53,978 bases of DNA from a virus (taxonomy: Duplodnaviria; Caudoviricetes), in the IMG/VR virus record IMGVR_UViG_3300035703_004045, positions 1 to 53,978 of that record; one strand, given 5' to 3'. A model generated the notes under the pieces. The model did no database searches. It had not been told where the DNA came from and saw only the letters and a program-made list of their open reading frames with translations. This document shows, piece by piece, positions 1 through 53,978 of the stretch. Positions within the stretch are counted from its first letter, which is position 1. Each line of letters begins with the position of its first letter. The position numbers and the translations under genes are program-made.

Positions 1-3000
1 TCATGCTGCACCTCCCTGAAAGGCAGATGTAGGCACCAGGAAGATGACGGCGACCGGGAAGGTGCGGTCGTTGAGTTTGGCGTAGCGGGTTTCGATGGCT
101 TCAGCCTCCTGCTGGCGCTCGGCCGGAATGCGGGCAAGACGCGCTTCCAGTGCGGCGGTATCGCGTCTGAGCTGTGTTCGTTCATCCTCCGAGAACAGCG
201 AAAGCTGCACCGGCTGCTGATCTTTCTTTAGTTCGGTTTGAATAGCCTTTTCTAGCTCATTGAGCACGGTGCCGATGTCGGCCACTTCCTGCTGTTTGCG
301 GGATTGCAGGGTGTTGGTCAGGAACTTGAGGCGGTCTTTCGACCTGGTATCGACCGCCTGCAAGATGGCGCTCTGTGCATGGTCGAAGCGGACGCGGATG
401 GCATCAAACAGAGAGTCTGCAGCGGTCAGCGGCTTGGCTTGATCCAGCCATTGCTGGACTTTGGTGACGCCTTCTTCGCGGCGGAATGCTTTGTCGCCCA
501 GATAACCACCGGCTACCGTCAGTTCTTCGTGAAGGCGATGATGATTGCCGCCAGTGACGACCAGCCGCGAGATGACGACCACGGCAGGCCCGTCGATCAG
601 GGCGTCTGGCACCGAACGCACGGTGACGCGATGCAACTTCTTCACATCGTCTTGCGCCCAGACCTCGGCGCGCAGCAAGCGCAGGCACATCTGCACCAGT
701 CGGTGGTTCAGGTGAACCAGCACTACATCGTCACGCCCGGTGGCGACGGCATGATCGAAGGTGATGGGCCGAATTTGCAGTGTGTGGGGGTGACGCAAGC
801 CTTCGAGGCAGCGCGCCCATGAGCCCGACAGCGCAGGCATCTTGAATACAGTGCCAGCAGGGGCATCGGCCAAGGCAAACGGCTCAAGCGGTGGGCGGCC
901 TGCCAACTTGAGGCCCGTCTTGACCGCCATGAGGATGTGCTCTGGCGTGAGGTGAAAATCCTGCTGCGTGGTCAGAAGCCGTTCGTGCAGCTTGGCTACG
1001 CGGTCTTTCAGTTCGCGCTCGGCACGCACGAAGCGTCTGGCCTTGGCGATCTTGGCTTCAGCAAGGCGGGTGTCGAGGTCTTTGAGCGAGCCTTCGATCA
1101 GCCCTGACATCTGCGGCGCAATGACTGGGTTGACGCTACCCATGTCTGCACGCATGGATTCGAGCTTTCGCAGCGCCCGGATGATGTCGTCGCCGTGACC
1201 ACCGATGGTTGCTTTGCCCTGTTCGCCACCATCGACGGGGTGCCAGATCAATACTTCCTTCTCGCGCTGGCCGTGCCGGTCGATACGACCGTTGCGCTGC
1301 TCCATCACATTGGGGTTGTAAGGGATCTCCAGATGGATGAGGCAGTTACAGTGGTTCTGCAAGTCGATACCTTCGGAGGCGGCATCGGTGGCCAGCAGGA
1401 TACGGACCGCTGAATCTTTGGGCGATGTCTGGAAGGCGGCTTTGACTTTCTCGCGCTCGTCCTGCGCCATACCACCGTGTAGGATGTCCAGTCGATCGCC
1501 ACCGAAACCGTGGCTGGCGAGGATCTCATGCATCCACTGGTGGGTGGTGCGGTATTCGGTGAATAAGATGACCCGACGGTCATTCCACTGACCGTCGGTC
1601 TTGAGGTTGACCTTGAGCCAGTCGAGGATGGCCTTGGCTTTTGCATCGACCTGGTTCTTAGCAGTCTGTGCCCATGACCGCAGTTCGTTCAGCATTTGTT
1701 GCTGCTCTGCTGTGAGCGGTTGCGCACGACGTGAGGCCTCTTCGACGGCCTCGGACTGTGCGTTTTCGACCTCCTGGTCGTTGGCATAGTCTTCTTCGAC
1801 CCGCAAGATGGCTTTGCGCAAAATGCGGTCGGCCATCGCATCCTTGTCCTTGCGCTGGCTGCCATTGGCCAGACTGGCAACGTGCTTCTCAAGGGTGGAT
1901 GCGAAAGCAGCGGGAGAAGAAAAGAGCCGCTTCTTGAGCAACTGGTTGACGAACGACGTGCCGAATGCATTGCCGACCTTTTCGGCATCCTGCTCGCGGC
2001 TTGCGCAGTAGTCGTTCAGTGTTTGGTGAATGGCGCGCTCTTGTGGGGAGTACGAGGCCAGCAGCGCTTGCAATTTGCGCTGTGCATAGAGCGGCTTGCC
2101 TTCGGCATCGACCAGATCGCTTTTGAGGCGACGGATCATGACGTGACCCAACTGCTTTTCATCGGGCAGGATGTTTCGAGCGAAACGCTGGTCGTCCAGC
2201 AACTCCAGCAGCGAAGTGAAGGATTCGGTGTAACCGTTGTGAGGGGTGGCCGTCAGAAACAGGCGATGCTGGAAGTGTGGACTAATGGAGCGGATGAAGC
2301 GTGTGCGCTGGCTCTCCAGCGCGTAGTTCGCACCGGCAGCCGGGGCGATGTTGTGTGCTTCATCGACGACCAGCATGTCGAACTTGCGCGGGTAGCTGGT
2401 GTGTGCGGGCAGGGCGTCGCGCATGGCGCGCAGTCCTTCGCCGCTCTTGACCCAGTCCATAGACGCGATTAGACGTGGATGGGAAGTCCAGGGATTGGCA
2501 TGGATGCCGCGATCGCGGCGCAACTGCTTGATGTAGGCCGTGTCGACAACACGGAAATCAAGGCCAAACTTTTCCAGCATCTCGACACGCCACTTTTCTT
2601 GCAGCGATGCGGGGCAGATGATCAGGACGGTGCGAGCACGGTGCCGCAGCAGCATCTCCTGGATGACTAGACCGGCCTCAATGGTCTTGCCCAAGCCGAC
2701 GTCATCGGCGATGAGCAGATTGACGCGGGCCATATTGATGGCGCGTACCAGCGGGTCAAGCTGGAAGTCCTCAATGCTGACACCACTGCGAAATGGCGCT
2801 TGTAAAAAGCCTCTATCTGCATTGGTAGCAGCACCCCAGCGAACCGCATCAAGAAAGGCTTTGAGTGTGTCGGAGTCATCTTGACCGGTGATCGTTGGCA
2901 GCCCCGCACGTTCAATGACTTGCGCACCTGGTTCTATCTCCCAGATAACTTCAAGCTCTTCACCCAAACCGTCCTCATCAATAGAGGACAGCGTTACCAA

Positions 3001-3141
3001 GTTCTGTTGCGCAGAACTTGAATTCAAAGTGGATGAGACGACTTCAGCGACAACCCACTGGCGCCTCCTGACTTCGACCAGCTGTCCAGGCTCCGGACTG
3101 GTGCAGTAGGTGTGTTTTTGCTGTACAGCTGGTGTCTTCAT
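1..3141 (-). CDS. drmD: SNF2-like helicase, DISARM DrmD type
   Basis: 1046 aa; LIADDVGLGKT (Walker A), VVDEAH, TATP, LATDAASEGIDL, QRNGRIDR; N-terminus PEPGQLVEVRRRQWVV and size resemble DrmD. Confidence 0.8.
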   Translation of the reverse strand: MKTPAVQQKHTYCTSPEPGQLVEVRRRQWVVAEVVSSTLNSSSAQQNLVTLSSIDEDGLGEELEVIWEIEPGAQVIERAGLPTITGQDDSDTLKAFLDAVRWGAATNADRGFLQAPFRSGVSIEDFQLDPLVRAINMARVNLLIADDVGLGKTIEAGLVIQEMLLRHRARTVLIICPASLQEKWRVEMLEKFGLDFRVVDTAYIKQLRRDRGIHANPWTSHPRLIASMDWVKSGEGLRAMRDALPAHTSYPRKFDMLVVDEAHNIAPAAGANYALESQRTRFIRSISPHFQHRLFLTATPHNGYTESFTSLLELLDDQRFARNILPDEKQLGHVMIRRLKSDLVDAEGKPLYAQRKLQALLASYSPQERAIHQTLNDYCASREQDAEKVGNAFGTSFVNQLLKKRLFSSPAAFASTLEKHVASLANGSQRKDKDAMADRILRKAILRVEEDYANDQEVENAQSEAVEEASRRAQPLTAEQQQMLNELRSWAQTAKNQVDAKAKAILDWLKVNLKTDGQWNDRRVILFTEYRTTHQWMHEILASHGFGGDRLDILHGGMAQDEREKVKAAFQTSPKDSAVRILLATDAASEGIDLQNHCNCLIHLEIPYNPNVMEQRNGRIDRHGQREKEVLIWHPVDGGEQGKATIGGHGDDIIRALRKLESMRADMGSVNPVIAPQMSGLIEGSLKDLDTRLAEAKIAKARRFVRAERELKDRVAKLHERLLTTQQDFHLTPEHILMAVKTGLKLAGRPPLEPFALADAPAGTVFKMPALSGSWARCLEGLRHPHTLQIRPITFDHAVATGRDDVVLVHLNHRLVQMCLRLLRAEVWAQDDVKKLHRVTVRSVPDALIDGPAVVVISRLVVTGGNHHRLHEELTVAGGYLGDKAFRREEGVTKVQQWLDQAKPLTAADSLFDAIRVRFDHAQSAILQAVDTRSKDRLKFLTNTLQSRKQQEVADIGTVLNELEKAIQTELKKDQQPVQLSLFSEDERTQLRRDTAALEARLARIPAERQQEAEAIETRYAKLNDRTFPVAVIFLVPTSAFQGGAA

Positions 3142-3162
3142 GGGTTATGTTTTGATTTTTTG

Positions 3163-4212
3163 TTAATTCAATGCATTTGGTCGAATTTCAGATAAATGTG
3201 ATTTTATGCTGCGGGCTATGGCGCGTCCGAGTTCCACCGGAACAGCGTTGCCAATAAGCCTACCTAAAATGGTGAAGCAAACATCTTCATCATCTTGAAC
3301 AAATTTGTATTTATCTGGAAAACTTTGTAGTATTGCTGCCTCGCGCAATGAAATTGCACGATCTTGATCAGGGTGGCCAAATCTACCATTTCCAAACCCG
3401 TAACACTGCGTAGTCATAGTTGGAGCTGGTTTATCCCATTCCATGCGACCATACACACTTGAAAAAGTTTTACCACTATCCTCTTTGTGACAATCCGCAA
3501 TTAAATCTTTTGGCCAATCACGCCAAGTCCCCCCCGGTTTTGAAACTTTAATCCTTTCAAGATTTTTTTTCGATAAATTACTTGAGGTGTGCATTTTGTC
3601 CATAGGGTCAGTTTCACCAGAAACTAATGGACGTAGCCCCCCAATCACTTGGCGAACAGTCTTGTTTTTTGTAGAAGTTGGTTCAATCAGTTTGATCGAG
3701 CCATGTCTAGATGCTAGTAGTACCATACGTCGACGCGCCTGAGGTACGCCATATCGTGAGCTATCAACTACATCAAACCATACGTTGTAACCAATATCTT
3801 TCAATGAATTTACGAAGTCACCAAAAACTTTGTGTTTTGCAACTGTTGGAACATTTTCCATAGTGATTACGTCAGGTCGATTGCCTTGCGCTAACCGAGA
3901 AAATTCGTATAGAAGACCCCATTTCCCGTCTTTTGAATTCAACTTGTAGCGGTGTGCATACGTGGAAAATGGTTGACAAGGTGCGCATCCGGCAAGAATT
4001 TTAAATTCAGCATCACCAAACAAATCCTCTAAATCAGTACCATGGACTTTACTAACATCCTTTTCAATAAACTTAGCGTTATTGTTAGATTCGTAGGGGA
4101 AACGACAAGCAGGGTCTAGGTCGATGCCAGCAACCACTGGTAAGCCCTCAAGTACGAAGCCATGGGTCAGTCCTCCGGCACCACAGAAGAGATCAACACA
4201 AGAAGTTTTCAT
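3163..4212 (-). CDS. DNA (cytosine-5) methyltransferase
   Basis: Ordered C5-MTase motifs DLFCGAGG, GCAPCQ, MENV, PQARRR, GNAVP; visibly AT-richer than neighbours. Confidence 0.95.
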   Translation of the reverse strand: MKTSCVDLFCGAGGLTHGFVLEGLPVVAGIDLDPACRFPYESNNNAKFIEKDVSKVHGTDLEDLFGDAEFKILAGCAPCQPFSTYAHRYKLNSKDGKWGLLYEFSRLAQGNRPDVITMENVPTVAKHKVFGDFVNSLKDIGYNVWFDVVDSSRYGVPQARRRMVLLASRHGSIKLIEPTSTKNKTVRQVIGGLRPLVSGETDPMDKMHTSSNLSKKNLERIKVSKPGGTWRDWPKDLIADCHKEDSGKTFSSVYGRMEWDKPAPTMTTQCYGFGNGRFGHPDQDRAISLREAAILQSFPDKYKFVQDDEDVCFTILGRLIGNAVPVELGRAIARSIKSHLSEIRPNALN

Positions 4213-4400
4213 TGTTTACAGAGTACTCAATTTGTTTCGACAAAGGTATATGGCCATCAAAAGCAAGAGATTGCAAGCGAATTTTTTGGCGAATTGAACC
4301 ACAAACAGCAGTGTTTAATCCTTACCCTCTTGATTATTCCTGCTATTTAGTTAGTGACTTCAAACTTCACTACTTTTTAATGCTTATTACCGCATTTTGA

Positions 4401-4877
4401 TCACCCCCGCACCCGATCAAACACCCGTCCCAGAAACCAAAAATTTAGCACCCCCGCCCAAAGCGCCTGATCTGCCTCCGTCCACACCAACAAGGTAGCC
4501 GCCCCCCAATCAGCCCCAGTGCCAACAGCCCCCACAAACCCCGCTGTCTTGGCCGCACAATACAGCGCCATGAACCAGTAAGTAATAACCGGCCGCACAC
4601 TGCAAGACAAAGCATCAGCCCAGCCAACCCCGGTCTTTTCACCTTGGCTGCGAACCGCCTCCTGCAGCGTTTGTACTGATGCAGCATCCCAAGCCGCATG
4701 TGCTTGGGCATTGATTTCTGTCGATCGTTGCGTTCCGCGCACTTTCTCCAATTCCAGTGCCTTGTCCTGCATCGCCAGTTCATGACCACGCTCATTGTTA
4801 CGATCCATCCATTTCAGAATTTCCGGAGCCAGACGAAAGGTGCCCCCCATCAAACCACCCAGGAGTGTTTCAATCAT
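4401..4877 (-). CDS. Phage membrane protein, holin-like
   Basis: Hydrophobic segments, VRPVITY and C-terminal LNFWFLGR; last gene of late operon. Confidence 0.55.
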   Translation of the reverse strand: MIETLLGGLMGGTFRLAPEILKWMDRNNERGHELAMQDKALELEKVRGTQRSTEINAQAHAAWDAASVQTLQEAVRSQGEKTGVGWADALSCSVRPVITYWFMALYCAAKTAGFVGAVGTGADWGAATLLVWTEADQALWAGVLNFWFLGRVFDRVRG

Positions 4878-5188
4878 TGCCCACCTCCAAACAATTTGAG
4901 TTTAATCACCGCCCCAGTCACCAAAGCCAGCAGCAACCCGGTCGTCATGGCTTTGACGACCGTGCGCCAGGCGGTGAGCCGAGCTTCACGCCAGGCATCG
5001 AGTAAATCCCGCAGCGCTCGAATATCCCGCGCGGCATCTGCGCCATCCAACCCCACCTCATGCAAAGCATGGCGCGCACCCCGTTCAGCGGCACGTTCCA
5101 GCAAAGTCTCAAACTCAGGCTTCGGCACCGTAATCATCTTGCGGCGCTCGCCCACATCACCCGTCAATACTCCATCATCAGCCATCAC
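4874..5188 (-). CDS. Phage protein with C-terminal transmembrane segment (DUF6127-like)
   Basis: LLERAAERGAR...DIRALRDLLDAWR; C-terminal hydrophobic helix; 4-nt overlap with next gene. Confidence 0.7.
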   Translation of the reverse strand: MMADDGVLTGDVGERRKMITVPKPEFETLLERAAERGARHALHEVGLDGADAARDIRALRDLLDAWREARLTAWRTVVKAMTTGLLLALVTGAVIKLKLFGGGQ

Positions 5189-5205
5189 AGTCTCCTTCTC
5201 ACCAT

Positions 5206-5236
5206 AAAAAAAGCCCCGAAACCGAAGTCACGGAGC
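5206..5236 (-). terminator. Intrinsic terminator between tail genes and membrane genes
   Basis: Minus strand GCTCCGTGAC-TTCG-GTTTCGGGGC followed by T7. Confidence 0.65.
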
Positions 5237-5247
5237 CAATGCTTGCC

Positions 5248-5469
5248 TTACACCTCAATCAGCACCACTGGCAACTCAGGTGCCACTGCCTCAATCAAGC
5301 CATTGCGCACCAGCACCATCTGACCGGGTTGAGCGTTACCGCGCACATGCAAACGGCTCTTGTCCGGTAACTCCACTGTCACAGTTCCGTTATGCAGTGC
5401 CACCACCTTGCCAGCTTGCAGTGGTGCCTCGGGTAGCAGAGACTTGAACACCTGATACAGATTACGCAT
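5248..5469 (-). CDS. Small phage tail-associated protein
   Basis: 73 aa, overlaps upstream tail gene, beta-rich. Confidence 0.65.
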   Translation of the reverse strand: MRNLYQVFKSLLPEAPLQAGKVVALHNGTVTVELPDKSRLHVRGNAQPGQMVLVRNGLIEAVAPELPVVLIEV

Positions 5470-7378
5470 AGGTTTGCACTCCTAAGGTTTGCCAGACTTC
5501 CGGTAAACCCACCTCTACCTGCACCGAGCGCACGATTCCGATGCGTTGGTTGTGCTCGGTGGGTCTGCCCATTTTTGTATTCACCATCCGATCGTCGTAC
5601 TGCACCAGGGCACCCGGCACAATAATGCCGATATCGTCCAGCACCGGCAAACGCAGGCCAACCTCCATTTGCCGCCCGGTATCTGATAACACCGCCAGAC
5701 CACGCTGGCGCGCTGCCTCGCTGGCAGTGATGAGCCTGTCTACCACCATCGGTGCCAGCACATCTCCAGCCGTGCCACTGCGGGTCACTTGCCCCAGAAC
5801 CCCAACGCTCTCGCCACTGACAAACACTCGGTTGTAATGCGGCTTCTCTTGAAGCTGCAAGGTTTCTTGCGAAGCGACATCGGCAGTGAGCACATAGTCG
5901 GGGGTCAGCTGCTGCCATTGCCAGGGCGGTACGGGGTAGCGTGGCAAGACGCGGATCAAATCGAGGGTTGGATGCGGTTGCAAATAAGCACCCACTGCAG
6001 CAGCAATGCGTTGCAGGGCACTGATAGCGCTGCCTTGGTGGCTAAAGACTGCGGCAGGTACCAGCCAGTCCTGTATGTTCCACTCCAGATCCCAACCGAT
6101 GGAGGCACCATTGACCGTTAGCACATCAGCCATCAATTGCCGAGCCGTTCGTGCCTGGCTGTTGCTGTAGGTTTGAACCGGCGCATACGGACTATCCAGC
6201 AAGGCAGACACACCACGCCCCTGAATCCGCACTTCCGCTTTACCAAAGCTGCGGCTGCGCTGCATGCGCTCCAGTAACCAGCGCCAACGGTAACCATTGA
6301 GCGAGGCTTCCAGCGCAATCGGCTCCAGGTTCGCACGCGTTTGCAATAAATCCCAGGCTTCGCCCGATAACACCGCATTCAAGCCCCACGTCCAGGAATC
6401 CACATCCAAACTGCACGACAGACTGATGACCGGTAAAGGAACATCACCGTCGATGCGCCTCAGTGATGCCTGATTCAACACCATATAAACCCTCCGAACT
6501 GCAACGATGCTTGTGGGTGTTATATGCCCATCACACGGTGACTTACCACCAAAGACCAGACCAGCCAATCCTGAGATTGGCAGACACTGAAACAGCAAAT
6601 GCGTATCGACCCACTGCGGTATTTGAACTGGCGTGGGTGGCATTGGCTTGAGGTAACTGCGACCAGACCGACCCAAACCCGCCAACACCCAGGACGACTG
6701 CAGTGCATGCACGCCACGGTTAAAGACTCCTTTACCGCTGGGGGAGTAGCGATGCGTCACCCTGGATAGTGCTACCTGCCAGAAGTCTTGTTGCATTGAA
6801 CTGTGAAAGACACCGGCTTGGATACCACTCTGGCTGGCACGGTGCATGCACTCCGAATTCGTATACGCAGACCTTTTGTTGCGGTGGATAAACCAAGCAG
6901 ACTGCTGCAGCGCGCTGCAGATCAAGGAGTGCTGCAAAGCAAGGCGATGCAGTGCGTTAGCTTCTGAGTCAACGAACTGCGAATGTCTGCTGCGGTTGCA
7001 ATGCCTAGCAGATGCAGCATGCGCCACTTGCAATGGCAAGGTGGCCGACTTAAGTTGAGACTGGCTCAAACCCCAATGGTTGCTCTGGTCATGGGTGTTC
7101 GGCCTGGCTGCTTGGTGCGTGACCAGACAGCGGCAATCCCGGTACGGCAGCACCCGGTTGTCGTAGTATACCTGTGCCTGCACTGTGACACCCGATACCA
7201 ATAACGTCGCCACTACGCGCACGGGCTGCGAGGCCAGCGCTTGTACCTGGACTGCCGCTACTGCAACAGCAATCCCAGCCTGACGCCGTGGTGGAACAAA
7301 GGTGTTGTCACCGAATAACAGGTCAGTAAAACCTGCGGGTGGCTGTTCAAACACCAGATCAGCATCAATGCTGGTCAT
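5462..7378 (-). CDS. Phage tail/baseplate hub-like protein
   Basis: 638 aa in tail operon, coupled to both neighbours; function from position only. Confidence 0.65.
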   Translation of the reverse strand: MTSIDADLVFEQPPAGFTDLLFGDNTFVPPRRQAGIAVAVAAVQVQALASQPVRVVATLLVSGVTVQAQVYYDNRVLPYRDCRCLVTHQAARPNTHDQSNHWGLSQSQLKSATLPLQVAHAASARHCNRSRHSQFVDSEANALHRLALQHSLICSALQQSAWFIHRNKRSAYTNSECMHRASQSGIQAGVFHSSMQQDFWQVALSRVTHRYSPSGKGVFNRGVHALQSSWVLAGLGRSGRSYLKPMPPTPVQIPQWVDTHLLFQCLPISGLAGLVFGGKSPCDGHITPTSIVAVRRVYMVLNQASLRRIDGDVPLPVISLSCSLDVDSWTWGLNAVLSGEAWDLLQTRANLEPIALEASLNGYRWRWLLERMQRSRSFGKAEVRIQGRGVSALLDSPYAPVQTYSNSQARTARQLMADVLTVNGASIGWDLEWNIQDWLVPAAVFSHQGSAISALQRIAAAVGAYLQPHPTLDLIRVLPRYPVPPWQWQQLTPDYVLTADVASQETLQLQEKPHYNRVFVSGESVGVLGQVTRSGTAGDVLAPMVVDRLITASEAARQRGLAVLSDTGRQMEVGLRLPVLDDIGIIVPGALVQYDDRMVNTKMGRPTEHNQRIGIVRSVQVEVGLPEVWQTLGVQTYA

Positions 7379-7783
7379 TTACTGCTCAGTGATGGTGCAA
7401 GACAATAGCTGCAACTCACCACCGGAATAGATCTTGGTATCGGACACCCATACTGGGGCATTGCTGTCCATCAGACCCACACTCAAATCCATGATGCCGC
7501 CAGTGTCACCATCAAAGAACCGTGCCCAGCCAATGATGCCGGTTTTGATGCAATGCACCGACAAGGGGGTGGTGAGTGTCAAGGTGGCGATACCATCTAA
7601 CACTGCCACCACGCCAGCGGGTTGGGCTAGCGGTATAGAGGCCAGCAAGGCATGGCTGGTGGGTTGTTCGCATTTTGCAGGGGCGGAGCCGGCATAGAAG
7701 TCGAGGCGAGCACCGGCCTCCATCAATGCCAGCAGTGCAGACAGACGCGCCTGGCGTGCAGCCATGGACAGGGTTGCCAGCAT
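7379..7783 (-). CDS. Phage tail-associated hypothetical protein
   Basis: 134 aa, AGGAG RBS, in tail operon. Confidence 0.65.
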   Translation of the reverse strand: MLATLSMAARQARLSALLALMEAGARLDFYAGSAPAKCEQPTSHALLASIPLAQPAGVVAVLDGIATLTLTTPLSVHCIKTGIIGWARFFDGDTGGIMDLSVGLMDSNAPVWVSDTKIYSGGELQLLSCTITEQ

Positions 7784-7792
7784 GTGGGTCTC

Positions 7793-8839
7793 CTAGGGTG
7801 TGCTGGAAGTGGTTGGGATGGTGGTTGGTAATGTCAATGTGCCCGAGGTAGCACGTTGCCCGTTGGCAATCACCGCCCGGTACATGCCGGTATAGTCGTA
7901 GCTGATGATGCTGTAGCGCAAATGTGGGTCGATGTTGTCAAACACATAGACACCGGTCTGCGCGTCACTCCAGACCTCGCGTGTCATGACTTTGCTGGTT
8001 TCGTCATAGAGTTGCACGCGCCTTTGTACCGGCACATCGGGTGTGCCTTTTTCTTTGACGGTACCTACAATACGACCGTTGCCACCAAACACATAATCGC
8101 GCCGGGTCAGGGTGGCACCGGCAAAGCGGGGTGGTGCGGGGTCCGGAAGGGTCAGTTGCGGCAAGTTGCTGTCGGTGCGACCGAGGATTGCGGGGAAAGC
8201 ACGATAGGTCGTATCCGCACCCTTTAATGCCAGTCGCGCCGCTGCCTCAATCGCTTGAACATCATCGAACGTAGCCACACCCGACCAAACACCAAGCGCA
8301 TGCAAATATTCATCGGCATCAAGGTTGTACTCGTTACCGTTGCCACCATAGCCAACTTGTCCAATTTGGTTCATCGTGTGACCACTGCCGATAGGGTTGC
8401 CAACCAAGTTTCCATCGACATAAAGAATGGAGTCCACGCCCCTTGTCACCATTGCCACAAAATATCGCTTCCCAATCTCGCCGTAACGACCGTAATTAGC
8501 ATGTGCGTTGTTACTTTGCGAATACCACCCATTGCCATCACTGGATAGGTGCAGGGCATAGCCACTGGTACTGTTGGGCGCATCTGATAGCAAAACATTC
8601 CGTCGCTTTGGAGTCCAGAATCCCGCAATCACACCCGTACTCGGAACCGGAACAGGGGTGGTCAGCAGCATGGGGTTGCCATTGCCTGCAACACCGATAA
8701 ATGCGTAGTCGTAAACCGATAACGCACTGGTTGCGGTAATGTGGTTCTCACCCACGCCATCGAGCAACTTTGCCCCGTCAATTCGGGTTGCGTCCCAGGC
8801 CGCAATCGGTGTTAATGAAGGTGCAGCGTTCCACCACAT
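7793..8839 (-). CDS. Putative tail fibre/receptor-binding protein (LamG-like N-domain, Ig-like C-domain)
   Basis: Start moved to MWWNAAP, 1 nt after upstream stop; LYVDG LamG-like segment; C-terminal GRIVGTVKE...GVYVFDNI. Confidence 0.55.
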   Translation of the reverse strand: MWWNAAPSLTPIAAWDATRIDGAKLLDGVGENHITATSALSVYDYAFIGVAGNGNPMLLTTPVPVPSTGVIAGFWTPKRRNVLLSDAPNSTSGYALHLSSDGNGWYSQSNNAHANYGRYGEIGKRYFVAMVTRGVDSILYVDGNLVGNPIGSGHTMNQIGQVGYGGNGNEYNLDADEYLHALGVWSGVATFDDVQAIEAAARLALKGADTTYRAFPAILGRTDSNLPQLTLPDPAPPRFAGATLTRRDYVFGGNGRIVGTVKEKGTPDVPVQRRVQLYDETSKVMTREVWSDAQTGVYVFDNIDPHLRYSIISYDYTGMYRAVIANGQRATSGTLTLPTTIPTTSSTP

Positions 8840-8840
8840 A

Positions 8841-10121
8841 TCACCACCACGGCCCGGTAATGTCCAGCGCCATAGCTGCACACGCACCTTGATTTTCGTA
8901 GCCCATCTTGACCATGAGGAACTTGCGCCCGGCATAGCCAACTACGTTCTCCACAATATCTAAATCTTGCAACGGGTAGTCGTTATGCACCCACATGAGT
9001 CCAGGCAATTTGCCGCGCAAACCCTTACCCCCTTCCTGCATCAGATAGGTCGGGTGCAGAATCAGCGAATAATCCACCGGATTGGGAAACGGGATGCCAG
9101 TGGCGCGACCACTGATGGTTTGCCCGTTATTGGTATTCAGCGATGTCAGCCCGACCCGCTGATTTCCTCCCAGCAGCGTATGGTCGCGCATCAAGATCTT
9201 GCCGGTGTAGTCGAGTGAGCGGTTGAACCAGTTATTGGTATCACCCCACGAGGTCGCACCATTGGCCGTAGTAAAGAAGTCAGACGCAGCCAACAGGGTG
9301 TTGTACGGATCGCCCTGACGAAAGCTCTCAAAGTCGGTAAAGCAATAGCCAGTTCTGCCATTGCCGCCACCTGTGGTGCCGTACTCGTTAAACAAATAAA
9401 AGCCCCGGTCGTCACCCACCAATACCCAGGGGCGACTGTAGTTTTCAATACCGGCACGCGCGGTGTCGCCGACCCACTGGTACATGTAAGAGCATTTGGC
9501 GTAGTACCATTTGTACCAGCCATCGACCACGGCTTCGCCTTCACCACTGGTGTGCCAGTTTTTATTCGGAGCCAGTGGATCAAACGGCGCTTGTGCCCCG
9601 ACCACGGTATCGATATCGGTCATGTCTTGCGCCATGCCGACCTTGGCTTTTTTGGCATAGGCGGTGTTATAGGCTGGCGCACAATCATTATCGACGCGCA
9701 AGTAAGGTCGGTTACTCAGCACGTTCTTACTGCGGTACACCGCTTTGTTGGTGCTACTGAACACCTTCTCAAAGCCCAACGGTGCAGCTTTGACTGTCAT
9801 GCTGTCGCCGGTGGCAGGTGTAGCAGGATTGCCTGCAATAGCATAGCTAAAGGTGGTGCCCGTCACTGTTAGCACCCGTACCTCGCCGATGTACTCTGTT
9901 TGCTCGGCACCCGAGATCAGCAGCACCTGATCAACCTGGTATAAGTGCCCACCATCTATCGTGACAGTAGCGATGCCATTGGCACTGCTGATGCTGGTGA
10001 TGGGTTTAAGGTTGAAGCCGTTCACCAGACAGGCATCGAGCAAGTCGACTAAACAACCCCAGCTATTGGTCAATTGCGGGGCGCCTTGCATTACGTTGGT
10101 GAAGTATTTAACCGCAGTCAT
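8841..10121 (-). CDS. Phage tail fibre-like protein
   Basis: Start at MTAVKYF with AAGGA RBS; GAPQL...LDACLVNGF N-terminus typical of tail proteins. Confidence 0.6.
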   Translation of the reverse strand: MTAVKYFTNVMQGAPQLTNSWGCLVDLLDACLVNGFNLKPITSISSANGIATVTIDGGHLYQVDQVLLISGAEQTEYIGEVRVLTVTGTTFSYAIAGNPATPATGDSMTVKAAPLGFEKVFSSTNKAVYRSKNVLSNRPYLRVDNDCAPAYNTAYAKKAKVGMAQDMTDIDTVVGAQAPFDPLAPNKNWHTSGEGEAVVDGWYKWYYAKCSYMYQWVGDTARAGIENYSRPWVLVGDDRGFYLFNEYGTTGGGNGRTGYCFTDFESFRQGDPYNTLLAASDFFTTANGATSWGDTNNWFNRSLDYTGKILMRDHTLLGGNQRVGLTSLNTNNGQTISGRATGIPFPNPVDYSLILHPTYLMQEGGKGLRGKLPGLMWVHNDYPLQDLDIVENVVGYAGRKFLMVKMGYENQGACAAMALDITGPWW

Positions 10122-10154
10122 GGTGAGTTCCTTGGTATGTTGATTTGAAGTCAA

Positions 10155-13100
10155 TCAGGGGCGATCCACATCACCCCGAAACGCCAGTGCAAAGGTGTCA
10201 CTCTCGACACTGGCCGGGCCTTGCAGAATGGTGCGCACAATCCAGAACGGCGCACCACAGGCATCGGTGTTAAAGCGCAGCACATTGCCTGCTGACCAGC
10301 CTGCACCCCAACCCAGTGCCGGAATCACAAAGTACGGCGCCGCTGTGGCGTTGTTGGTCGGCGCACAATCGGCAGCGGTGTTGCCATAGCCAATCTCGCC
10401 CACCGATTCACCCACCACCCGAAACGTGGTGGAGCCGGTAAAGATCACCGCCCAGCGCTCTTTAATCGTGCCGCGATTGGTTACTTGGATTGGATAGTCG
10501 GTTTCGTTGAAGTTGGCGGTCATGGAGGCACCAATACGTTCATCCCGCCATTCGTTCGTCCAGGTCTGCTGCTCAATCACGTTGTAAAAGCGTGCAAACA
10601 AGTCCCCAAACGGCAGAGCGCTTGAGACATACGAACTACCCGCTGGAAAGTCATGCGTCAGGCTGCGGGTAAATCGCAGCTTGCCGCTGATATCCGCTTG
10701 GCTGCACAGCAGCAAGTCTTCAATCCGGTGCTCTACGGTGAACGGTTGCGCAAAGTCGCTGATGGATATGCCAGTCGGAAACAGAATCGTTCCAGCGTTT
10801 AAATCCAACTGGTACTTGGTGTCGGGTACCACCACACCCATTGCATCCTTAACCCTTACCGAGGCCAGGCGTTCGCGCAGGGTGTAGGCACTGCCTTTTA
10901 CCAGCGGATTGGGTAGTTCCAATGTTTGGGTGTTATGCACCACGCACAAGTCGCCCGAACGGTACACCGGTACTTTGCCGTCCAGTGGTAAGCGAGCTGT
11001 GTTCAAGCCAAGGATGGAGGCTTCCAGGGGCAGGTACTCCAAGTAGACTGTGTTGTAGCGCAGGGTGGACGCCTTGACCTTCCATGGAGCGTAACTCTCA
11101 CTGGCGTTGGGTACTGTCCAGCGCACAATGCCACGCTGGTAGTCCACATTGACCTGCAAGGCGCGGTTGCTAGAGTCAACCAACTGAAACATGCCTTGTT
11201 TGAGCGGTGCGTTGGCAGTACGGAAGATCCCCGCAGTCACAGTATCGTCAACGGTGCTCACCGCTACGTTGTGCCAAGTAAGCGTGTTCGGAACTGCACT
11301 GTTCTCTACGTTAATGTTGAACACCACCCGCCCATCACCCGATACGCTACCCCGAGCCGTTCCCGAACCCGTTGAACAGTTCCATTCCGTGTAAAGCACT
11401 CCGTTTGCACTGGTGAATAACAAACTTGACCCAAACGACGGTGCAGTGGCAGTAAGCCCCGAAGTGACCAGGTTTCTTGGGAGTTGCACGAACCATTCTG
11501 GTGTGACGGTGAGGGCATTAACAGTACCCATTTCTCCGCTGTACATTACTGACTCGCGTACAGGTGCGATGCCAACATCTGTTTGCGTTTGACGTGTTGC
11601 AGTCACATTGTCCCACCACAGTAGCCGTCGAACGCCATAGGTGTAGGTTTCAGTGGTGTACACATTCACAGTGGCGTTTAATGTTACCAAGCCGGTAGCG
11701 TAGTTGACTGTGCCAACTTCGATGGCGTCTTTCCACAGAGGCTGTAAAACCAACTTGCCATTTCCGTTGTCCCTGATATGGTATATATCAGGTCGTATTA
11801 CTGTGTGATTCGCAGGTGGTGTGTAGGTGATATTAAAACGCACTGTGTTAGGCAATACCGGTGCGTCGGTTAATGTGAACTGATTTTTATGAGCACCGTC
11901 AGCGGTTGCGGTTCTTGCATCTGCGTACTCTTGCCACTCGACCACGAGGGATTTTCCGACATGGTTAGGGGTTATGGTGAACTTTCCATTGCCTGTTGTT
12001 ATGACGGGGTTGTTAGGGTCTGACACACCAAAGGGCGTAACACCATTCGGTAAGGTAAATTTCAGCGAAGTCAGCGATACCCGCTTATTGCCTAAATCGA
12101 TGGTTGTACTTAACCTTGTTGGTAGCGTAGCCCTGTCTGGAGCAACTGCTGTGCCCTGCGAGCCAAACTCAAAAATGATGCAGCTACCAATATCAGGCAT
12201 TGCCCCAAGGGTTAACGATACCGAGCCAGTGGCGTAGTTGACAGTGCCCGACCCGTAAGATGAGTCGCCGCCCGATAGTTTGCCGCTGCCGTTATCGGTT
12301 AACTGATACCAGCGCCCCTGTGCCATATAGCTCAGTGCCAGTGTGGACGGTGCAGGTATTGGTAACAGGTTCTTGGTAAAAACCAATCCCTGATTGATAG
12401 CATCCACTTCGATGGCATCTGACTTGGTGGCTGCGCCTGCTTTGGTTGCGGGGATATAGCTTGCAGCTACAGTCGCACCCCAAGTACCAGGCCAGTTGGG
12501 GTTGGTTTTAATGAGTTCGCCAGTGGTGTAATTGATCAAGCCATAGTCCGTGCTTTGGTGAACAAGCTTGCCGTTGCCATCGTCTGATAAGTATGTGTAG
12601 CCGCCACCATCCACAAACGTAATTGTTTTAGGTACAACAGGGGTCGGTAACCGAATGGTTTTACCTGTCGCAAATTCAAACCGTGTGGTTTGTAATCGCG
12701 CATATCCCGTATTCACAAACCCTGCGCGGTCAAGCAACGGGTACTGATCCACCACCGCCGTTTCAACGGTTGCCGCGGGGACTAAAGGTGTAAAAATACC
12801 ACCGACAGTCTCCACATTAAATTCGCCCACCTGTCCCGCAAAACCCAACGCCTTGGAGCCATAGAACTTTACCCCGGCTGCTATAACGGTTGTGTAAACC
12901 ATTGCATACTGCGATTCATTCAGCCCCGATCTGGCGATCGGTGGGCCGTACACATTCATCGTCAGCGTTTGCCCTAAATCGCACTCAATAAAGACTGCGT
13001 TTGCCTCTACTGTGCCGCTTCCCTCTTGCAGATAGACCTTTTCGGTAAAAGACTTCATGCGCAGAATCCGCACGTAAAGTTCTGCGCCATTCGGGTTAAT

Positions 13101-13553
13101 CAGGCACAGTGACTCACCGCTGGCTGGTGGTTGCAGATTGGTAAAAGCATAAAGCCGCAGCCTTGCAGAACCCTCATAATGGGTATCGTAAATGCGCCAT
13201 GATGAGCGAGGCCCTTTGACCAGGTAGCGTTCAATCAGTTCTTTGGCAGTATTGCGCTGATCGCCCCAATTCGGGGTTTTCATGAGGGTGCAATGCACAT
13301 TCGGGTCAGAAGGTGTCTCCGTAATAATGGCATGCGCCCCCATCAGGGTGTCGGTGTCGTTAGTGTGCGCCACACCGAACAATTTGCGCATCTGCACCCG
13401 ACCAAAGGCTCTATCCATGGCTGAGGTATCGGGAAACAGGCTGTTGCTTTGCCCATCGATCACTGCCGCGCCCGTCATGCGACCGCCACCATCGGTAGAG
13501 TCGTTCATGACAGCGGACTTCAGAATCTTGATATCTTGTGTCAGGATAGGCAT
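10155..13553 (-). CDS. Large tail tip/baseplate structural protein
   Basis: 1132 aa, beta-rich, repeated DxGxGKL...GxxNYxTG units; two genes downstream of tape measure. Confidence 0.7.
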   Translation of the reverse strand: MPILTQDIKILKSAVMNDSTDGGGRMTGAAVIDGQSNSLFPDTSAMDRAFGRVQMRKLFGVAHTNDTDTLMGAHAIITETPSDPNVHCTLMKTPNWGDQRNTAKELIERYLVKGPRSSWRIYDTHYEGSARLRLYAFTNLQPPASGESLCLINPNGAELYVRILRMKSFTEKVYLQEGSGTVEANAVFIECDLGQTLTMNVYGPPIARSGLNESQYAMVYTTVIAAGVKFYGSKALGFAGQVGEFNVETVGGIFTPLVPAATVETAVVDQYPLLDRAGFVNTGYARLQTTRFEFATGKTIRLPTPVVPKTITFVDGGGYTYLSDDGNGKLVHQSTDYGLINYTTGELIKTNPNWPGTWGATVAASYIPATKAGAATKSDAIEVDAINQGLVFTKNLLPIPAPSTLALSYMAQGRWYQLTDNGSGKLSGGDSSYGSGTVNYATGSVSLTLGAMPDIGSCIIFEFGSQGTAVAPDRATLPTRLSTTIDLGNKRVSLTSLKFTLPNGVTPFGVSDPNNPVITTGNGKFTITPNHVGKSLVVEWQEYADARTATADGAHKNQFTLTDAPVLPNTVRFNITYTPPANHTVIRPDIYHIRDNGNGKLVLQPLWKDAIEVGTVNYATGLVTLNATVNVYTTETYTYGVRRLLWWDNVTATRQTQTDVGIAPVRESVMYSGEMGTVNALTVTPEWFVQLPRNLVTSGLTATAPSFGSSLLFTSANGVLYTEWNCSTGSGTARGSVSGDGRVVFNINVENSAVPNTLTWHNVAVSTVDDTVTAGIFRTANAPLKQGMFQLVDSSNRALQVNVDYQRGIVRWTVPNASESYAPWKVKASTLRYNTVYLEYLPLEASILGLNTARLPLDGKVPVYRSGDLCVVHNTQTLELPNPLVKGSAYTLRERLASVRVKDAMGVVVPDTKYQLDLNAGTILFPTGISISDFAQPFTVEHRIEDLLLCSQADISGKLRFTRSLTHDFPAGSSYVSSALPFGDLFARFYNVIEQQTWTNEWRDERIGASMTANFNETDYPIQVTNRGTIKERWAVIFTGSTTFRVVGESVGEIGYGNTAADCAPTNNATAAPYFVIPALGWGAGWSAGNVLRFNTDACGAPFWIVRTILQGPASVESDTFALAFRGDVDRP

Positions 13554-13960
13554 TACAGTTCCATCAATTGCAGAGTCAGTCGGTACCAGTCGGCGTCCGA
13601 CTGGGCGGGCAGCCCGGTGACTGGGGTCGCCTCGATCGGGTTTTGGTGGTGCCGAAAGGCCACCACTCTGGGGGAGTAGTTCGGCAAGTGCAGGCTAAAT
13701 CGACCTGAACTGGCACTCAGCGGCACTGCCGCCCATCGATAGAGTTGTTCAACCACGCTGCGCCGCACCCAGGCCATGTCGGGCGCGGCACTCAAGGTGA
13801 TGGGTCGCCCACCCTGACGCTGCGCACTTTGCACCAGCATCGCTCCGGTTAACAGGTAGCTGATACTGCTCAGTGGTGCCGACCAACTGTGTTCATCACT
13901 CCAGAGCAAATCGTCGGGCAGCGTCAGGAAGCTGCCATCGGCGAGGTGGGTCAGTTGCAT
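13553..13960 (-). CDS. Distal tail protein-like
   Basis: 135 aa directly after tape measure; LPDDLLWSDE...GRPITL. Confidence 0.6.
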   Translation of the reverse strand: MQLTHLADGSFLTLPDDLLWSDEHSWSAPLSSISYLLTGAMLVQSAQRQGGRPITLSAAPDMAWVRRSVVEQLYRWAAVPLSASSGRFSLHLPNYSPRVVAFRHHQNPIEATPVTGLPAQSDADWYRLTLQLMEL

Positions 13961-14003
13961 AGTGAATAAGGACAGGTCTCAGGTTTTATAGAAAGAAACA
14001 CTA

Positions 14004-17000
14004 TCAAGCCCGCGCCCGGGCTTGGTGCAGCAAGTCCAGCAGACGGCTCTCATCCGTTTCTGCGATGCTGGCAGCCACCATCTGCGCACCGCCACGCAGC
14101 TCCACACGCACCGTCCGCACTGGAGTGGTCTGTTGTAGATTCGTTCCTGCCACCGCCGCTAACGGTGAGGGGGTACTCTGCACCAACCCACCGTGCGCAA
14201 AGCCTTGAACCCGCAATGCGAGGTTTTGTGCTGGCAGTTGCAGCCGGTTCAGTGACTCAAAAAATCCAGCACCCCAACGCGCCACTGCATCGCGATTGAC
14301 CACGTACTCACCCGGTGTCAGCATGGCAGGCACACTGTCTGATGCAGCTATGCCACCTCCAGCATAGAACGTGGCCTGATGTTGCGCCATCTTGTCCAGC
14401 AAATCGCGCTCCAGGTCTTTGCCGTACTGCAGCGGTTGCGCCATGGCTTGCTTCCAGGTGTGGCGAATGGTGTCGACTTTTTGCTTTTCGTGGGCGGTGA
14501 GTTGCGGTCTATTGAGCACACTGTCCAGGATGCGCTGGTCGGTGGCGGCTTGTTGCCGGTAAAACTTCATGGTTTGCCACTCCATGTCCAGGCTGAGTGA
14601 ACTGCTGAAGTTTCTGCGTAGCCACTGCGTGTACTCCTGCATCGCTTGCAGCCCCATGTCAATCATGTTGCGTGCTTCAAACGCATCCCGGTTTTGTTTC
14701 GGCGTAGTCTGTATCGCCGCTTGGGCTGACTTGGGCTTATTAGCATTCTTGACACTTCCGCCTTGGGCAAAGTGCGTCACCGACGGATTTTGATGGCTGA
14801 GTTGCGACAGCAGCGTGCTGCCATACTTGCGTACCGCCGATTTGCGCAGTACAAAGGCACCGGCGTCTAGTGTGCGCGGTACCGTATCGTGGTCACCGCT
14901 GCCGGGTACCGTGCCACCGCGCATACGGGTAAAGCCAGATCTGGCAGGCAAGGCCAGCGGGGATATGCCGCCACCTTGTGCCAAGTAACGCACCCCCATG
15001 CCGACCAAACCGCCACTGGCCTTGGCTTCGACCTTGCGCACTGTAATGGTGTGGGTACTGTAGGTGTTCATGCCATTGAGGCTGGCGATTTCTGCGCGGG
15101 CTGCCGCTGCGTTGCTGTGTACCTGATGGTCGGACTCGGTACGGATGCGTCCCAAGGCTTCAATCATGCCGCGCACATTGGTGATTGCGCTCTGGGCTTT
15201 TTCTGCAGTGACCTGCAATTCAATCTGGGCGTTTTGTTTGGCGTAGGCAGTCAGCTTGTCAAGCGCGGCTTGTGCCAGACTGACATCGGCATCGACGGGC
15301 AGGGTTTTACCTTCTTTGAGCAGCGCTTCAAACTCCTGCAGCTTCTTTTGCGCCTGCTCCAGATCAGCCTGGATAGTCAATAGGTGTTCTTTTTCTGCGA
15401 TGGCTTTGTCCAAGGCTGCTAGGGCTTGCTCAAAACGGCTGGTGTCTGCGCTCAAACTCACTTTGAGGCCATCGCGCAGTTTGGCGGTGATCTGGTCAAT
15501 CTGTAGGTTGGTTTGTTGCAAGGTGGCTTGAATCTGGTCGCGCGATTGCACGGCAGCAAGTGCCGCCTGCTGGTGGGCTTGGGCTTGCGCGCTCAAGGTT
15601 TGCAGCAGAATTTCCTCGGCAGAGCGAATGTCCCCGATGGCCGCTTGGATACCTTGCTTGCCTTGTAAAACGGCAGCATCCGCCGCTTCGGTTTTGCGTG
15701 CCAATTCTGAGCGCAAGTTATCCGCCTGACGCATGAGCTCCGCTGCCTTGTCGTATTCCTGCTGCTGGCTGGCTTGGCGTGCCTGGGCCTGCAGGGTTTG
15801 CACCTGGGTCAGGTCTTGCTCGAACTGTTTCTTGGCCTCGCTGGCACGTTGGGCGTGCTGGGTTTGGCTGCTGCCGACCTGGGCGGCCAAGTCCATCGAC
15901 TTTTGCGCGAACTGCCGGGCTTGTTCAAACTCTCCATCGGCCAGAGCCGTACGTGCCTTGCTTTGCAACTCGGCAACTTGGCGTTTGCGGTCTTGGGTGG
16001 CCTCGAATTCCGACATGCCCTGGCGCTGCAGTTCACGGATTTTGTCTTCCGTGCTCATGCTCAGCTGCCGTTTGGCATTTTCGATGCGCTCGATTTCAGC
16101 CAGATGCCGGTTCGCTTCGGCGTTCAGGGTATCAATGTGGGCGCGGTACTCGCTCACTGCTATTGAGAGCGTCTGGCGTTTGGTCGCCAGAATCTCGTTT
16201 TCTGCGCGAGTCACGTTGGCACTGCGCTCGGCCTCTGTCGCCCCTTGTCTAGCCGCCGCATCGATGCGTGCCTGTGATTCCTGCTCGATGCGCTGCAAGG
16301 TCTCAAGTGTCGATTGGTCACGCAGGACGGTTTGTTGCTTGATGGTATCGGTCAGCAGTGCTGTCGATCGGGTCAGTTGCGCGGCTTCAGAAGCTTTGGA
16401 TTGTTCCAGTGCTTTTTGTTCTTGTTGATAGCGTGCCTTGACCGCTTCGATTTGCTGCTGCAGGTTAGCGTCTGCAATGGCGGTGAGGCCTTTATAGGCT
16501 TCAGCCATTTTACTGGTGGCATCGCTGACCTGGGCTTGGGCTTTACTTAGCGCTTGCTCGACCGCACCGATACGGCTTTGCAGCTTTTGCAAGGTGGCGC
16601 TGACTGCTTCGATACCGCGACCGACCGCTTCTTGCGTGCCTTGGCGTACGGCTTCTAATTTTTTGGCGATCTCCTCGGCGCTGGTGGCTGCCGTGGTCAT
16701 GGCTGCTTTGGCCGCTTCAGACCCTTTGGTAGCCTCGGCATACATTTGGGCAAAGATCGCATTCATCTCTGCCAGCCGCGCTTGGTGGCGCTGTGTGGCG
16801 GCATCGATGGTGTCACTGCTAAACAGGGCAGCAAAGGCTTCCCAGCGGTATTGCAGTTGCTCCACACCCTTGAGCAGGGTCTGCACCATGGCGATACCTG
16901 CCAAGCGCACTATTTCAAACTGTTCTGATAACCAGGAGCCGATTTGCCAGCCAGCTGCAAACGATCCCAGCAGGATAAAACCGGTTTTAAGCAAGCCCAG

Positions 17001-18062
17001 GCTGGCAATGGCGCTGCCAATCGCTACATTCACTGCTGCCCATGCGGCAGAGGTGGCGCTCGCTGCGGTAATCGCTGCGGCACTGGCGGTTTGCCAGGCG
17101 GTAACCAGAGCGGGCAGCAGTCGGTAAATGAGTACTGCCAGACCGACTTCAGCAATAGTTTGCAGCCACTGCATCACCGACTCCACGTTGGTGGCCAGCC
17201 AGGTCAGGGCTTGCGAGAGCTTTTGCGTGATACCGGTGGCCGCATCGACTTGCGAGACCCACAGCCCGAAGGCGTTTTGCAGGCGTTGCAGTGCTTGGGA
17301 CACCGTGGCTGGTAGTTGGGCGTATTCGCTGCTGAGTTTGTCCTTTTGGCTCATCAAGGCGTTCACCACCACATCGGCGGTGAGCCGGCCTTCTTCGGCC
17401 ATTTTACGCAGCCGACCGATCGGCACGTTCAGGCCATCAGCCAGGGCTTGTGCCAGACGCGGTGAGTTTTCGACGACGGAGTTGAATTCTTCTCCACGGA
17501 GTACACCTGATGCCAAGGCTTGACCGAACTGCAACAACGACGACTGCGCTTCCGTGGCTGAGGCACCGGACAGACGCAAGGCCTGCGAGATGCTCTCGGT
17601 GATAGATAGGGCGTCCTTTTGCTCGCCACCAAGCATGCGTACCGCTTGTTGCAGTTTGCCGTACAGGGTCGAGACTTCGGCAATTGGCACCCCCATGCGC
17701 TGGGCAATGTCAAACAATGCCTTTTGCGCAGTCACAAACTCATGCTGTCCAGCGGTGGCGAGTTTCAGGCGTGCGGCCATCATGTTCCAGGCGTCCGCCA
17801 CCTGCACCAGTTGCTGCAATTGCCCGGCTGCCCAACTGATGGATACAAAGGCCAGTAGCTGGGTCTTGGCGCTCGCCACTTGGTCGCCTAGGGCGGACAC
17901 GCCAGCCTTGACCTGCGCCATACCGGCAGCGGCTTTGTCGCCAGCGCTTTTAGCTTGACCAGACAGTTCGTTTAGGCTTTGCTGCGCCGAATGGAGGGCG
18001 CGTTTGAGCCCGTCATCGGCAGCATCCAGGGCGACGAGAACGGAGATGCGGTTGGTGGCCAT
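14004..18062 (-). CDS. Tail tape measure protein
   Basis: 1352 aa, Ala/Gln-rich helical; QFGQALASGVLRGEEFNSV motif; C-terminal DSVPAMLTPGEYV. Confidence 0.93.
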   Translation of the reverse strand: MATNRISVLVALDAADDGLKRALHSAQQSLNELSGQAKSAGDKAAAGMAQVKAGVSALGDQVASAKTQLLAFVSISWAAGQLQQLVQVADAWNMMAARLKLATAGQHEFVTAQKALFDIAQRMGVPIAEVSTLYGKLQQAVRMLGGEQKDALSITESISQALRLSGASATEAQSSLLQFGQALASGVLRGEEFNSVVENSPRLAQALADGLNVPIGRLRKMAEEGRLTADVVVNALMSQKDKLSSEYAQLPATVSQALQRLQNAFGLWVSQVDAATGITQKLSQALTWLATNVESVMQWLQTIAEVGLAVLIYRLLPALVTAWQTASAAAITAASATSAAWAAVNVAIGSAIASLGLLKTGFILLGSFAAGWQIGSWLSEQFEIVRLAGIAMVQTLLKGVEQLQYRWEAFAALFSSDTIDAATQRHQARLAEMNAIFAQMYAEATKGSEAAKAAMTTAATSAEEIAKKLEAVRQGTQEAVGRGIEAVSATLQKLQSRIGAVEQALSKAQAQVSDATSKMAEAYKGLTAIADANLQQQIEAVKARYQQEQKALEQSKASEAAQLTRSTALLTDTIKQQTVLRDQSTLETLQRIEQESQARIDAAARQGATEAERSANVTRAENEILATKRQTLSIAVSEYRAHIDTLNAEANRHLAEIERIENAKRQLSMSTEDKIRELQRQGMSEFEATQDRKRQVAELQSKARTALADGEFEQARQFAQKSMDLAAQVGSSQTQHAQRASEAKKQFEQDLTQVQTLQAQARQASQQQEYDKAAELMRQADNLRSELARKTEAADAAVLQGKQGIQAAIGDIRSAEEILLQTLSAQAQAHQQAALAAVQSRDQIQATLQQTNLQIDQITAKLRDGLKVSLSADTSRFEQALAALDKAIAEKEHLLTIQADLEQAQKKLQEFEALLKEGKTLPVDADVSLAQAALDKLTAYAKQNAQIELQVTAEKAQSAITNVRGMIEALGRIRTESDHQVHSNAAAARAEIASLNGMNTYSTHTITVRKVEAKASGGLVGMGVRYLAQGGGISPLALPARSGFTRMRGGTVPGSGDHDTVPRTLDAGAFVLRKSAVRKYGSTLLSQLSHQNPSVTHFAQGGSVKNANKPKSAQAAIQTTPKQNRDAFEARNMIDMGLQAMQEYTQWLRRNFSSSLSLDMEWQTMKFYRQQAATDQRILDSVLNRPQLTAHEKQKVDTIRHTWKQAMAQPLQYGKDLERDLLDKMAQHQATFYAGGGIAASDSVPAMLTPGEYVVNRDAVARWGAGFFESLNRLQLPAQNLALRVQGFAHGGLVQSTPSPLAAVAGTNLQQTTPVRTVRVELRGGAQMVAASIAETDESRLLDLLHQARARA

Positions 18063-18077
18063 AAGACAACGGGCTAA
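18031..18077. repeat. Tape measure 5' end, copy 1 of a 47-bp direct repeat (copy 2 at 18810-18856)
   Basis: 39/47 identical by manual alignment. Confidence 0.85.
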
Positions 18078-18119
18078 TTATTTAAAAGAGTCGAAACAGT
18101 GATGGCGCAACGATGGCGG

Positions 18120-18174
18120 TTGTAGTAGGATTTAATCCTGTTACATTGGAGTTCACTAACATTGGAGTTCACTA
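18120..18174 (+). promoter_or_regulatory. Putative TA promoter/operator with tandemly duplicated RBS
   Basis: TTGTAG-N16-TACATT; palindrome AGGATT-T-AATCCT (18127-18139); ACATTGGAGTTCACTA twice (18143-18174). Confidence 0.55.
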
Positions 18175-18452
18175 TGCGCACTACCCAGCAATTCAGTATT
18201 ACCTTGCCCAATGAGATGGCAAATATTGTCAAGACCAAGGTCGCTGCTGGTGAGTACGCCACCGAAAGCGAAGTGATCCGCGATGGACTGCGTGCCTTGA
18301 TGGCACGCGACCGTGCTGTCGAGCATTGGTTGCAGCAGGAGGTGGGGCCGGCCTATGATGCGCTTAAAGCAGATCCGACCCGCGCTGTTTCGATAGACCA
18401 GGTACGCGCACGCCTTGCGGCGTTGCACCAAAAGGCTGTTGTCAAAACGTGA
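18174..18452 (+). CDS. ParD-like ribbon-helix-helix antitoxin
   Basis: FSITLP...GEYATESEVIRDGLRAL; overlaps downstream toxin. Confidence 0.85.
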   Translation: MRTTQQFSITLPNEMANIVKTKVAAGEYATESEVIRDGLRALMARDRAVEHWLQQEVGPAYDALKADPTRAVSIDQVRARLAALHQKAVVKT

Positions 18453-18772
18453 TGCAGTATTCGGTCGTTTTTGCGCCAGAAGCGCAGCAGCAACTGGACT
18501 TGCTCTACCAATACATCGCAGATGCTGCATCCCCTGAAATTGCTTACCCCTACACCAGCGCTATCATCAATTACTGCGAGAGTTTGCAGCGATTTCCGCA
18601 TCGTGGCACCCGTCGTGATGATGTGCGTCCCGGACTGCGTGTGACAAATTACAAAGGTCGCACAGTGATTGCATTTGACATCGTTGCTGACCAAGTCTCG
18701 ATCATTGGTGTGTTTTACGGTGGTCAAGACTATGAGAGTTTGCTGCGTGGGGACGATGATGCGCTTTCTTAA
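18449..18772 (+). CDS. RelE/ParE family toxin
   Basis: YSVVFAPEAQQQL...FPHRGTRRDDVRPGLRV...IIGVFYGGQD. Confidence 0.88.
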   Translation: MMQYSVVFAPEAQQQLDLLYQYIADAASPEIAYPYTSAIINYCESLQRFPHRGTRRDDVRPGLRVTNYKGRTVIAFDIVADQVSIIGVFYGGQDYESLLRGDDDALS

Positions 18773-18809
18773 AATGCTTCCCCAAATCTGATTCCGGTGT
18801 CTTACCTTT

Positions 18810-18856
18810 GCAACGAGAACGGAGATACGATAGGTGGTCATAAGACGATAGGCTAA
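18810..18856 (-). pseudogene. Relic of a tape measure gene 5' end
   Basis: Encodes MTTYRISVLVA versus MATNRISVLVA of the intact gene, with matching upstream leader; similarity then stops. Confidence 0.75.
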
Positions 18857-18901
18857 AAATCGTTTAAATTCAGACTGCTCAGGTCGCAATAGGAGTTCCA
18901 T

Positions 18902-19150
18902 ATGCAAACGTGGCAAATGCAAACGGCAAAGGCACGGTTTTCTGATGTGATCAGAAGTGCCAAGAACGATGGGCCGCAAGACATCACCCTGCACGGCAAG
19001 TCCGTGGCAGTCGTGCTTTCGCGAGAGCTCTTTGACCGACTCAGTGGCAACACACAATCCTTGCTGCAATTCATGCAGTCTTCACCACTGCATGGTTTAG
19101 ATGACTTGGAATTGGAGCGCGATCCAAGCCAGCGTCTTTACGACGTTTAA
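18902..19150 (+). CDS. Phd/YefM family antitoxin with no adjacent cognate toxin
   Basis: WQMQTAKARFSDVI...GPQDITLHGKSVAVVLS; AGGAG RBS. Confidence 0.85.
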   Translation: MQTWQMQTAKARFSDVIRSAKNDGPQDITLHGKSVAVVLSRELFDRLSGNTQSLLQFMQSSPLHGLDDLELERDPSQRLYDV

Positions 19151-19175
19151 ACACGTATTTGGATTCTGTTGAATA

Positions 19176-19199
19176 AAATGACTACTTAAATGGTCATTT
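19176..19199. promoter_or_regulatory. Inverted repeat, putative antitoxin operator
   Basis: AAATGAC-N10-GTCATTT about 40 nt upstream of the 19241 gene. Confidence 0.5.
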
Positions 19200-19240
19200 A
19201 TTGGTAATATAGTGACGTACCTACAAACTGGAGCACACCC

Positions 19241-19579
19241 ATGGATGCTTTATTGGCAGAAACCTCAATTGGTATTACTGAGCTGAAGAAGAATCCTTCG
19301 GCGGTGATTCGTGATGCTGGCTCTGAAACCATCGTTGTGTTGCATCACAACAAACCCTCTGCTTACCTCGTACCCGCAAGCACCTATGAAGCATTGATGG
19401 ATGTGCTGGATGATTTGCAGTTGATACCTGTGGTGCAGCAGCGTATTGCCGCGTGGCAAGCCGATCCTGACAACGTCATTGACGTCAGCAGGGCCGAGTT
19501 GGAAACCCTGGCTCGTGGTGGCAAAGCCAAGACATCGAAGCCACGCTCATCGGCCAAGGCTGGCTCTGCTGCTGCATGA
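19241..19579 (+). CDS. Phd/YefM (StbD/YafN-like) antitoxin
   Basis: SIGITELKKNPSAVI...VVLHHNKPSAYLVP; basic C-terminal extension. Confidence 0.85.
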   Translation: MDALLAETSIGITELKKNPSAVIRDAGSETIVVLHHNKPSAYLVPASTYEALMDVLDDLQLIPVVQQRIAAWQADPDNVIDVSRAELETLARGGKAKTSKPRSSAKAGSAAA

Positions 19580-19582
19580 GTT

Positions 19583-19933
19583 ATGGCCACATCTAGTTAC
19601 CGTTTACAGTTTTTACCCCAGGCCAAGGCGGAGTGGGACAAACTGGATGGCAGCGTCAGATCTCAATTTGCCAAAGTGTTGCTGCGTAGACTCGACGCCC
19701 CTAGAGTTCCCTCTGCGGCACTCACTTCCATGCCAGACTGCTACAAGATTAAACTGCGTACCAGCGGGTTTCGTTTGGTGTACCAAGTGCAGGACGATAA
19801 GCTGGTATTGCTGACGGTCGCTGTCGGTAAACGCGATAAAAGTGCGGTGTACGAGGCCGCTAAACTGCGCTTACCACCAACGCCCAGTGCCACAGATAAA
19901 TCGGTAGCACGCCGATCCAAATCACATAAATAA
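19583..19933 (+). CDS. RelE/StbE family toxin
   Basis: YRLQFLPQAKAEWDKLD...CYKIKLRTSGFRLVYQV...VAVGKRD. Confidence 0.92.
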   Translation: MATSSYRLQFLPQAKAEWDKLDGSVRSQFAKVLLRRLDAPRVPSAALTSMPDCYKIKLRTSGFRLVYQVQDDKLVLLTVAVGKRDKSAVYEAAKLRLPPTPSATDKSVARRSKSHK

Positions 19934-19936
19934 GCA

Positions 19937-20581
19937 TCAGCCCAAGACCTTGAGCTCACTCTCAATCTGCGCCGCCAGCCGTGGAACACGCCGCAGCACC
20001 AGCCGCTCAATATCCAGTCGTTTCTTGAGCAACACCCGGGGCACCAGTACCGCAATCGGAATGTCCGCACCGCGTTTGATACGCTGGATACCTTCGGCTT
20101 TGCGGTAGCGGCGCTTAAACCCTGACAAGGTGCGCGCTTGTTCTTTGATGTTCTCGGCCATCAGCACCACGTTACCCTTGGCGTTTTTGATAAAGTAGGC
20201 ATTGCCACTGCGCATCAAATCGGCAATCTGTGCCTTGAAACGCTTGCGACCAACACGGCCATGCAAGGGAATCAGCATCTTCGCTGAAATAGTCCCGCCT
20301 TTTTCGTGCATCCCGACCCAAGGAATCTTTGAGCCCACATACAGCGCGGGCAAACGCGTGCTATCTTTATTCAGCAGCCGCGCATCAAAGCCTTTGAGGA
20401 AAGACTTCTTTACCACTGTGAGTTGGGATGCGACCTGGCTGCGCATTTCCTGCTTGATTGCCTGCGCCTCCTTGTCCATGGCCTTGGCCACAGCCGCCTT
20501 GACCTTGTCCCGAAACTCGCCACCCCAACGGCGCAATTGCGCCTGTGCGCGGGTACTGTCTATACGCAGGGAGATTTTCAT
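19937..20581 (-). CDS. Basic phage tail-region protein (DUF6441-like)
   Basis: 214 aa, very basic, in tail operon; family from memory. Confidence 0.65.
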   Translation of the reverse strand: MKISLRIDSTRAQAQLRRWGGEFRDKVKAAVAKAMDKEAQAIKQEMRSQVASQLTVVKKSFLKGFDARLLNKDSTRLPALYVGSKIPWVGMHEKGGTISAKMLIPLHGRVGRKRFKAQIADLMRSGNAYFIKNAKGNVVLMAENIKEQARTLSGFKRRYRKAEGIQRIKRGADIPIAVLVPRVLLKKRLDIERLVLRRVPRLAAQIESELKVLG

Positions 20582-20604
20582 GGGAAGGGTAACGATTGCA
20601 GGTA

Positions 20605-20883
20605 TTACAGGTTTTGCAGGCGTTGCAGGGTTTTGTCTAGGTGTGGGGCATCAGCGCGGCTACCGATGGCAATCAGCGATAGCAATTGCGCATCCCGCAG
20701 TGCCTGACAGTGCGCAGCGGCAGCGCTAAAGCCTTGCAGCTGTGCCAGGGTATAGTCCAGAATATCGGGCAGCCGGTGTCCGTGACCGATCAAGCCTTGG
20801 ACGAGGTTAAACCAGTGCTCTGGGCGGCCTGCGCTGGTAGACGCTGCATCAGACCGTGCAACTGTGGCAGCACCGTGCGCGTA
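20605..20883 (-). CDS. -1 frameshift extension of tail assembly chaperone (gpT-like)
   Basis: Frame opens at T-TTT-TTT (20889-20883) and runs to TAA at 20605; no convincing independent start. Confidence 0.7.
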   Translation of the reverse strand, partial: YAHGAATVARSDAASTSAGRPEHWFNLVQGLIGHGHRLPDILDYTLAQLQGFSAAAAHCQALRDAQLLSLIAIGSRADAPHLDKTLQRLQNL

Positions 20884-21185
20884 AAAAAATCAGCATTGAC
20901 CTCCACCACCTTGGCCGCCAGCAGCAAGGCTTCATCGGCGCTTAAGTCTTGCACCCACTCGATCGGTTTTTTACAGGCCACCGCCAATGCACACAGCAAA
21001 TCGTCGCCGCGCTCTGCCAGCAACCCCAGCCAGTCAATCTCTGCGCCACCGAAGTGAGTAAGCAAGGGTTGCAAAGCGCGTAAAAACGTCGGCAGTTGCC
21101 CGACCTTGAGTGGGCTGATTTGTAGCGTTTCTCCGGCAATCTGTAATGCTTGCGGGGTGGCGGTAAGTTGTTCGAGTTCGGTCAT
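20790..21185 (-). CDS. Tail assembly chaperone (gpG-like)
   Basis: Start at MTELEQ; follows tail tube gene; contains slippery site in VNADFF. Confidence 0.7.
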   Translation of the reverse strand: MTELEQLTATPQALQIAGETLQISPLKVGQLPTFLRALQPLLTHFGGAEIDWLGLLAERGDDLLCALAVACKKPIEWVQDLSADEALLLAAKVVEVNADFFTRTVLPQLHGLMQRLPAQAAQSTGLTSSKA

Positions 21186-21219
21186 GATGGTTACCTGGTA
21201 TTTGTGTAAAGATTCAATC

Positions 21220-21996
21220 TCAGCCGAGCAATTGGATGCGTCCAAACTGTCCCAGCACGGCGTCCATTGGTTTGCTGGCATCGGCCAACAGTGAGCCTTC
21301 CATTTCAAACTTGTTGTAGTCGTTGGAGATGAAGGAGATTTCTTTCAACGGGTCAAACGCCACCCGGTACAACTCAACCAGCACCTTGGCATTGGCCTGC
21401 GCGGTATTGAGTCCTTCCAGCCGCAAATAGCGTTCCGGCAAGGCTTGGGTAAAGATACCAATCTCGGTGCTGGCACCAAAGGTGTAGCTCGCGCGCAGTG
21501 GCGCGGTGTAGGGAGCCGGTGGGCTGCCACCGTCATGCAGCCGTAGCAACTGCAGCGCTCCAAAGTCTTTGTCGACCGTGTAGTCCAGACCCTCGATCAG
21601 CGTGGCGGGGGTAGCACTGCTGTCTTGCAGCACCAAACTGCCGATTTTAGGATGCGCCAGAAAGTAGCGTTCAGCCAGTGTCGGCATTGATCCGGCCACC
21701 TCTTCGTTGCTGACACTGCCTGGACTGGCCAACACATAGTTCCCGTATAGCGCCAAGGCCAGGTTTTCTTTGGTGAACTCTTCGATGGTCAGGGTGACAC
21801 TGGCAGACTTTTGTTTGACCATGCGATGATCGAGTGTGCGCTGGCCACTTTGACTCTCGTAGTGCTCCAGCACATCGGTTTTGAGCGACAGTTTCAACTC
21901 TGCTACATTGCCGGGTGAGCGCACCTCAATGGGTTTGCCCTCGCTGTCGCGTTTACCCAGATAGACACGGCCTTGGAATGATGCATAGGTACTCAT
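21220..21996 (-). CDS. Major tail tube protein
   Basis: 258 aa after tail terminator; FQGRVYLG...GNVAELKLS. Confidence 0.75.
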   Translation of the reverse strand: MSTYASFQGRVYLGKRDSEGKPIEVRSPGNVAELKLSLKTDVLEHYESQSGQRTLDHRMVKQKSASVTLTIEEFTKENLALALYGNYVLASPGSVSNEEVAGSMPTLAERYFLAHPKIGSLVLQDSSATPATLIEGLDYTVDKDFGALQLLRLHDGGSPPAPYTAPLRASYTFGASTEIGIFTQALPERYLRLEGLNTAQANAKVLVELYRVAFDPLKEISFISNDYNKFEMEGSLLADASKPMDAVLGQFGRIQLLG

Positions 21997-22053
21997 GGTT
22001 TGCGATCCTTAAAAATTGGGGTGGAAGGACAGAAAGTAAAAAACGAGATTGAT

Positions 22054-22500
22054 TCAGGCCTGGACGGAGATGTCGGCAATCAGAGTGCGGTAGGTGATCT
22101 GGTAGCGCGCAGAAGCGCTGCAGGCAATCGCATCGGCGTCCTCCACTTCCCACTCGGACTCGACCTCGCGCACCGCGATTGCCAGACCACCCAGATTCGC
22201 ATCACGCATCAAAGCGGCATGTGCGGCGCAGAGCAAAGCATCGGCCACGGTCTCTGGAATGACTGGCGGTACGGCACGCGCCAAGGCCGTGATGCGTACC
22301 GTCAATTCACGGGTGACCCGGTCGTTGGCGCGGTCTGCCAGTGATTCGCTCTCCGGAAATACCACCAGCGCCGGACACTGATCGCGATGGATGGCAACAC
22401 TGGGTGAGCGCCACACCGTAGCTGCCTGACTTCTTGCCACCGGTGTCAGTACCGCGACGAGGGTTTGCAGGATTTGTTCTCGAATGGAGTGCGTCGCCAT
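22054..22500 (-). CDS. Tail terminator/completion protein
   Basis: SIREQIL N-terminus, CPALVVFP, YQITYRT; position. Confidence 0.65.
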   Translation of the reverse strand: MATHSIREQILQTLVAVLTPVARSQAATVWRSPSVAIHRDQCPALVVFPESESLADRANDRVTRELTVRITALARAVPPVIPETVADALLCAAHAALMRDANLGGLAIAVREVESEWEVEDADAIACSASARYQITYRTLIADISVQA

Positions 22501-22505
22501 CGTCG

Positions 22506-22811
22506 TCACACCCGCATCAGTTTGGCGCACATTTCGGACCCGTCGCCCACAGCCATGACTTCACGCACTTGATACGTCACCCCTTCAATCGTCACCACTT
22601 CACGGCTGCTCAGTCCGACAAAGCAGGACTGGGGGTAGCGAATTTCATAGTCGGTACTAACACCCAAGCCAGACAGCACTTCCTTATCGGGAGCCGTGAA
22701 ACCGACCGGATGGGTTTGCGCCGCAGTGCCGTCGTTGGGTTGCCAGACGCAGGCTTTGAGAAACCCGACGTTAGCAGCAGCCAGATAGATTTTGTCAATC
22801 AGTGTCGTCAT
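22506..22811 (-). CDS. Head-tail joining protein (gpFII-like)
   Basis: 101 aa after capsid; VTIEGVTYQVREV...GDG. Confidence 0.7.
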   Translation of the reverse strand: MTTLIDKIYLAAANVGFLKACVWQPNDGTAAQTHPVGFTAPDKEVLSGLGVSTDYEIRYPQSCFVGLSSREVVTIEGVTYQVREVMAVGDGSEMCAKLMRV

Positions 22812-22824
22812 GGATTGAATCCGA

Positions 22825-23847
22825 TCACGTCGCGGTCAGTTGCACCAGCAGCGCCGGGCGTTGGCACAGTGGCAGCGGGTTGCTTTGGGTGTGCAAGTCG
22901 GTACCTCGCTCAAACGGGCGCGGTGCCTGCTTGGCGTACAGCGGTTGCCCCAGGGTGTTGACGGTTTCATTGAAGTCAGCCGGGGCAAAGTAGGTGGCAA
23001 AGGTGTCGATGGTGCCCAGCGGAAAGGCGTGGGCCTGCTCTGGTTCAATAAAGCGCTGGGTTTTCCAGCCGCCGGAGCCATTGGGTACACTGGCTTCACC
23101 CACGTACTCCTCGAACGTGATTCCGGCAAACACAAAGCCTGCACGCATGTCTGAGCGCAAGGCCTGACCATCGTTCCAGAGCTTGTAGGCCTCTTTGACA
23201 CTGGCATGGCTCACCAGTTTGCTAAAGAATTCGGGTGATACCAGACAATGCACACTGTTCATGCGCTCACCCTGCAGACTGCTGCTGAGATAACGTTTGA
23301 GCTCCAGGCATTTGTCCAGCACCTCGGTTTTGCTGTTGCCCAGCGCAAAGTGGATGGTTTTAGGCGTGATTTTGAACTCGTCATACAGGTTGTAGAGTTC
23401 GCGCCCGTCGGCATCCAGTATCACGCCTTTTAAGGCACCCATGCGCAGGTATTCCAGGGTGGCGGCGTGTTTGCTGCGCATGGTCTCCAGATGTTCCGCC
23501 AGTACCGAAGCAATCGAGGCAAATTCATTTTCTGAGCCAAAGGCACGCAGCCCCAATACTTCTTCGGGCAGCACCACATCGTCATGCGGAATGTGCGGTA
23601 TCACAAAGCTGCGCAGCGTGCGCTTGCCACGCATGCCGACGGTGCCGGGTGAGCCCACCGGTAAGCTCGGCAGTAAGTTCAGTACACCGGCTTTTTCTTC
23701 GAGCACGATAGTACGGGTGCGCACCGGTTTGGCCGGAAACAGCCCGAGTTGCTCAAGTCGGTCGTAGCGGTTCGGAATCAGATTGATGGCAGCGGTCAGC
23801 GATGCCATCGAGAATGCGGGATTGTGAAACGGGTTGTGTATGGCCAT
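22825..23847 (-). CDS. Major capsid protein (lambda gpE-like)
   Basis: Start at MAIHNPF (340 aa); FSMASLTAAIN, IPHIPHDD, TQSNPLPLCQRP. Confidence 0.9.
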   Translation of the reverse strand: MAIHNPFHNPAFSMASLTAAINLIPNRYDRLEQLGLFPAKPVRTRTIVLEEKAGVLNLLPSLPVGSPGTVGMRGKRTLRSFVIPHIPHDDVVLPEEVLGLRAFGSENEFASIASVLAEHLETMRSKHAATLEYLRMGALKGVILDADGRELYNLYDEFKITPKTIHFALGNSKTEVLDKCLELKRYLSSSLQGERMNSVHCLVSPEFFSKLVSHASVKEAYKLWNDGQALRSDMRAGFVFAGITFEEYVGEASVPNGSGGWKTQRFIEPEQAHAFPLGTIDTFATYFAPADFNETVNTLGQPLYAKQAPRPFERGTDLHTQSNPLPLCQRPALLVQLTAT

Positions 23848-23885
23848 GGTGGTTTTCCTGTGCTGTTGTGGTTCAAATAGCGGAC

Positions 23886-24263
23886 TTAAGCGCTGCGGTG
23901 CACCAGAATGCCGCGCGTCTGCAGTTGTTGCTGGGCGGCTTCGCGCTCCGTTTGGGTGATGGTGGCTGGCCAGGTCAGTGCGTGCTGGGCTACTGTGCCG
24001 TGGCGTGCCAGCATCAGGGCATCGTCGCGATCGCTCAAATAGGCATCGCAGTCTTGCAGCAACACGCCACAAGCGACTTCACTGCCATCGGTGGCACTCG
24101 GATCCAGCGCTTTGACCTTGCCGCTGGCACTGACCTGACCCAATACTGTGCCCAGTACCAGGGTTTGGCCGGCCAGCAAAGTGACGCGTTGGCGTGAATA
24201 GAAGCCTTGCTCTTCGAATTTGAGTAAATCGCCAAGATTGAGGGTTTGTTTGATTTCGGGCAT
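23886..24263 (-). CDS. Head decoration protein (gpD-like)
   Basis: LVLGTVLG...DPSATDGSEVACGVL; between protease and capsid. Confidence 0.85.
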   Translation of the reverse strand: MPEIKQTLNLGDLLKFEEQGFYSRQRVTLLAGQTLVLGTVLGQVSASGKVKALDPSATDGSEVACGVLLQDCDAYLSDRDDALMLARHGTVAQHALTWPATITQTEREAAQQQLQTRGILVHRSA

Positions 24264-24287
24264 GGGGTTTCTCCTGGATGAGTGCCG

Positions 24288-25520
24288 TTATTGCGCACCG
24301 ATGCGGGCTTTGACCGCCGCAATCAGGGGGTTGTCGCTGGCTGATGCATTACTGTGTGCGGATGCGCCGCGCTGCGGGTCAATCCGGCTCACAATTTCTG
24401 CGGACTGCTGCGCTTTGGCAGCCAGTAACTGGCTGCGTACCTGGCTGGGTGTCGCTTGGGTCTCTAAAAAACCAGCAATCAGGTCAGTGCGGTCTGCTAA
24501 CGTGCAGCTTTGTGCGATTTCAATGGCGTCTGATAAGGCAAACGGTGCAGCGGTAGCGCCAGCATCTTGGGCAAGTACCGTAGTCGATGGGTCGGATGGT
24601 GTCATGGAGATTTCCTTGTTAAGTGGGGTTTCAGGGAGGGTTGGACGGGCAAGTGGTCGCAACAGCGAAGGAACTGCTGGTCTCAACAGGGACTGGATCT
24701 GCTGGATTGCATCTTCCAGCGTGCCCACGTCATCTGCCAGACCAGAAGCAACGGCATCGGTGCCGAAGTACAGGGCAGCTTGGGTGTTTTTGATGGTGTT
24801 CACGCCGACACCCCGGTGTTTAGCCACCGTGGTGGTAAACAATTCGTAAATTCGGTTGACCTCGATTTGCAAAGACTGCTGCGCTGAGTCGCTCATCGGG
24901 GCATGCGGGTTCAGGTCGTTTTTGCGCTCTCCGGCAAAGACGGCGGTGTAGGCGATGCCGTCCTGTTGGTCTTTGACCGACTGGTCAACGTGCATCGCAA
25001 TCACCCCAATGGAGCCGACACCGCCGGTACGAGACACCAGTACCCGGCTGGCAGCACTGGCCAGGGCATAAGCCGCTGAGAACGCCATGTCATTGGCCAC
25101 CGCCCAGATCGGCTTAATGGCACTAGCGGCACGAATCCGGTCGGCCAGATCGAACACGCCCGAGGATTCACCACCGGGCGAGTCAATGTCCAGCACAATC
25201 GCTGCCACATTCGGGTCGGCCAGCGCACGTTCCAGCATATTGGCAATGCCAGCGTAACTGGTCAGTCCAGATTGCGCATCGAGCCCTTGGGTACGCCGCA
25301 CCAGAGTGCCATAAATCGGAATCACGGCAATGCCCGCGTGCGCCACGCTGCTATCGCTTGCAGTCAGGTTACGCTCAGGCGCAGTAAAGTCGCTCGGTGC
25401 CGAGACATCCGCCAGCCCTACGCGTGTGCCCAGCACCGACAGAATCAAATCCAGCTTGGCTCGATGAATCAGCAGCGGCGCACCCAGTACACGCGCCGCC
25501 AGATGGGGTAACAGGTTCAT
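24288..25520 (-). CDS. S49 family head maturation protease with C-terminal scaffold (gpC-like)
   Basis: LDIDSPGG, AFSAAYALAS, GSIGVI. Confidence 0.92.
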   Translation of the reverse strand: MNLLPHLAARVLGAPLLIHRAKLDLILSVLGTRVGLADVSAPSDFTAPERNLTASDSSVAHAGIAVIPIYGTLVRRTQGLDAQSGLTSYAGIANMLERALADPNVAAIVLDIDSPGGESSGVFDLADRIRAASAIKPIWAVANDMAFSAAYALASAASRVLVSRTGGVGSIGVIAMHVDQSVKDQQDGIAYTAVFAGERKNDLNPHAPMSDSAQQSLQIEVNRIYELFTTTVAKHRGVGVNTIKNTQAALYFGTDAVASGLADDVGTLEDAIQQIQSLLRPAVPSLLRPLARPTLPETPLNKEISMTPSDPSTTVLAQDAGATAAPFALSDAIEIAQSCTLADRTDLIAGFLETQATPSQVRSQLLAAKAQQSAEIVSRIDPQRGASAHSNASASDNPLIAAVKARIGAQ

Positions 25521-27043
25521 GGTTGCGCCTTGTCGGTATGGGGTGTCTCTTTTGCACTGGAATGTGGCATTGCATTGCGATTGGGCTCGGCACTGCCTCC
25601 GTCTTTGGAGGTGTAGCGCGGGTCTGAATCAAAGATCAGCCCGAGTCCGTCGGCACGCAGGTTGTCGGCAGCGATTTCGCGGTCCACGTCTTCGGCGTCG
25701 TAGCCATTGGCAGAAATCGCTTCAGACCGACTCATCAGCCCGGCGCGAATTGCCAGTAGCATCGCTTTGAACTCTTTTTCTGGGTCGACCCACTGCCAGC
25801 CTTGCGGAATCCATTTGGCCGCTAGGTACTGGCGCCGACGCGCCACGCCACCGCGGGCAAAGCCGGGAGCGACCAGCGCACCACTGAGCACAGCTTGTTT
25901 CATCCATGCCGCCCAGACTGGGCGACACAGCTGGTGCACCAGCACGCCATGCTGCACCATCTCGCAGCGCCGACGAAACTCCAGCATGCCAGCCCGGATG
26001 CTCGAATAGTTCACCCCGGTCAAATCTCCGGTCAGCTGCTCATAGGTGATGCCAATTGCCGCAGCCACCGCCCGAAACTGGGCGCGCAAGAACTCGCCAT
26101 AGGAACCACCGACATCGGCCGGATCGGAGAACTTGATATCTTCACCCGGCTCTAAAATCTGCATAGTGCCCGGTTCCAGTCCTGCCAATGCCACGCCGTT
26201 GCTGTTGGGCAGACCTTCGCCGAGCAGGTTGTCTTCCAGACCCTGTCGTGTCACAAACCCGGCAAACATGGCAGCAGTTTTTTTGCGTACCAGCTCCGCG
26301 TCGTCGTACTGATCCAACTCGTTGAGCTTGACCAGTGCCCGCGCCAACCAAGGCTCGCCCCGAATCTGCCCCGGGCGCAATACCCGGTACAGGTGAATGA
26401 TGTCAGCGGCAGGGATGCGCACCGTTTGCAGTCCCCCTTGACCCGACATCGGTGCCAGGGCTCCGTCTTCGGGGTGGGAGCGGTACAGGTGGTAGGCGAC
26501 ACGCCGCCCCATGGTATCGAATTCAATGCCAGAACGGATCACATTGCCCGAATCCAGATCGCGGTTCAGGTGCAGTGGTAAGTGCTCCGGCTCAATGAGT
26601 TGCAGTTGCAGCGGTACCGACAAGCCATCTTCGATGCGGCGCGGACGCAGGCGAATCAGGCATTCGCCGCCTTCGAGCATGGCGCGACACGCCAATGCCT
26701 GTAAACCATAGAAGTCCGTCTGACCGGCAGCGTCGGCTTCCTCGACCCAATCGCGCCACAGGGTTTGCACGGCTGCTTTAAAAGTGTCATCGCTGGCCAG
26801 ACTTTGCGGTTTGATGCCAGTGCCGACCGCATTGGCCACAAAGGCTTCGATCCCTGATTGTGCCCAGGCGTTGCGACGCACCAGATCGCGGCTTTTGCTG
26901 CGCAAGTCCGAGTGCGAGGCCAGCATGGCAGAGACTGCCCCGGGGTTGCCCGGCATCCAGGCCTGGGCACGCGCGCCGCGACCAGCAGCTTCATGCACCG
27001 GGGTCTGACCAAACAGGCTGCGGATAGTTTGGTACCAAGCCAT
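25517..27043 (-). CDS. Portal protein, lambda family
   Basis: 508 aa; SRDLVRRNAWA, RPGQIRGEPW, VNYSSIRAG, WVDPEKE. Confidence 0.95.
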   Translation of the reverse strand: MAWYQTIRSLFGQTPVHEAAGRGARAQAWMPGNPGAVSAMLASHSDLRSKSRDLVRRNAWAQSGIEAFVANAVGTGIKPQSLASDDTFKAAVQTLWRDWVEEADAAGQTDFYGLQALACRAMLEGGECLIRLRPRRIEDGLSVPLQLQLIEPEHLPLHLNRDLDSGNVIRSGIEFDTMGRRVAYHLYRSHPEDGALAPMSGQGGLQTVRIPAADIIHLYRVLRPGQIRGEPWLARALVKLNELDQYDDAELVRKKTAAMFAGFVTRQGLEDNLLGEGLPNSNGVALAGLEPGTMQILEPGEDIKFSDPADVGGSYGEFLRAQFRAVAAAIGITYEQLTGDLTGVNYSSIRAGMLEFRRRCEMVQHGVLVHQLCRPVWAAWMKQAVLSGALVAPGFARGGVARRRQYLAAKWIPQGWQWVDPEKEFKAMLLAIRAGLMSRSEAISANGYDAEDVDREIAADNLRADGLGLIFDSDPRYTSKDGGSAEPNRNAMPHSSAKETPHTDKAQP

Positions 27044-27264
27044 CAGAAGCCCTTGTGGGTGAAGAGTCGAATCTGGCGGGGTGCACCCGGCCAGATGCCG
27101 GTGGCACTGGCTTGCTCCGACAAACCACGCCGCACTTCACGAATCGCTTGGCGCAGTTCTTCGACGGAACGGTATTCCACGGTTTTATCGCCAAACGACA
27201 CGCGCCGTTCGCCTTGGGCCAGGGCAGCCTGCAAGGCCTGCAGTTGGGCATCGGTGTAGGACAT
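27043..27264 (-). CDS. Head completion protein (gpW-like)
   Basis: 73 aa; GERRVSFGDKTVEYRSVEEL; abuts portal. Confidence 0.85.
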   Translation of the reverse strand: MSYTDAQLQALQAALAQGERRVSFGDKTVEYRSVEELRQAIREVRRGLSEQASATGIWPGAPRQIRLFTHKGF

Positions 27265-27331
27265 AAGCTCTCTTTCTTTGCAAGGTAATGGGTCAACGGT
27301 GATGGGGCAAGCCTTATGGCAAATGGGGGGC

Positions 27332-27766
27332 TCAGCGCCACACCGTCAGGTGCAATTCCAGCGGATCAACAGCCAAGCCAAGCAGCGAAGTGCAGCGCAG
27401 CTCCAGGTAGTGCTGCATTTGCGTACCCGTAATGCGGGTACTGGTGGCTGCTACCCAAGGAATCAGCCCCGCATGCTGACCCTGTGCATGCCAGCCGTAG
27501 TGCGTATCGGGCATTTGTGTATCAAAGTAGATCTGGTAGCGACCCACGCCCAGGCGTTTGACCTTGCGCACGTTGAAGGTTCCGAGTAATTCCAGTGCAG
27601 GGGTAGGCTGGGTCTTGGATTTATCCTTTGCTTTACCGTTATCCTTTCCCCGATAAGCAAAGCTGACCCAGGCTTTGGCCAGTCCGCCGTGGTTGGCATC
27701 GATCCGGGTTTTAAGCTCCTGCGCCACACAGCAGGCCAGCGCACTGACGTTTTGCACCAGCGTCAT
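27332..27766 (-). CDS. Hypothetical phage protein, fibre-tip-like
   Basis: AKAWVSF...FNVRKVKRLGVGRYQIYF; 4-nt overlap with upstream gene. Confidence 0.55.
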   Translation of the reverse strand: MTLVQNVSALACCVAQELKTRIDANHGGLAKAWVSFAYRGKDNGKAKDKSKTQPTPALELLGTFNVRKVKRLGVGRYQIYFDTQMPDTHYGWHAQGQHAGLIPWVAATSTRITGTQMQHYLELRCTSLLGLAVDPLELHLTVWR

Positions 27767-28275
27767 ACCGCACTCTCCAGGGTTTGCTCAAAGATGGCCA
27801 CAAAGTCGGCGTCCAAGTCACCGATCTGCGCCAACGACACGGCACCAATGTTCTGTCGGGCCTGTTGTTGCTGCGCCGGGGTCAAGTTTTGCTGAGCATC
27901 AAACCGCACGCGCTGGTTTAAGCTCAACAGCAGTGCTTGCATGCCGGTCTGGTCGTTCAGCAGTGCATCTTGCAGCGCTTGGAAGGTTTCCAGTGCGTTT
28001 TCGGTACCGTTGAGCAGTTCGGTTTTAAGGCTGCGCAGCAAGTCACTGACTTTGCTGGCAGACAGCGCAGTACTGCTGGCTTCGAGATCGGTGTCATCAA
28101 TGAACGCCATCTCACCCAGAGTCTGGATGCGCTGCTGCAAAGCATTGATGGCGGCAACTATGCTCTGTTTCTCATCGGTGCCTAATTCGCTCAAGGCGCC
28201 GATCTGGCTGTGGATGGTTTTAAATTCCGAAGCGAGGCGCAGTACCAGCGATTCGAGGCGTGCATGTAAACTCAT
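27763..28275 (-). CDS. Hypothetical coiled-coil phage protein, fibre-like
   Basis: Start at MSLHARL with AGGAG RBS; IVAAINAL, QQQQARQNIGA. Confidence 0.6.
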   Translation of the reverse strand: MSLHARLESLVLRLASEFKTIHSQIGALSELGTDEKQSIVAAINALQQRIQTLGEMAFIDDTDLEASSTALSASKVSDLLRSLKTELLNGTENALETFQALQDALLNDQTGMQALLLSLNQRVRFDAQQNLTPAQQQQARQNIGAVSLAQIGDLDADFVAIFEQTLESAV

Positions 28276-28316
28276 GGGGCAACTCCTAAGGGTCAAGGGT
28301 TAAAAAGTAAGGAAGT

Positions 28317-28337
28317 AAAAAAGGCACCGCAGTGCCT
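28317..28337 (-). terminator. Intrinsic terminator after terminase large subunit
   Basis: Minus strand AGGCAC-TGCG-GTGCCT followed by T5. Confidence 0.65.
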
Positions 28338-28353
28338 GAATAAAAAACTCGTG

Positions 28354-31300
28354 CTACTGACGTTTGAGCCAACTACTGCGAATCACCCGTCGACTTGGGG
28401 TGGTTGCTAACGTGTTGTTGCTCTTTGTTTCGCTGTTTGCATGGATCTCCAGCGAGACATTGGTGGTACTGGGTGCACTCGCTGCCATCGGGGGCGCAAT
28501 ACCCAACTGCTGTTCGAGTTCGCGCCAGTGGCGTTCTTCGAAACGGTCCAGTCCGACATTGCTGGCAGCTGCCCGGGCGTAGACGTAGCAATTGCCAGCA
28601 ATCATCATCTTTCCTGCTCGGCGCACCACCAAGGTGCCATTAGGAACGGTTGCGCAATAGACCATTCCACAATAATCCCGCTCCTTGACCATGAACTTTC
28701 TGTTCTTACCGTCAAGTGCCGCGCTCTTTCGGCCATTGTTTTCACGGACGTGATATTGAGGCAAGGTGACATTGCCGCTGTCCCCTCGAATTGACCAGCC
28801 ATTGGTCAATCGCATCGTTACGCTGGGGCTACCACCGAGTTTAAAAAATAACTCTGCAATATCATCGGCCAAGAGTTTGCTGGTCGTTGCATAACTGCGG
28901 TATCCGTTTTGAATCCAGCCATCACCAGCAACCGCGCCGTTGAGGAACGCAGCAATCACATCCTTGTCCGCATTCTTGATCCATTGTGGAACCCTTTTTT
29001 CATGACAAAGACCAGGGCATTCGCGTTGGATGTAGTCATAGAGTTGTTTGCAGCTGATCGTTGCATAGGTGTCAGTCCAATGCCAAAGCCAGGGAAGTCG
29101 CTCAAGCAACTCGGTGATACGAGCTCTTCCTTCAGGTTTCTTTTGTGCAATCAACACTGCACGCAAAACACTGTTCCCTGCAACCGTAATTCGACTAGAG
29201 CCCTCGGCCACATACCAGCCAAGAAATTCAGCAAACGTCTTGGCGCACACCCTGCACTGAGGATGAATAACGTTCGTGCTTCTTTGCTTCACACTGGCAG
29301 GAATCGTTACCGCTATTATTTTATTACCTTGCCAATTCGCCAAGATTTTTATGCTGTGATGAATCGTCAGGTCTTTCGCTAAGGTGATTTCTGGCGGAAC
29401 ATCAAACCGCCATTTGCCGACGCTTCTATCAAATACCTTTTTGTAGGTCACCATGCGGTGATTGGGTGTCACGGAAAAATTCAGTCGTGTACCGCATACA
29501 GTCAACATCGGACCCTTGTAGTGCCGCGAGATTAGGGCCAGAGGTGATTGGTACTCAATCGAATCGGTGTTTAAATTGACTGTGGCCAAGATCTCACCAT
29601 GGCTTAAATCCGCGAACTTTTTCCAACCGGTGTAGGTCAACACTTCAGTTTGTGAATCAAAGCAGTCCAAACCCTCGTTCCTCTCGCGCATTTTTTGCCA
29701 TTCGCGGTGGGCAAAGCCATTGCGGTCGTGCCGCGTGATCAGGCTCTCGGCGCACAATTGCTGCACATACTCGGCATCGACTTTCGGTAGATGCACATAA
29801 CCTGCCGGGTAGATTGGGGTCGAGCCATCAGACCCCACGTCCGCCGCTTTGCGCAGGTTGTTGTAGAACTCCATTTTTGCCATACCGACAGCTACTGCGT
29901 AAAGCTTGATGCCACGGCGCAGTTTCTTGCCGCCTTGGGTGACATCGACTGCCGTGGGCGTGCCAATCAGCGCCGCTGCGCCCATGGCACCACTGCGCAC
30001 GCCTTTGACTGGCATCAGGCGCGGGTCATGGCAGCGCCGGGCAAAGGCATACGCCTCTTGCGTTGCAAAACCGGTATCGAGTGCCATACGTGCCAGTGGC
30101 ATCACAGCACCACTGGCATGGCTCCAGCGCTCAGCCAGCAGTTCTGCCAAACGCTGCCACACCGCCTCGCGCGCACTGTCGCCCATCAGAACCCGGTGTT
30201 CGACCAACCAACTCTCTTTGCCGCGACCAAAAGCCCAGATGGAGACTTCAATCCGGTCTTTCTGCACGTCAGCACCTGCCACCAGCAGCAAGCCGCCCAA
30301 GGGCACCGTACCGATTCTGAAGTCCTCGCGCCGCTCCAGCAGCCGTTGCCAGTCCGGTGCTTCGCCTTCTTCCAGCCAGGTTTCGCCCAGTTCGGTGTTT
30401 TTGAAGGTTTTGATGGCAGCAGCGGAACCCGCTTCCTTGCTGACCGCGCTCTCCCAGGCTGCGGCCACATCGCGCCAGCTACGCCATCCGACCGGGCTGT
30501 ACAAAGAGGACAAGTGAAACCCAGCGGTCTTTTTGCGTCCTTTGCTGTTGGTAGCAGACGCTTGATCGACCATGCTGCGCCATTGGCCGAGTTCGAGCAT
30601 TCGGGTCTTGTGGTGCTCGGCAATCGGTTGTTCGCAGGACTCGCAGACATAGGCTGCAGTCTCTGGTTTGGATTTTTCCCAGCGTAATTGTTCAAAGCGT
30701 AGCCATTGACGGTGGTCGCAGTGCGGGCAGGGCACAAAGTAGCGACGTTGGTCGCTGGCTTCGTACTCGCGCTCAATCGCCGACACCCCCGAGATGGTCG
30801 GGGTCGACACGATAAATATCTTGCGCCGGTTAAAGGTACGGGTGCGGGCTTCGGCCAGCGAAATCGCATCGCCTTCGCCTTCCACATCCAGCGGATAACC
30901 GTCCACCTCGTCCAGAAATAAATAGCGCACCGGCATGGAGCGTAAACCGACAGCGCTATTGGCACCGGTCATGACCAGCACGCCACCCCTGAACTCTTTG
31001 GAAAGAATGGTATTGCCAGAATCACGCGATCGGGCAGGGGAGATCAGTTCACGCAGCGCTGTCGATTCTTCAATCAAAGGGTCGATCCGTTGCTTAGAGT
31101 TGCGCTTGGCCATGTCTACCGTCGGCCAAACCGCCATCATGGGGCCAGGTGCATGGTGAATCACGTAGCCAACCCAGTTGCTGCCCATCTCGGTGTTGTG
31201 GGTTGGAATCCAGCCCTTGCCGCATAAAAACAGGTGTGATGGAGAATCCACAGCGATGCAGCGAACCGGCACCGACTCGACGGGTCGAATGGCGACGATT

Positions 31301-32544
31301 GCGCGTCTGCGACTTTTCCAAAGACGGCCATTTTCAATAGAGCGCATACGCTGGACTTTTCTCTCCAGACGAAACATGGCTTCTTCACGGTAGGCTGTCC
31401 ACGACACCCTCCAAGCACTTTGACTCAAAGATGGCCTGTCCTGGATAAGCTTTTCCTTGGCCGGACTGCGGTAAACCACGGGTTTGTAGCCCAGGCTACG
31501 CAGCAGCTCAACCATGGAGTCAATCAGCTTTCGATCTGTATTTCCAAACTCGCATCGTTTTCCATCCGGCGTGATGGATCCATCACTGTCCATCAAGCCG
31601 CGAACCAGCTCCAGTCGTTGGTTACGCCCAGCGCGCAAGTACGCATAGGGAACATGCTTGTTGCACAGGAGATCCAGTTTTCTCAAAAGTACAGAAAAAC
31701 GCGACGAACCGCAATCAGCGTGTGCCACACCTTCTTCGTCGACAACCCTAAACGTTGGGTCGATGACAACATTTGCGCACTTACCCTTGCGCCATTTCGG
31801 CAGTCGAAACAGCGCATCTACACCGCAATCAGCAAGGTGTCTGACGATGTCAGTGTCGTCTTCGTGAACGCTGATATGGTTCATCCATGCTGACCCATCG
31901 CCCAGCCACAAGCCTAAAAGGTAGGGGTGAATAGCCAGTGGACGATCTGGCAATTCAACTGGATCGCAAACATCCACTGAATAGCGCCAGCGCTTACCGT
32001 TTGTAAATCTTTCACGTCCAACCATGTCTCCGGTGGTCTTAATTCCAGACTTCATTCCGGCGTAGCTATATTCCCAAACTGGCCAACGATGGTCGCTATC
32101 GCAAACTACCGTTTCGCCATCTTCAAACTCGATCTCGTAGCATGGACGGTCGTTCCAAATTTCGGAGATGCCAATTACTCGGGTGGGCCATCCATCGGAG
32201 CCAAATACGTAGGAGCCTTCCGTAATTTCACCCATGGTCGTCCAACCAGTGGGCGTTGGCACAGGCGTTGACAGAGCTAGCGGTGCCCCGAGCTGCGCCG
32301 CCTTCATGAACACCACCCGTTCCACCGGCGAGTTGGGTGAGAGACAGTCCATAATCTCTTTCAGGTACGGCGTGCGACTGGTACGCCAGCGCCCGGGTTC
32401 CGCTGAGGCTTTGCTGGACAGCATGCGGTGCTGATCCGACCACTCGGAAACCGACAGCATCGGGTCCGGGGTCAGGCCATCGCGCCAAGCGCGCTCTATT
32501 TCGCTTGCGCCTTCGTAGTCATGGGTATCGTTTTCGGAATTCAT
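28354..32544 (-). CDS. Terminase large subunit (lambda gpA family) precursor with two inteins; about 675 aa after splicing
   Basis: GRWRTSRTPY, KAAQLGA/TEMG, LFLDEVD, STPT, CPHC/CESC, GADVQ, NEGLD/CYVYA; 1396-363-358=675 aa. Confidence 0.95.
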   Translation of the reverse strand: MNSENDTHDYEGASEIERAWRDGLTPDPMLSVSEWSDQHRMLSSKASAEPGRWRTSRTPYLKEIMDCLSPNSPVERVVFMKAAQLGAPLALSTPVPTPTGWTTMGEITEGSYVFGSDGWPTRVIGISEIWNDRPCYEIEFEDGETVVCDSDHRWPVWEYSYAGMKSGIKTTGDMVGRERFTNGKRWRYSVDVCDPVELPDRPLAIHPYLLGLWLGDGSAWMNHISVHEDDTDIVRHLADCGVDALFRLPKWRKGKCANVVIDPTFRVVDEEGVAHADCGSSRFSVLLRKLDLLCNKHVPYAYLRAGRNQRLELVRGLMDSDGSITPDGKRCEFGNTDRKLIDSMVELLRSLGYKPVVYRSPAKEKLIQDRPSLSQSAWRVSWTAYREEAMFRLERKVQRMRSIENGRLWKSRRRAIVAIRPVESVPVRCIAVDSPSHLFLCGKGWIPTHNTEMGSNWVGYVIHHAPGPMMAVWPTVDMAKRNSKQRIDPLIEESTALRELISPARSRDSGNTILSKEFRGGVLVMTGANSAVGLRSMPVRYLFLDEVDGYPLDVEGEGDAISLAEARTRTFNRRKIFIVSTPTISGVSAIEREYEASDQRRYFVPCPHCDHRQWLRFEQLRWEKSKPETAAYVCESCEQPIAEHHKTRMLELGQWRSMVDQASATNSKGRKKTAGFHLSSLYSPVGWRSWRDVAAAWESAVSKEAGSAAAIKTFKNTELGETWLEEGEAPDWQRLLERREDFRIGTVPLGGLLLVAGADVQKDRIEVSIWAFGRGKESWLVEHRVLMGDSAREAVWQRLAELLAERWSHASGAVMPLARMALDTGFATQEAYAFARRCHDPRLMPVKGVRSGAMGAAALIGTPTAVDVTQGGKKLRRGIKLYAVAVGMAKMEFYNNLRKAADVGSDGSTPIYPAGYVHLPKVDAEYVQQLCAESLITRHDRNGFAHREWQKMRERNEGLDCFDSQTEVLTYTGWKKFADLSHGEILATVNLNTDSIEYQSPLALISRHYKGPMLTVCGTRLNFSVTPNHRMVTYKKVFDRSVGKWRFDVPPEITLAKDLTIHHSIKILANWQGNKIIAVTIPASVKQRSTNVIHPQCRVCAKTFAEFLGWYVAEGSSRITVAGNSVLRAVLIAQKKPEGRARITELLERLPWLWHWTDTYATISCKQLYDYIQRECPGLCHEKRVPQWIKNADKDVIAAFLNGAVAGDGWIQNGYRSYATTSKLLADDIAELFFKLGGSPSVTMRLTNGWSIRGDSGNVTLPQYHVRENNGRKSAALDGKNRKFMVKERDYCGMVYCATVPNGTLVVRRAGKMMIAGNCYVYARAAASNVGLDRFEERHWRELEQQLGIAPPMAASAPSTTNVSLEIHANSETKSNNTLATTPSRRVIRSSWLKRQ
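28591..29664 (-). mobile_element. Intein 2 (class 1, 358 aa) with LAGLIDADG endonuclease, in terminase nuclease domain
   Basis: Starts CFDSQTEVLT; block B VTPNH; FLGWYVAEGS and FLNGAVAGDG; ends IAGN before Cys+1. Confidence 0.92.
31195..32283 (-). mobile_element. Intein 1 (class 3, 363 aa) with LAGLIDADG endonuclease, in terminase P-loop
   Basis: Starts PLALSTPVPTPTGW; DHRW, VRCIAV and PTHN/T give the WCT triplet; LLGLWLGDGS and LVRGLMDSDGS. Confidence 0.92.
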
Positions 32545-33092
32545 GCGTCCACGCTCACCGTTAAGTTTCCTAATTCCTGCAAGTGCTCGCGTACCGCGTT
32601 TTCCAGTGCCACGTGCATGGTATGGGCATCCAATTCCAACTTGGCAGCCATTTGGGCTGAAACCCGGGCTGGCCAGTTCAGCCAGGCATCACGTTCACTG
32701 CGTGCCAGTTTGAATACATGGGCTATGGCTTGCGGCCGATTGATCAGTTCGCCCTTGAGCCGAGCCAATCGCACCTTGTTGGTTTGCGCCTTGACCACTT
32801 CGTTGACCGTGCGGGCTTGTAGCAGTGAGGTGCCCCCGCCAGCCAAACCGGTGTTGGATGAGGTACCCGCTTTGTCAGTAGCGATATCAGGTTCTCGAAC
32901 CTTCACCCTGACAGCGTCTTGCTGCGTTCCGGTTTTAGGGGCACTGGTGTTGCGAACCCATTGGGCATCGGCGGCATCGGTGTCTATGGTGCCATCGGCC
33001 AGGGTCTGGATGCGACCGCTGCGGATGGCTTTATGGACTGCGGTGTCGGTCACCCCGCGGTGACGGGCGTAGGCGCGAATCGAGAGTCCCAT
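32541..33092 (-). CDS. Terminase small subunit (Nu1-like)
   Basis: N-terminal wHTH SIRAYARHRGVTDTAVHKAI; LARLKGELI; overlaps large subunit start. Confidence 0.8.
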   Translation of the reverse strand: MGLSIRAYARHRGVTDTAVHKAIRSGRIQTLADGTIDTDAADAQWVRNTSAPKTGTQQDAVRVKVREPDIATDKAGTSSNTGLAGGGTSLLQARTVNEVVKAQTNKVRLARLKGELINRPQAIAHVFKLARSERDAWLNWPARVSAQMAAKLELDAHTMHVALENAVREHLQELGNLTVSVDA

Positions 33093-33194
33093 GGCTGGTG
33101 TAGGTTTTCATGGCAAGGAGGTTTTTGTATCAACGTCAAACCGTGGCTTTATAGCCAATACCGAGGCAAAGATTCAAATCAATTCCGCAATCAG

Positions 33195-33235
33195 CTTGGC
33201 TTGTGAAGCAAACAGCGCGTTACTAGAGGTGTCGC
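33195..33235 (+). promoter_or_regulatory. Conserved upstream motif, copy 1
   Basis: CTTGGCTT-GTGAAGCAAAC-AGCGCGTT-ACTAGAGGTGTCGC; core ends 43 nt before ATG 33265. Confidence 0.75.
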
Positions 33236-33264
33236 GATTGACGACTAACGAAAGGAAAAACGCA

Positions 33265-33624
33265 ATGACTAGCATGACCATCACGATTGAACGCACCCCC
33301 CGCACCATTGAACTCAACGACAGCACTTTGCAAGTGACCGAGCTGGGTGTGAGCTTACCCTTCTCACGCAAGCCTTGTAACTTGAGCAAATTGGGCGGAG
33401 GCACACCGAGCAAGGTGCTGATTACTGAAACCCGCGAGATGACCCCGGCAGAGTTTGATGGGTTTGCATCCAGCCTGCTGCGCTCACGCCCCTGGCTCGC
33501 AGGACGCGGGGGTACTTTGCTTGAAGGCACCTTGTGCGTTGAGGTTTGCGCGCCGGGTCGACCCACGCTGTACATCAATCCTGAAGGTGGTGATTACGCC
33601 CGCTACGTCGCACGTCTGGGTTAA
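33265..33624 (+). CDS. Hypothetical cargo protein (119 aa)
   Basis: Start at MTSMTIT with AAGGA RBS; C-terminal LYINPEGGDYARYV. Confidence 0.75.
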   Translation: MTSMTITIERTPRTIELNDSTLQVTELGVSLPFSRKPCNLSKLGGGTPSKVLITETREMTPAEFDGFASSLLRSRPWLAGRGGTLLEGTLCVEVCAPGRPTLYINPEGGDYARYVARLG

Positions 33625-33653
33625 AGATTTATTTGAGTCAGAGGCTAAATTGA

Positions 33654-33694
33654 CTTGGCTTCTGAAGCAAACAGCGCGTTACTAGAGGCATCGC
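33654..33694 (+). promoter_or_regulatory. Conserved upstream motif, copy 2
   Basis: CTTGGCTT-CTGAAGCAAAC-AGCGCGTT-ACTAGAGGCATCGC; core ends 36 nt before ATG 33717. Confidence 0.75.
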
Positions 33695-33716
33695 AACAAA
33701 CAAACCTGAGATTGAA

Positions 33717-33926
33717 ATGAACACCAGCATTGAACAGATTTTTACCCTGATCGCCCAAAAGCATCTCTCCATTGAGACCTTGGAAACACGCCACGCGGAT
33801 CGGCTGGATTTCCACGATGTCGCAGTCTGGAATCTGCGAGAAGCCCTGCAAGCAGCCTTTATGGCCGGAGCTGAGTTGGGTGCGCGCATGCCAAAGCCAA
33901 CCGAGTCAGAAATTGCCAACATTTAA
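33717..33926 (+). CDS. Small cargo protein (DUF6900-like)
   Basis: IETLETRHADRLDFHDVAVWNLREALQAAF. Confidence 0.75.
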   Translation: MNTSIEQIFTLIAQKHLSIETLETRHADRLDFHDVAVWNLREALQAAFMAGAELGARMPKPTESEIANI

Positions 33927-33963
33927 AACCACTTGAAACCACTTTTTTAAATAGGAGCATCAC

Positions 33964-34536
33964 ATGAGCACCATTAGCCTTAACCCAACCCAGCACGCCG
34001 TGCTGGCCTATGCCATCCATAACACCCACGGACGGATTGACTGGTTTCCCGACAACATCAAAGGCGGCGCACGCCAGAAGGTATTGCAAGGTCTGTTTAA
34101 CCGTGCCTTGGTTACCCCCAATAGCGAGAATTGGTTGGTTGCTGCCGAGGGCTACGACGCCCTGGGCTGTGCCAGACCTGGTGCAACCAGCATATCCCCT
34201 AATCCGGAGTTAGAGGCCCCCAACGCGCCAACACAGGCCACCTTGGCGCAAGATATGGTGGACAGCCAAACGGATACCAGCGTAGCAGAGTCATTGCCCA
34301 GCGCCTTGCCCGCTACCAGGGTGGTTCGTAGCCGCGAGCACAGTAAGCAGGCCACCATCATCAATATGCTGCAACGCGCCGAAGGGGCGACGATTACGCA
34401 GATTTGCGAAGCAACTGGCTGGCAACCACATACTGTGCGCGGAACCTTTGCAGCCGCCCTAAAGAAGAAGCTGGGCATGACCATCTGCTCCGACAAGCAG
34501 CAAGGTGGCGAGCGTATCTATCGTGCAACGGTCTAA
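33964..34536 (+). CDS. DUF3489-like winged-helix protein
   Basis: SKQATIINMLQRAEGATITQICEATGWQPHTVRG; AGGAG RBS. Confidence 0.8.
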   Translation: MSTISLNPTQHAVLAYAIHNTHGRIDWFPDNIKGGARQKVLQGLFNRALVTPNSENWLVAAEGYDALGCARPGATSISPNPELEAPNAPTQATLAQDMVDSQTDTSVAESLPSALPATRVVRSREHSKQATIINMLQRAEGATITQICEATGWQPHTVRGTFAAALKKKLGMTICSDKQQGGERIYRATV

Positions 34537-34564
34537 AAAATGATGCAGAAGTCAGTCAAATTTG

Positions 34565-34605
34565 CTTGGCTTCTCGATTGAATAGCGCGTTACTAGAGGT
34601 GTCGC
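34565..34605 (+). promoter_or_regulatory. Conserved upstream motif, copy 3
   Basis: CTTGGCTT-CTCGATTGAAT-AGCGCGTT-ACTAGAGGTGTCGC; core ends 35 nt before ATG 34627. Confidence 0.75.
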
Positions 34606-34626
34606 AACCACCACCATCCAAGTACC

Positions 34627-34851
34627 ATGAAACACCATCAGAATCCATCACACCAGCGCACACTGCAACGCGGTGACCGCGTGGCCTACTACCTTGACCG
34701 CCGTATCAGCACAGGCCATCACAGCAGTCGCACCATCCCAGTACGCCGCGGCGGCATCGTCCAAGGATTTCGGGATGGACAAGTGCTGGTGTTGCACCGA
34801 GCAGGCTACACCGAATCATTACCAGAGGCGCAACTCTACTTCGTCGAATGA
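34627..34851 (+). CDS. Small hypothetical cargo protein (possible SH3-like barrel)
   Basis: 74 aa filling the gap between motif copies 3 and 4; LQRGDRV...GIVQGF. Confidence 0.55.
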   Translation: MKHHQNPSHQRTLQRGDRVAYYLDRRISTGHHSSRTIPVRRGGIVQGFRDGQVLVLHRAGYTESLPEAQLYFVE

Positions 34852-34873
34852 TGCAAACAAAGCCAAGAATAAG

Positions 34874-34914
34874 CTTGGCTTCTGCAGCGAGCAGCGCGTT
34901 AATACAGACATCGC
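34874..34914 (+). promoter_or_regulatory. Conserved upstream motif, copy 4
   Basis: CTTGGCTT-CTGCAGCGAGC-AGCGCGTT-AATACAGACATCGC; core ends 36 nt before ATG 34937. Confidence 0.75.
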
Positions 34915-34936
34915 AACCAACCACAGGAAGATTAAA

Positions 34937-35305
34937 ATGACCCATACAACAGCCACTCTTGCCAGTTGTAACCAGGATTGGGGTTTTTGGGGTACCATGC
35001 AAACGCATGCGACCCTTGCCTGGCCCATGGCAATGAACGCGATTGCTGCTGCTACCGGCTGCGAGCCGGAACAAGTGCGCGCGTTTTTAGACAGCCGCCA
35101 TGGTCGCCACTTCGCCGACGATGTGAACAACGCACTTTATTTGGGTGCAGACTTGCCCAATGCTATCGAGCAAGCCACGCAGAAATGGATGACTTGGACG
35201 ATTGGTCGCAACACTGCCAAGGAGTACGGCATACCACGCGGCATGGCTTACTTGACCGGCTTTGTGGTGTATTGCGGGATGCAGGAAGAGGAACTGGCGA
35301 ATTAA
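34937..35305 (+). CDS. Hypothetical cargo protein (122 aa)
   Basis: Start at MTHTTAT with AGGA RBS; NQDWGFWGTM, FLDSRHGRHFADDV. Confidence 0.75.
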   Translation: MTHTTATLASCNQDWGFWGTMQTHATLAWPMAMNAIAAATGCEPEQVRAFLDSRHGRHFADDVNNALYLGADLPNAIEQATQKWMTWTIGRNTAKEYGIPRGMAYLTGFVVYCGMQEEELAN

Positions 35306-35306
35306 C

Positions 35307-35804
35307 TCAATGGATCCCACCACCAGCCACTAACTCTCGCACAGCAGAATCTGGCGTGCCTGCACCTTTAAAGAGTGGCCCACATGGCACGCCAGCCAAC
35401 TTCAGCGATAACGACAAGGGGTCAATAAGACCAACTCGATCCCGGAATACCTCGCCAAGAAATGAAAACTCATTCAGGATGCCGATTAAACTGCGGTTCG
35501 CGGTTTTGGCGTAGAGCACTTCACCCATGCCATCAATCTCGGCTTGAATGAAATCAGCAGGCAGATCCAAAGCCTGCAGCACGTCTTTCAAGGCAGCAGG
35601 AAATCGCTTCGCCAATGTGGCAGCAGGAGCCAGAGGCATCACCACAGGCAACAGCGTGCGCTCATTGACCAACAGCGCCATTTGAGGCTTCCAAAACAAT
35701 GCCGTGGCATACCAGTTTCCCAATCTCGTGGTGGGGGTGCAGGGCGCCACAAGCTCCGGATGAATTCGGTCGAGTAGTTTTTTGGTGCAATGAAGCGTGA
35801 ACAT
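35307..35804 (-). CDS. Hypothetical protein (DUF6933-like)
   Basis: LHCTKKLLDR...LGNWYAT...LLVNERTLLPV; 8 nt downstream of Fic gene. Confidence 0.75.
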   Translation of the reverse strand: MFTLHCTKKLLDRIHPELVAPCTPTTRLGNWYATALFWKPQMALLVNERTLLPVVMPLAPAATLAKRFPAALKDVLQALDLPADFIQAEIDGMGEVLYAKTANRSLIGILNEFSFLGEVFRDRVGLIDPLSLSLKLAGVPCGPLFKGAGTPDSAVRELVAGGGIH

Positions 35805-35812
35805 GGTGACCC

Positions 35813-36943
35813 TCAGACCTGATTGCCCAATGGCGCTAATTCATAACTGGTACTGCGACCGCTCGCAGCGGATTTGTTGAGCATGCCTCGCTCCAACAGT
35901 TCAGAAATATCTCGCAGAGCCGTGTCTTGTGAGCATTTGGCTATCGCCGCCCACTTGCTGCTGGTCAGTTTGCCGTCAAAGCCATCGAGCAATTTGTTGA
36001 GCAGTTTGATCTGCCGCTCGTTCATCGACATGCCCGACCAGTGTTGCCAAAACCGCGTTTTTGCCAGCACCAATGCCAGTGTTTCTTCGGCCCCTTGAAC
36101 GGCTCGAAGCAGGCATCCCAGAAACCATTCCAGCCAACCGGTGACATCCATGTTGCCTTTTTGCGTGGCCTCCAGCCGTTCATAGTAATCGTTGCGCTCG
36201 CGCTGAATCTGGGCCGACAGGCTATAGTACCGCTGAGTGGATTGCTCTGCACGTGCCAGCGCCATGTCACCCACCGCCCGTGCAATCCGCCCATTGCCAT
36301 CATCAAAGGGGTGCAGCGTTACCAGCCACAAGTGTGCCAATCCTGCTTTGATGACAGGATCGTCGTATTGGTCAGTGTTGAACCAACTTAAGAAGTTCTG
36401 CATTTCTGCATCCAGCACATGCGCAGGCGGTGCTTCAAAATGAACTTTCTGGCGGTGCATAGCGCCTGAGACCACTTGCATCGGTCCTAGTGCATCATCG
36501 CGCCATTGTGCGACTCGGATTTTGCTCAAACCACTGTAACCCGTTGGAAACAACGCCGCATGCCAGCCGTACAAACGCTCTGCATCTAAAGGAGCGTCGT
36601 AGCGTTGGGTTGCATCCAGAACCATATCCACAACGCCTTCGACTTGTCGGTCTGTGGCTGCCAGGGCGCCAATGTCTACGCCCAATCGGCGCGCAATAGA
36701 TGAGCGTACCGAAGCCGGATTGAGTTGTTCGCCTTCGATCTCACTGGTTTTGAGGACATCTTCGGTCAGGACGCGCAAAGTAGCCTGATCGCGCAAATCC
36801 AGCCCCAAATCATGCATCCGTCCTAACAGATGTCCTTGCGCGCGGTGTACTTGTGCCAGCAAGGGTGCCAGCCGCTGGCGGTCATAAACCCAGTGCGGCC
36901 AATGTTCGTGTTGCCAGATATAGTTTTTATCTTCGCATTGCAT
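35813..36943 (-). CDS. Fic family protein (DUF4172 N-domain, C-terminal HTH)
   Basis: Canonical HPFDDGNGRIAR; TSEIEGE; C-terminal SQDTALRDISEL. Confidence 0.93.
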   Translation of the reverse strand: MQCEDKNYIWQHEHWPHWVYDRQRLAPLLAQVHRAQGHLLGRMHDLGLDLRDQATLRVLTEDVLKTSEIEGEQLNPASVRSSIARRLGVDIGALAATDRQVEGVVDMVLDATQRYDAPLDAERLYGWHAALFPTGYSGLSKIRVAQWRDDALGPMQVVSGAMHRQKVHFEAPPAHVLDAEMQNFLSWFNTDQYDDPVIKAGLAHLWLVTLHPFDDGNGRIARAVGDMALARAEQSTQRYYSLSAQIQRERNDYYERLEATQKGNMDVTGWLEWFLGCLLRAVQGAEETLALVLAKTRFWQHWSGMSMNERQIKLLNKLLDGFDGKLTSSKWAAIAKCSQDTALRDISELLERGMLNKSAASGRSTSYELAPLGNQV

Positions 36944-36978
36944 GCGGAGATTGTGGCCGGTATTCGCCGCACCGTCAA
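36943..36978 (-). promoter_or_regulatory. Putative sigma70 promoter and operator of the Fic gene
   Basis: TTGACG-N17-CACAAT ending 7 nt before the ATG; imperfect inverted repeat TGCGGCGAAT/AATCTCCGCA. Confidence 0.55.
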
Positions 36979-37022
36979 GGTGATCGAGCAGAATGTCAAA
37001 GATACCAGACTTCCCTCGAGTG

Positions 37023-38297
37023 CTAGACTAAAACTTGTTCGATCGGTTTTAGCTGGGGTGTCATATCGTCAAAGATCCGCTGCCCATCTTCAGAAACAGC
37101 TTGGCCGCCGCTGAACTCTTGCCAGCGCCGCACAATCACATCCACATACTTGGGCTCCAGCTCCATCAAACGGGCCACGCGCCCGGACTTTTCTGCGGCG
37201 ATTAGGGTGGTACCGGAACCACCAAACGGATCGAGCACCACGTCACCGGGTTTACTGGAGTTGCGAATGGCTCGTTCGATCAATTCCACCGGCTTCATGG
37301 TGGGATGCAAATCGTTCTTGTGCGGTTTTTTAATCTGCCAGACGTCACTCTGATCCCGGTCGCCGCACCAATGGCGCGTTGCACCGCTGGGCCAGCCATA
37401 CAGAATCGGCTCGTATTGGCGCTGGTAGTCCGAGCGCCCCATGGTAAAAGTGTTCTTGGCCCAGATAATGAAGGTTGACCACTTGCCACCAGCATCCCGA
37501 AAGGCTTTTTGCAGCACATCTAGCTCACTCGAAGACATGGCAATATAGATTGCTCCCCGGCAGTGGGTCATGACAGGCATGAGTGCTGCCAACAAAAAGT
37601 CGTAAAAGCCTGCGCCCAGGTTGTCGTTCAGAATGGCGCGGTCTTTACCGCGCATCTTGTCCTTGGCGCTGTTGGCGTAATTGACATTGTAGGGTGGGTC
37701 TGTGACAGTCATGTCGACGTCCTTGCCTTGCAGCAGCATCGCATAACTCTGGGCATCAGTGGCGTCGCTACACAAAACCCGGTGGTCACCGAGCAGCCAC
37801 ACGTCGCCAGCGCGCGAGATTACATTTTCTTGTGCCGCAGGTACTGCATCATCTTCGGTGTGCCCCAGGTTTTGTTCTTCGTCCTCAAACAGGTCTGCCA
37901 GAGCATCGGCATCAAAACCAGTTATGTCAAGGTTGAAGCCATCCTCTTGCAGCGATTGCAGCTCGATGCGCAGCATGGTCTCGTCCCAGCCAGCGTTTTC
38001 CGCAATACGGTTGTCGGCAATGATGAGCGCACGACGCTGGGTCGGGCTCAAGTGATCGAGCACTACCACCGGCACAGTGTGTAAGCCCAGTTTTTGCGCG
38101 GCCGACCACCTGCCATGTCCTGCGACAATCAGGCCATCACTGCCAGCCAGAATCGGGTTGGTAAAACCAAACTCGACGATACTGGCGGCGATTTGTGCTA
38201 CTTGTTCTGGCGAATGGGTGCGCGCATTTCTGGCGTAGGGTAGCAATTTACTGATCGGCCACTGCTCAATTTTGGAGGAGATCCATCCCTCAGACAT
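37023..38297 (-). CDS. ParB-like domain fused to N4/N6 DNA methyltransferase (beta class)
   Basis: PYARNARTH...IVAGHGR; TDPPY; HPTMKPV; LDPFGGSGTT. Confidence 0.92.
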   Translation of the reverse strand: MSEGWISSKIEQWPISKLLPYARNARTHSPEQVAQIAASIVEFGFTNPILAGSDGLIVAGHGRWSAAQKLGLHTVPVVVLDHLSPTQRRALIIADNRIAENAGWDETMLRIELQSLQEDGFNLDITGFDADALADLFEDEEQNLGHTEDDAVPAAQENVISRAGDVWLLGDHRVLCSDATDAQSYAMLLQGKDVDMTVTDPPYNVNYANSAKDKMRGKDRAILNDNLGAGFYDFLLAALMPVMTHCRGAIYIAMSSSELDVLQKAFRDAGGKWSTFIIWAKNTFTMGRSDYQRQYEPILYGWPSGATRHWCGDRDQSDVWQIKKPHKNDLHPTMKPVELIERAIRNSSKPGDVVLDPFGGSGTTLIAAEKSGRVARLMELEPKYVDVIVRRWQEFSGGQAVSEDGQRIFDDMTPQLKPIEQVLV

Positions 38298-38754
38298 TGT
38301 GTAGTCCTTCTCGGTATTGGATCTTCTCTCCCACCATGGTGGCAGTCAGCACTTGCGTGGTCAGCGATTGCACTGGGGTACCGGGCAGGCTGACTGCCAG
38401 ATGCGCCCAGCGTCCAAATTCATGAATGATTTGCTCGCACGGCAAGCGCAAGTGCTGCGCGGTCAGGCACACTGCTAGCGGTGTCAAGCCAGGTACGGTG
38501 ATGTCAGCGGCCCGTCCTTGCATGTGGTGGCTGGTTTTGCTGCCACCCACAGCACGGTTCAGTGCTGCTGATCGGTAGCCCGAAGTAATAACTACGGGCC
38601 GACCCAATGCGGTGCGCAATGGCTCCAGTACCGCTTGACACAGCCAGTGCAGGTTTTGAATCGCCTCGGGCGTGGGATCATTGTCAATGTTTTTGCGGGC
38701 AGCGGTTTCAGAAACCACAAACTCGGACAGTTCAAAGTGTTTAGACAGTTGCAT
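38290..38754 (-). CDS. Peptidase M15 family Zn peptidase, candidate endolysin
   Basis: LSKHFELSEF, SGYRS, SHHMQGRAADI, EFGRWAH. Confidence 0.85.
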   Translation of the reverse strand: MQLSKHFELSEFVVSETAARKNIDNDPTPEAIQNLHWLCQAVLEPLRTALGRPVVITSGYRSAALNRAVGGSKTSHHMQGRAADITVPGLTPLAVCLTAQHLRLPCEQIIHEFGRWAHLAVSLPGTPVQSLTTQVLTATMVGEKIQYREGLHNV

Positions 38755-40219
38755 CGATGGGCTCCTGCGGGCTATCTGTCAACGTAGTGCCTCGTCGCCT
38801 TTGTGCGACTTGTGCGAAGGTTTCACCGGTACTGGCCAGGGTCATCGGCACACCGGGGAAGTTTTGCTCAAAGCGTAGTAGCGCCACATCGACGTACTGC
38901 GGTGCAATCTCGACTGCGCGACCGAGGCGACCCGTGCGCTGTGCAGCCATCAGGGTGGTGCCACTGCCGCTAAAGGGTTCGAACACCACTTCACCTTCTT
39001 CGGTATAGGCTTCGATCATCTGCAGCGGTAGCGTGACGGGAAACACTGCCGGGTGGTCGATGTCTTTGCCGATTTTGCCTTTGTGGCGCATGACCCGAAT
39101 CACCGAATCGGGGATGCGGTAGTCCTGAGTGGGCTGTCCGGCTGCTGTCCAACGATGAACCTGTCCATCCTTGCCGCGCAGGGCGGTCGACGTTCCATCG
39201 GCGCGCAAATGCGATTCTTGCCCTGCGTGTTTACACGGTACGGTTTTATGAGGTTTGCGGCTCTGGCGATTGAAGTGAAAGATAAATTCAAAACTCGGTG
39301 CCAGTCGCCCCTGCCAGTCACCCGGCATGCCGGGACCTTGATCCCAGACGTACCAGGCAAAGCGACGCCAGCCTTGGTTGCGCATCCAGCTCAGCCACTG
39401 ATCCCAATAGGGCTGCACTTCGTTATCGCGGTGAATCAAACCCAGATTGACCAGAACCTGGCCATCCTCAGCCATGGGCAGTTGGGCAAACACGCCACGC
39501 ATCAAACCATCCCAATCCGCAATGCCACCGGTGGTGTAATCACGCTGGTTGCCATAGGGCGGTGAGGTAAAGCACAGTGCTGCGCGATCAGACTGCATCA
39601 GGGTAGTAATGACTGCCGCTTCACTGGCATCACCACAGATTAGTCGGTGTGCGCCCAATAGCCAGAGGTCACCGGTTTGCGAGACTGCGGCAATCGGGGC
39701 TTCGGGGATCTGGTCTGCGGTGTCTGAATTATGCTCGGTATCCTGTGAATCGGCAGCATCTTGTTCCTGCTCGGCACTGTTACTTTCGCCATCTCCCTCG
39801 CCATGAATATCTTCAGCCAGCAGGCTTTGGATTTCTGCATCTTCCAAACCAGTCAGCGTCAAGTCGTAGCCGCTCTCGCACAGGTCAGTCAGTTCCAGCG
39901 CCAGCATGGCTTCGTCCCAACCGGCTTCCAAGGCGATTCGGTTGTCGGCGATGATGTAGGCGCGTTTCTGCGTGGGTGATAAGTGTGCCAACTCAATCAC
40001 TGGCACCTGACTCAAGCCGAGTTGGCGCGCTGCTGCCAGGCGTCCATGCCCGGAAATGAGACCATTGTCACCATCGACCAGCAGTGGGTTCGTCCAGCCA
40101 AACTCGACGATGCTGCCAGCAATCTTGGCGATCTGTGCTGCATCATGGGTGCGCGGGTTGCGAGCGTAAGGTATCAGGGTCTCAATCGAGCGGTATTCGA
40201 TCTGTGGTTGACTGATCAT
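38741..40219 (-). CDS. ParB-like domain fused to N4/N6 DNA methyltransferase (SPPY type)
   Basis: PYARNPRTH...ISGHGR; FTSPPY; HPAVFP; EPFSGSGTT. Confidence 0.92.
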   Translation of the reverse strand: MISQPQIEYRSIETLIPYARNPRTHDAAQIAKIAGSIVEFGWTNPLLVDGDNGLISGHGRLAAARQLGLSQVPVIELAHLSPTQKRAYIIADNRIALEAGWDEAMLALELTDLCESGYDLTLTGLEDAEIQSLLAEDIHGEGDGESNSAEQEQDAADSQDTEHNSDTADQIPEAPIAAVSQTGDLWLLGAHRLICGDASEAAVITTLMQSDRAALCFTSPPYGNQRDYTTGGIADWDGLMRGVFAQLPMAEDGQVLVNLGLIHRDNEVQPYWDQWLSWMRNQGWRRFAWYVWDQGPGMPGDWQGRLAPSFEFIFHFNRQSRKPHKTVPCKHAGQESHLRADGTSTALRGKDGQVHRWTAAGQPTQDYRIPDSVIRVMRHKGKIGKDIDHPAVFPVTLPLQMIEAYTEEGEVVFEPFSGSGTTLMAAQRTGRLGRAVEIAPQYVDVALLRFEQNFPGVPMTLASTGETFAQVAQRRRGTTLTDSPQEPIDATV

Positions 40220-40231
40220 GAAATGGGCATT

Positions 40232-40265
40232 AAAAAACCCACCGGCATTAGCAATGCGAGTGGGT
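40232..40265 (-). terminator. Intrinsic terminator at the entry to the late operon (tR'-like)
   Basis: Minus strand ACCCAC-TC-GCATT-GCT-AATGC-CG-GTGGGT followed by T5. Confidence 0.65.
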
Positions 40266-40284
40266 CGGTTTAAATTTGAGTAAG

Positions 40285-40457
40285 AGGTTTGCGCAAACCT
40301 GTGTCTAGCGCAAACTTCTTAGTGCAAACCTAAATAAAGTAACGGGGTGGTTTGCAGTGTGCTCATGACTGGGGTTTGCGCTGAAATCACCAGTTTGCCA
40401 AGGGCGAACGTGCTGCAAACCAGGCTAGCTGGTGCAAACCTGCAAACCCTGCAAACC
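40285..40457. repeat. Cluster of GCAAAC repeats (putative cosB-like terminase binding sites)
   Basis: 11 GCAAAC/GTTTGC hexamers counted in about 170 bp, including the 16-bp palindrome AGGTTTGCGCAAACCT. Confidence 0.8.
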
Positions 40458-40487
40458 TGTTTTTACGGTTTGTCGGTGGGCGAATCT

Positions 40488-40530
40488 TGCGCTGCTTCCC
40501 CCCGCATAGGATTTTGCGAAAGAAGGACCC
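40488..40530 (-). other. Putative cosQ/cosN packaging site
   Basis: Minus strand GGGTCCT (same as lambda cosQ), then TGCG-GGGGGAAGCAG-CGCA with partial twofold symmetry. Confidence 0.6.
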
Positions 40531-40722
40531 CTTTTACCTGGGGCGCGGCGCGAAGTGTTAGCGATAAATTCACGGTTTTTGCCAACCATAGCGATAAATG
40601 TACCGTAATTTCTGTAATTTGTTCACTGCTATTTTGATGCTCAAAAGGACAAGCTGGCTAAAGGCGGGACAAGTGGGGCAAGCGTTACGCTACTTGCCCC
40701 ATGGTCTTGGAACTGTTGCGAT

Positions 40723-41139
40723 TCAGCGCTGCTGCAATCGAGAGCTTGGCTGCTCTTGATTGAGCCTTTCTGACAGCAGTTCGAGACACTTATGCCACAG
40801 TTGCCACGCAGAGGTTCTGCCCATGCCAAACCGGGTACAGATGTCACGCCAGCCGTACCGATTGGCACGCATCCAGACCAGGTGCCGTTGCTCAACCTCC
40901 AGCCACTGCACCCAGCGCATGACTTCCAGCATGTCATCAATGTCCTTGGGTGAGGGTGGAATACGCAAAACAGGACGGTCTTCGGTTGCCAGCAACTCCC
41001 ATTGGCAGCGCACAATGGTGGGCCATGCGTTGAAGTAGCCCTGCACGTTGGCAGAAGGCAGCCGCCGAGCCGTCAAAGCAGCATCAACAAAGCGGTTGGC
41101 TATCGTCTCCGGTGTCCAGAGGATATGGGGCTCAGCCAT
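40723..41139 (-). CDS. DUF6362-like HTH protein, candidate late regulator/antiterminator
   Basis: Start at MAEPHIL with AAGGAGG RBS; sigma region 4-like WRDICTRFGMGRTSAW; occupies the Q position. Confidence 0.65.
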   Translation of the reverse strand: MAEPHILWTPETIANRFVDAALTARRLPSANVQGYFNAWPTIVRCQWELLATEDRPVLRIPPSPKDIDDMLEVMRWVQWLEVEQRHLVWMRANRYGWRDICTRFGMGRTSAWQLWHKCLELLSERLNQEQPSSRLQQR

Positions 41140-41341
41140 GATGCCTCCTTGGTGTGCCATACAAACGCTCGCCGATGCGTCGCACCAGTTCGCGCTCCAC
41201 GTAGTCCAGCCGATTGTCTTCAGCGTTGACCACCAGAATGTTTTGGTCACGCCAGCCGCGTTGCTTGATGCTGTCCAGGTCGGTGACAGTGGGTTGTAAG
41301 CGTCCCAACGGCGATTGATAGTGGGGGGAGGGGATTTTCAT
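41132..41341 (-). CDS. Small hypothetical phage protein
   Basis: Start at MKIPSP; coupled to both neighbours. Confidence 0.65.
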   Translation of the reverse strand: MKIPSPHYQSPLGRLQPTVTDLDSIKQRGWRDQNILVVNAEDNRLDYVERELVRRIGERLYGTPRRHHG

Positions 41342-41342
41342 G

Positions 41343-41819
41343 TCAGGACTCCATCTCGTTGTTTTGGTCAAGTGCCCAGTGCAGGATGGCCAGGGCATCG
41401 GCTTCGTTGTCGTCGGTAACGGGGTGACCCAGGGCACGCATGGCAGCAATGACCTCTGCCTTGCCAGCATTGCCTTTGCCGGTAACGTGCTTTTTGATCG
41501 TGCCCACTGGCACGCCCTGGTACGGGATGCGGTGGTGCTCGCACCAAGTGGTGAGCGTAGCCATCAAGCCGCCATAGACGTGGGCGGCATCGACACCAAC
41601 GTGGCGGCGTACTTCCTCAAAATACACAGCGTGGATCTCGCCAGTCATTATTTTGATTTCTGCCAGCCAGTGCTTGAAGCGCAGAAAGCGCATGCCACCG
41701 CCTTCAAAGCGCTGGGATTTGAAGCTGACAAAGCCGTGTGTGATGTGGGCATCTTTGCTTTGGAGTGCCCAGCCAGTGGTCGTGCCCAGATCCAGGGCGA
41801 GTGTGGTGGTGTGATTCAT
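41343..41819 (-). CDS. RuvC-like Holliday junction resolvase
   Basis: LALDLGTTTGWA, VYFEEV, IKKHVTGKGNAGK, DNEADALAI. Confidence 0.85.
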   Translation of the reverse strand: MNHTTTLALDLGTTTGWALQSKDAHITHGFVSFKSQRFEGGGMRFLRFKHWLAEIKIMTGEIHAVYFEEVRRHVGVDAAHVYGGLMATLTTWCEHHRIPYQGVPVGTIKKHVTGKGNAGKAEVIAAMRALGHPVTDDNEADALAILHWALDQNNEMES

Positions 41820-41843
41820 GATGTTTTGTCTAAATAGTTATGA

Positions 41844-42038
41844 CTGACGCATTCGACACATTCAAAGGTTGGTTTTTATGACCCGCGCCTAGCGCCTCGC
41901 GTGAGAAACTAATCCTTGACTGTGCCCGGTACGTCGGAATTGGGTTTCGACTGACGTGGCTGACGCAATAACTACCGTTCGCACATGATTTATTCGGGCA
42001 TGTCACTTTGCTATGGAAGGATTGCGTCAATGCGTCAG
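41844..42038. repeat. TGACG(CA) repeats, putative replication origin
   Basis: CTGACGCA 41844, CTGACGTG 41951, CTGACGCA 41960; inverted TGCGTCAA 42023, TGCGTCAG 42031; directly after primase gene. Confidence 0.5.
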
Positions 42039-44344
42039 TTGTCGATGTACGGCACATAACCGGGCTGATTGGGGTTCTTTAATCCAATGCCTTGATAGCC
42101 ACGAATACCAGCCGAGTTACGCCACTTTTCCAAGCCTCGGGTCAGCAGTAAGTCAGAAAATCTGCGCTGCGTACCTACAAATTCACCCGATGCATCGGCC
42201 CACTGTTTCCAATCAGAAAACAGCTCACTGGTGAGTGAACGTGCACTTTTGGTGAAGATGCACTTCTCCTCCAGCCAGCGACCCAGCGCATCCTCTGATT
42301 CGAAGTACTCCTTGGTTGCAGCAACCACGCTTTCGGGTGGAATCAGCCCTTCACGTTGCCAGGCCAGACAGCCTTGCACGCCCCACTCGAAGATTGCATT
42401 ACGTTCGGTGAGTAACTTTGCTTGCAACTGCTTGTCACGTTTTTCTGGTGGCACCGTGATGGTGAACGGAATCAAGTGCAGACGCCGCCGCATGGCCTCA
42501 TCAATATTCCGAATCGCCGGTTTGTGGTTACCTGCAATCAGTAGCTTGAAATGCGGCACAAAGGTAAAAAAATCCTGGCGCATGAAACGTGCAGAAATCG
42601 GGTCGCCGCCGGTGATCTCCTTGATCTTGGACTCGTTCCAGCGCCGCCCTTGCTCAGTCTCAGTGGCTCCTACAAAACGTGCCCCACGCAGCCCTGCCAG
42701 ATCGGTAGGGTGGCGGTCACCGCGCGACTCCATAAATGTATCCATTGGCGCATTGGCAGCGTAGTCCCCCATGATGGTAAAAATCGTATTCACAAAGACT
42801 GACTTGCCATTGGCACCTGTGCCATACAAAAAGAACAAGGCGTGCTCTTGGGTTGAGCCGGTCAGGCAGTAGCCAAACACTTTTTGCAAGTAGGCAATTT
42901 GTGCTTGGTCGCCACCGGTGACATCCGATAAAAAAGTCAGCCAATGGGGACAATGACTGCCAGGCTGCAGGGTGGCAGTGCAAATCTTTGTCATACGGTC
43001 GCTGCGTTTGTGGCCCCGCATCTGTCCGGTGCGCAAATCGACTACACCGCCAATGGTATTAATGACCCAAGGATCTGCATCCCATTCATCAGAGGTACCG
43101 GCGTGTCGGCGATCCGATCTCGCCAGTCGTTCAACGCCGCCGATAGTGCTAGACGCTGCTAGTTTTTCGGCTTTTTTACTGCTGCTGGCATTTAAAGAAG
43201 CGGCTCTGCATACGTGACGTACCAGGTCAGAGGCCGCCAGTGTGTCTTCGCTGCGCCATTTCTGACCGTCCCACATCAGCCACTTGCCCCACGCCGCAAC
43301 GTAGCGCCAGTCGTCCTTGTAATGCTGGGTAAAGGCCAAAGCCAGTGCATCGTCACTGCCCCAGACCGAAGTCTCTTCGCTATTGCCGATTGCTTTGGTG
43401 GACTGTTTGCCAGGCTTTTCGGTGCCGACATCGGGTCTGTATACCGTCATAGCCGGGCTACTGGCGATGATGCCTTTGACGTCCATTCCTTGCGCTACAG
43501 CATCGGCGCAGTCCCAGCCTTCAGGTTGTCCTTCAGGGGGGTAAATGATGACGCAACTACTGGCACCGGCTTTTAAAACGGCTTGGGCTGCGTTTTCAGC
43601 ATATTCCCACCCCGGCTTGTCCTTGTCCGGCCAGATCAGCACGGTTTTGCCCGCCAGCGGTGACCAATCGGTTTTGTCCACCGGTGCATTGGCACCATGC
43701 ATGGCGGTGGTGGCGCAGATACCGGCATCAATCAGGGCTTGTGCACACTTTTCGCCTTCGACTAACACCACCCGATCCGATTGCAGCATGCCAGGCTGGT
43801 TGTAGAGCGGTCTGGGCTCAGGGGGTGCCATTTTCTTGCGCTTGACATCCCAGGGGCGGAACTCTTTTTTGCCGCCCACTGGGTCGTAACGGTACACAAT
43901 AGCAATCAGCTTACCCGCAGAATCGAGGTAGTCCCACTTGGCCGTTGCCGGCCCCAGTTCGTCAATGACAGGCTCAGCCTTGCGTTTGCGTGCCACCTCT
44001 TGCGGCACTTTGCCGACCAGTTGCGCGGCAAAGCTGAGTACCTTGGCAAAGTCGGTATGCACATTGAGCGACAAATGACCGCCAATCAGGTCAAAGATGT
44101 CACCACCCTGACCGGTGGCACGGTCAGTCCAAAGCCCTGCCTTGTCAGAATCGAGCACAATTTCCAGGCTATCGCCGGGACTGCCCAGAATGTCACCAAC
44201 CAGAAACTTGCCACGCTTGATCTTGCCAGCCGGGTACATGGTCGACAGCACGGATTCCAGACGCAGCAGTAAACTGGCACGAATTTCTTCGCGGTTCACT
44301 GAATGCGTCGGGGAGTCGGGCGTCACATCATTAAAGTCCATCAT
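42035..44344 (-). CDS. P4-family primase-helicase (TOPRIM, D5_N, SF3 helicase)
   Basis: VLVEGEKCA...WPDKD; GTGANGKS; KEITGGDPISARFMRQDFF. Confidence 0.92.
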   Translation of the reverse strand: MMDFNDVTPDSPTHSVNREEIRASLLLRLESVLSTMYPAGKIKRGKFLVGDILGSPGDSLEIVLDSDKAGLWTDRATGQGGDIFDLIGGHLSLNVHTDFAKVLSFAAQLVGKVPQEVARKRKAEPVIDELGPATAKWDYLDSAGKLIAIVYRYDPVGGKKEFRPWDVKRKKMAPPEPRPLYNQPGMLQSDRVVLVEGEKCAQALIDAGICATTAMHGANAPVDKTDWSPLAGKTVLIWPDKDKPGWEYAENAAQAVLKAGASSCVIIYPPEGQPEGWDCADAVAQGMDVKGIIASSPAMTVYRPDVGTEKPGKQSTKAIGNSEETSVWGSDDALALAFTQHYKDDWRYVAAWGKWLMWDGQKWRSEDTLAASDLVRHVCRAASLNASSSKKAEKLAASSTIGGVERLARSDRRHAGTSDEWDADPWVINTIGGVVDLRTGQMRGHKRSDRMTKICTATLQPGSHCPHWLTFLSDVTGGDQAQIAYLQKVFGYCLTGSTQEHALFFLYGTGANGKSVFVNTIFTIMGDYAANAPMDTFMESRGDRHPTDLAGLRGARFVGATETEQGRRWNESKIKEITGGDPISARFMRQDFFTFVPHFKLLIAGNHKPAIRNIDEAMRRRLHLIPFTITVPPEKRDKQLQAKLLTERNAIFEWGVQGCLAWQREGLIPPESVVAATKEYFESEDALGRWLEEKCIFTKSARSLTSELFSDWKQWADASGEFVGTQRRFSDLLLTRGLEKWRNSAGIRGYQGIGLKNPNQPGYVPYIDN

Positions 44345-44591
44345 GGCTGGCACCTCCTTCTGGCTGCAGTGCTGTGCTGGCATTTGCAGCAACATTGCTG
44401 CTGGCTGCCCAGACACTCAGTTCATGCATACGAAAGCGTACTAAGCCACCCAGTAAGTAATGCGGGATGCGGTGTTTGCTGCGCATCTTCGGGTCGCCAA
44501 ACCAATACAGTGGCAGTCGCAGTGCGCAAGCAGCCTGTTTGGCATCAACCATGGGTTCAATTTCTGTTTTGGAATAGGGTAGGGTATTCAT
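44331..44591 (-). CDS. Small excisionase-like DNA-binding protein
   Basis: MVDAKQAA...IPHYLLGGLVRFRMHELSVW. Confidence 0.7.
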   Translation of the reverse strand: MNTLPYSKTEIEPMVDAKQAACALRLPLYWFGDPKMRSKHRIPHYLLGGLVRFRMHELSVWAASSNVAANASTALQPEGGASHDGL

Positions 44592-45325
44592 TGATTAGTC
44601 CTCCAGCAACGGTTCTGCCATGCGCAGAACTTGCATTCAAAATGGGTGGGGTCAACAAAGGCACGAGGTAGCAGCTCACCGAATTCGGTGGCTTCAATCA
44701 CACGTATCGCACGGTCTGACATACGCTGAGCGAGTGCTGCATCAAACGGTACCCACTCCGCGTAGATTTCCATGCTGTCGGAGTTAATCGCGGTAAACAG
44801 CGCTGGGTTTTCATGCAGTTGCAGGTAGGCCTGGTAAATGGCCACTTGCGCTGCATAGACGGGTTTGGACGCAGCCAATCCTTTTTTCTCCAGATCGCGC
44901 CAGGATTTATTGCTAAGGCATTTACATTCCCAAAGTGCCGGATAGTCAAAGGCTTCAGGGCCGGCCACAATCACTCCGTCGATGTGACCTTGCAGTCGAC
45001 CGTCAACCACCGAAAACCCAAACTGCTCGCCATTGGGTTTGTGGGTACGCAGGTCAAACCCGGCTGAGCGCAGCCACGTCACCATGCAGCCCTCCATGAC
45101 GTGGCCACGCTCGAAGATGCGTAGCATCCGGCCCTGCGTCTGCCGCTCCGGATCCACCGGCGCTTGGGCATATTCAAACTGCAACGCACGCTTACATGAC
45201 ACACCTAAGCGCGAGCCACCCAGATATTGGCGGGGTTGTTCCTTAGCGCGTGTCACTTGCAGACCGATATCAATCAGCGCTGAGATTTGACCAGATATGC
45301 TCGATGAAGAGTTAAAGTCCATCAT
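44588..45325 (-). CDS. PD-(D/E)XK exonuclease (Cas4-like phage nuclease)
   Basis: YLGGSRLG, GHIDG, WECK, QVAIYQ, CKFCAWQNRC. Confidence 0.85.
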   Translation of the reverse strand: MMDFNSSSSISGQISALIDIGLQVTRAKEQPRQYLGGSRLGVSCKRALQFEYAQAPVDPERQTQGRMLRIFERGHVMEGCMVTWLRSAGFDLRTHKPNGEQFGFSVVDGRLQGHIDGVIVAGPEAFDYPALWECKCLSNKSWRDLEKKGLAASKPVYAAQVAIYQAYLQLHENPALFTAINSDSMEIYAEWVPFDAALAQRMSDRAIRVIEATEFGELLPRAFVDPTHFECKFCAWQNRCWRTNQ

Positions 45326-45810
45326 GTCGCATCCTTCCAGGGGCAGTCGTTTTGCAGATCTACAAACGGATTGACCTCCAAATTGGTCATCGGATCCGGA
45401 ACCGCTGGCAAACCACGTACCGGTGGGTACTTGGATTTTTCGTGGTGCTCCACCATGGCCTGCGTGAAGCAGGTCACAATCGCTTCGATTACCGCCATGG
45501 CTTCTGACTCTGTGTATTCCCCTAAGGGTTTACTAAAGCCAATCGCCTCGGCGCTATTACCGAACGCCCGCAGGCACTGGCGCATGGCGCTGCGCTCGAT
45601 TTCAGTCATATTGAGCATAGAGTTCCCCTTGCAGTCGACGAGTTCGTCCTTCAAACGCACCCAGTTGCCATACATGGCGTGAAACGCGTTTTGACAACGG
45701 TCGGAGCAAAACACCCAGTCCAGCACATAGCGCTGGGCTGTACCGATTGAATGTCGGGTGTCGGAGTGACCATAACCTCGGGCTTGGCGTGAACAGATCC
45801 AGCATTTCAT
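45322..45810 (-). CDS. DUF6511-like protein with N-terminal Cys motif
   Basis: MKCWICSR...FCSDRCQ. Confidence 0.7.
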   Translation of the reverse strand: MKCWICSRQARGYGHSDTRHSIGTAQRYVLDWVFCSDRCQNAFHAMYGNWVRLKDELVDCKGNSMLNMTEIERSAMRQCLRAFGNSAEAIGFSKPLGEYTESEAMAVIEAIVTCFTQAMVEHHEKSKYPPVRGLPAVPDPMTNLEVNPFVDLQNDCPWKDAT

Positions 45811-45819
45811 GCTTCCTCC

Positions 45820-46464
45820 TCACTGTGCCCATGATGGTTTACCCGTTACCGGGGCACGTTGTGGAGTCGGTGCCTGATAGGACGGTGCAGCCTGCGCCGG
45901 TGCGCCCGAGTTGCCACCCCCTGATACCTTGGGAGGGATTTTCATTAACTTGGCATAGTCCGGATGGTCGGGTTCGACTGCGACCTTGACCACGTTCTGT
46001 GCATCGCCCCGGTCATCTTGCTCAATGTCGACTCTTACTGCGAACTCCAAACCATCAAGGTCAGCAAAGCCCTGAATGCGCCGGGCTGCTGCAGCCTGGG
46101 GACTGTTGTCTTGTGGCTGTATGCCATGTGCGCTATTGAGTGCTGCACGAATAAAGGTTCGGCCCATTTGACCCCAAGTCGCGCCTTTGGGTGAGTACAG
46201 ACCAATGTTTGACCAGATTTTGCGTTTGGTATATTCGCCGCTGGTAATGACGAATTCGGCGGCCAAATACACCGCTCCGGTTCTGGTCGATTGGGTTGGG
46301 TAGCCGTCGTTCCAGCCATGGCTCTCGTCATAATGTCCCCCAGGCTTGAGCGTCATGCGCACAGGCACGAGCACGCCCTTGGGGATCAGGTTGAAACCTG
46401 ATTGTTGGCTTTCAGCATCGTTAAAGTCAGACCACGCGTTGGTTGTCATGTTGTTGTCGTTCAT
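45820..46464 (-). CDS. Putative phage ssDNA-binding protein
   Basis: LIPKG, GEYTKRKIW, flexible tail ending KPSWAQ; next to Sak4-like ATPase. Confidence 0.6.
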   Translation of the reverse strand: MNDNNMTTNAWSDFNDAESQQSGFNLIPKGVLVPVRMTLKPGGHYDESHGWNDGYPTQSTRTGAVYLAAEFVITSGEYTKRKIWSNIGLYSPKGATWGQMGRTFIRAALNSAHGIQPQDNSPQAAAARRIQGFADLDGLEFAVRVDIEQDDRGDAQNVVKVAVEPDHPDYAKLMKIPPKVSGGGNSGAPAQAAPSYQAPTPQRAPVTGKPSWAQ

Positions 46465-46469
46465 GTCAG

Positions 46470-47327
46470 TTACTCCTTGGAATCATTGAGGGTGGGTGTT
46501 TGTGGATGTTGTGCAGGGCTGCCAGCGCCAGTGCCAACGCCAGCGCATTTGGCAATCAGGGCGCCCAAGTCAGGTGGTTCCAGCGGGTCGAGTCGACCGC
46601 TGCGGTCTTTGGCCGGATAGCCATAGGGGTTGATGGTGTGCGTGACAAAGGCACGGTAGGAGGTACCGTCATCAGCCTTGATTTCTGCCAGCGTCACTAC
46701 CTCGTCGACAATGCCAGGTAGCTGTAAAGCTGTGGCGCTGCCTTCGATTTGTGGCACAAACTGCTTTCGGCCGAAGTCATCTGTTTTGCTGTCCAAGATG
46801 GCTACGAACACCACGTTCTTGCCACGGGCATGCTGCAAATGGGTTAGCGCCGTGACCATTTCCTGACCGAGCAGACCATAAGCACCACGCGAGTCCGGTT
46901 TGCCGCTGCGTTCAGAAAACGCTGCTGGCTGGCTCTTACACCAGTTAAAACACAGTCGCGAGAGTGCTGTGATGGAGTCACAAAAGTAGGTCTGGTATTT
47001 ATTCAGACTGGCTGGGTCGCCGTAGATTGAGCACACATGGTCAAAGTGCGCCTGAGAAAACGGTACGTTGTCGGGCAATGCCGGATTCGGCCCCGCCAGA
47101 TAGACCACCAAATCCCGAAACTCGGGCCATGTGCGTGGTCGCAGGCAGTCGCCATTCCAGTCGGAGACCGACAGGTCGCCGGCTTCCAAATCAATGAACA
47201 GTGTCGAACGGGGATCCAGTGATTTGAGTTGGGTGGTCTTACCAATGCCACTCACACCCAAAAGCACAATCTTGACACCACGGCGCTGCGCACGCCGCTC
47301 ATCAGCGGTAATGATGGGAAATGCCAT
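46470..47327 (-). CDS. Sak4-like P-loop ATPase (AAA_24) recombination protein
   Basis: GVSGIGKT, LFIDLEAG, DSIT, AKDRSG. Confidence 0.82.
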   Translation of the reverse strand: MAFPIITADERRAQRRGVKIVLLGVSGIGKTTQLKSLDPRSTLFIDLEAGDLSVSDWNGDCLRPRTWPEFRDLVVYLAGPNPALPDNVPFSQAHFDHVCSIYGDPASLNKYQTYFCDSITALSRLCFNWCKSQPAAFSERSGKPDSRGAYGLLGQEMVTALTHLQHARGKNVVFVAILDSKTDDFGRKQFVPQIEGSATALQLPGIVDEVVTLAEIKADDGTSYRAFVTHTINPYGYPAKDRSGRLDPLEPPDLGALIAKCAGVGTGAGSPAQHPQTPTLNDSKE

Positions 47328-48089
47328 TTATGCCACCTCTTTCATTTGATCAATCACCACTGGATTCCAGAGAATTTGGTAGCCCGAGTGACCATTGCGC
47401 GAATATGGCAACGACTCACCCCACTCCTTACCTGCCTCTGTCAGCTCCCACTCATCACGGTCATTGCGCAGTTGCAAACCCATTGCAGCCAGACGGGCAT
47501 TGACACTGCGAGCCGATATGCCCAACTGCTGCCCCAGCTTGGTTGGATTCATGGAGGCTATTGGTTCGTCATTGACAGGCAATGCATGACGAATGGTTTC
47601 AATGGATAGACCGGTGTTTTCCTGAATGCAGGTCAAGGTGGCAGCCATAGCGATGCCATGCTTGACTCCGGGAACTTTTGCCACTGCTTCGCCAATTAGC
47701 AGCAACGATAAGACTCGATCCTGCGTAGCTGACGGTAATGTTGGTACAGATTGGGCTGATGCATAAGAGCCAGTCTTGCGAATTGATGGGATAACTTCGT
47801 GTGTCACCCACCGTTTGAAGCGCTTGGCTGTTTCTTTGGTGCTGCCCAATATAAGCGCATACAAGCCGTATTCACTGACATGGTTGGCACGCTGTGTGCG
47901 ACCGAGGTTATCGATGACCTCCATTTTTTGGAGGTCATCGCTGTCCACATGGGATTTGACTGCTTGGGATGGGTTTCCCAATTCCAGCGCTTGGCAAACG
48001 TCGCTGACATTGAACCATGGCTGTCCAGCAGCATCTAGATTGACACGCAGTGCATGACTTTCAAATTCAAATGGGATGATTGGGGACAT
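47328..48089 (-). CDS. BRO-N domain antirepressor-like protein
   Basis: PWFNVSDVCQAL, VSEYGLYALI, AKRFKRWVTHEVIPSIRKTGSY. Confidence 0.9.
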   Translation of the reverse strand: MSPIIPFEFESHALRVNLDAAGQPWFNVSDVCQALELGNPSQAVKSHVDSDDLQKMEVIDNLGRTQRANHVSEYGLYALILGSTKETAKRFKRWVTHEVIPSIRKTGSYASAQSVPTLPSATQDRVLSLLLIGEAVAKVPGVKHGIAMAATLTCIQENTGLSIETIRHALPVNDEPIASMNPTKLGQQLGISARSVNARLAAMGLQLRNDRDEWELTEAGKEWGESLPYSRNGHSGYQILWNPVVIDQMKEVA

Positions 48090-48091
48090 GA

Positions 48092-48592
48092 TCAGGACTC
48101 CTGTGAATCTATGGAAAGGGTGAAAGACGGTTTGCCTGGCTCCACCGTGCGGGCGGCAGCAAATTGCTGTTGCAGCGTGGGTGGCCAGTTGCTGTAGCGA
48201 GATTCCGATACCGATAACTTGACGTCGATGTAGCTCTTGACTTGCTCACCAGATGCCACAACGCGCTCGGCAATCTCGCCTAACTGCTTTTGATCCCAGG
48301 TGACTTTTTTGGGGAGTTCGAACTTAATACGCAGCGGTCCGTCAGTGATGTAGGCAGTGCCAAAATCACGGCCAGATTCACGTAATGCAGCTTGTGCTTG
48401 CTCGCCATAGCATTGCAACAATTCAGAATCAAGTTTGACATGTGCGGACTTGACGGCATTGCTTAGTTGATCAAGGTAGCGCTTCGCATCGTTTTTTTGC
48501 TCGGGGCTCAGTTTGGCAAATTGGGACGTAGAGAGCTCGGTCAAGTCAGTCAGAAAGGTGGTAAGGTCGATCATGATTGCTGCTCCATTCAT
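48092..48592 (-). CDS. Hypothetical phage early protein
   Basis: 166 aa coupled to neighbours; LPKKVTWDQKQL. Confidence 0.7.
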   Translation of the reverse strand: MNGAAIMIDLTTFLTDLTELSTSQFAKLSPEQKNDAKRYLDQLSNAVKSAHVKLDSELLQCYGEQAQAALRESGRDFGTAYITDGPLRIKFELPKKVTWDQKQLGEIAERVVASGEQVKSYIDVKLSVSESRYSNWPPTLQQQFAAARTVEPGKPSFTLSIDSQES

Positions 48593-48855
48593 TGGTAAAC
48601 CGATGTGAAAGTGGAGTGGCGTGAGACCTTGCGCTCGTAGGCTTCGACCTCAGAGATGAGATAGGTGACCCTGGCGCCCATCTTGCAAAAAATGGGGCCC
48701 AGATTGCCGGACTGGCGCCAGCGGCGCAGTGTTTTGACGGACAGTCCCCAGCGCTGGGACAGTTCGTGTTCGTCGATTGCGATGCGCTGTGCTACCGGGC
48801 GAGACATGTGCCGCTGAACGCGGTCAGATTGGACAATAAGTTGGTTGCTTTGCAT
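48589..48855 (-). CDS. AlpA/Xis-like HTH DNA-binding protein
   Basis: Start at MQSNQL with AGGAGG RBS; ELSQRWGLSVKTLRRWR...GPIFCKMGARVTY. Confidence 0.85.
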   Translation of the reverse strand: MQSNQLIVQSDRVQRHMSRPVAQRIAIDEHELSQRWGLSVKTLRRWRQSGNLGPIFCKMGARVTYLISEVEAYERKVSRHSTFTSVYQ

Positions 48856-48901
48856 TTCGATGTACCTCCTGTTTGGAATGCACACCGATATTCCTTCTGC
48901 A

Positions 48902-48944
48902 ATTTATGGTCGATTTAGGGTGAGATTTATGGTTTATTTATGGT
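48902..48944. repeat. Four phased 9-bp direct repeats ATTTA(T/G)GGT
   Basis: Starts at 48902, 48913, 48925, 48936 (spacing 11, 12, 11). Confidence 0.85.
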
Positions 48945-49888
48945 TTTTTAGTTTCTGCACGACGTAGGCGATATTTGCCACGCGAAACCAGGGCGAAAAT
49001 ATTTTCGCGAGCTTCTTTTCCGCCGAACGCATCTTCAAAAGATGTATATCCAATCTTTTTATCTGCATTCATTTCACTCCAGGATACGATCGGGGGTTCT
49101 TTTTCTTGCTGCCCCCAAGCGCGTTGTACGATCTTGATTTGGGTCTCTGTTAAAGCGATTGGCTCTATAAAGTGAGCCAGCATCAGCATCTTTCCGTCTA
49201 GATATTCATGGGGTTTCTTTTCCGACGGTTTGCTCCTGTTTCGCTGCACAATCCGGTTCAGCATCTTGTGATCGAAGGTGTTTTGGTCATCTGAGAAATC
49301 AACGAAATCTGCCAGACAGCGTTTCGGGTACTCATCCTGGGGCTTTGTGGTTAATACCGTGTCAACCAAAACCATCACATCGCCACTGTCAAAATGATCT
49401 TCCAGGGTGTGTTGGATCAGTGCATCTGCTGCGCCGCGTTGGCGTCGTGCCACGGCTATTTTGGTATGCACATCCATGGCAGGGGGTGCAATATCGCCCA
49501 GATACCATACATGGTCTTGGGCCAACTCTGGGTTGTTCGGTCGCGACTTGGGGTGAATTTTCAGAAGATCAGCCATATCGTCAAGCCACTTGGACATATT
49601 GACCGCATACATCGTGACTTCCCAGAGTGGTGCTGTGATGATATGACGTATCCTGTGTGGGTTTTGATAGCGATAAATGCCGAGTGCCTGATCAATTTCA
49701 ATCTCGACCTCTATCGTGTCATCCAGGTACTCGACCATATGATGGGTCAGATAGCCGATTGCTTTGACCCATCCTCTGTCTAGAAAGTCTGCCCGGTATT
49801 CCTGCAATTTATTTTCAAAGAAAACATCATTGAGATTGGGCAGACTATTGATCAGATCAAAGAATCTGACAAACGGGGACAGTTTCAC
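48938..49888 (-). CDS. Hypothetical protein with possible C-terminal winged helix
   Basis: 316 aa, GTG start overlapping upstream stop; C-terminal LTETQIKIV...RGKYRL. Confidence 0.75.
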   Translation of the reverse strand: MKLSPFVRFFDLINSLPNLNDVFFENKLQEYRADFLDRGWVKAIGYLTHHMVEYLDDTIEVEIEIDQALGIYRYQNPHRIRHIITAPLWEVTMYAVNMSKWLDDMADLLKIHPKSRPNNPELAQDHVWYLGDIAPPAMDVHTKIAVARRQRGAADALIQHTLEDHFDSGDVMVLVDTVLTTKPQDEYPKRCLADFVDFSDDQNTFDHKMLNRIVQRNRSKPSEKKPHEYLDGKMLMLAHFIEPIALTETQIKIVQRAWGQQEKEPPIVSWSEMNADKKIGYTSFEDAFGGKEARENIFALVSRGKYRLRRAETKKP

Positions 49889-51333
49889 GCTGCCGCGACT
49901 TCCGTCATGATGCCTAATTTGATCAGCTGTTGGCGCATCAGCAGCACATCCTCCGATGTTTTACATCGACTGCTCAGTCCATTCGGACTGGTAATTTGTA
50001 CCGCAATATTGTGGGCTTTGCGGTGTGCTTGTTTGGCGATGGAAAAGCACAGGTTGACCTTGGAAATATCGTCGCCATCCAAGCTTTGAATTTTGAAATC
50101 ATTCTGGGCAATTTCATAGATATTGCGTTGGTCGCGTCGATCACGCCATATTTCCTGGTGACTGCAAATTTTTCGCTTAGCCTCACTCGGTTGCGTAGTC
50201 GCGCCATTCACCTCACTCAACTGATGACTTAAACGAATTTTTTGAATGCTGATGGATTGCACTCCGGGGATAGTGGAGTTGGAAATCTTTTGCAAAATTG
50301 AGCTGGAGCCAAATTCTTTGAGGTCAAAGCTGCACATCGGCAGACCCGTCACTGCCACATCACTGGCGAGCACGACCTTTTGAAAGAGCGTTGCGAGCTG
50401 GCTGCGTACAGACTTTTCCTTGCAGAACACTCCCAACATGCCACTTTCAGGCTCCCAGGAAAACACAATATCCAAGGCAGCAATTTCTTCTTTTTCGATG
50501 ACCTCAGCAGCTTCCACTTTTTTGTAAAAAGCCATGGTACCGTTAAAAGTCGCAGTGATCGTATGTTGCCGCTTTTGCGGTGCGTCTGGCTCATCAACTG
50601 ATCCGTCATGTCGGCTGGTATGCGATTTGTCCTGGTTATGAAAGAACTGAATCAAAATGTCAGCGGCATCCACTTCTACAAACAATTCACTGATCATTTG
50701 TTTTAATTGGTCTGCAACTTCCACGTCCGTACGGGGTATTACACCTTTGGGTCCGAGAAAATGGCTAGCGTAATCCTGGTTCGACCATTGGTGATTGATG
50801 GATTGCCGCCACTCCGCCAGTTCAAATCTGCGGTCTTGTTCTCGATCAGGCGCAGGAAATTCTTGTTGCATAAAAAGATAGAGAGCACGGGTAAATCGAT
50901 CGGAAGGCTCTGCTAGTGCAGCAGCGTCATCTTCGTTTTTCTTATCGAGTTGTGACATAACTGCTTGGATACCAAAGTCATCTCTCAGCGCCTGGATCCG
51001 GTCGCAACATTTATTGAGTCGTATTTGTAATTCTTTGGGCTGGTTGGCTAGCCATTCATAAAATTGACGCCGCACCGGTGCAGGCAGCGCTGCTTTAGCG
51101 GTTTTTGCACAATCCTGAACTACTTGCGGTACTTGATTCAGACCGATGCGCTCTACCAAATGCAGTAAGCGAAGTGGCTGTTTTACCCGGCGGGAAAGCG
51201 TTACAAAATGTTCCATATGCGGCAACAATGACTCACCTGCATCATCGGTAGGTTTTTTTCTTGGCATGGTTAGACGCAAATCATTGGCATCAAGTTCTGG
51301 CACCAAGGTGAATTTGGTTTCTGGATTTGACAT
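49885..51333 (-). CDS. Hypothetical protein (482 aa), first gene of the early operon
   Basis: Start at MSNPETK with AAGGAG RBS; no motif recognised. Confidence 0.8.
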   Translation of the reverse strand: MSNPETKFTLVPELDANDLRLTMPRKKPTDDAGESLLPHMEHFVTLSRRVKQPLRLLHLVERIGLNQVPQVVQDCAKTAKAALPAPVRRQFYEWLANQPKELQIRLNKCCDRIQALRDDFGIQAVMSQLDKKNEDDAAALAEPSDRFTRALYLFMQQEFPAPDREQDRRFELAEWRQSINHQWSNQDYASHFLGPKGVIPRTDVEVADQLKQMISELFVEVDAADILIQFFHNQDKSHTSRHDGSVDEPDAPQKRQHTITATFNGTMAFYKKVEAAEVIEKEEIAALDIVFSWEPESGMLGVFCKEKSVRSQLATLFQKVVLASDVAVTGLPMCSFDLKEFGSSSILQKISNSTIPGVQSISIQKIRLSHQLSEVNGATTQPSEAKRKICSHQEIWRDRRDQRNIYEIAQNDFKIQSLDGDDISKVNLCFSIAKQAHRKAHNIAVQITSPNGLSSRCKTSEDVLLMRQQLIKLGIMTEVAAA

Positions 51334-51350
51334 CTTTTGCTCCTTAAAAC

Positions 51351-51395
51351 AACTGTATGAAAAAACAGTATATGGCAATCTTTTTTTGTTACCAA
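51351..51395 (-). promoter_or_regulatory. LexA (SOS) box overlapping a sigma70 promoter
   Basis: TACTGTTTTTTCATACAGTT (CTGT-N8-ACAG, 51353-51368); -35 TTGGTA (51395-51390), 17-nt spacer, -10 TATACT (51372-51367). Confidence 0.85.
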
Positions 51396-51581
51396 TAGGT
51401 GATTTCTGAAAAAAGCAATTGTTGTAAATTTACATCGTTTGTATGAATGTGCAATGCATCTCAGTATTGGTATACCGGTGCGTGAATCTTGATCGCGTTA
51501 CCTCACCTTGCCCTACGTTGCGCACCATCTTGGGCGATTTGAATCATGATTGGCGGGTCTTTTCTATGCCCCCTGCCAACC

Positions 51582-51767
51582 ATGAAACCCATACTTCTCA
51601 CCCCTCCAGACAGGCTATCAGCAGCCCAGCGCGCGTTTGAAATCACCACCATCCTGGCTGCAGCTATTGTGCGTACCTACAACAGTGACATACAAGCCAC
51701 AGACGCTAAAGAAAGACAAGTTCGACTTGGCTTTTCTGGTCAGAAGCGCGTTCATAGCAACCCCTAA
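51582..51767 (+). CDS. Small hypothetical protein upstream of the integration module
   Basis: MKPILL...EITTILAAAIVRT; 3' end overlaps motif copy 5; weak RBS. Confidence 0.45.
   Translation: MKPILLTPPDRLSAAQRAFEITTILAAAIVRTYNSDIQATDAKERQVRLGFSGQKRVHSNP
51726..51756 (+). promoter_or_regulatory. Conserved upstream motif, copy 5
   Basis: CTTGGCTT-TTCTGGTCAGA-AGCGCGTT-CATA; core ends 32 nt before ATG 51785. Confidence 0.7.
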
Positions 51768-51784
51768 CTAAAAAGGATCTTTCT

Positions 51785-52237
51785 ATGAACGACACCCCAT
51801 CTGTTGCTGCCCAAGTGGCTGCGTTACCCACATTGCCGATGCAAGAACTCTGGACGATATGGGATCGGTATTTTCAACGGCGTCCTGACAAAACCAATCG
51901 CAGTTATATCGAGTCCAAGGTGGCTTACAAACTTCAAGAGGCTGCATACGGCGGATTGTCCGAACAGACAAAACGCAAGTTGATCAACATCGGTATGCGC
52001 CACTCCAAAATTAAAGGCAGACAATTACCGCGTGAAATTGAACTGGCACCCGGTACCGTGTTGATTCGTGAATGGGCGGAGCGTGACCACAAAGTGACCG
52101 TTACTGCCACAGGTACCTTTGAATACGATGGCCAGCATTTCAAAAGCCTTACCGCCGTAGCCCGTCACATTTCCGGCACCCATTGGTCTGGCCCCTTGTT
52201 TTTTGGCCTCAAAAACAAGCACAAGGAGTCAGCATGA
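51785..52237 (+). CDS. DUF2924-like protein
   Basis: AYKLQEAAYGGL, PGTVLIREW, FKSLTAVARHISGTHWSGPLFFGL. Confidence 0.85.
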   Translation: MNDTPSVAAQVAALPTLPMQELWTIWDRYFQRRPDKTNRSYIESKVAYKLQEAAYGGLSEQTKRKLINIGMRHSKIKGRQLPREIELAPGTVLIREWAERDHKVTVTATGTFEYDGQHFKSLTAVARHISGTHWSGPLFFGLKNKHKESA

Positions 52238-53616
52238 ACGCATCCAGCCAGATTGCATCACCCAAACCCAGAAAACGGTGTGCCGTGTACTGCCGCGTAT
52301 CCAGCGATGAGCGCTTGGATCAAGAGTTCAACTCGATCGATGCCCAAAAAGAAGCCGGGCATGCCTATGTAGCAAGCCAACGCGCTGAGGGCTGGATTCC
52401 GGTGGCTGATGATTATGACGATCCTGGCTACTCCGGTGGCAACACCGAACGCCCTGGACTCAAACGCTTGCTGGCTGACATTGAGCGCAGCCAGATCGAC
52501 ATCGTTGTGGTCTATAAAATTGACCGGCTCACCCGCAGTCTGGCGGATTTTTCCAAAATGGTCGAAGTGTTTGAGCGCCAAGGCGTGTCCTTTGTATCCG
52601 TCACACAGCAGTTCAACACCACCACCTCCATGGGGCGCTTGATGCTGAACGTACTGTTGTCGTTTGCCCAGTTCGAGCGCGAAGTGACCGGTGAGCGCAT
52701 TCGCGACAAAATTGCCGCCAGCAAACGCAAAGGACTCTGGATGGGTGGTGTGCCGCCTCTGGGCTACAACGTGGTGAACCGACAGTTGGTCATTAACGAA
52801 AAAGAAGCCGAACTGGTGCGACGTATCTTTGGCGAAATGCTCACCATTGGTTCGCCCACCCGCATTGCAGAAGGGCTGAATAATGAAGGCATCACGACCA
52901 AAGCCTGGACAACCCAAGAGGGGCAAGAACGTGCTGGTACCCAGATAGACCGCAAGTACCTGTATAAACTGCTGCGCAACCGCATGTATTTGGGTGAGCT
53001 ATCGCACAAGGGAACTTGGTTTACCGGTGCACACGAGGCCATTATTGACCAGGGATTGTGGGGTAGGGTGCAGGAAGTCATCCAGCGTGACCCACACCAA
53101 AGGTCGGTAGAGACCCAGACCCGGGGCAAAACGGATGCGCTATTGCGCGGGCTGCTCTACAGCTCCTCTGGTGAGCCAATGTATCCGACCTACGCCAGCA
53201 AGAACAAGGTCAAGTATCGCTATTACGTATCCAGGTCGGAAATGAAGTTTGGACCGAATAGCAAAACGCATGTTCGCATACCCGCAGCAGAAATTGAAGC
53301 CGCAGCGGTGGCTCAAATACTGACTGTACTCAGCAGCCCAGAGTCCATTGCAACTGTCTGCAAAAGGGTAGAAGCCTGTGATACACCGCTGCGTGAGGAT
53401 GCAGTGGTTATGGCGATGCATCGCTTGGGCCAGGTGTGGTCGCAGCTCTATCCGCTGGAACATGTCCGGATTGTGAAATTAATGATTGAACGGATTGATT
53501 TGGTTGATGGCGGCATCAAGATCAAATGGCACTCACTGGGCTGGAAGGCGCTGATCCAAGAGTTTGCTGTTAATAGCATCGGTTCAGAACTGGTCGAGTC
53601 GGAGATTTTGGCATGA
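52234..53616 (+). CDS. Large serine recombinase (integrase)
   Basis: Start at MNASSQ with AAGGAG RBS; AVYCRVSS, DRLTRS, FAQFERE, PPLGY, HEAII. Confidence 0.95.
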   Translation: MNASSQIASPKPRKRCAVYCRVSSDERLDQEFNSIDAQKEAGHAYVASQRAEGWIPVADDYDDPGYSGGNTERPGLKRLLADIERSQIDIVVVYKIDRLTRSLADFSKMVEVFERQGVSFVSVTQQFNTTTSMGRLMLNVLLSFAQFEREVTGERIRDKIAASKRKGLWMGGVPPLGYNVVNRQLVINEKEAELVRRIFGEMLTIGSPTRIAEGLNNEGITTKAWTTQEGQERAGTQIDRKYLYKLLRNRMYLGELSHKGTWFTGAHEAIIDQGLWGRVQEVIQRDPHQRSVETQTRGKTDALLRGLLYSSSGEPMYPTYASKNKVKYRYYVSRSEMKFGPNSKTHVRIPAAEIEAAAVAQILTVLSSPESIATVCKRVEACDTPLREDAVVMAMHRLGQVWSQLYPLEHVRIVKLMIERIDLVDGGIKIKWHSLGWKALIQEFAVNSIGSELVESEILA

Positions 53617-53978
53617 TGGATAGTCACTTGGAAAGCTACGTGCCATTGACGCTGCAGCGGCGCGGGGTACTGCAAATGGACGGGATGGATGTCATAGCCC
53701 ACAACACTACATTTGTGGCGGAGCTGGCAAGGGCGTTTTACTGGCGCAGTCTGATCGACACCGGGGTGATGAAAAGTGGCTCTGAAATTGCCAGCAGGGA
53801 GGGCTTGACCTATGCCGTTGTCAATGCATCGCTGCGATTGACATTGCTGGCGCCGGACATTGTCGAACTACTTATGCGTGGCAAGCAACCGCCAAAAATG
53901 AATTTACGGTGGTTTTTGCGCCACCGCTTTCCTGTGGATTGGCAGGCGCAGCGAGATTTGATGAACACATTCCAATAA
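53613..53978 (+). CDS. Recombinase-associated small HTH-like protein
   Basis: LARAFYWRSLIDTG...LRLTLLAPDIVE; overlaps recombinase stop. Confidence 0.75.
   Translation: MMDSHLESYVPLTLQRRGVLQMDGMDVIAHNTTFVAELARAFYWRSLIDTGVMKSGSEIASREGLTYAVVNASLRLTLLAPDIVELLMRGKQPPKMNLRWFLRHRFPVDWQAQRDLMNTFQ

Follow-up and report, generated by a model that had tools for sequence, protein, structure and literature searches.

Related systems in phages and plasmids

In phage lambda, the CII-dependent promoters pRE, pI, and pAQ combine poor core elements with a common activator site and couple the integrase to lysogeny-side genes. Cluster A mycobacteriophages carry stoperators, 13-bp sites found across lytic operons that act on elongation, and the leading region of the IncN plasmid pKM101 carries CUP repeats, which are longer, plasmid-borne elements. 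Promoters that depend on ECF-sigma factors or on sigma appropriation, as in the MotA/AsiA middle promoters of T4, are read only once a phage factor re-targets the host polymerase, and CGTT at the -10 region is common to many ECF promoters. An ECF promoter combines an AAC-type -35 and a CGT-type -10 with a cognate sigma that has regions 2 and 4. In T4-type phages, the PeSL element is described in the available text of Arbiol et al. (2010, PMC2839356) as a strong sigma-70-like promoter joined to a terminator stem-loop.

Here, we describe a repeated bipartite motif, CTTGGCTT-N11-AGCGCGTT, from the window, by which we mean the whole 53,978-nt stretch of viral DNA that was analyzed. As far as we found, the motif is undescribed in the available text of the literature on the DUF families and on AcaML1 (including PMC5567305), and under its box strings. 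The window is an AcaML1-like provirus and shows the corresponding synteny of methylases (minus strand), small plus-strand genes, terS-terL (minus strand), and DUF2924 with a large serine recombinase. From sequence comparison, we consider it reasonably probable that AcaML1-like temperate phages have a promoter/operator class of their own with this motif at its core; the motif is most likely also the seam along which cassettes are gained and lost.

As with the lambda CII promoters, this would be a small promoter set that takes in an integrase and lysogeny-side genes and runs antisense to lytic transcription. However, the sequences are unrelated, each genome here carries three to nine copies together with a cassette array, and dependence on an activator is presumed here. 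We found no CII homologue. With stoperators and CUP repeats, the motif shares asymmetric, orientation-bound copies and many small genes under what may be one element-encoded regulator, but its copies, which have complete promoter geometry, occur only on the anti-lytic strand. Reminiscent of the ECF and MotA/AsiA systems are the -10 of CGTT type and the phage protein resembling sigma region 4, but the -35 box is CTTGGCTT, unlike GGAAC or the MotA box, and no region-2-bearing sigma was detected; a Pfam scan of 52 ORFs found no sigma domain at E 0.001. The layout resembles that of PeSL, in which, according to the available text of that report, short conserved promoter units are repeated before small genes of unknown function and recombination between copies inserts, deletes, and replaces genes, as in the modular indels found here (PMC2839356). 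Compared with PeSL as that text presents it, the present motif has a non-canonical -10, lacks the stem-loop and terminator, and belongs to a temperate phage with a conserved array core in which the signal also heads the integration operon (PMC2839356).

We also compared the locus with more general classes. A canonical sigma-70 promoter, with a -35 near TTGACA, a spacer of 16–18 bp, and a -10 near TATAAT, agrees with the motif in -35 and spacer and disagrees in the -10, where A-11 is missing. Morons, autonomous units with a promoter, a terminator, and deviant base composition, share a promoter-like unit, but terminators are absent here and the GC content at 32–36 kb (0.545–0.547) is like the rest of the window. 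An integron cassette array, with attC-type imperfect inverted repeats, a tyrosine IntI, and promoterless cassettes, does not match a large serine recombinase, a motif with promoter geometry upstream of each gene, or the lack of hairpin covariation. Sigma-54, sigma-32, RpoE, FliA, LexA, CtrA, and MerR-type spacer operators, compared by eye through their consensus sequences, misfit in bases or spacing.

Motif copies and gene content

All five exact copies in the window are on the plus strand (Table 1). The first-pass annotation had described the four array copies, which are indeed exact and on this strand, and had missed the fifth, ahead of the integration operon. Allowing up to one mismatch across the whole record returned five forward matches, none in reverse, and none for a reversed-pattern control. 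With up to three mismatches there were six matches against 0.72 expected, a number reached in 0 of 100 shuffles; the sixth match (position 16530, three mismatches) lies within the tape-measure gene and is probably due to chance. The ATG lies 43, 36, 35, and 36 nt past the end of the motif for copies 1 to 4, as the range of 35–43 nt given earlier had indicated, and 32 nt past it for copy 5. The tail ending in TCGC, also recorded in that annotation, is present in copies 1 to 4 and absent from copy 5. Copies 1 and 2 are an apparent recent duplicate, since their N11 segments are identical at 10 of 11 positions. Copy 5 sits within a conserved small ORF with homologues in AcaML1 (Gp5) and pm01 (RS25160), and coding constraint may account for part of this copy's conservation.

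Table 1. Motif copies, array genes, and related features in the window
Feature	Position	Strand	Description
Motif copy 1	33195..33235	+	Boxes 33195–33202 and 33214–33221, tail to TCGC; heads 119-aa gene
Motif copy 2	33654..33694	+	Heads DUF6900 and DUF3489
Motif copy 3	34565..34605	+	
Motif copy 4	34874..34914	+	
Motif copy 5	51726..51752	+	32 nt 5' of DUF2924 ATG; heads DUF2924/serine-recombinase operon
Conserved small ORF	51582..51767	+	About 61 aa from second ATG; opens at 51546; motif copy 5 in 3' end
Cassette gene D	33265..33624	+	119 aa; no match in Pfam, PHROG, or NCBIfam
Cassette gene C, DUF6900	33717..33926	+	69 aa
Gene B, DUF3489	33964..34536	+	37 nt after DUF6900
Accessory cassette gene K	34627..34851	+	74 aa
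Core cassette gene A	34937..35305	+	122 aa; phrog_8020, unknown function
DUF2924 gene	51785..52237	+	Integration operon, behind motif copy 5
Large serine recombinase	52183..53616	+	Integration operon with DUF2924
Small terminase gene terS	32541..33092	-	Divergent from motif copy 1
DUF6362 core protein	40723..41139	-	138 aa from internal ATG

The array module lies in antisense orientation, with the modification genes on one side and the packaging genes on the other; the flanking genes are all on the minus strand, which bears out the antisense placement first described. For four of the five array genes, the same families are found repeatedly in this phage family, and their order is mostly fixed. 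The conserved core consists of DUF6900, DUF3489, and two unknown families, besides which there are variable accessory cassettes. Among loci of at least 18 kb, gene A was found in 49 of 50 and the semi-core gene D family in 25 of 50, and the gene K family is rare (3 of 81 arrays). Gene B lacks its own motif in the window but has one in most relatives; in one distant relative, DUF6900 is fused to the DUF3489 protein.

None of the five array genes had an NCBIfam match, gene A had no usable match in the protein atlas, and comparison of the 119-aa, DUF6900, and 122-aa proteins with solved structures gave nothing informative (best E 0.08). No CI-type repressor was recognized among the 52 scanned ORFs of the window. 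Given the recurring families, the predicted winged-helix protein B, the motif before the integration operon, and the lack of informative matches, the array resembles a regulatory module on the lysogeny side, with some variable additions. The first-pass annotation had instead proposed a modular cargo of candidate anti-defense or host-takeover genes. The cargo reading does not agree with the recurrence and order of the families or with a motif shared by the integration operon, and an anti-defense or host-takeover role found no support among genes that include a predicted tandem winged-helix protein and are without NCBIfam matches.

Conservation and distribution of the motif

At least 161 viral-contig stretches contain the exact motif, in arrays of two to seven, and phage AcaML1 contains it as well. 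Loci picked through protein B alone had at least one exact copy in 80 of 80 cases, always on B's strand. Prophages with the exact motif were found in Burkholderiales, Xanthomonadales, Acidithiobacillus, and others. Hosts carrying a prophage of this kind include Acidithiobacillus caldus ATCC 51756 (AcaML1) and lysogens of Comamonas, Hydrogenophaga, Cupriavidus cauae, and Pseudomonas indica. Exact copies cluster on few contigs, chiefly array-bearing ones, in each of 12 host genomes, and the reversed-pattern control gave zero or one match per genome; in an example host with a 4.3-Mb chromosome, five of five exact copies lie inside 58.8–109.1 kb. Six of 401 sampled Pseudomonadota genomes contained the exact motif (control, 0 of 401), and the three among them with multiple copies were the three top scorers for protein B.

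About 20 positions are invariant in phages of different host classes, and 16 of 16 bases are unchanged among Acidithiobacillus, Ralstonia, and a Nitrospira assembly. At unforced positions, the 240 unique copies kept T29 in 237, C18 in 219, A16 in 202, G-1 in 201, C27 in 195, and A28 in 194. The 324 unique cores showed 214 distinct N11 segments. The distance from motif to start codon was 30–44 nt in 177 of the 249 copies with an ORF, and 35–39 nt in 123 of them. Flanks of the motif were no more alike within genomes (0.47–0.58) than between genomes (0.52–0.62), which argues that the invariance of the boxes reflects selection and not recent copying; homogenization of flanks inside genomes was not seen in general. 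In an intermediate relative (L251), the geometry is kept with GCGTTCAT, four box 2 bases are changed, and one -35 box reads CTTGAT.

Promoter geometry and proposed anatomy

The motif resembles a promoter in its -35 box and spacing and departs from one in its -10. TTGGCT matches the -35 consensus at four of six positions and is followed by a 17-bp spacer to GTTCAT or GTTACT, in line with the fair -35 and non-canonical -10 that had been proposed from the first copies. With the -10 assigned from geometry alone and the conservation logo read for A-11, T occupies -7 in 237 of 240 copies, -11 is an invariant T, and no frame offers A-11 plus T-7. A consensus scan of 32900–35900 found no sigma-70-type promoter (1.7 expected), and there were no terminator-like sites between cassettes. 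Divergent genes in Ralstonia pm01 are headed by a divergent motif pair, and a non-array copy lies 5' of DUF2924/recombinase in the window, in pm01, and in AcaML1. Fixed orientation, start-codon distance, -35/-10 geometry, and the lack of another promoter in the region are consistent with the earlier suggestion of a dedicated, co-regulating promoter-like signal.

From the observed conservation, geometry, restriction to prophage contigs, protein folds, and cassette junctions, we infer an anatomy in which the transcription start, binding protein, and timing would be as follows. The CTTGGCTT box would occupy the -35 position (TTGGCT), and (c)GAAC-AGCGCGTT-(CA|AC)-T would occupy the spacer end and the -10, at a 17-bp hexamer spacing. 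Transcription would start at a purine about 7 nt past the invariant T, leaving a leader about 27 nt long that is CA-rich and includes a Shine-Dalgarno sequence. Each small array gene would have one such unit, as would the DUF2924/serine-recombinase operon, and because both are headed by these units, the array and the integration operon may form one regulon against the lytic genes. A -10 without A at -11 and about 20 invariant positions point to recognition by a phage-encoded DNA-binding protein. The first candidate for this reader would be the winged-helix protein B (DUF3489), autoregulating and possibly acting with DUF6900, and the second would be the sigma-region-4-like DUF6362.

Candidate regulatory proteins

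Both proteins were examined as structural models. The B model has one winged helix at the N terminus (residues 1–70) and a second, DUF3489, at the C terminus (124–190), joined by a disordered linker, and B is a predicted tandem winged-helix protein and a candidate reader of the motif. Its winged-helix domains scored Z 8–9.5 in VIA-align, and for the C-terminal half of DUF6362 sigma factors (region 4) made up at least 20 of 23 top VIA rows (Z 6.5–8.5); both fold readings are based on these rows, which are consistent but middling. A Foldseek search of PDB with the two models returned nothing at E ≤ 0.001 (E-values 0.03–2). The N-terminal half of DUF6362 is modeled as one helix plus low-confidence loops, and sigma region 2 was not detected in it. 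DUF6362 is an alternative candidate motif reader, or a candidate late-gene regulator.

Of the 50 loci of at least 18 kb, 48 have DUF6362, a core gene. One DUF6362 cluster in the Atlas is auto-named "RNA polymerase subunit sigma family", and another has Sigma70_ECF in 12% of members. Among the 401 sampled Pseudomonadota genomes, relatives of B were found in 61 and of DUF6362 in 52; 49 of the 52 were without an exact motif, and 58 sampled genomes had B-like proteins without a multi-copy motif. Co-occurrence does not separate B from DUF6362, since both are core genes diverging in parallel. A profile search with DUF6362 gave close relatives (52–63% identical) for all of the best 120 of 2172 matches, with no distant clade for comparison among these 120.

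Cassette gain and loss

Comparison of relatives documents that cassettes have been gained and lost with crossover within the motif. Two relatives, L232 and L240, differ by the presence or absence of a 356-bp unit that is bounded by a motif copy on either side, and the crossover lies in box 2. Of 64 indel junctions, 28 altered the number of motifs and 36 did not, and some insertions were without any motif. The earlier proposal that the motif bounds cassette gain and loss therefore appears to hold for these 28 junctions and the 356-bp unit. Identical units of 27–40 bp could double as recombination substrates through which cassettes would be added, deleted, or moved.

Alternative explanations

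Recognition by DUF6362 instead of B is unlikely in our view, although several observations would fit it. DUF6362, expressed from the early (minus-strand) operon, would act alone or with a partner to redirect host RNA polymerase to the motif, and the array and integrase operon would be "middle" or establishment genes that follow early transcription, comparable to CII in lambda. The predicted region 4 fold, the sigma annotations in the Atlas, the core-gene status of DUF6362, CGTT at -13 to -10 of the motif, and the sigma-70 features missing from the -10 all accord with this. However, it would have to accommodate the lack of a detected sigma region 2, the minus strand carrying no motif copy, and the missing exact motif in most DUF6362-positive genomes. 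The two copies in L251 differ in the -35 box and have the same box 2, which is unexpected for a -35-reading domain, and DUF6362 is immediately followed by a non-coding gap and late-side genes, a position classic for a late-gene regulator. It is also quite improbable that the copies are slightly off-consensus host sigma-70 promoters with no dedicated phage factor, kept because strong and identical promoters are useful, and spread by recombination. No A stands at -11 in any frame, the consensus scan found no site in the region, and the roughly 20 invariant positions include spacer GAAC and AGCGC, which sigma-70 does not read. The flank comparison, which attributes box invariance to selection, and the 16 identical bases across Acidithiobacillus, Ralstonia, and the Nitrospira assembly also argue against it. 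Nevertheless, the -35 match, 17-bp spacer, T at -7, purine at +1, and A-rich upstream sequence would suit a sigma-70 promoter, and T4-type PeSL cassettes with strong sigma-70-like promoters shuffle likewise, in the available text (PMC2839356). In distant relatives, the orthologous B promoter resembles ordinary sigma-70 (CTTGAT-N-TATGGT), so a mechanism using host polymerase only is conceivable; in 10 more distant relatives this promoter is single-copy, with no repeats at ≥60% ungapped identity.

Two further explanations do not involve a promoter. That the motif is the crossover site of the serine recombinase and DUF2924, with an integron-like array and the recombinase-side copy as primary site, seems very improbable. 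Every complete record examined does have a copy directly 5' of the recombinase operon, cassette indel junctions fall within the motif, and box 2 contains a GAAC-N5-GTTC dyad. However, the dyad has an odd center (5 nt) and 4-bp arms, of which the left is degenerate in the window, copy 5 is within a coding ORF, and orientation together with the fixed 30–44-nt distance to the start codon favors an expression signal. Motif number was unchanged at more than half of the junctions, some insertions are motif-free, and homologous exchange across 17–40 identical bases explains the junctions equally well. We give an even slighter chance to an RNA-level signal in read-through transcripts, such as a processing, anti-termination, or translational operator element before each cistron. 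The fixed start-codon distance would suit such a signal, and the internal copies are probably transcribed, since there are no terminators between cassettes. Against this, base-pair covariation in or around N11 was nil (Z -3.4 to 0.7 for varying pairs and 0 for the three pairs involving a fixed position of a box), which also rules out an N11 hairpin or cruciform, and the window had no Rfam match. Neither the first copy of each array nor a divergent pair has a promoter upstream that would transcribe it, and a motif ending 30–44 nt from the ATG is too distant for occlusion of the ribosome site.

Possible role in lysogeny

If the motif is a promoter/operator read by B, the array could act as a switch and not as cargo, in which opposing promoters and/or bound B would block entry into terS; we regard this as rather unlikely. 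In 66 of 73 relatives, fewer than 100 nt separate the terS start from the first motif (102 nt for copy 1 in the window, on the opposite strand), and late transcription must therefore cross 1.5–3 kb with two to seven identical, opposing candidate promoters. With the regulon on, convergent polymerases and/or B at every copy would bar terS entry. With its two winged-helix heads, B would read the -35 and -10 boxes in much the way that a small sigma factor uses its pair of domains. Since the integrase would be co-expressed, one private signal would pit lysogeny against particle production.

Under this arrangement, B would be a specificity factor or repressor unrelated to CI or sigma-70, in a phage family that is widespread and almost unstudied. 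A 30-bp signal tied to an integrase and a two-headed DNA-binding protein would give an experimental handle on lysogeny choice and maintenance, as well as a portable promoter/regulator pair that may be orthogonal. The array would also be a clean natural case of promoter-bounded cassette exchange among temperate phages. Box 1 also occurs in inverted form immediately upstream of motif copy 4 (34860–34867, minus strand).

Motif copies and distribution

The two-box motif (box 1, an 11-nt spacer, N11, and box 2) is a real, widespread and strongly selected feature. It most likely represents a class of promoter/operator private to the phage, through which a regulatory cassette module is tied to the integrase. 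All four copies reported in the first-pass annotation were confirmed as exact, and a fifth exact copy precedes the integration operon. With up to three mismatches, the window holds six matches versus 0.72 expected by chance, and none of 100 shuffles reached six.

Features of the window
Feature	Position	Strand	Remarks
Phd/ParE toxin-antitoxin pair	19241-19933	+	Within tail module; without motif
Large terminase	28354-32544	-	1396 aa
Motif copy 1	33195	+	Heads D
D	33265-33624	+	119 aa
Motif copy 2	33654	+	Heads C
C	33717-33926	+	DUF6900
B	33964-34536	+	DUF3489; downstream of C, without own motif
Motif copy 3	34565	+	Heads K
K	34627-34851	+	74 aa
Inverted box 1 and box 1	34860-34881		AAGCCAAG-aataag-CTTGGCTT; 6 nt upstream of copy 4, this copy only
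Motif copy 4	34874	+	Heads A
A	34937-35305	+	122 aa, phrog_8020
Fic/DUF4172 protein and DUF6933	35307-36943	-	Adjoin array; without motif
Non-coding gap	40219-40723	-	500 nt; between DUF6362 gene and first methylase
DUF6362	40723-41139	-	
Box 2-like	51487-51505	+	CTTGAT directly followed by CGCGTTAC
Small ORF	51546-51767	+	About 61 aa from the second ATG (51582)
Box 2-like	51627-51639	+	AGCGCGCGTT
Motif copy 5	51726	+	32 nt upstream of DUF2924 start
DUF2924	51785-52237	+	Motif-headed
Large serine recombinase	52183-53616	+	

The exact pattern occurred in at least 161 viral-contig stretches, many with 2-7 copies; AcaML1 carries four copies and the Ralstonia plasmid pm01 eight. For a motif-independent test, genome contigs were searched with the protein B alignment, and each of the 80 loci kept carried the exact motif at least once in the orientation of B; 2 loci had a single copy, 16 had two, 36 had three, 22 had four and 4 had five. 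The prophage hosts included Rhodoferax, Comamonas, Hydrogenophaga, Ralstonia, Cupriavidus, Pandoraea, Xanthomonadales, Pseudomonas indica, Ectothiorhodospira and a Nitrospira assembly, among others. Across 12 whole host genomes, exact copies were concentrated on few contigs, chiefly array-bearing ones (in one 4.3-Mb chromosome, all five lay within 50 kb), and a reversed-pattern control gave 0 or 1 per genome. Only 6 of 401 evenly sampled Pseudomonadota genomes contained the exact motif (three with 7-8 copies, three with one), and the control pattern was found in none of the 401. This clustering and rarity make a host regulon very unlikely.

A one-mismatch variant ending in GTG, mostly CTTGGCTT...CCAACAGCGCGTG, recurred in host genomes G005, G006, G012, G013 and G015, with a similar copy in G009. 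In five genomes it lay on the array-bearing contig, about 15-16 kb away from the array.

Sequence anatomy and promoter reading

Among 240 unique copies, several positions outside the imposed pattern were conserved (G-1 in 201, C8 in 186, A16 in 202, A17 in 180, C18 in 219, C27 in 195, A28 in 194 and T29 in 237), so the full signal reads g-CTTGGCTT-c-N5-cGAAC-AGCGCGTT-(CA or AC)-T. N11 varies freely in its first half, with 214 distinct forms in 324 unique cores, and no pairing covariation was detected within N11 across these cores. Flanks were no more alike within genomes (likeness 0.47-0.58) than between them (0.52-0.62), so the invariance of the boxes reflects purifying selection, not recent copying.

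The motif always points towards a gene at a fixed distance from the start codon. Of 249 copies with an ORF, 177 had the next start codon 30-44 nt past the motif; we note that 35 further "starts" at 0-4 nt are an artefact, their ATG being made by CAT+G. In pm01, a divergent motif pair flanks divergent genes. Nothing upstream of the first array copy is able to transcribe it, and scans of 32900-35900 for consensus sigma-70-type promoters, covering both strands, and for terminators between cassettes were negative. The nearest known comparisons for the motif class are PeSL-type cassettes and activator-dependent lysogeny promoters.

The motif has sigma-70-family promoter geometry (TTGGCT, 17 bp, then GTTCAT, with T at -7), its upstream flank is A-rich, and 193 of 240 copies have a purine seven bases beyond the T. 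However, T is also invariant at -11, no other frame gives both A-11 and T-7, and invariant bases reach into the spacer (GAAC, AGCGC). For the phage-private reading, protein B is our first candidate as reader and DUF6362 the second, a ranking based on comparison with an intermediate relative (L251) and more distant relatives. Reading by the host polymerase only is a minor alternative.

Candidate readers

None of the 52 ORFs scanned had a Pfam sigma domain at E 0.001, and both candidates are core proteins. The model of B places one winged helix at residues 1-70 and another at 124-190, with about 50 disordered residues between them as a linker; its invariant residues lie mostly within the predicted recognition helices. 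The N-terminal domain resembles RuvB domain III, MarR and TubR (VIA-align Z 8-9.5), and the C-terminal domain resembles NolR, BirA and NiaR at similar Z. B is motif-driven in most relatives; it was missing from two arrays, yet present elsewhere in the complete record. A distant relative (L260:6259-6912, +) encodes one 217-aa ORF comprising an N-terminal winged helix, DUF6900 and DUF3489. This fusion places DUF6900 in the B linker and equals C and B of the window joined, so the two probably act together.

DUF6362 is a core protein found in 48 of 50 loci of at least 18 kb. Its C-terminal half was modelled like sigma region 4, with sigma factors making up at least 20 of the top 23 VIA matches (Z 6.5-8.5). 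Foldseek placed the same chains first, at E of only 0.3-2, and a protein-atlas cluster of DUF6362 is automatically named a sigma-family protein. Within the 401 genomes, 52 encoded DUF6362 and 61 encoded B-like proteins; the three with multiple motif copies had the best B scores and also top DUF6362 scores, and co-occurrence here fails to separate the two as reader.

In L251, whose B is 41% identical, the geometry and GCGTTCAT are kept and box-2 positions 18-21 are changed. Its two copies differ in the -35 box (CTTGGCTTT versus CTTGATGAT) and are identical in box 2, a pattern somewhat against a -35-reading sigma-4 domain as box 2 reader. The L251 pattern also favours box 2 as the phage-specific element. 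In more distant relatives, B is preceded by one ordinary-looking CTTGAT...TATGGT promoter, without repeats.

Array composition and cassette exchange

In the 81 arrays compared, genes usually follow the order [DUF6900][B][D, optional][A]. Accessory cassettes, drawn from a dozen or more small families and from singletons, are inserted at various points; the window has [D][C-B][K][A]. Of the 50 long loci, 49 have A, 36 have C and 25 have D; the array is a conserved module with add-ons, not free cargo. Nor did NCBIfam and solved-structure searches link any member to the suggested anti-defence role.

The motif promoter/operator units most likely double as a recombination seam. Between high-identity array pairs, 560 of 1431 alignment starts fell within 40 nt upstream of a motif, and 28 of 64 indel junctions changed motif number. 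In the clearest case, the locus common to Pigmentiphaga, Cupriavidus and Pandoraea equals that of Ralstonia mannitolilytica minus one 356-bp unit; the remaining motif joins the upstream flank and N11 of copy 1 to the downstream flank of copy 2, which places the crossover inside box 2. Insertions lacking a motif occur too, which makes the motif a frequent seam and not the sole one. The window is a local exception to the general pattern of flanks: copy 2 matches copy 1 at 10 of 11 N11 bases and along most of the tail. Since they are near-identical, the D cassette probably moved to the array front by exchange within the motif.

Integration operon

The fifth copy forms the last codons of a conserved small ORF upstream of DUF2924, so the integration operon has a putative internal motif promoter, and part of the N11 conservation in this copy is coding. 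An upstream promoter is probably present as well. Homologues annotated as hypothetical in AcaML1 (Gp5) and pm01 are 53% and 37% identical to the window ORF, with a shared core ...SAxxRxxEITTILAAAIVR.... The two box 2-like sequences in the early/integrase intergenic region may be extra binding sites or chance matches.

Provirus gene content and late genes

The 53,978-base IMG/VR provirus record carries a temperate tailed phage gene set (Pfam and PHROG scans, 52 ORFs). This includes a lambda-type portal, capsid E protein, gpA terminase and tape-measure protein; a D5-type primase/helicase, RuvC-like resolvase and Cas4-type exonuclease; three DNA methylases, two with ParB-like N-termini; an M15 peptidase, a Fic protein and a Phd/ParE pair; and, close to one window end, DUF2924 and the large serine recombinase. 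Apart from the toxin-antitoxin pair, the array and the DUF2924/recombinase operon, all on the + strand, the genes lie on the - strand. The Phd/ParE pair, Fic/DUF4172 and DUF6933 are possible accessory genes.

The closest named relatives are Acidithiobacillus phage AcaML1 and Ralstonia prophages or plasmids, which share with the window the order methylases (-), small + strand genes, terS-terL (-). The first motif lay less than 100 nt from the terS start (inferred by tblastn) in 66 of 73 relatives, a spacing that hardly allows terS a promoter of its own. Transcription of the late genes must probably pass through the array in the antisense direction, and a switch could be envisaged on this basis.

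The large terminase has LAGLIDADG_3 matches at about residues 309-360 and in one more stretch, both preceding the ATPase match (best stretch starting at residue 450); this region looks like an intein or homing-endonuclease insertion. In the gap ahead of the first methylase, GGTTTGCA/GTTTGCG repeats occur about eight times, and a hairpin with a T-run behind it immediately precedes the methylase ATG; possible roles of the gap are an iteron origin or a late control region that includes a terminator. In AcaML1 (L167, JX507079.1; regions 2664-3125 and 8349-8882), a DUF6900 homologue at 2970-3122 (+), with a motif upstream at 2870, overlaps Gp33, annotated on the opposite strand as terminase small subunit. 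The window terS matches Gp23 instead of Gp33, and the AcaML1 annotation may need revision here.
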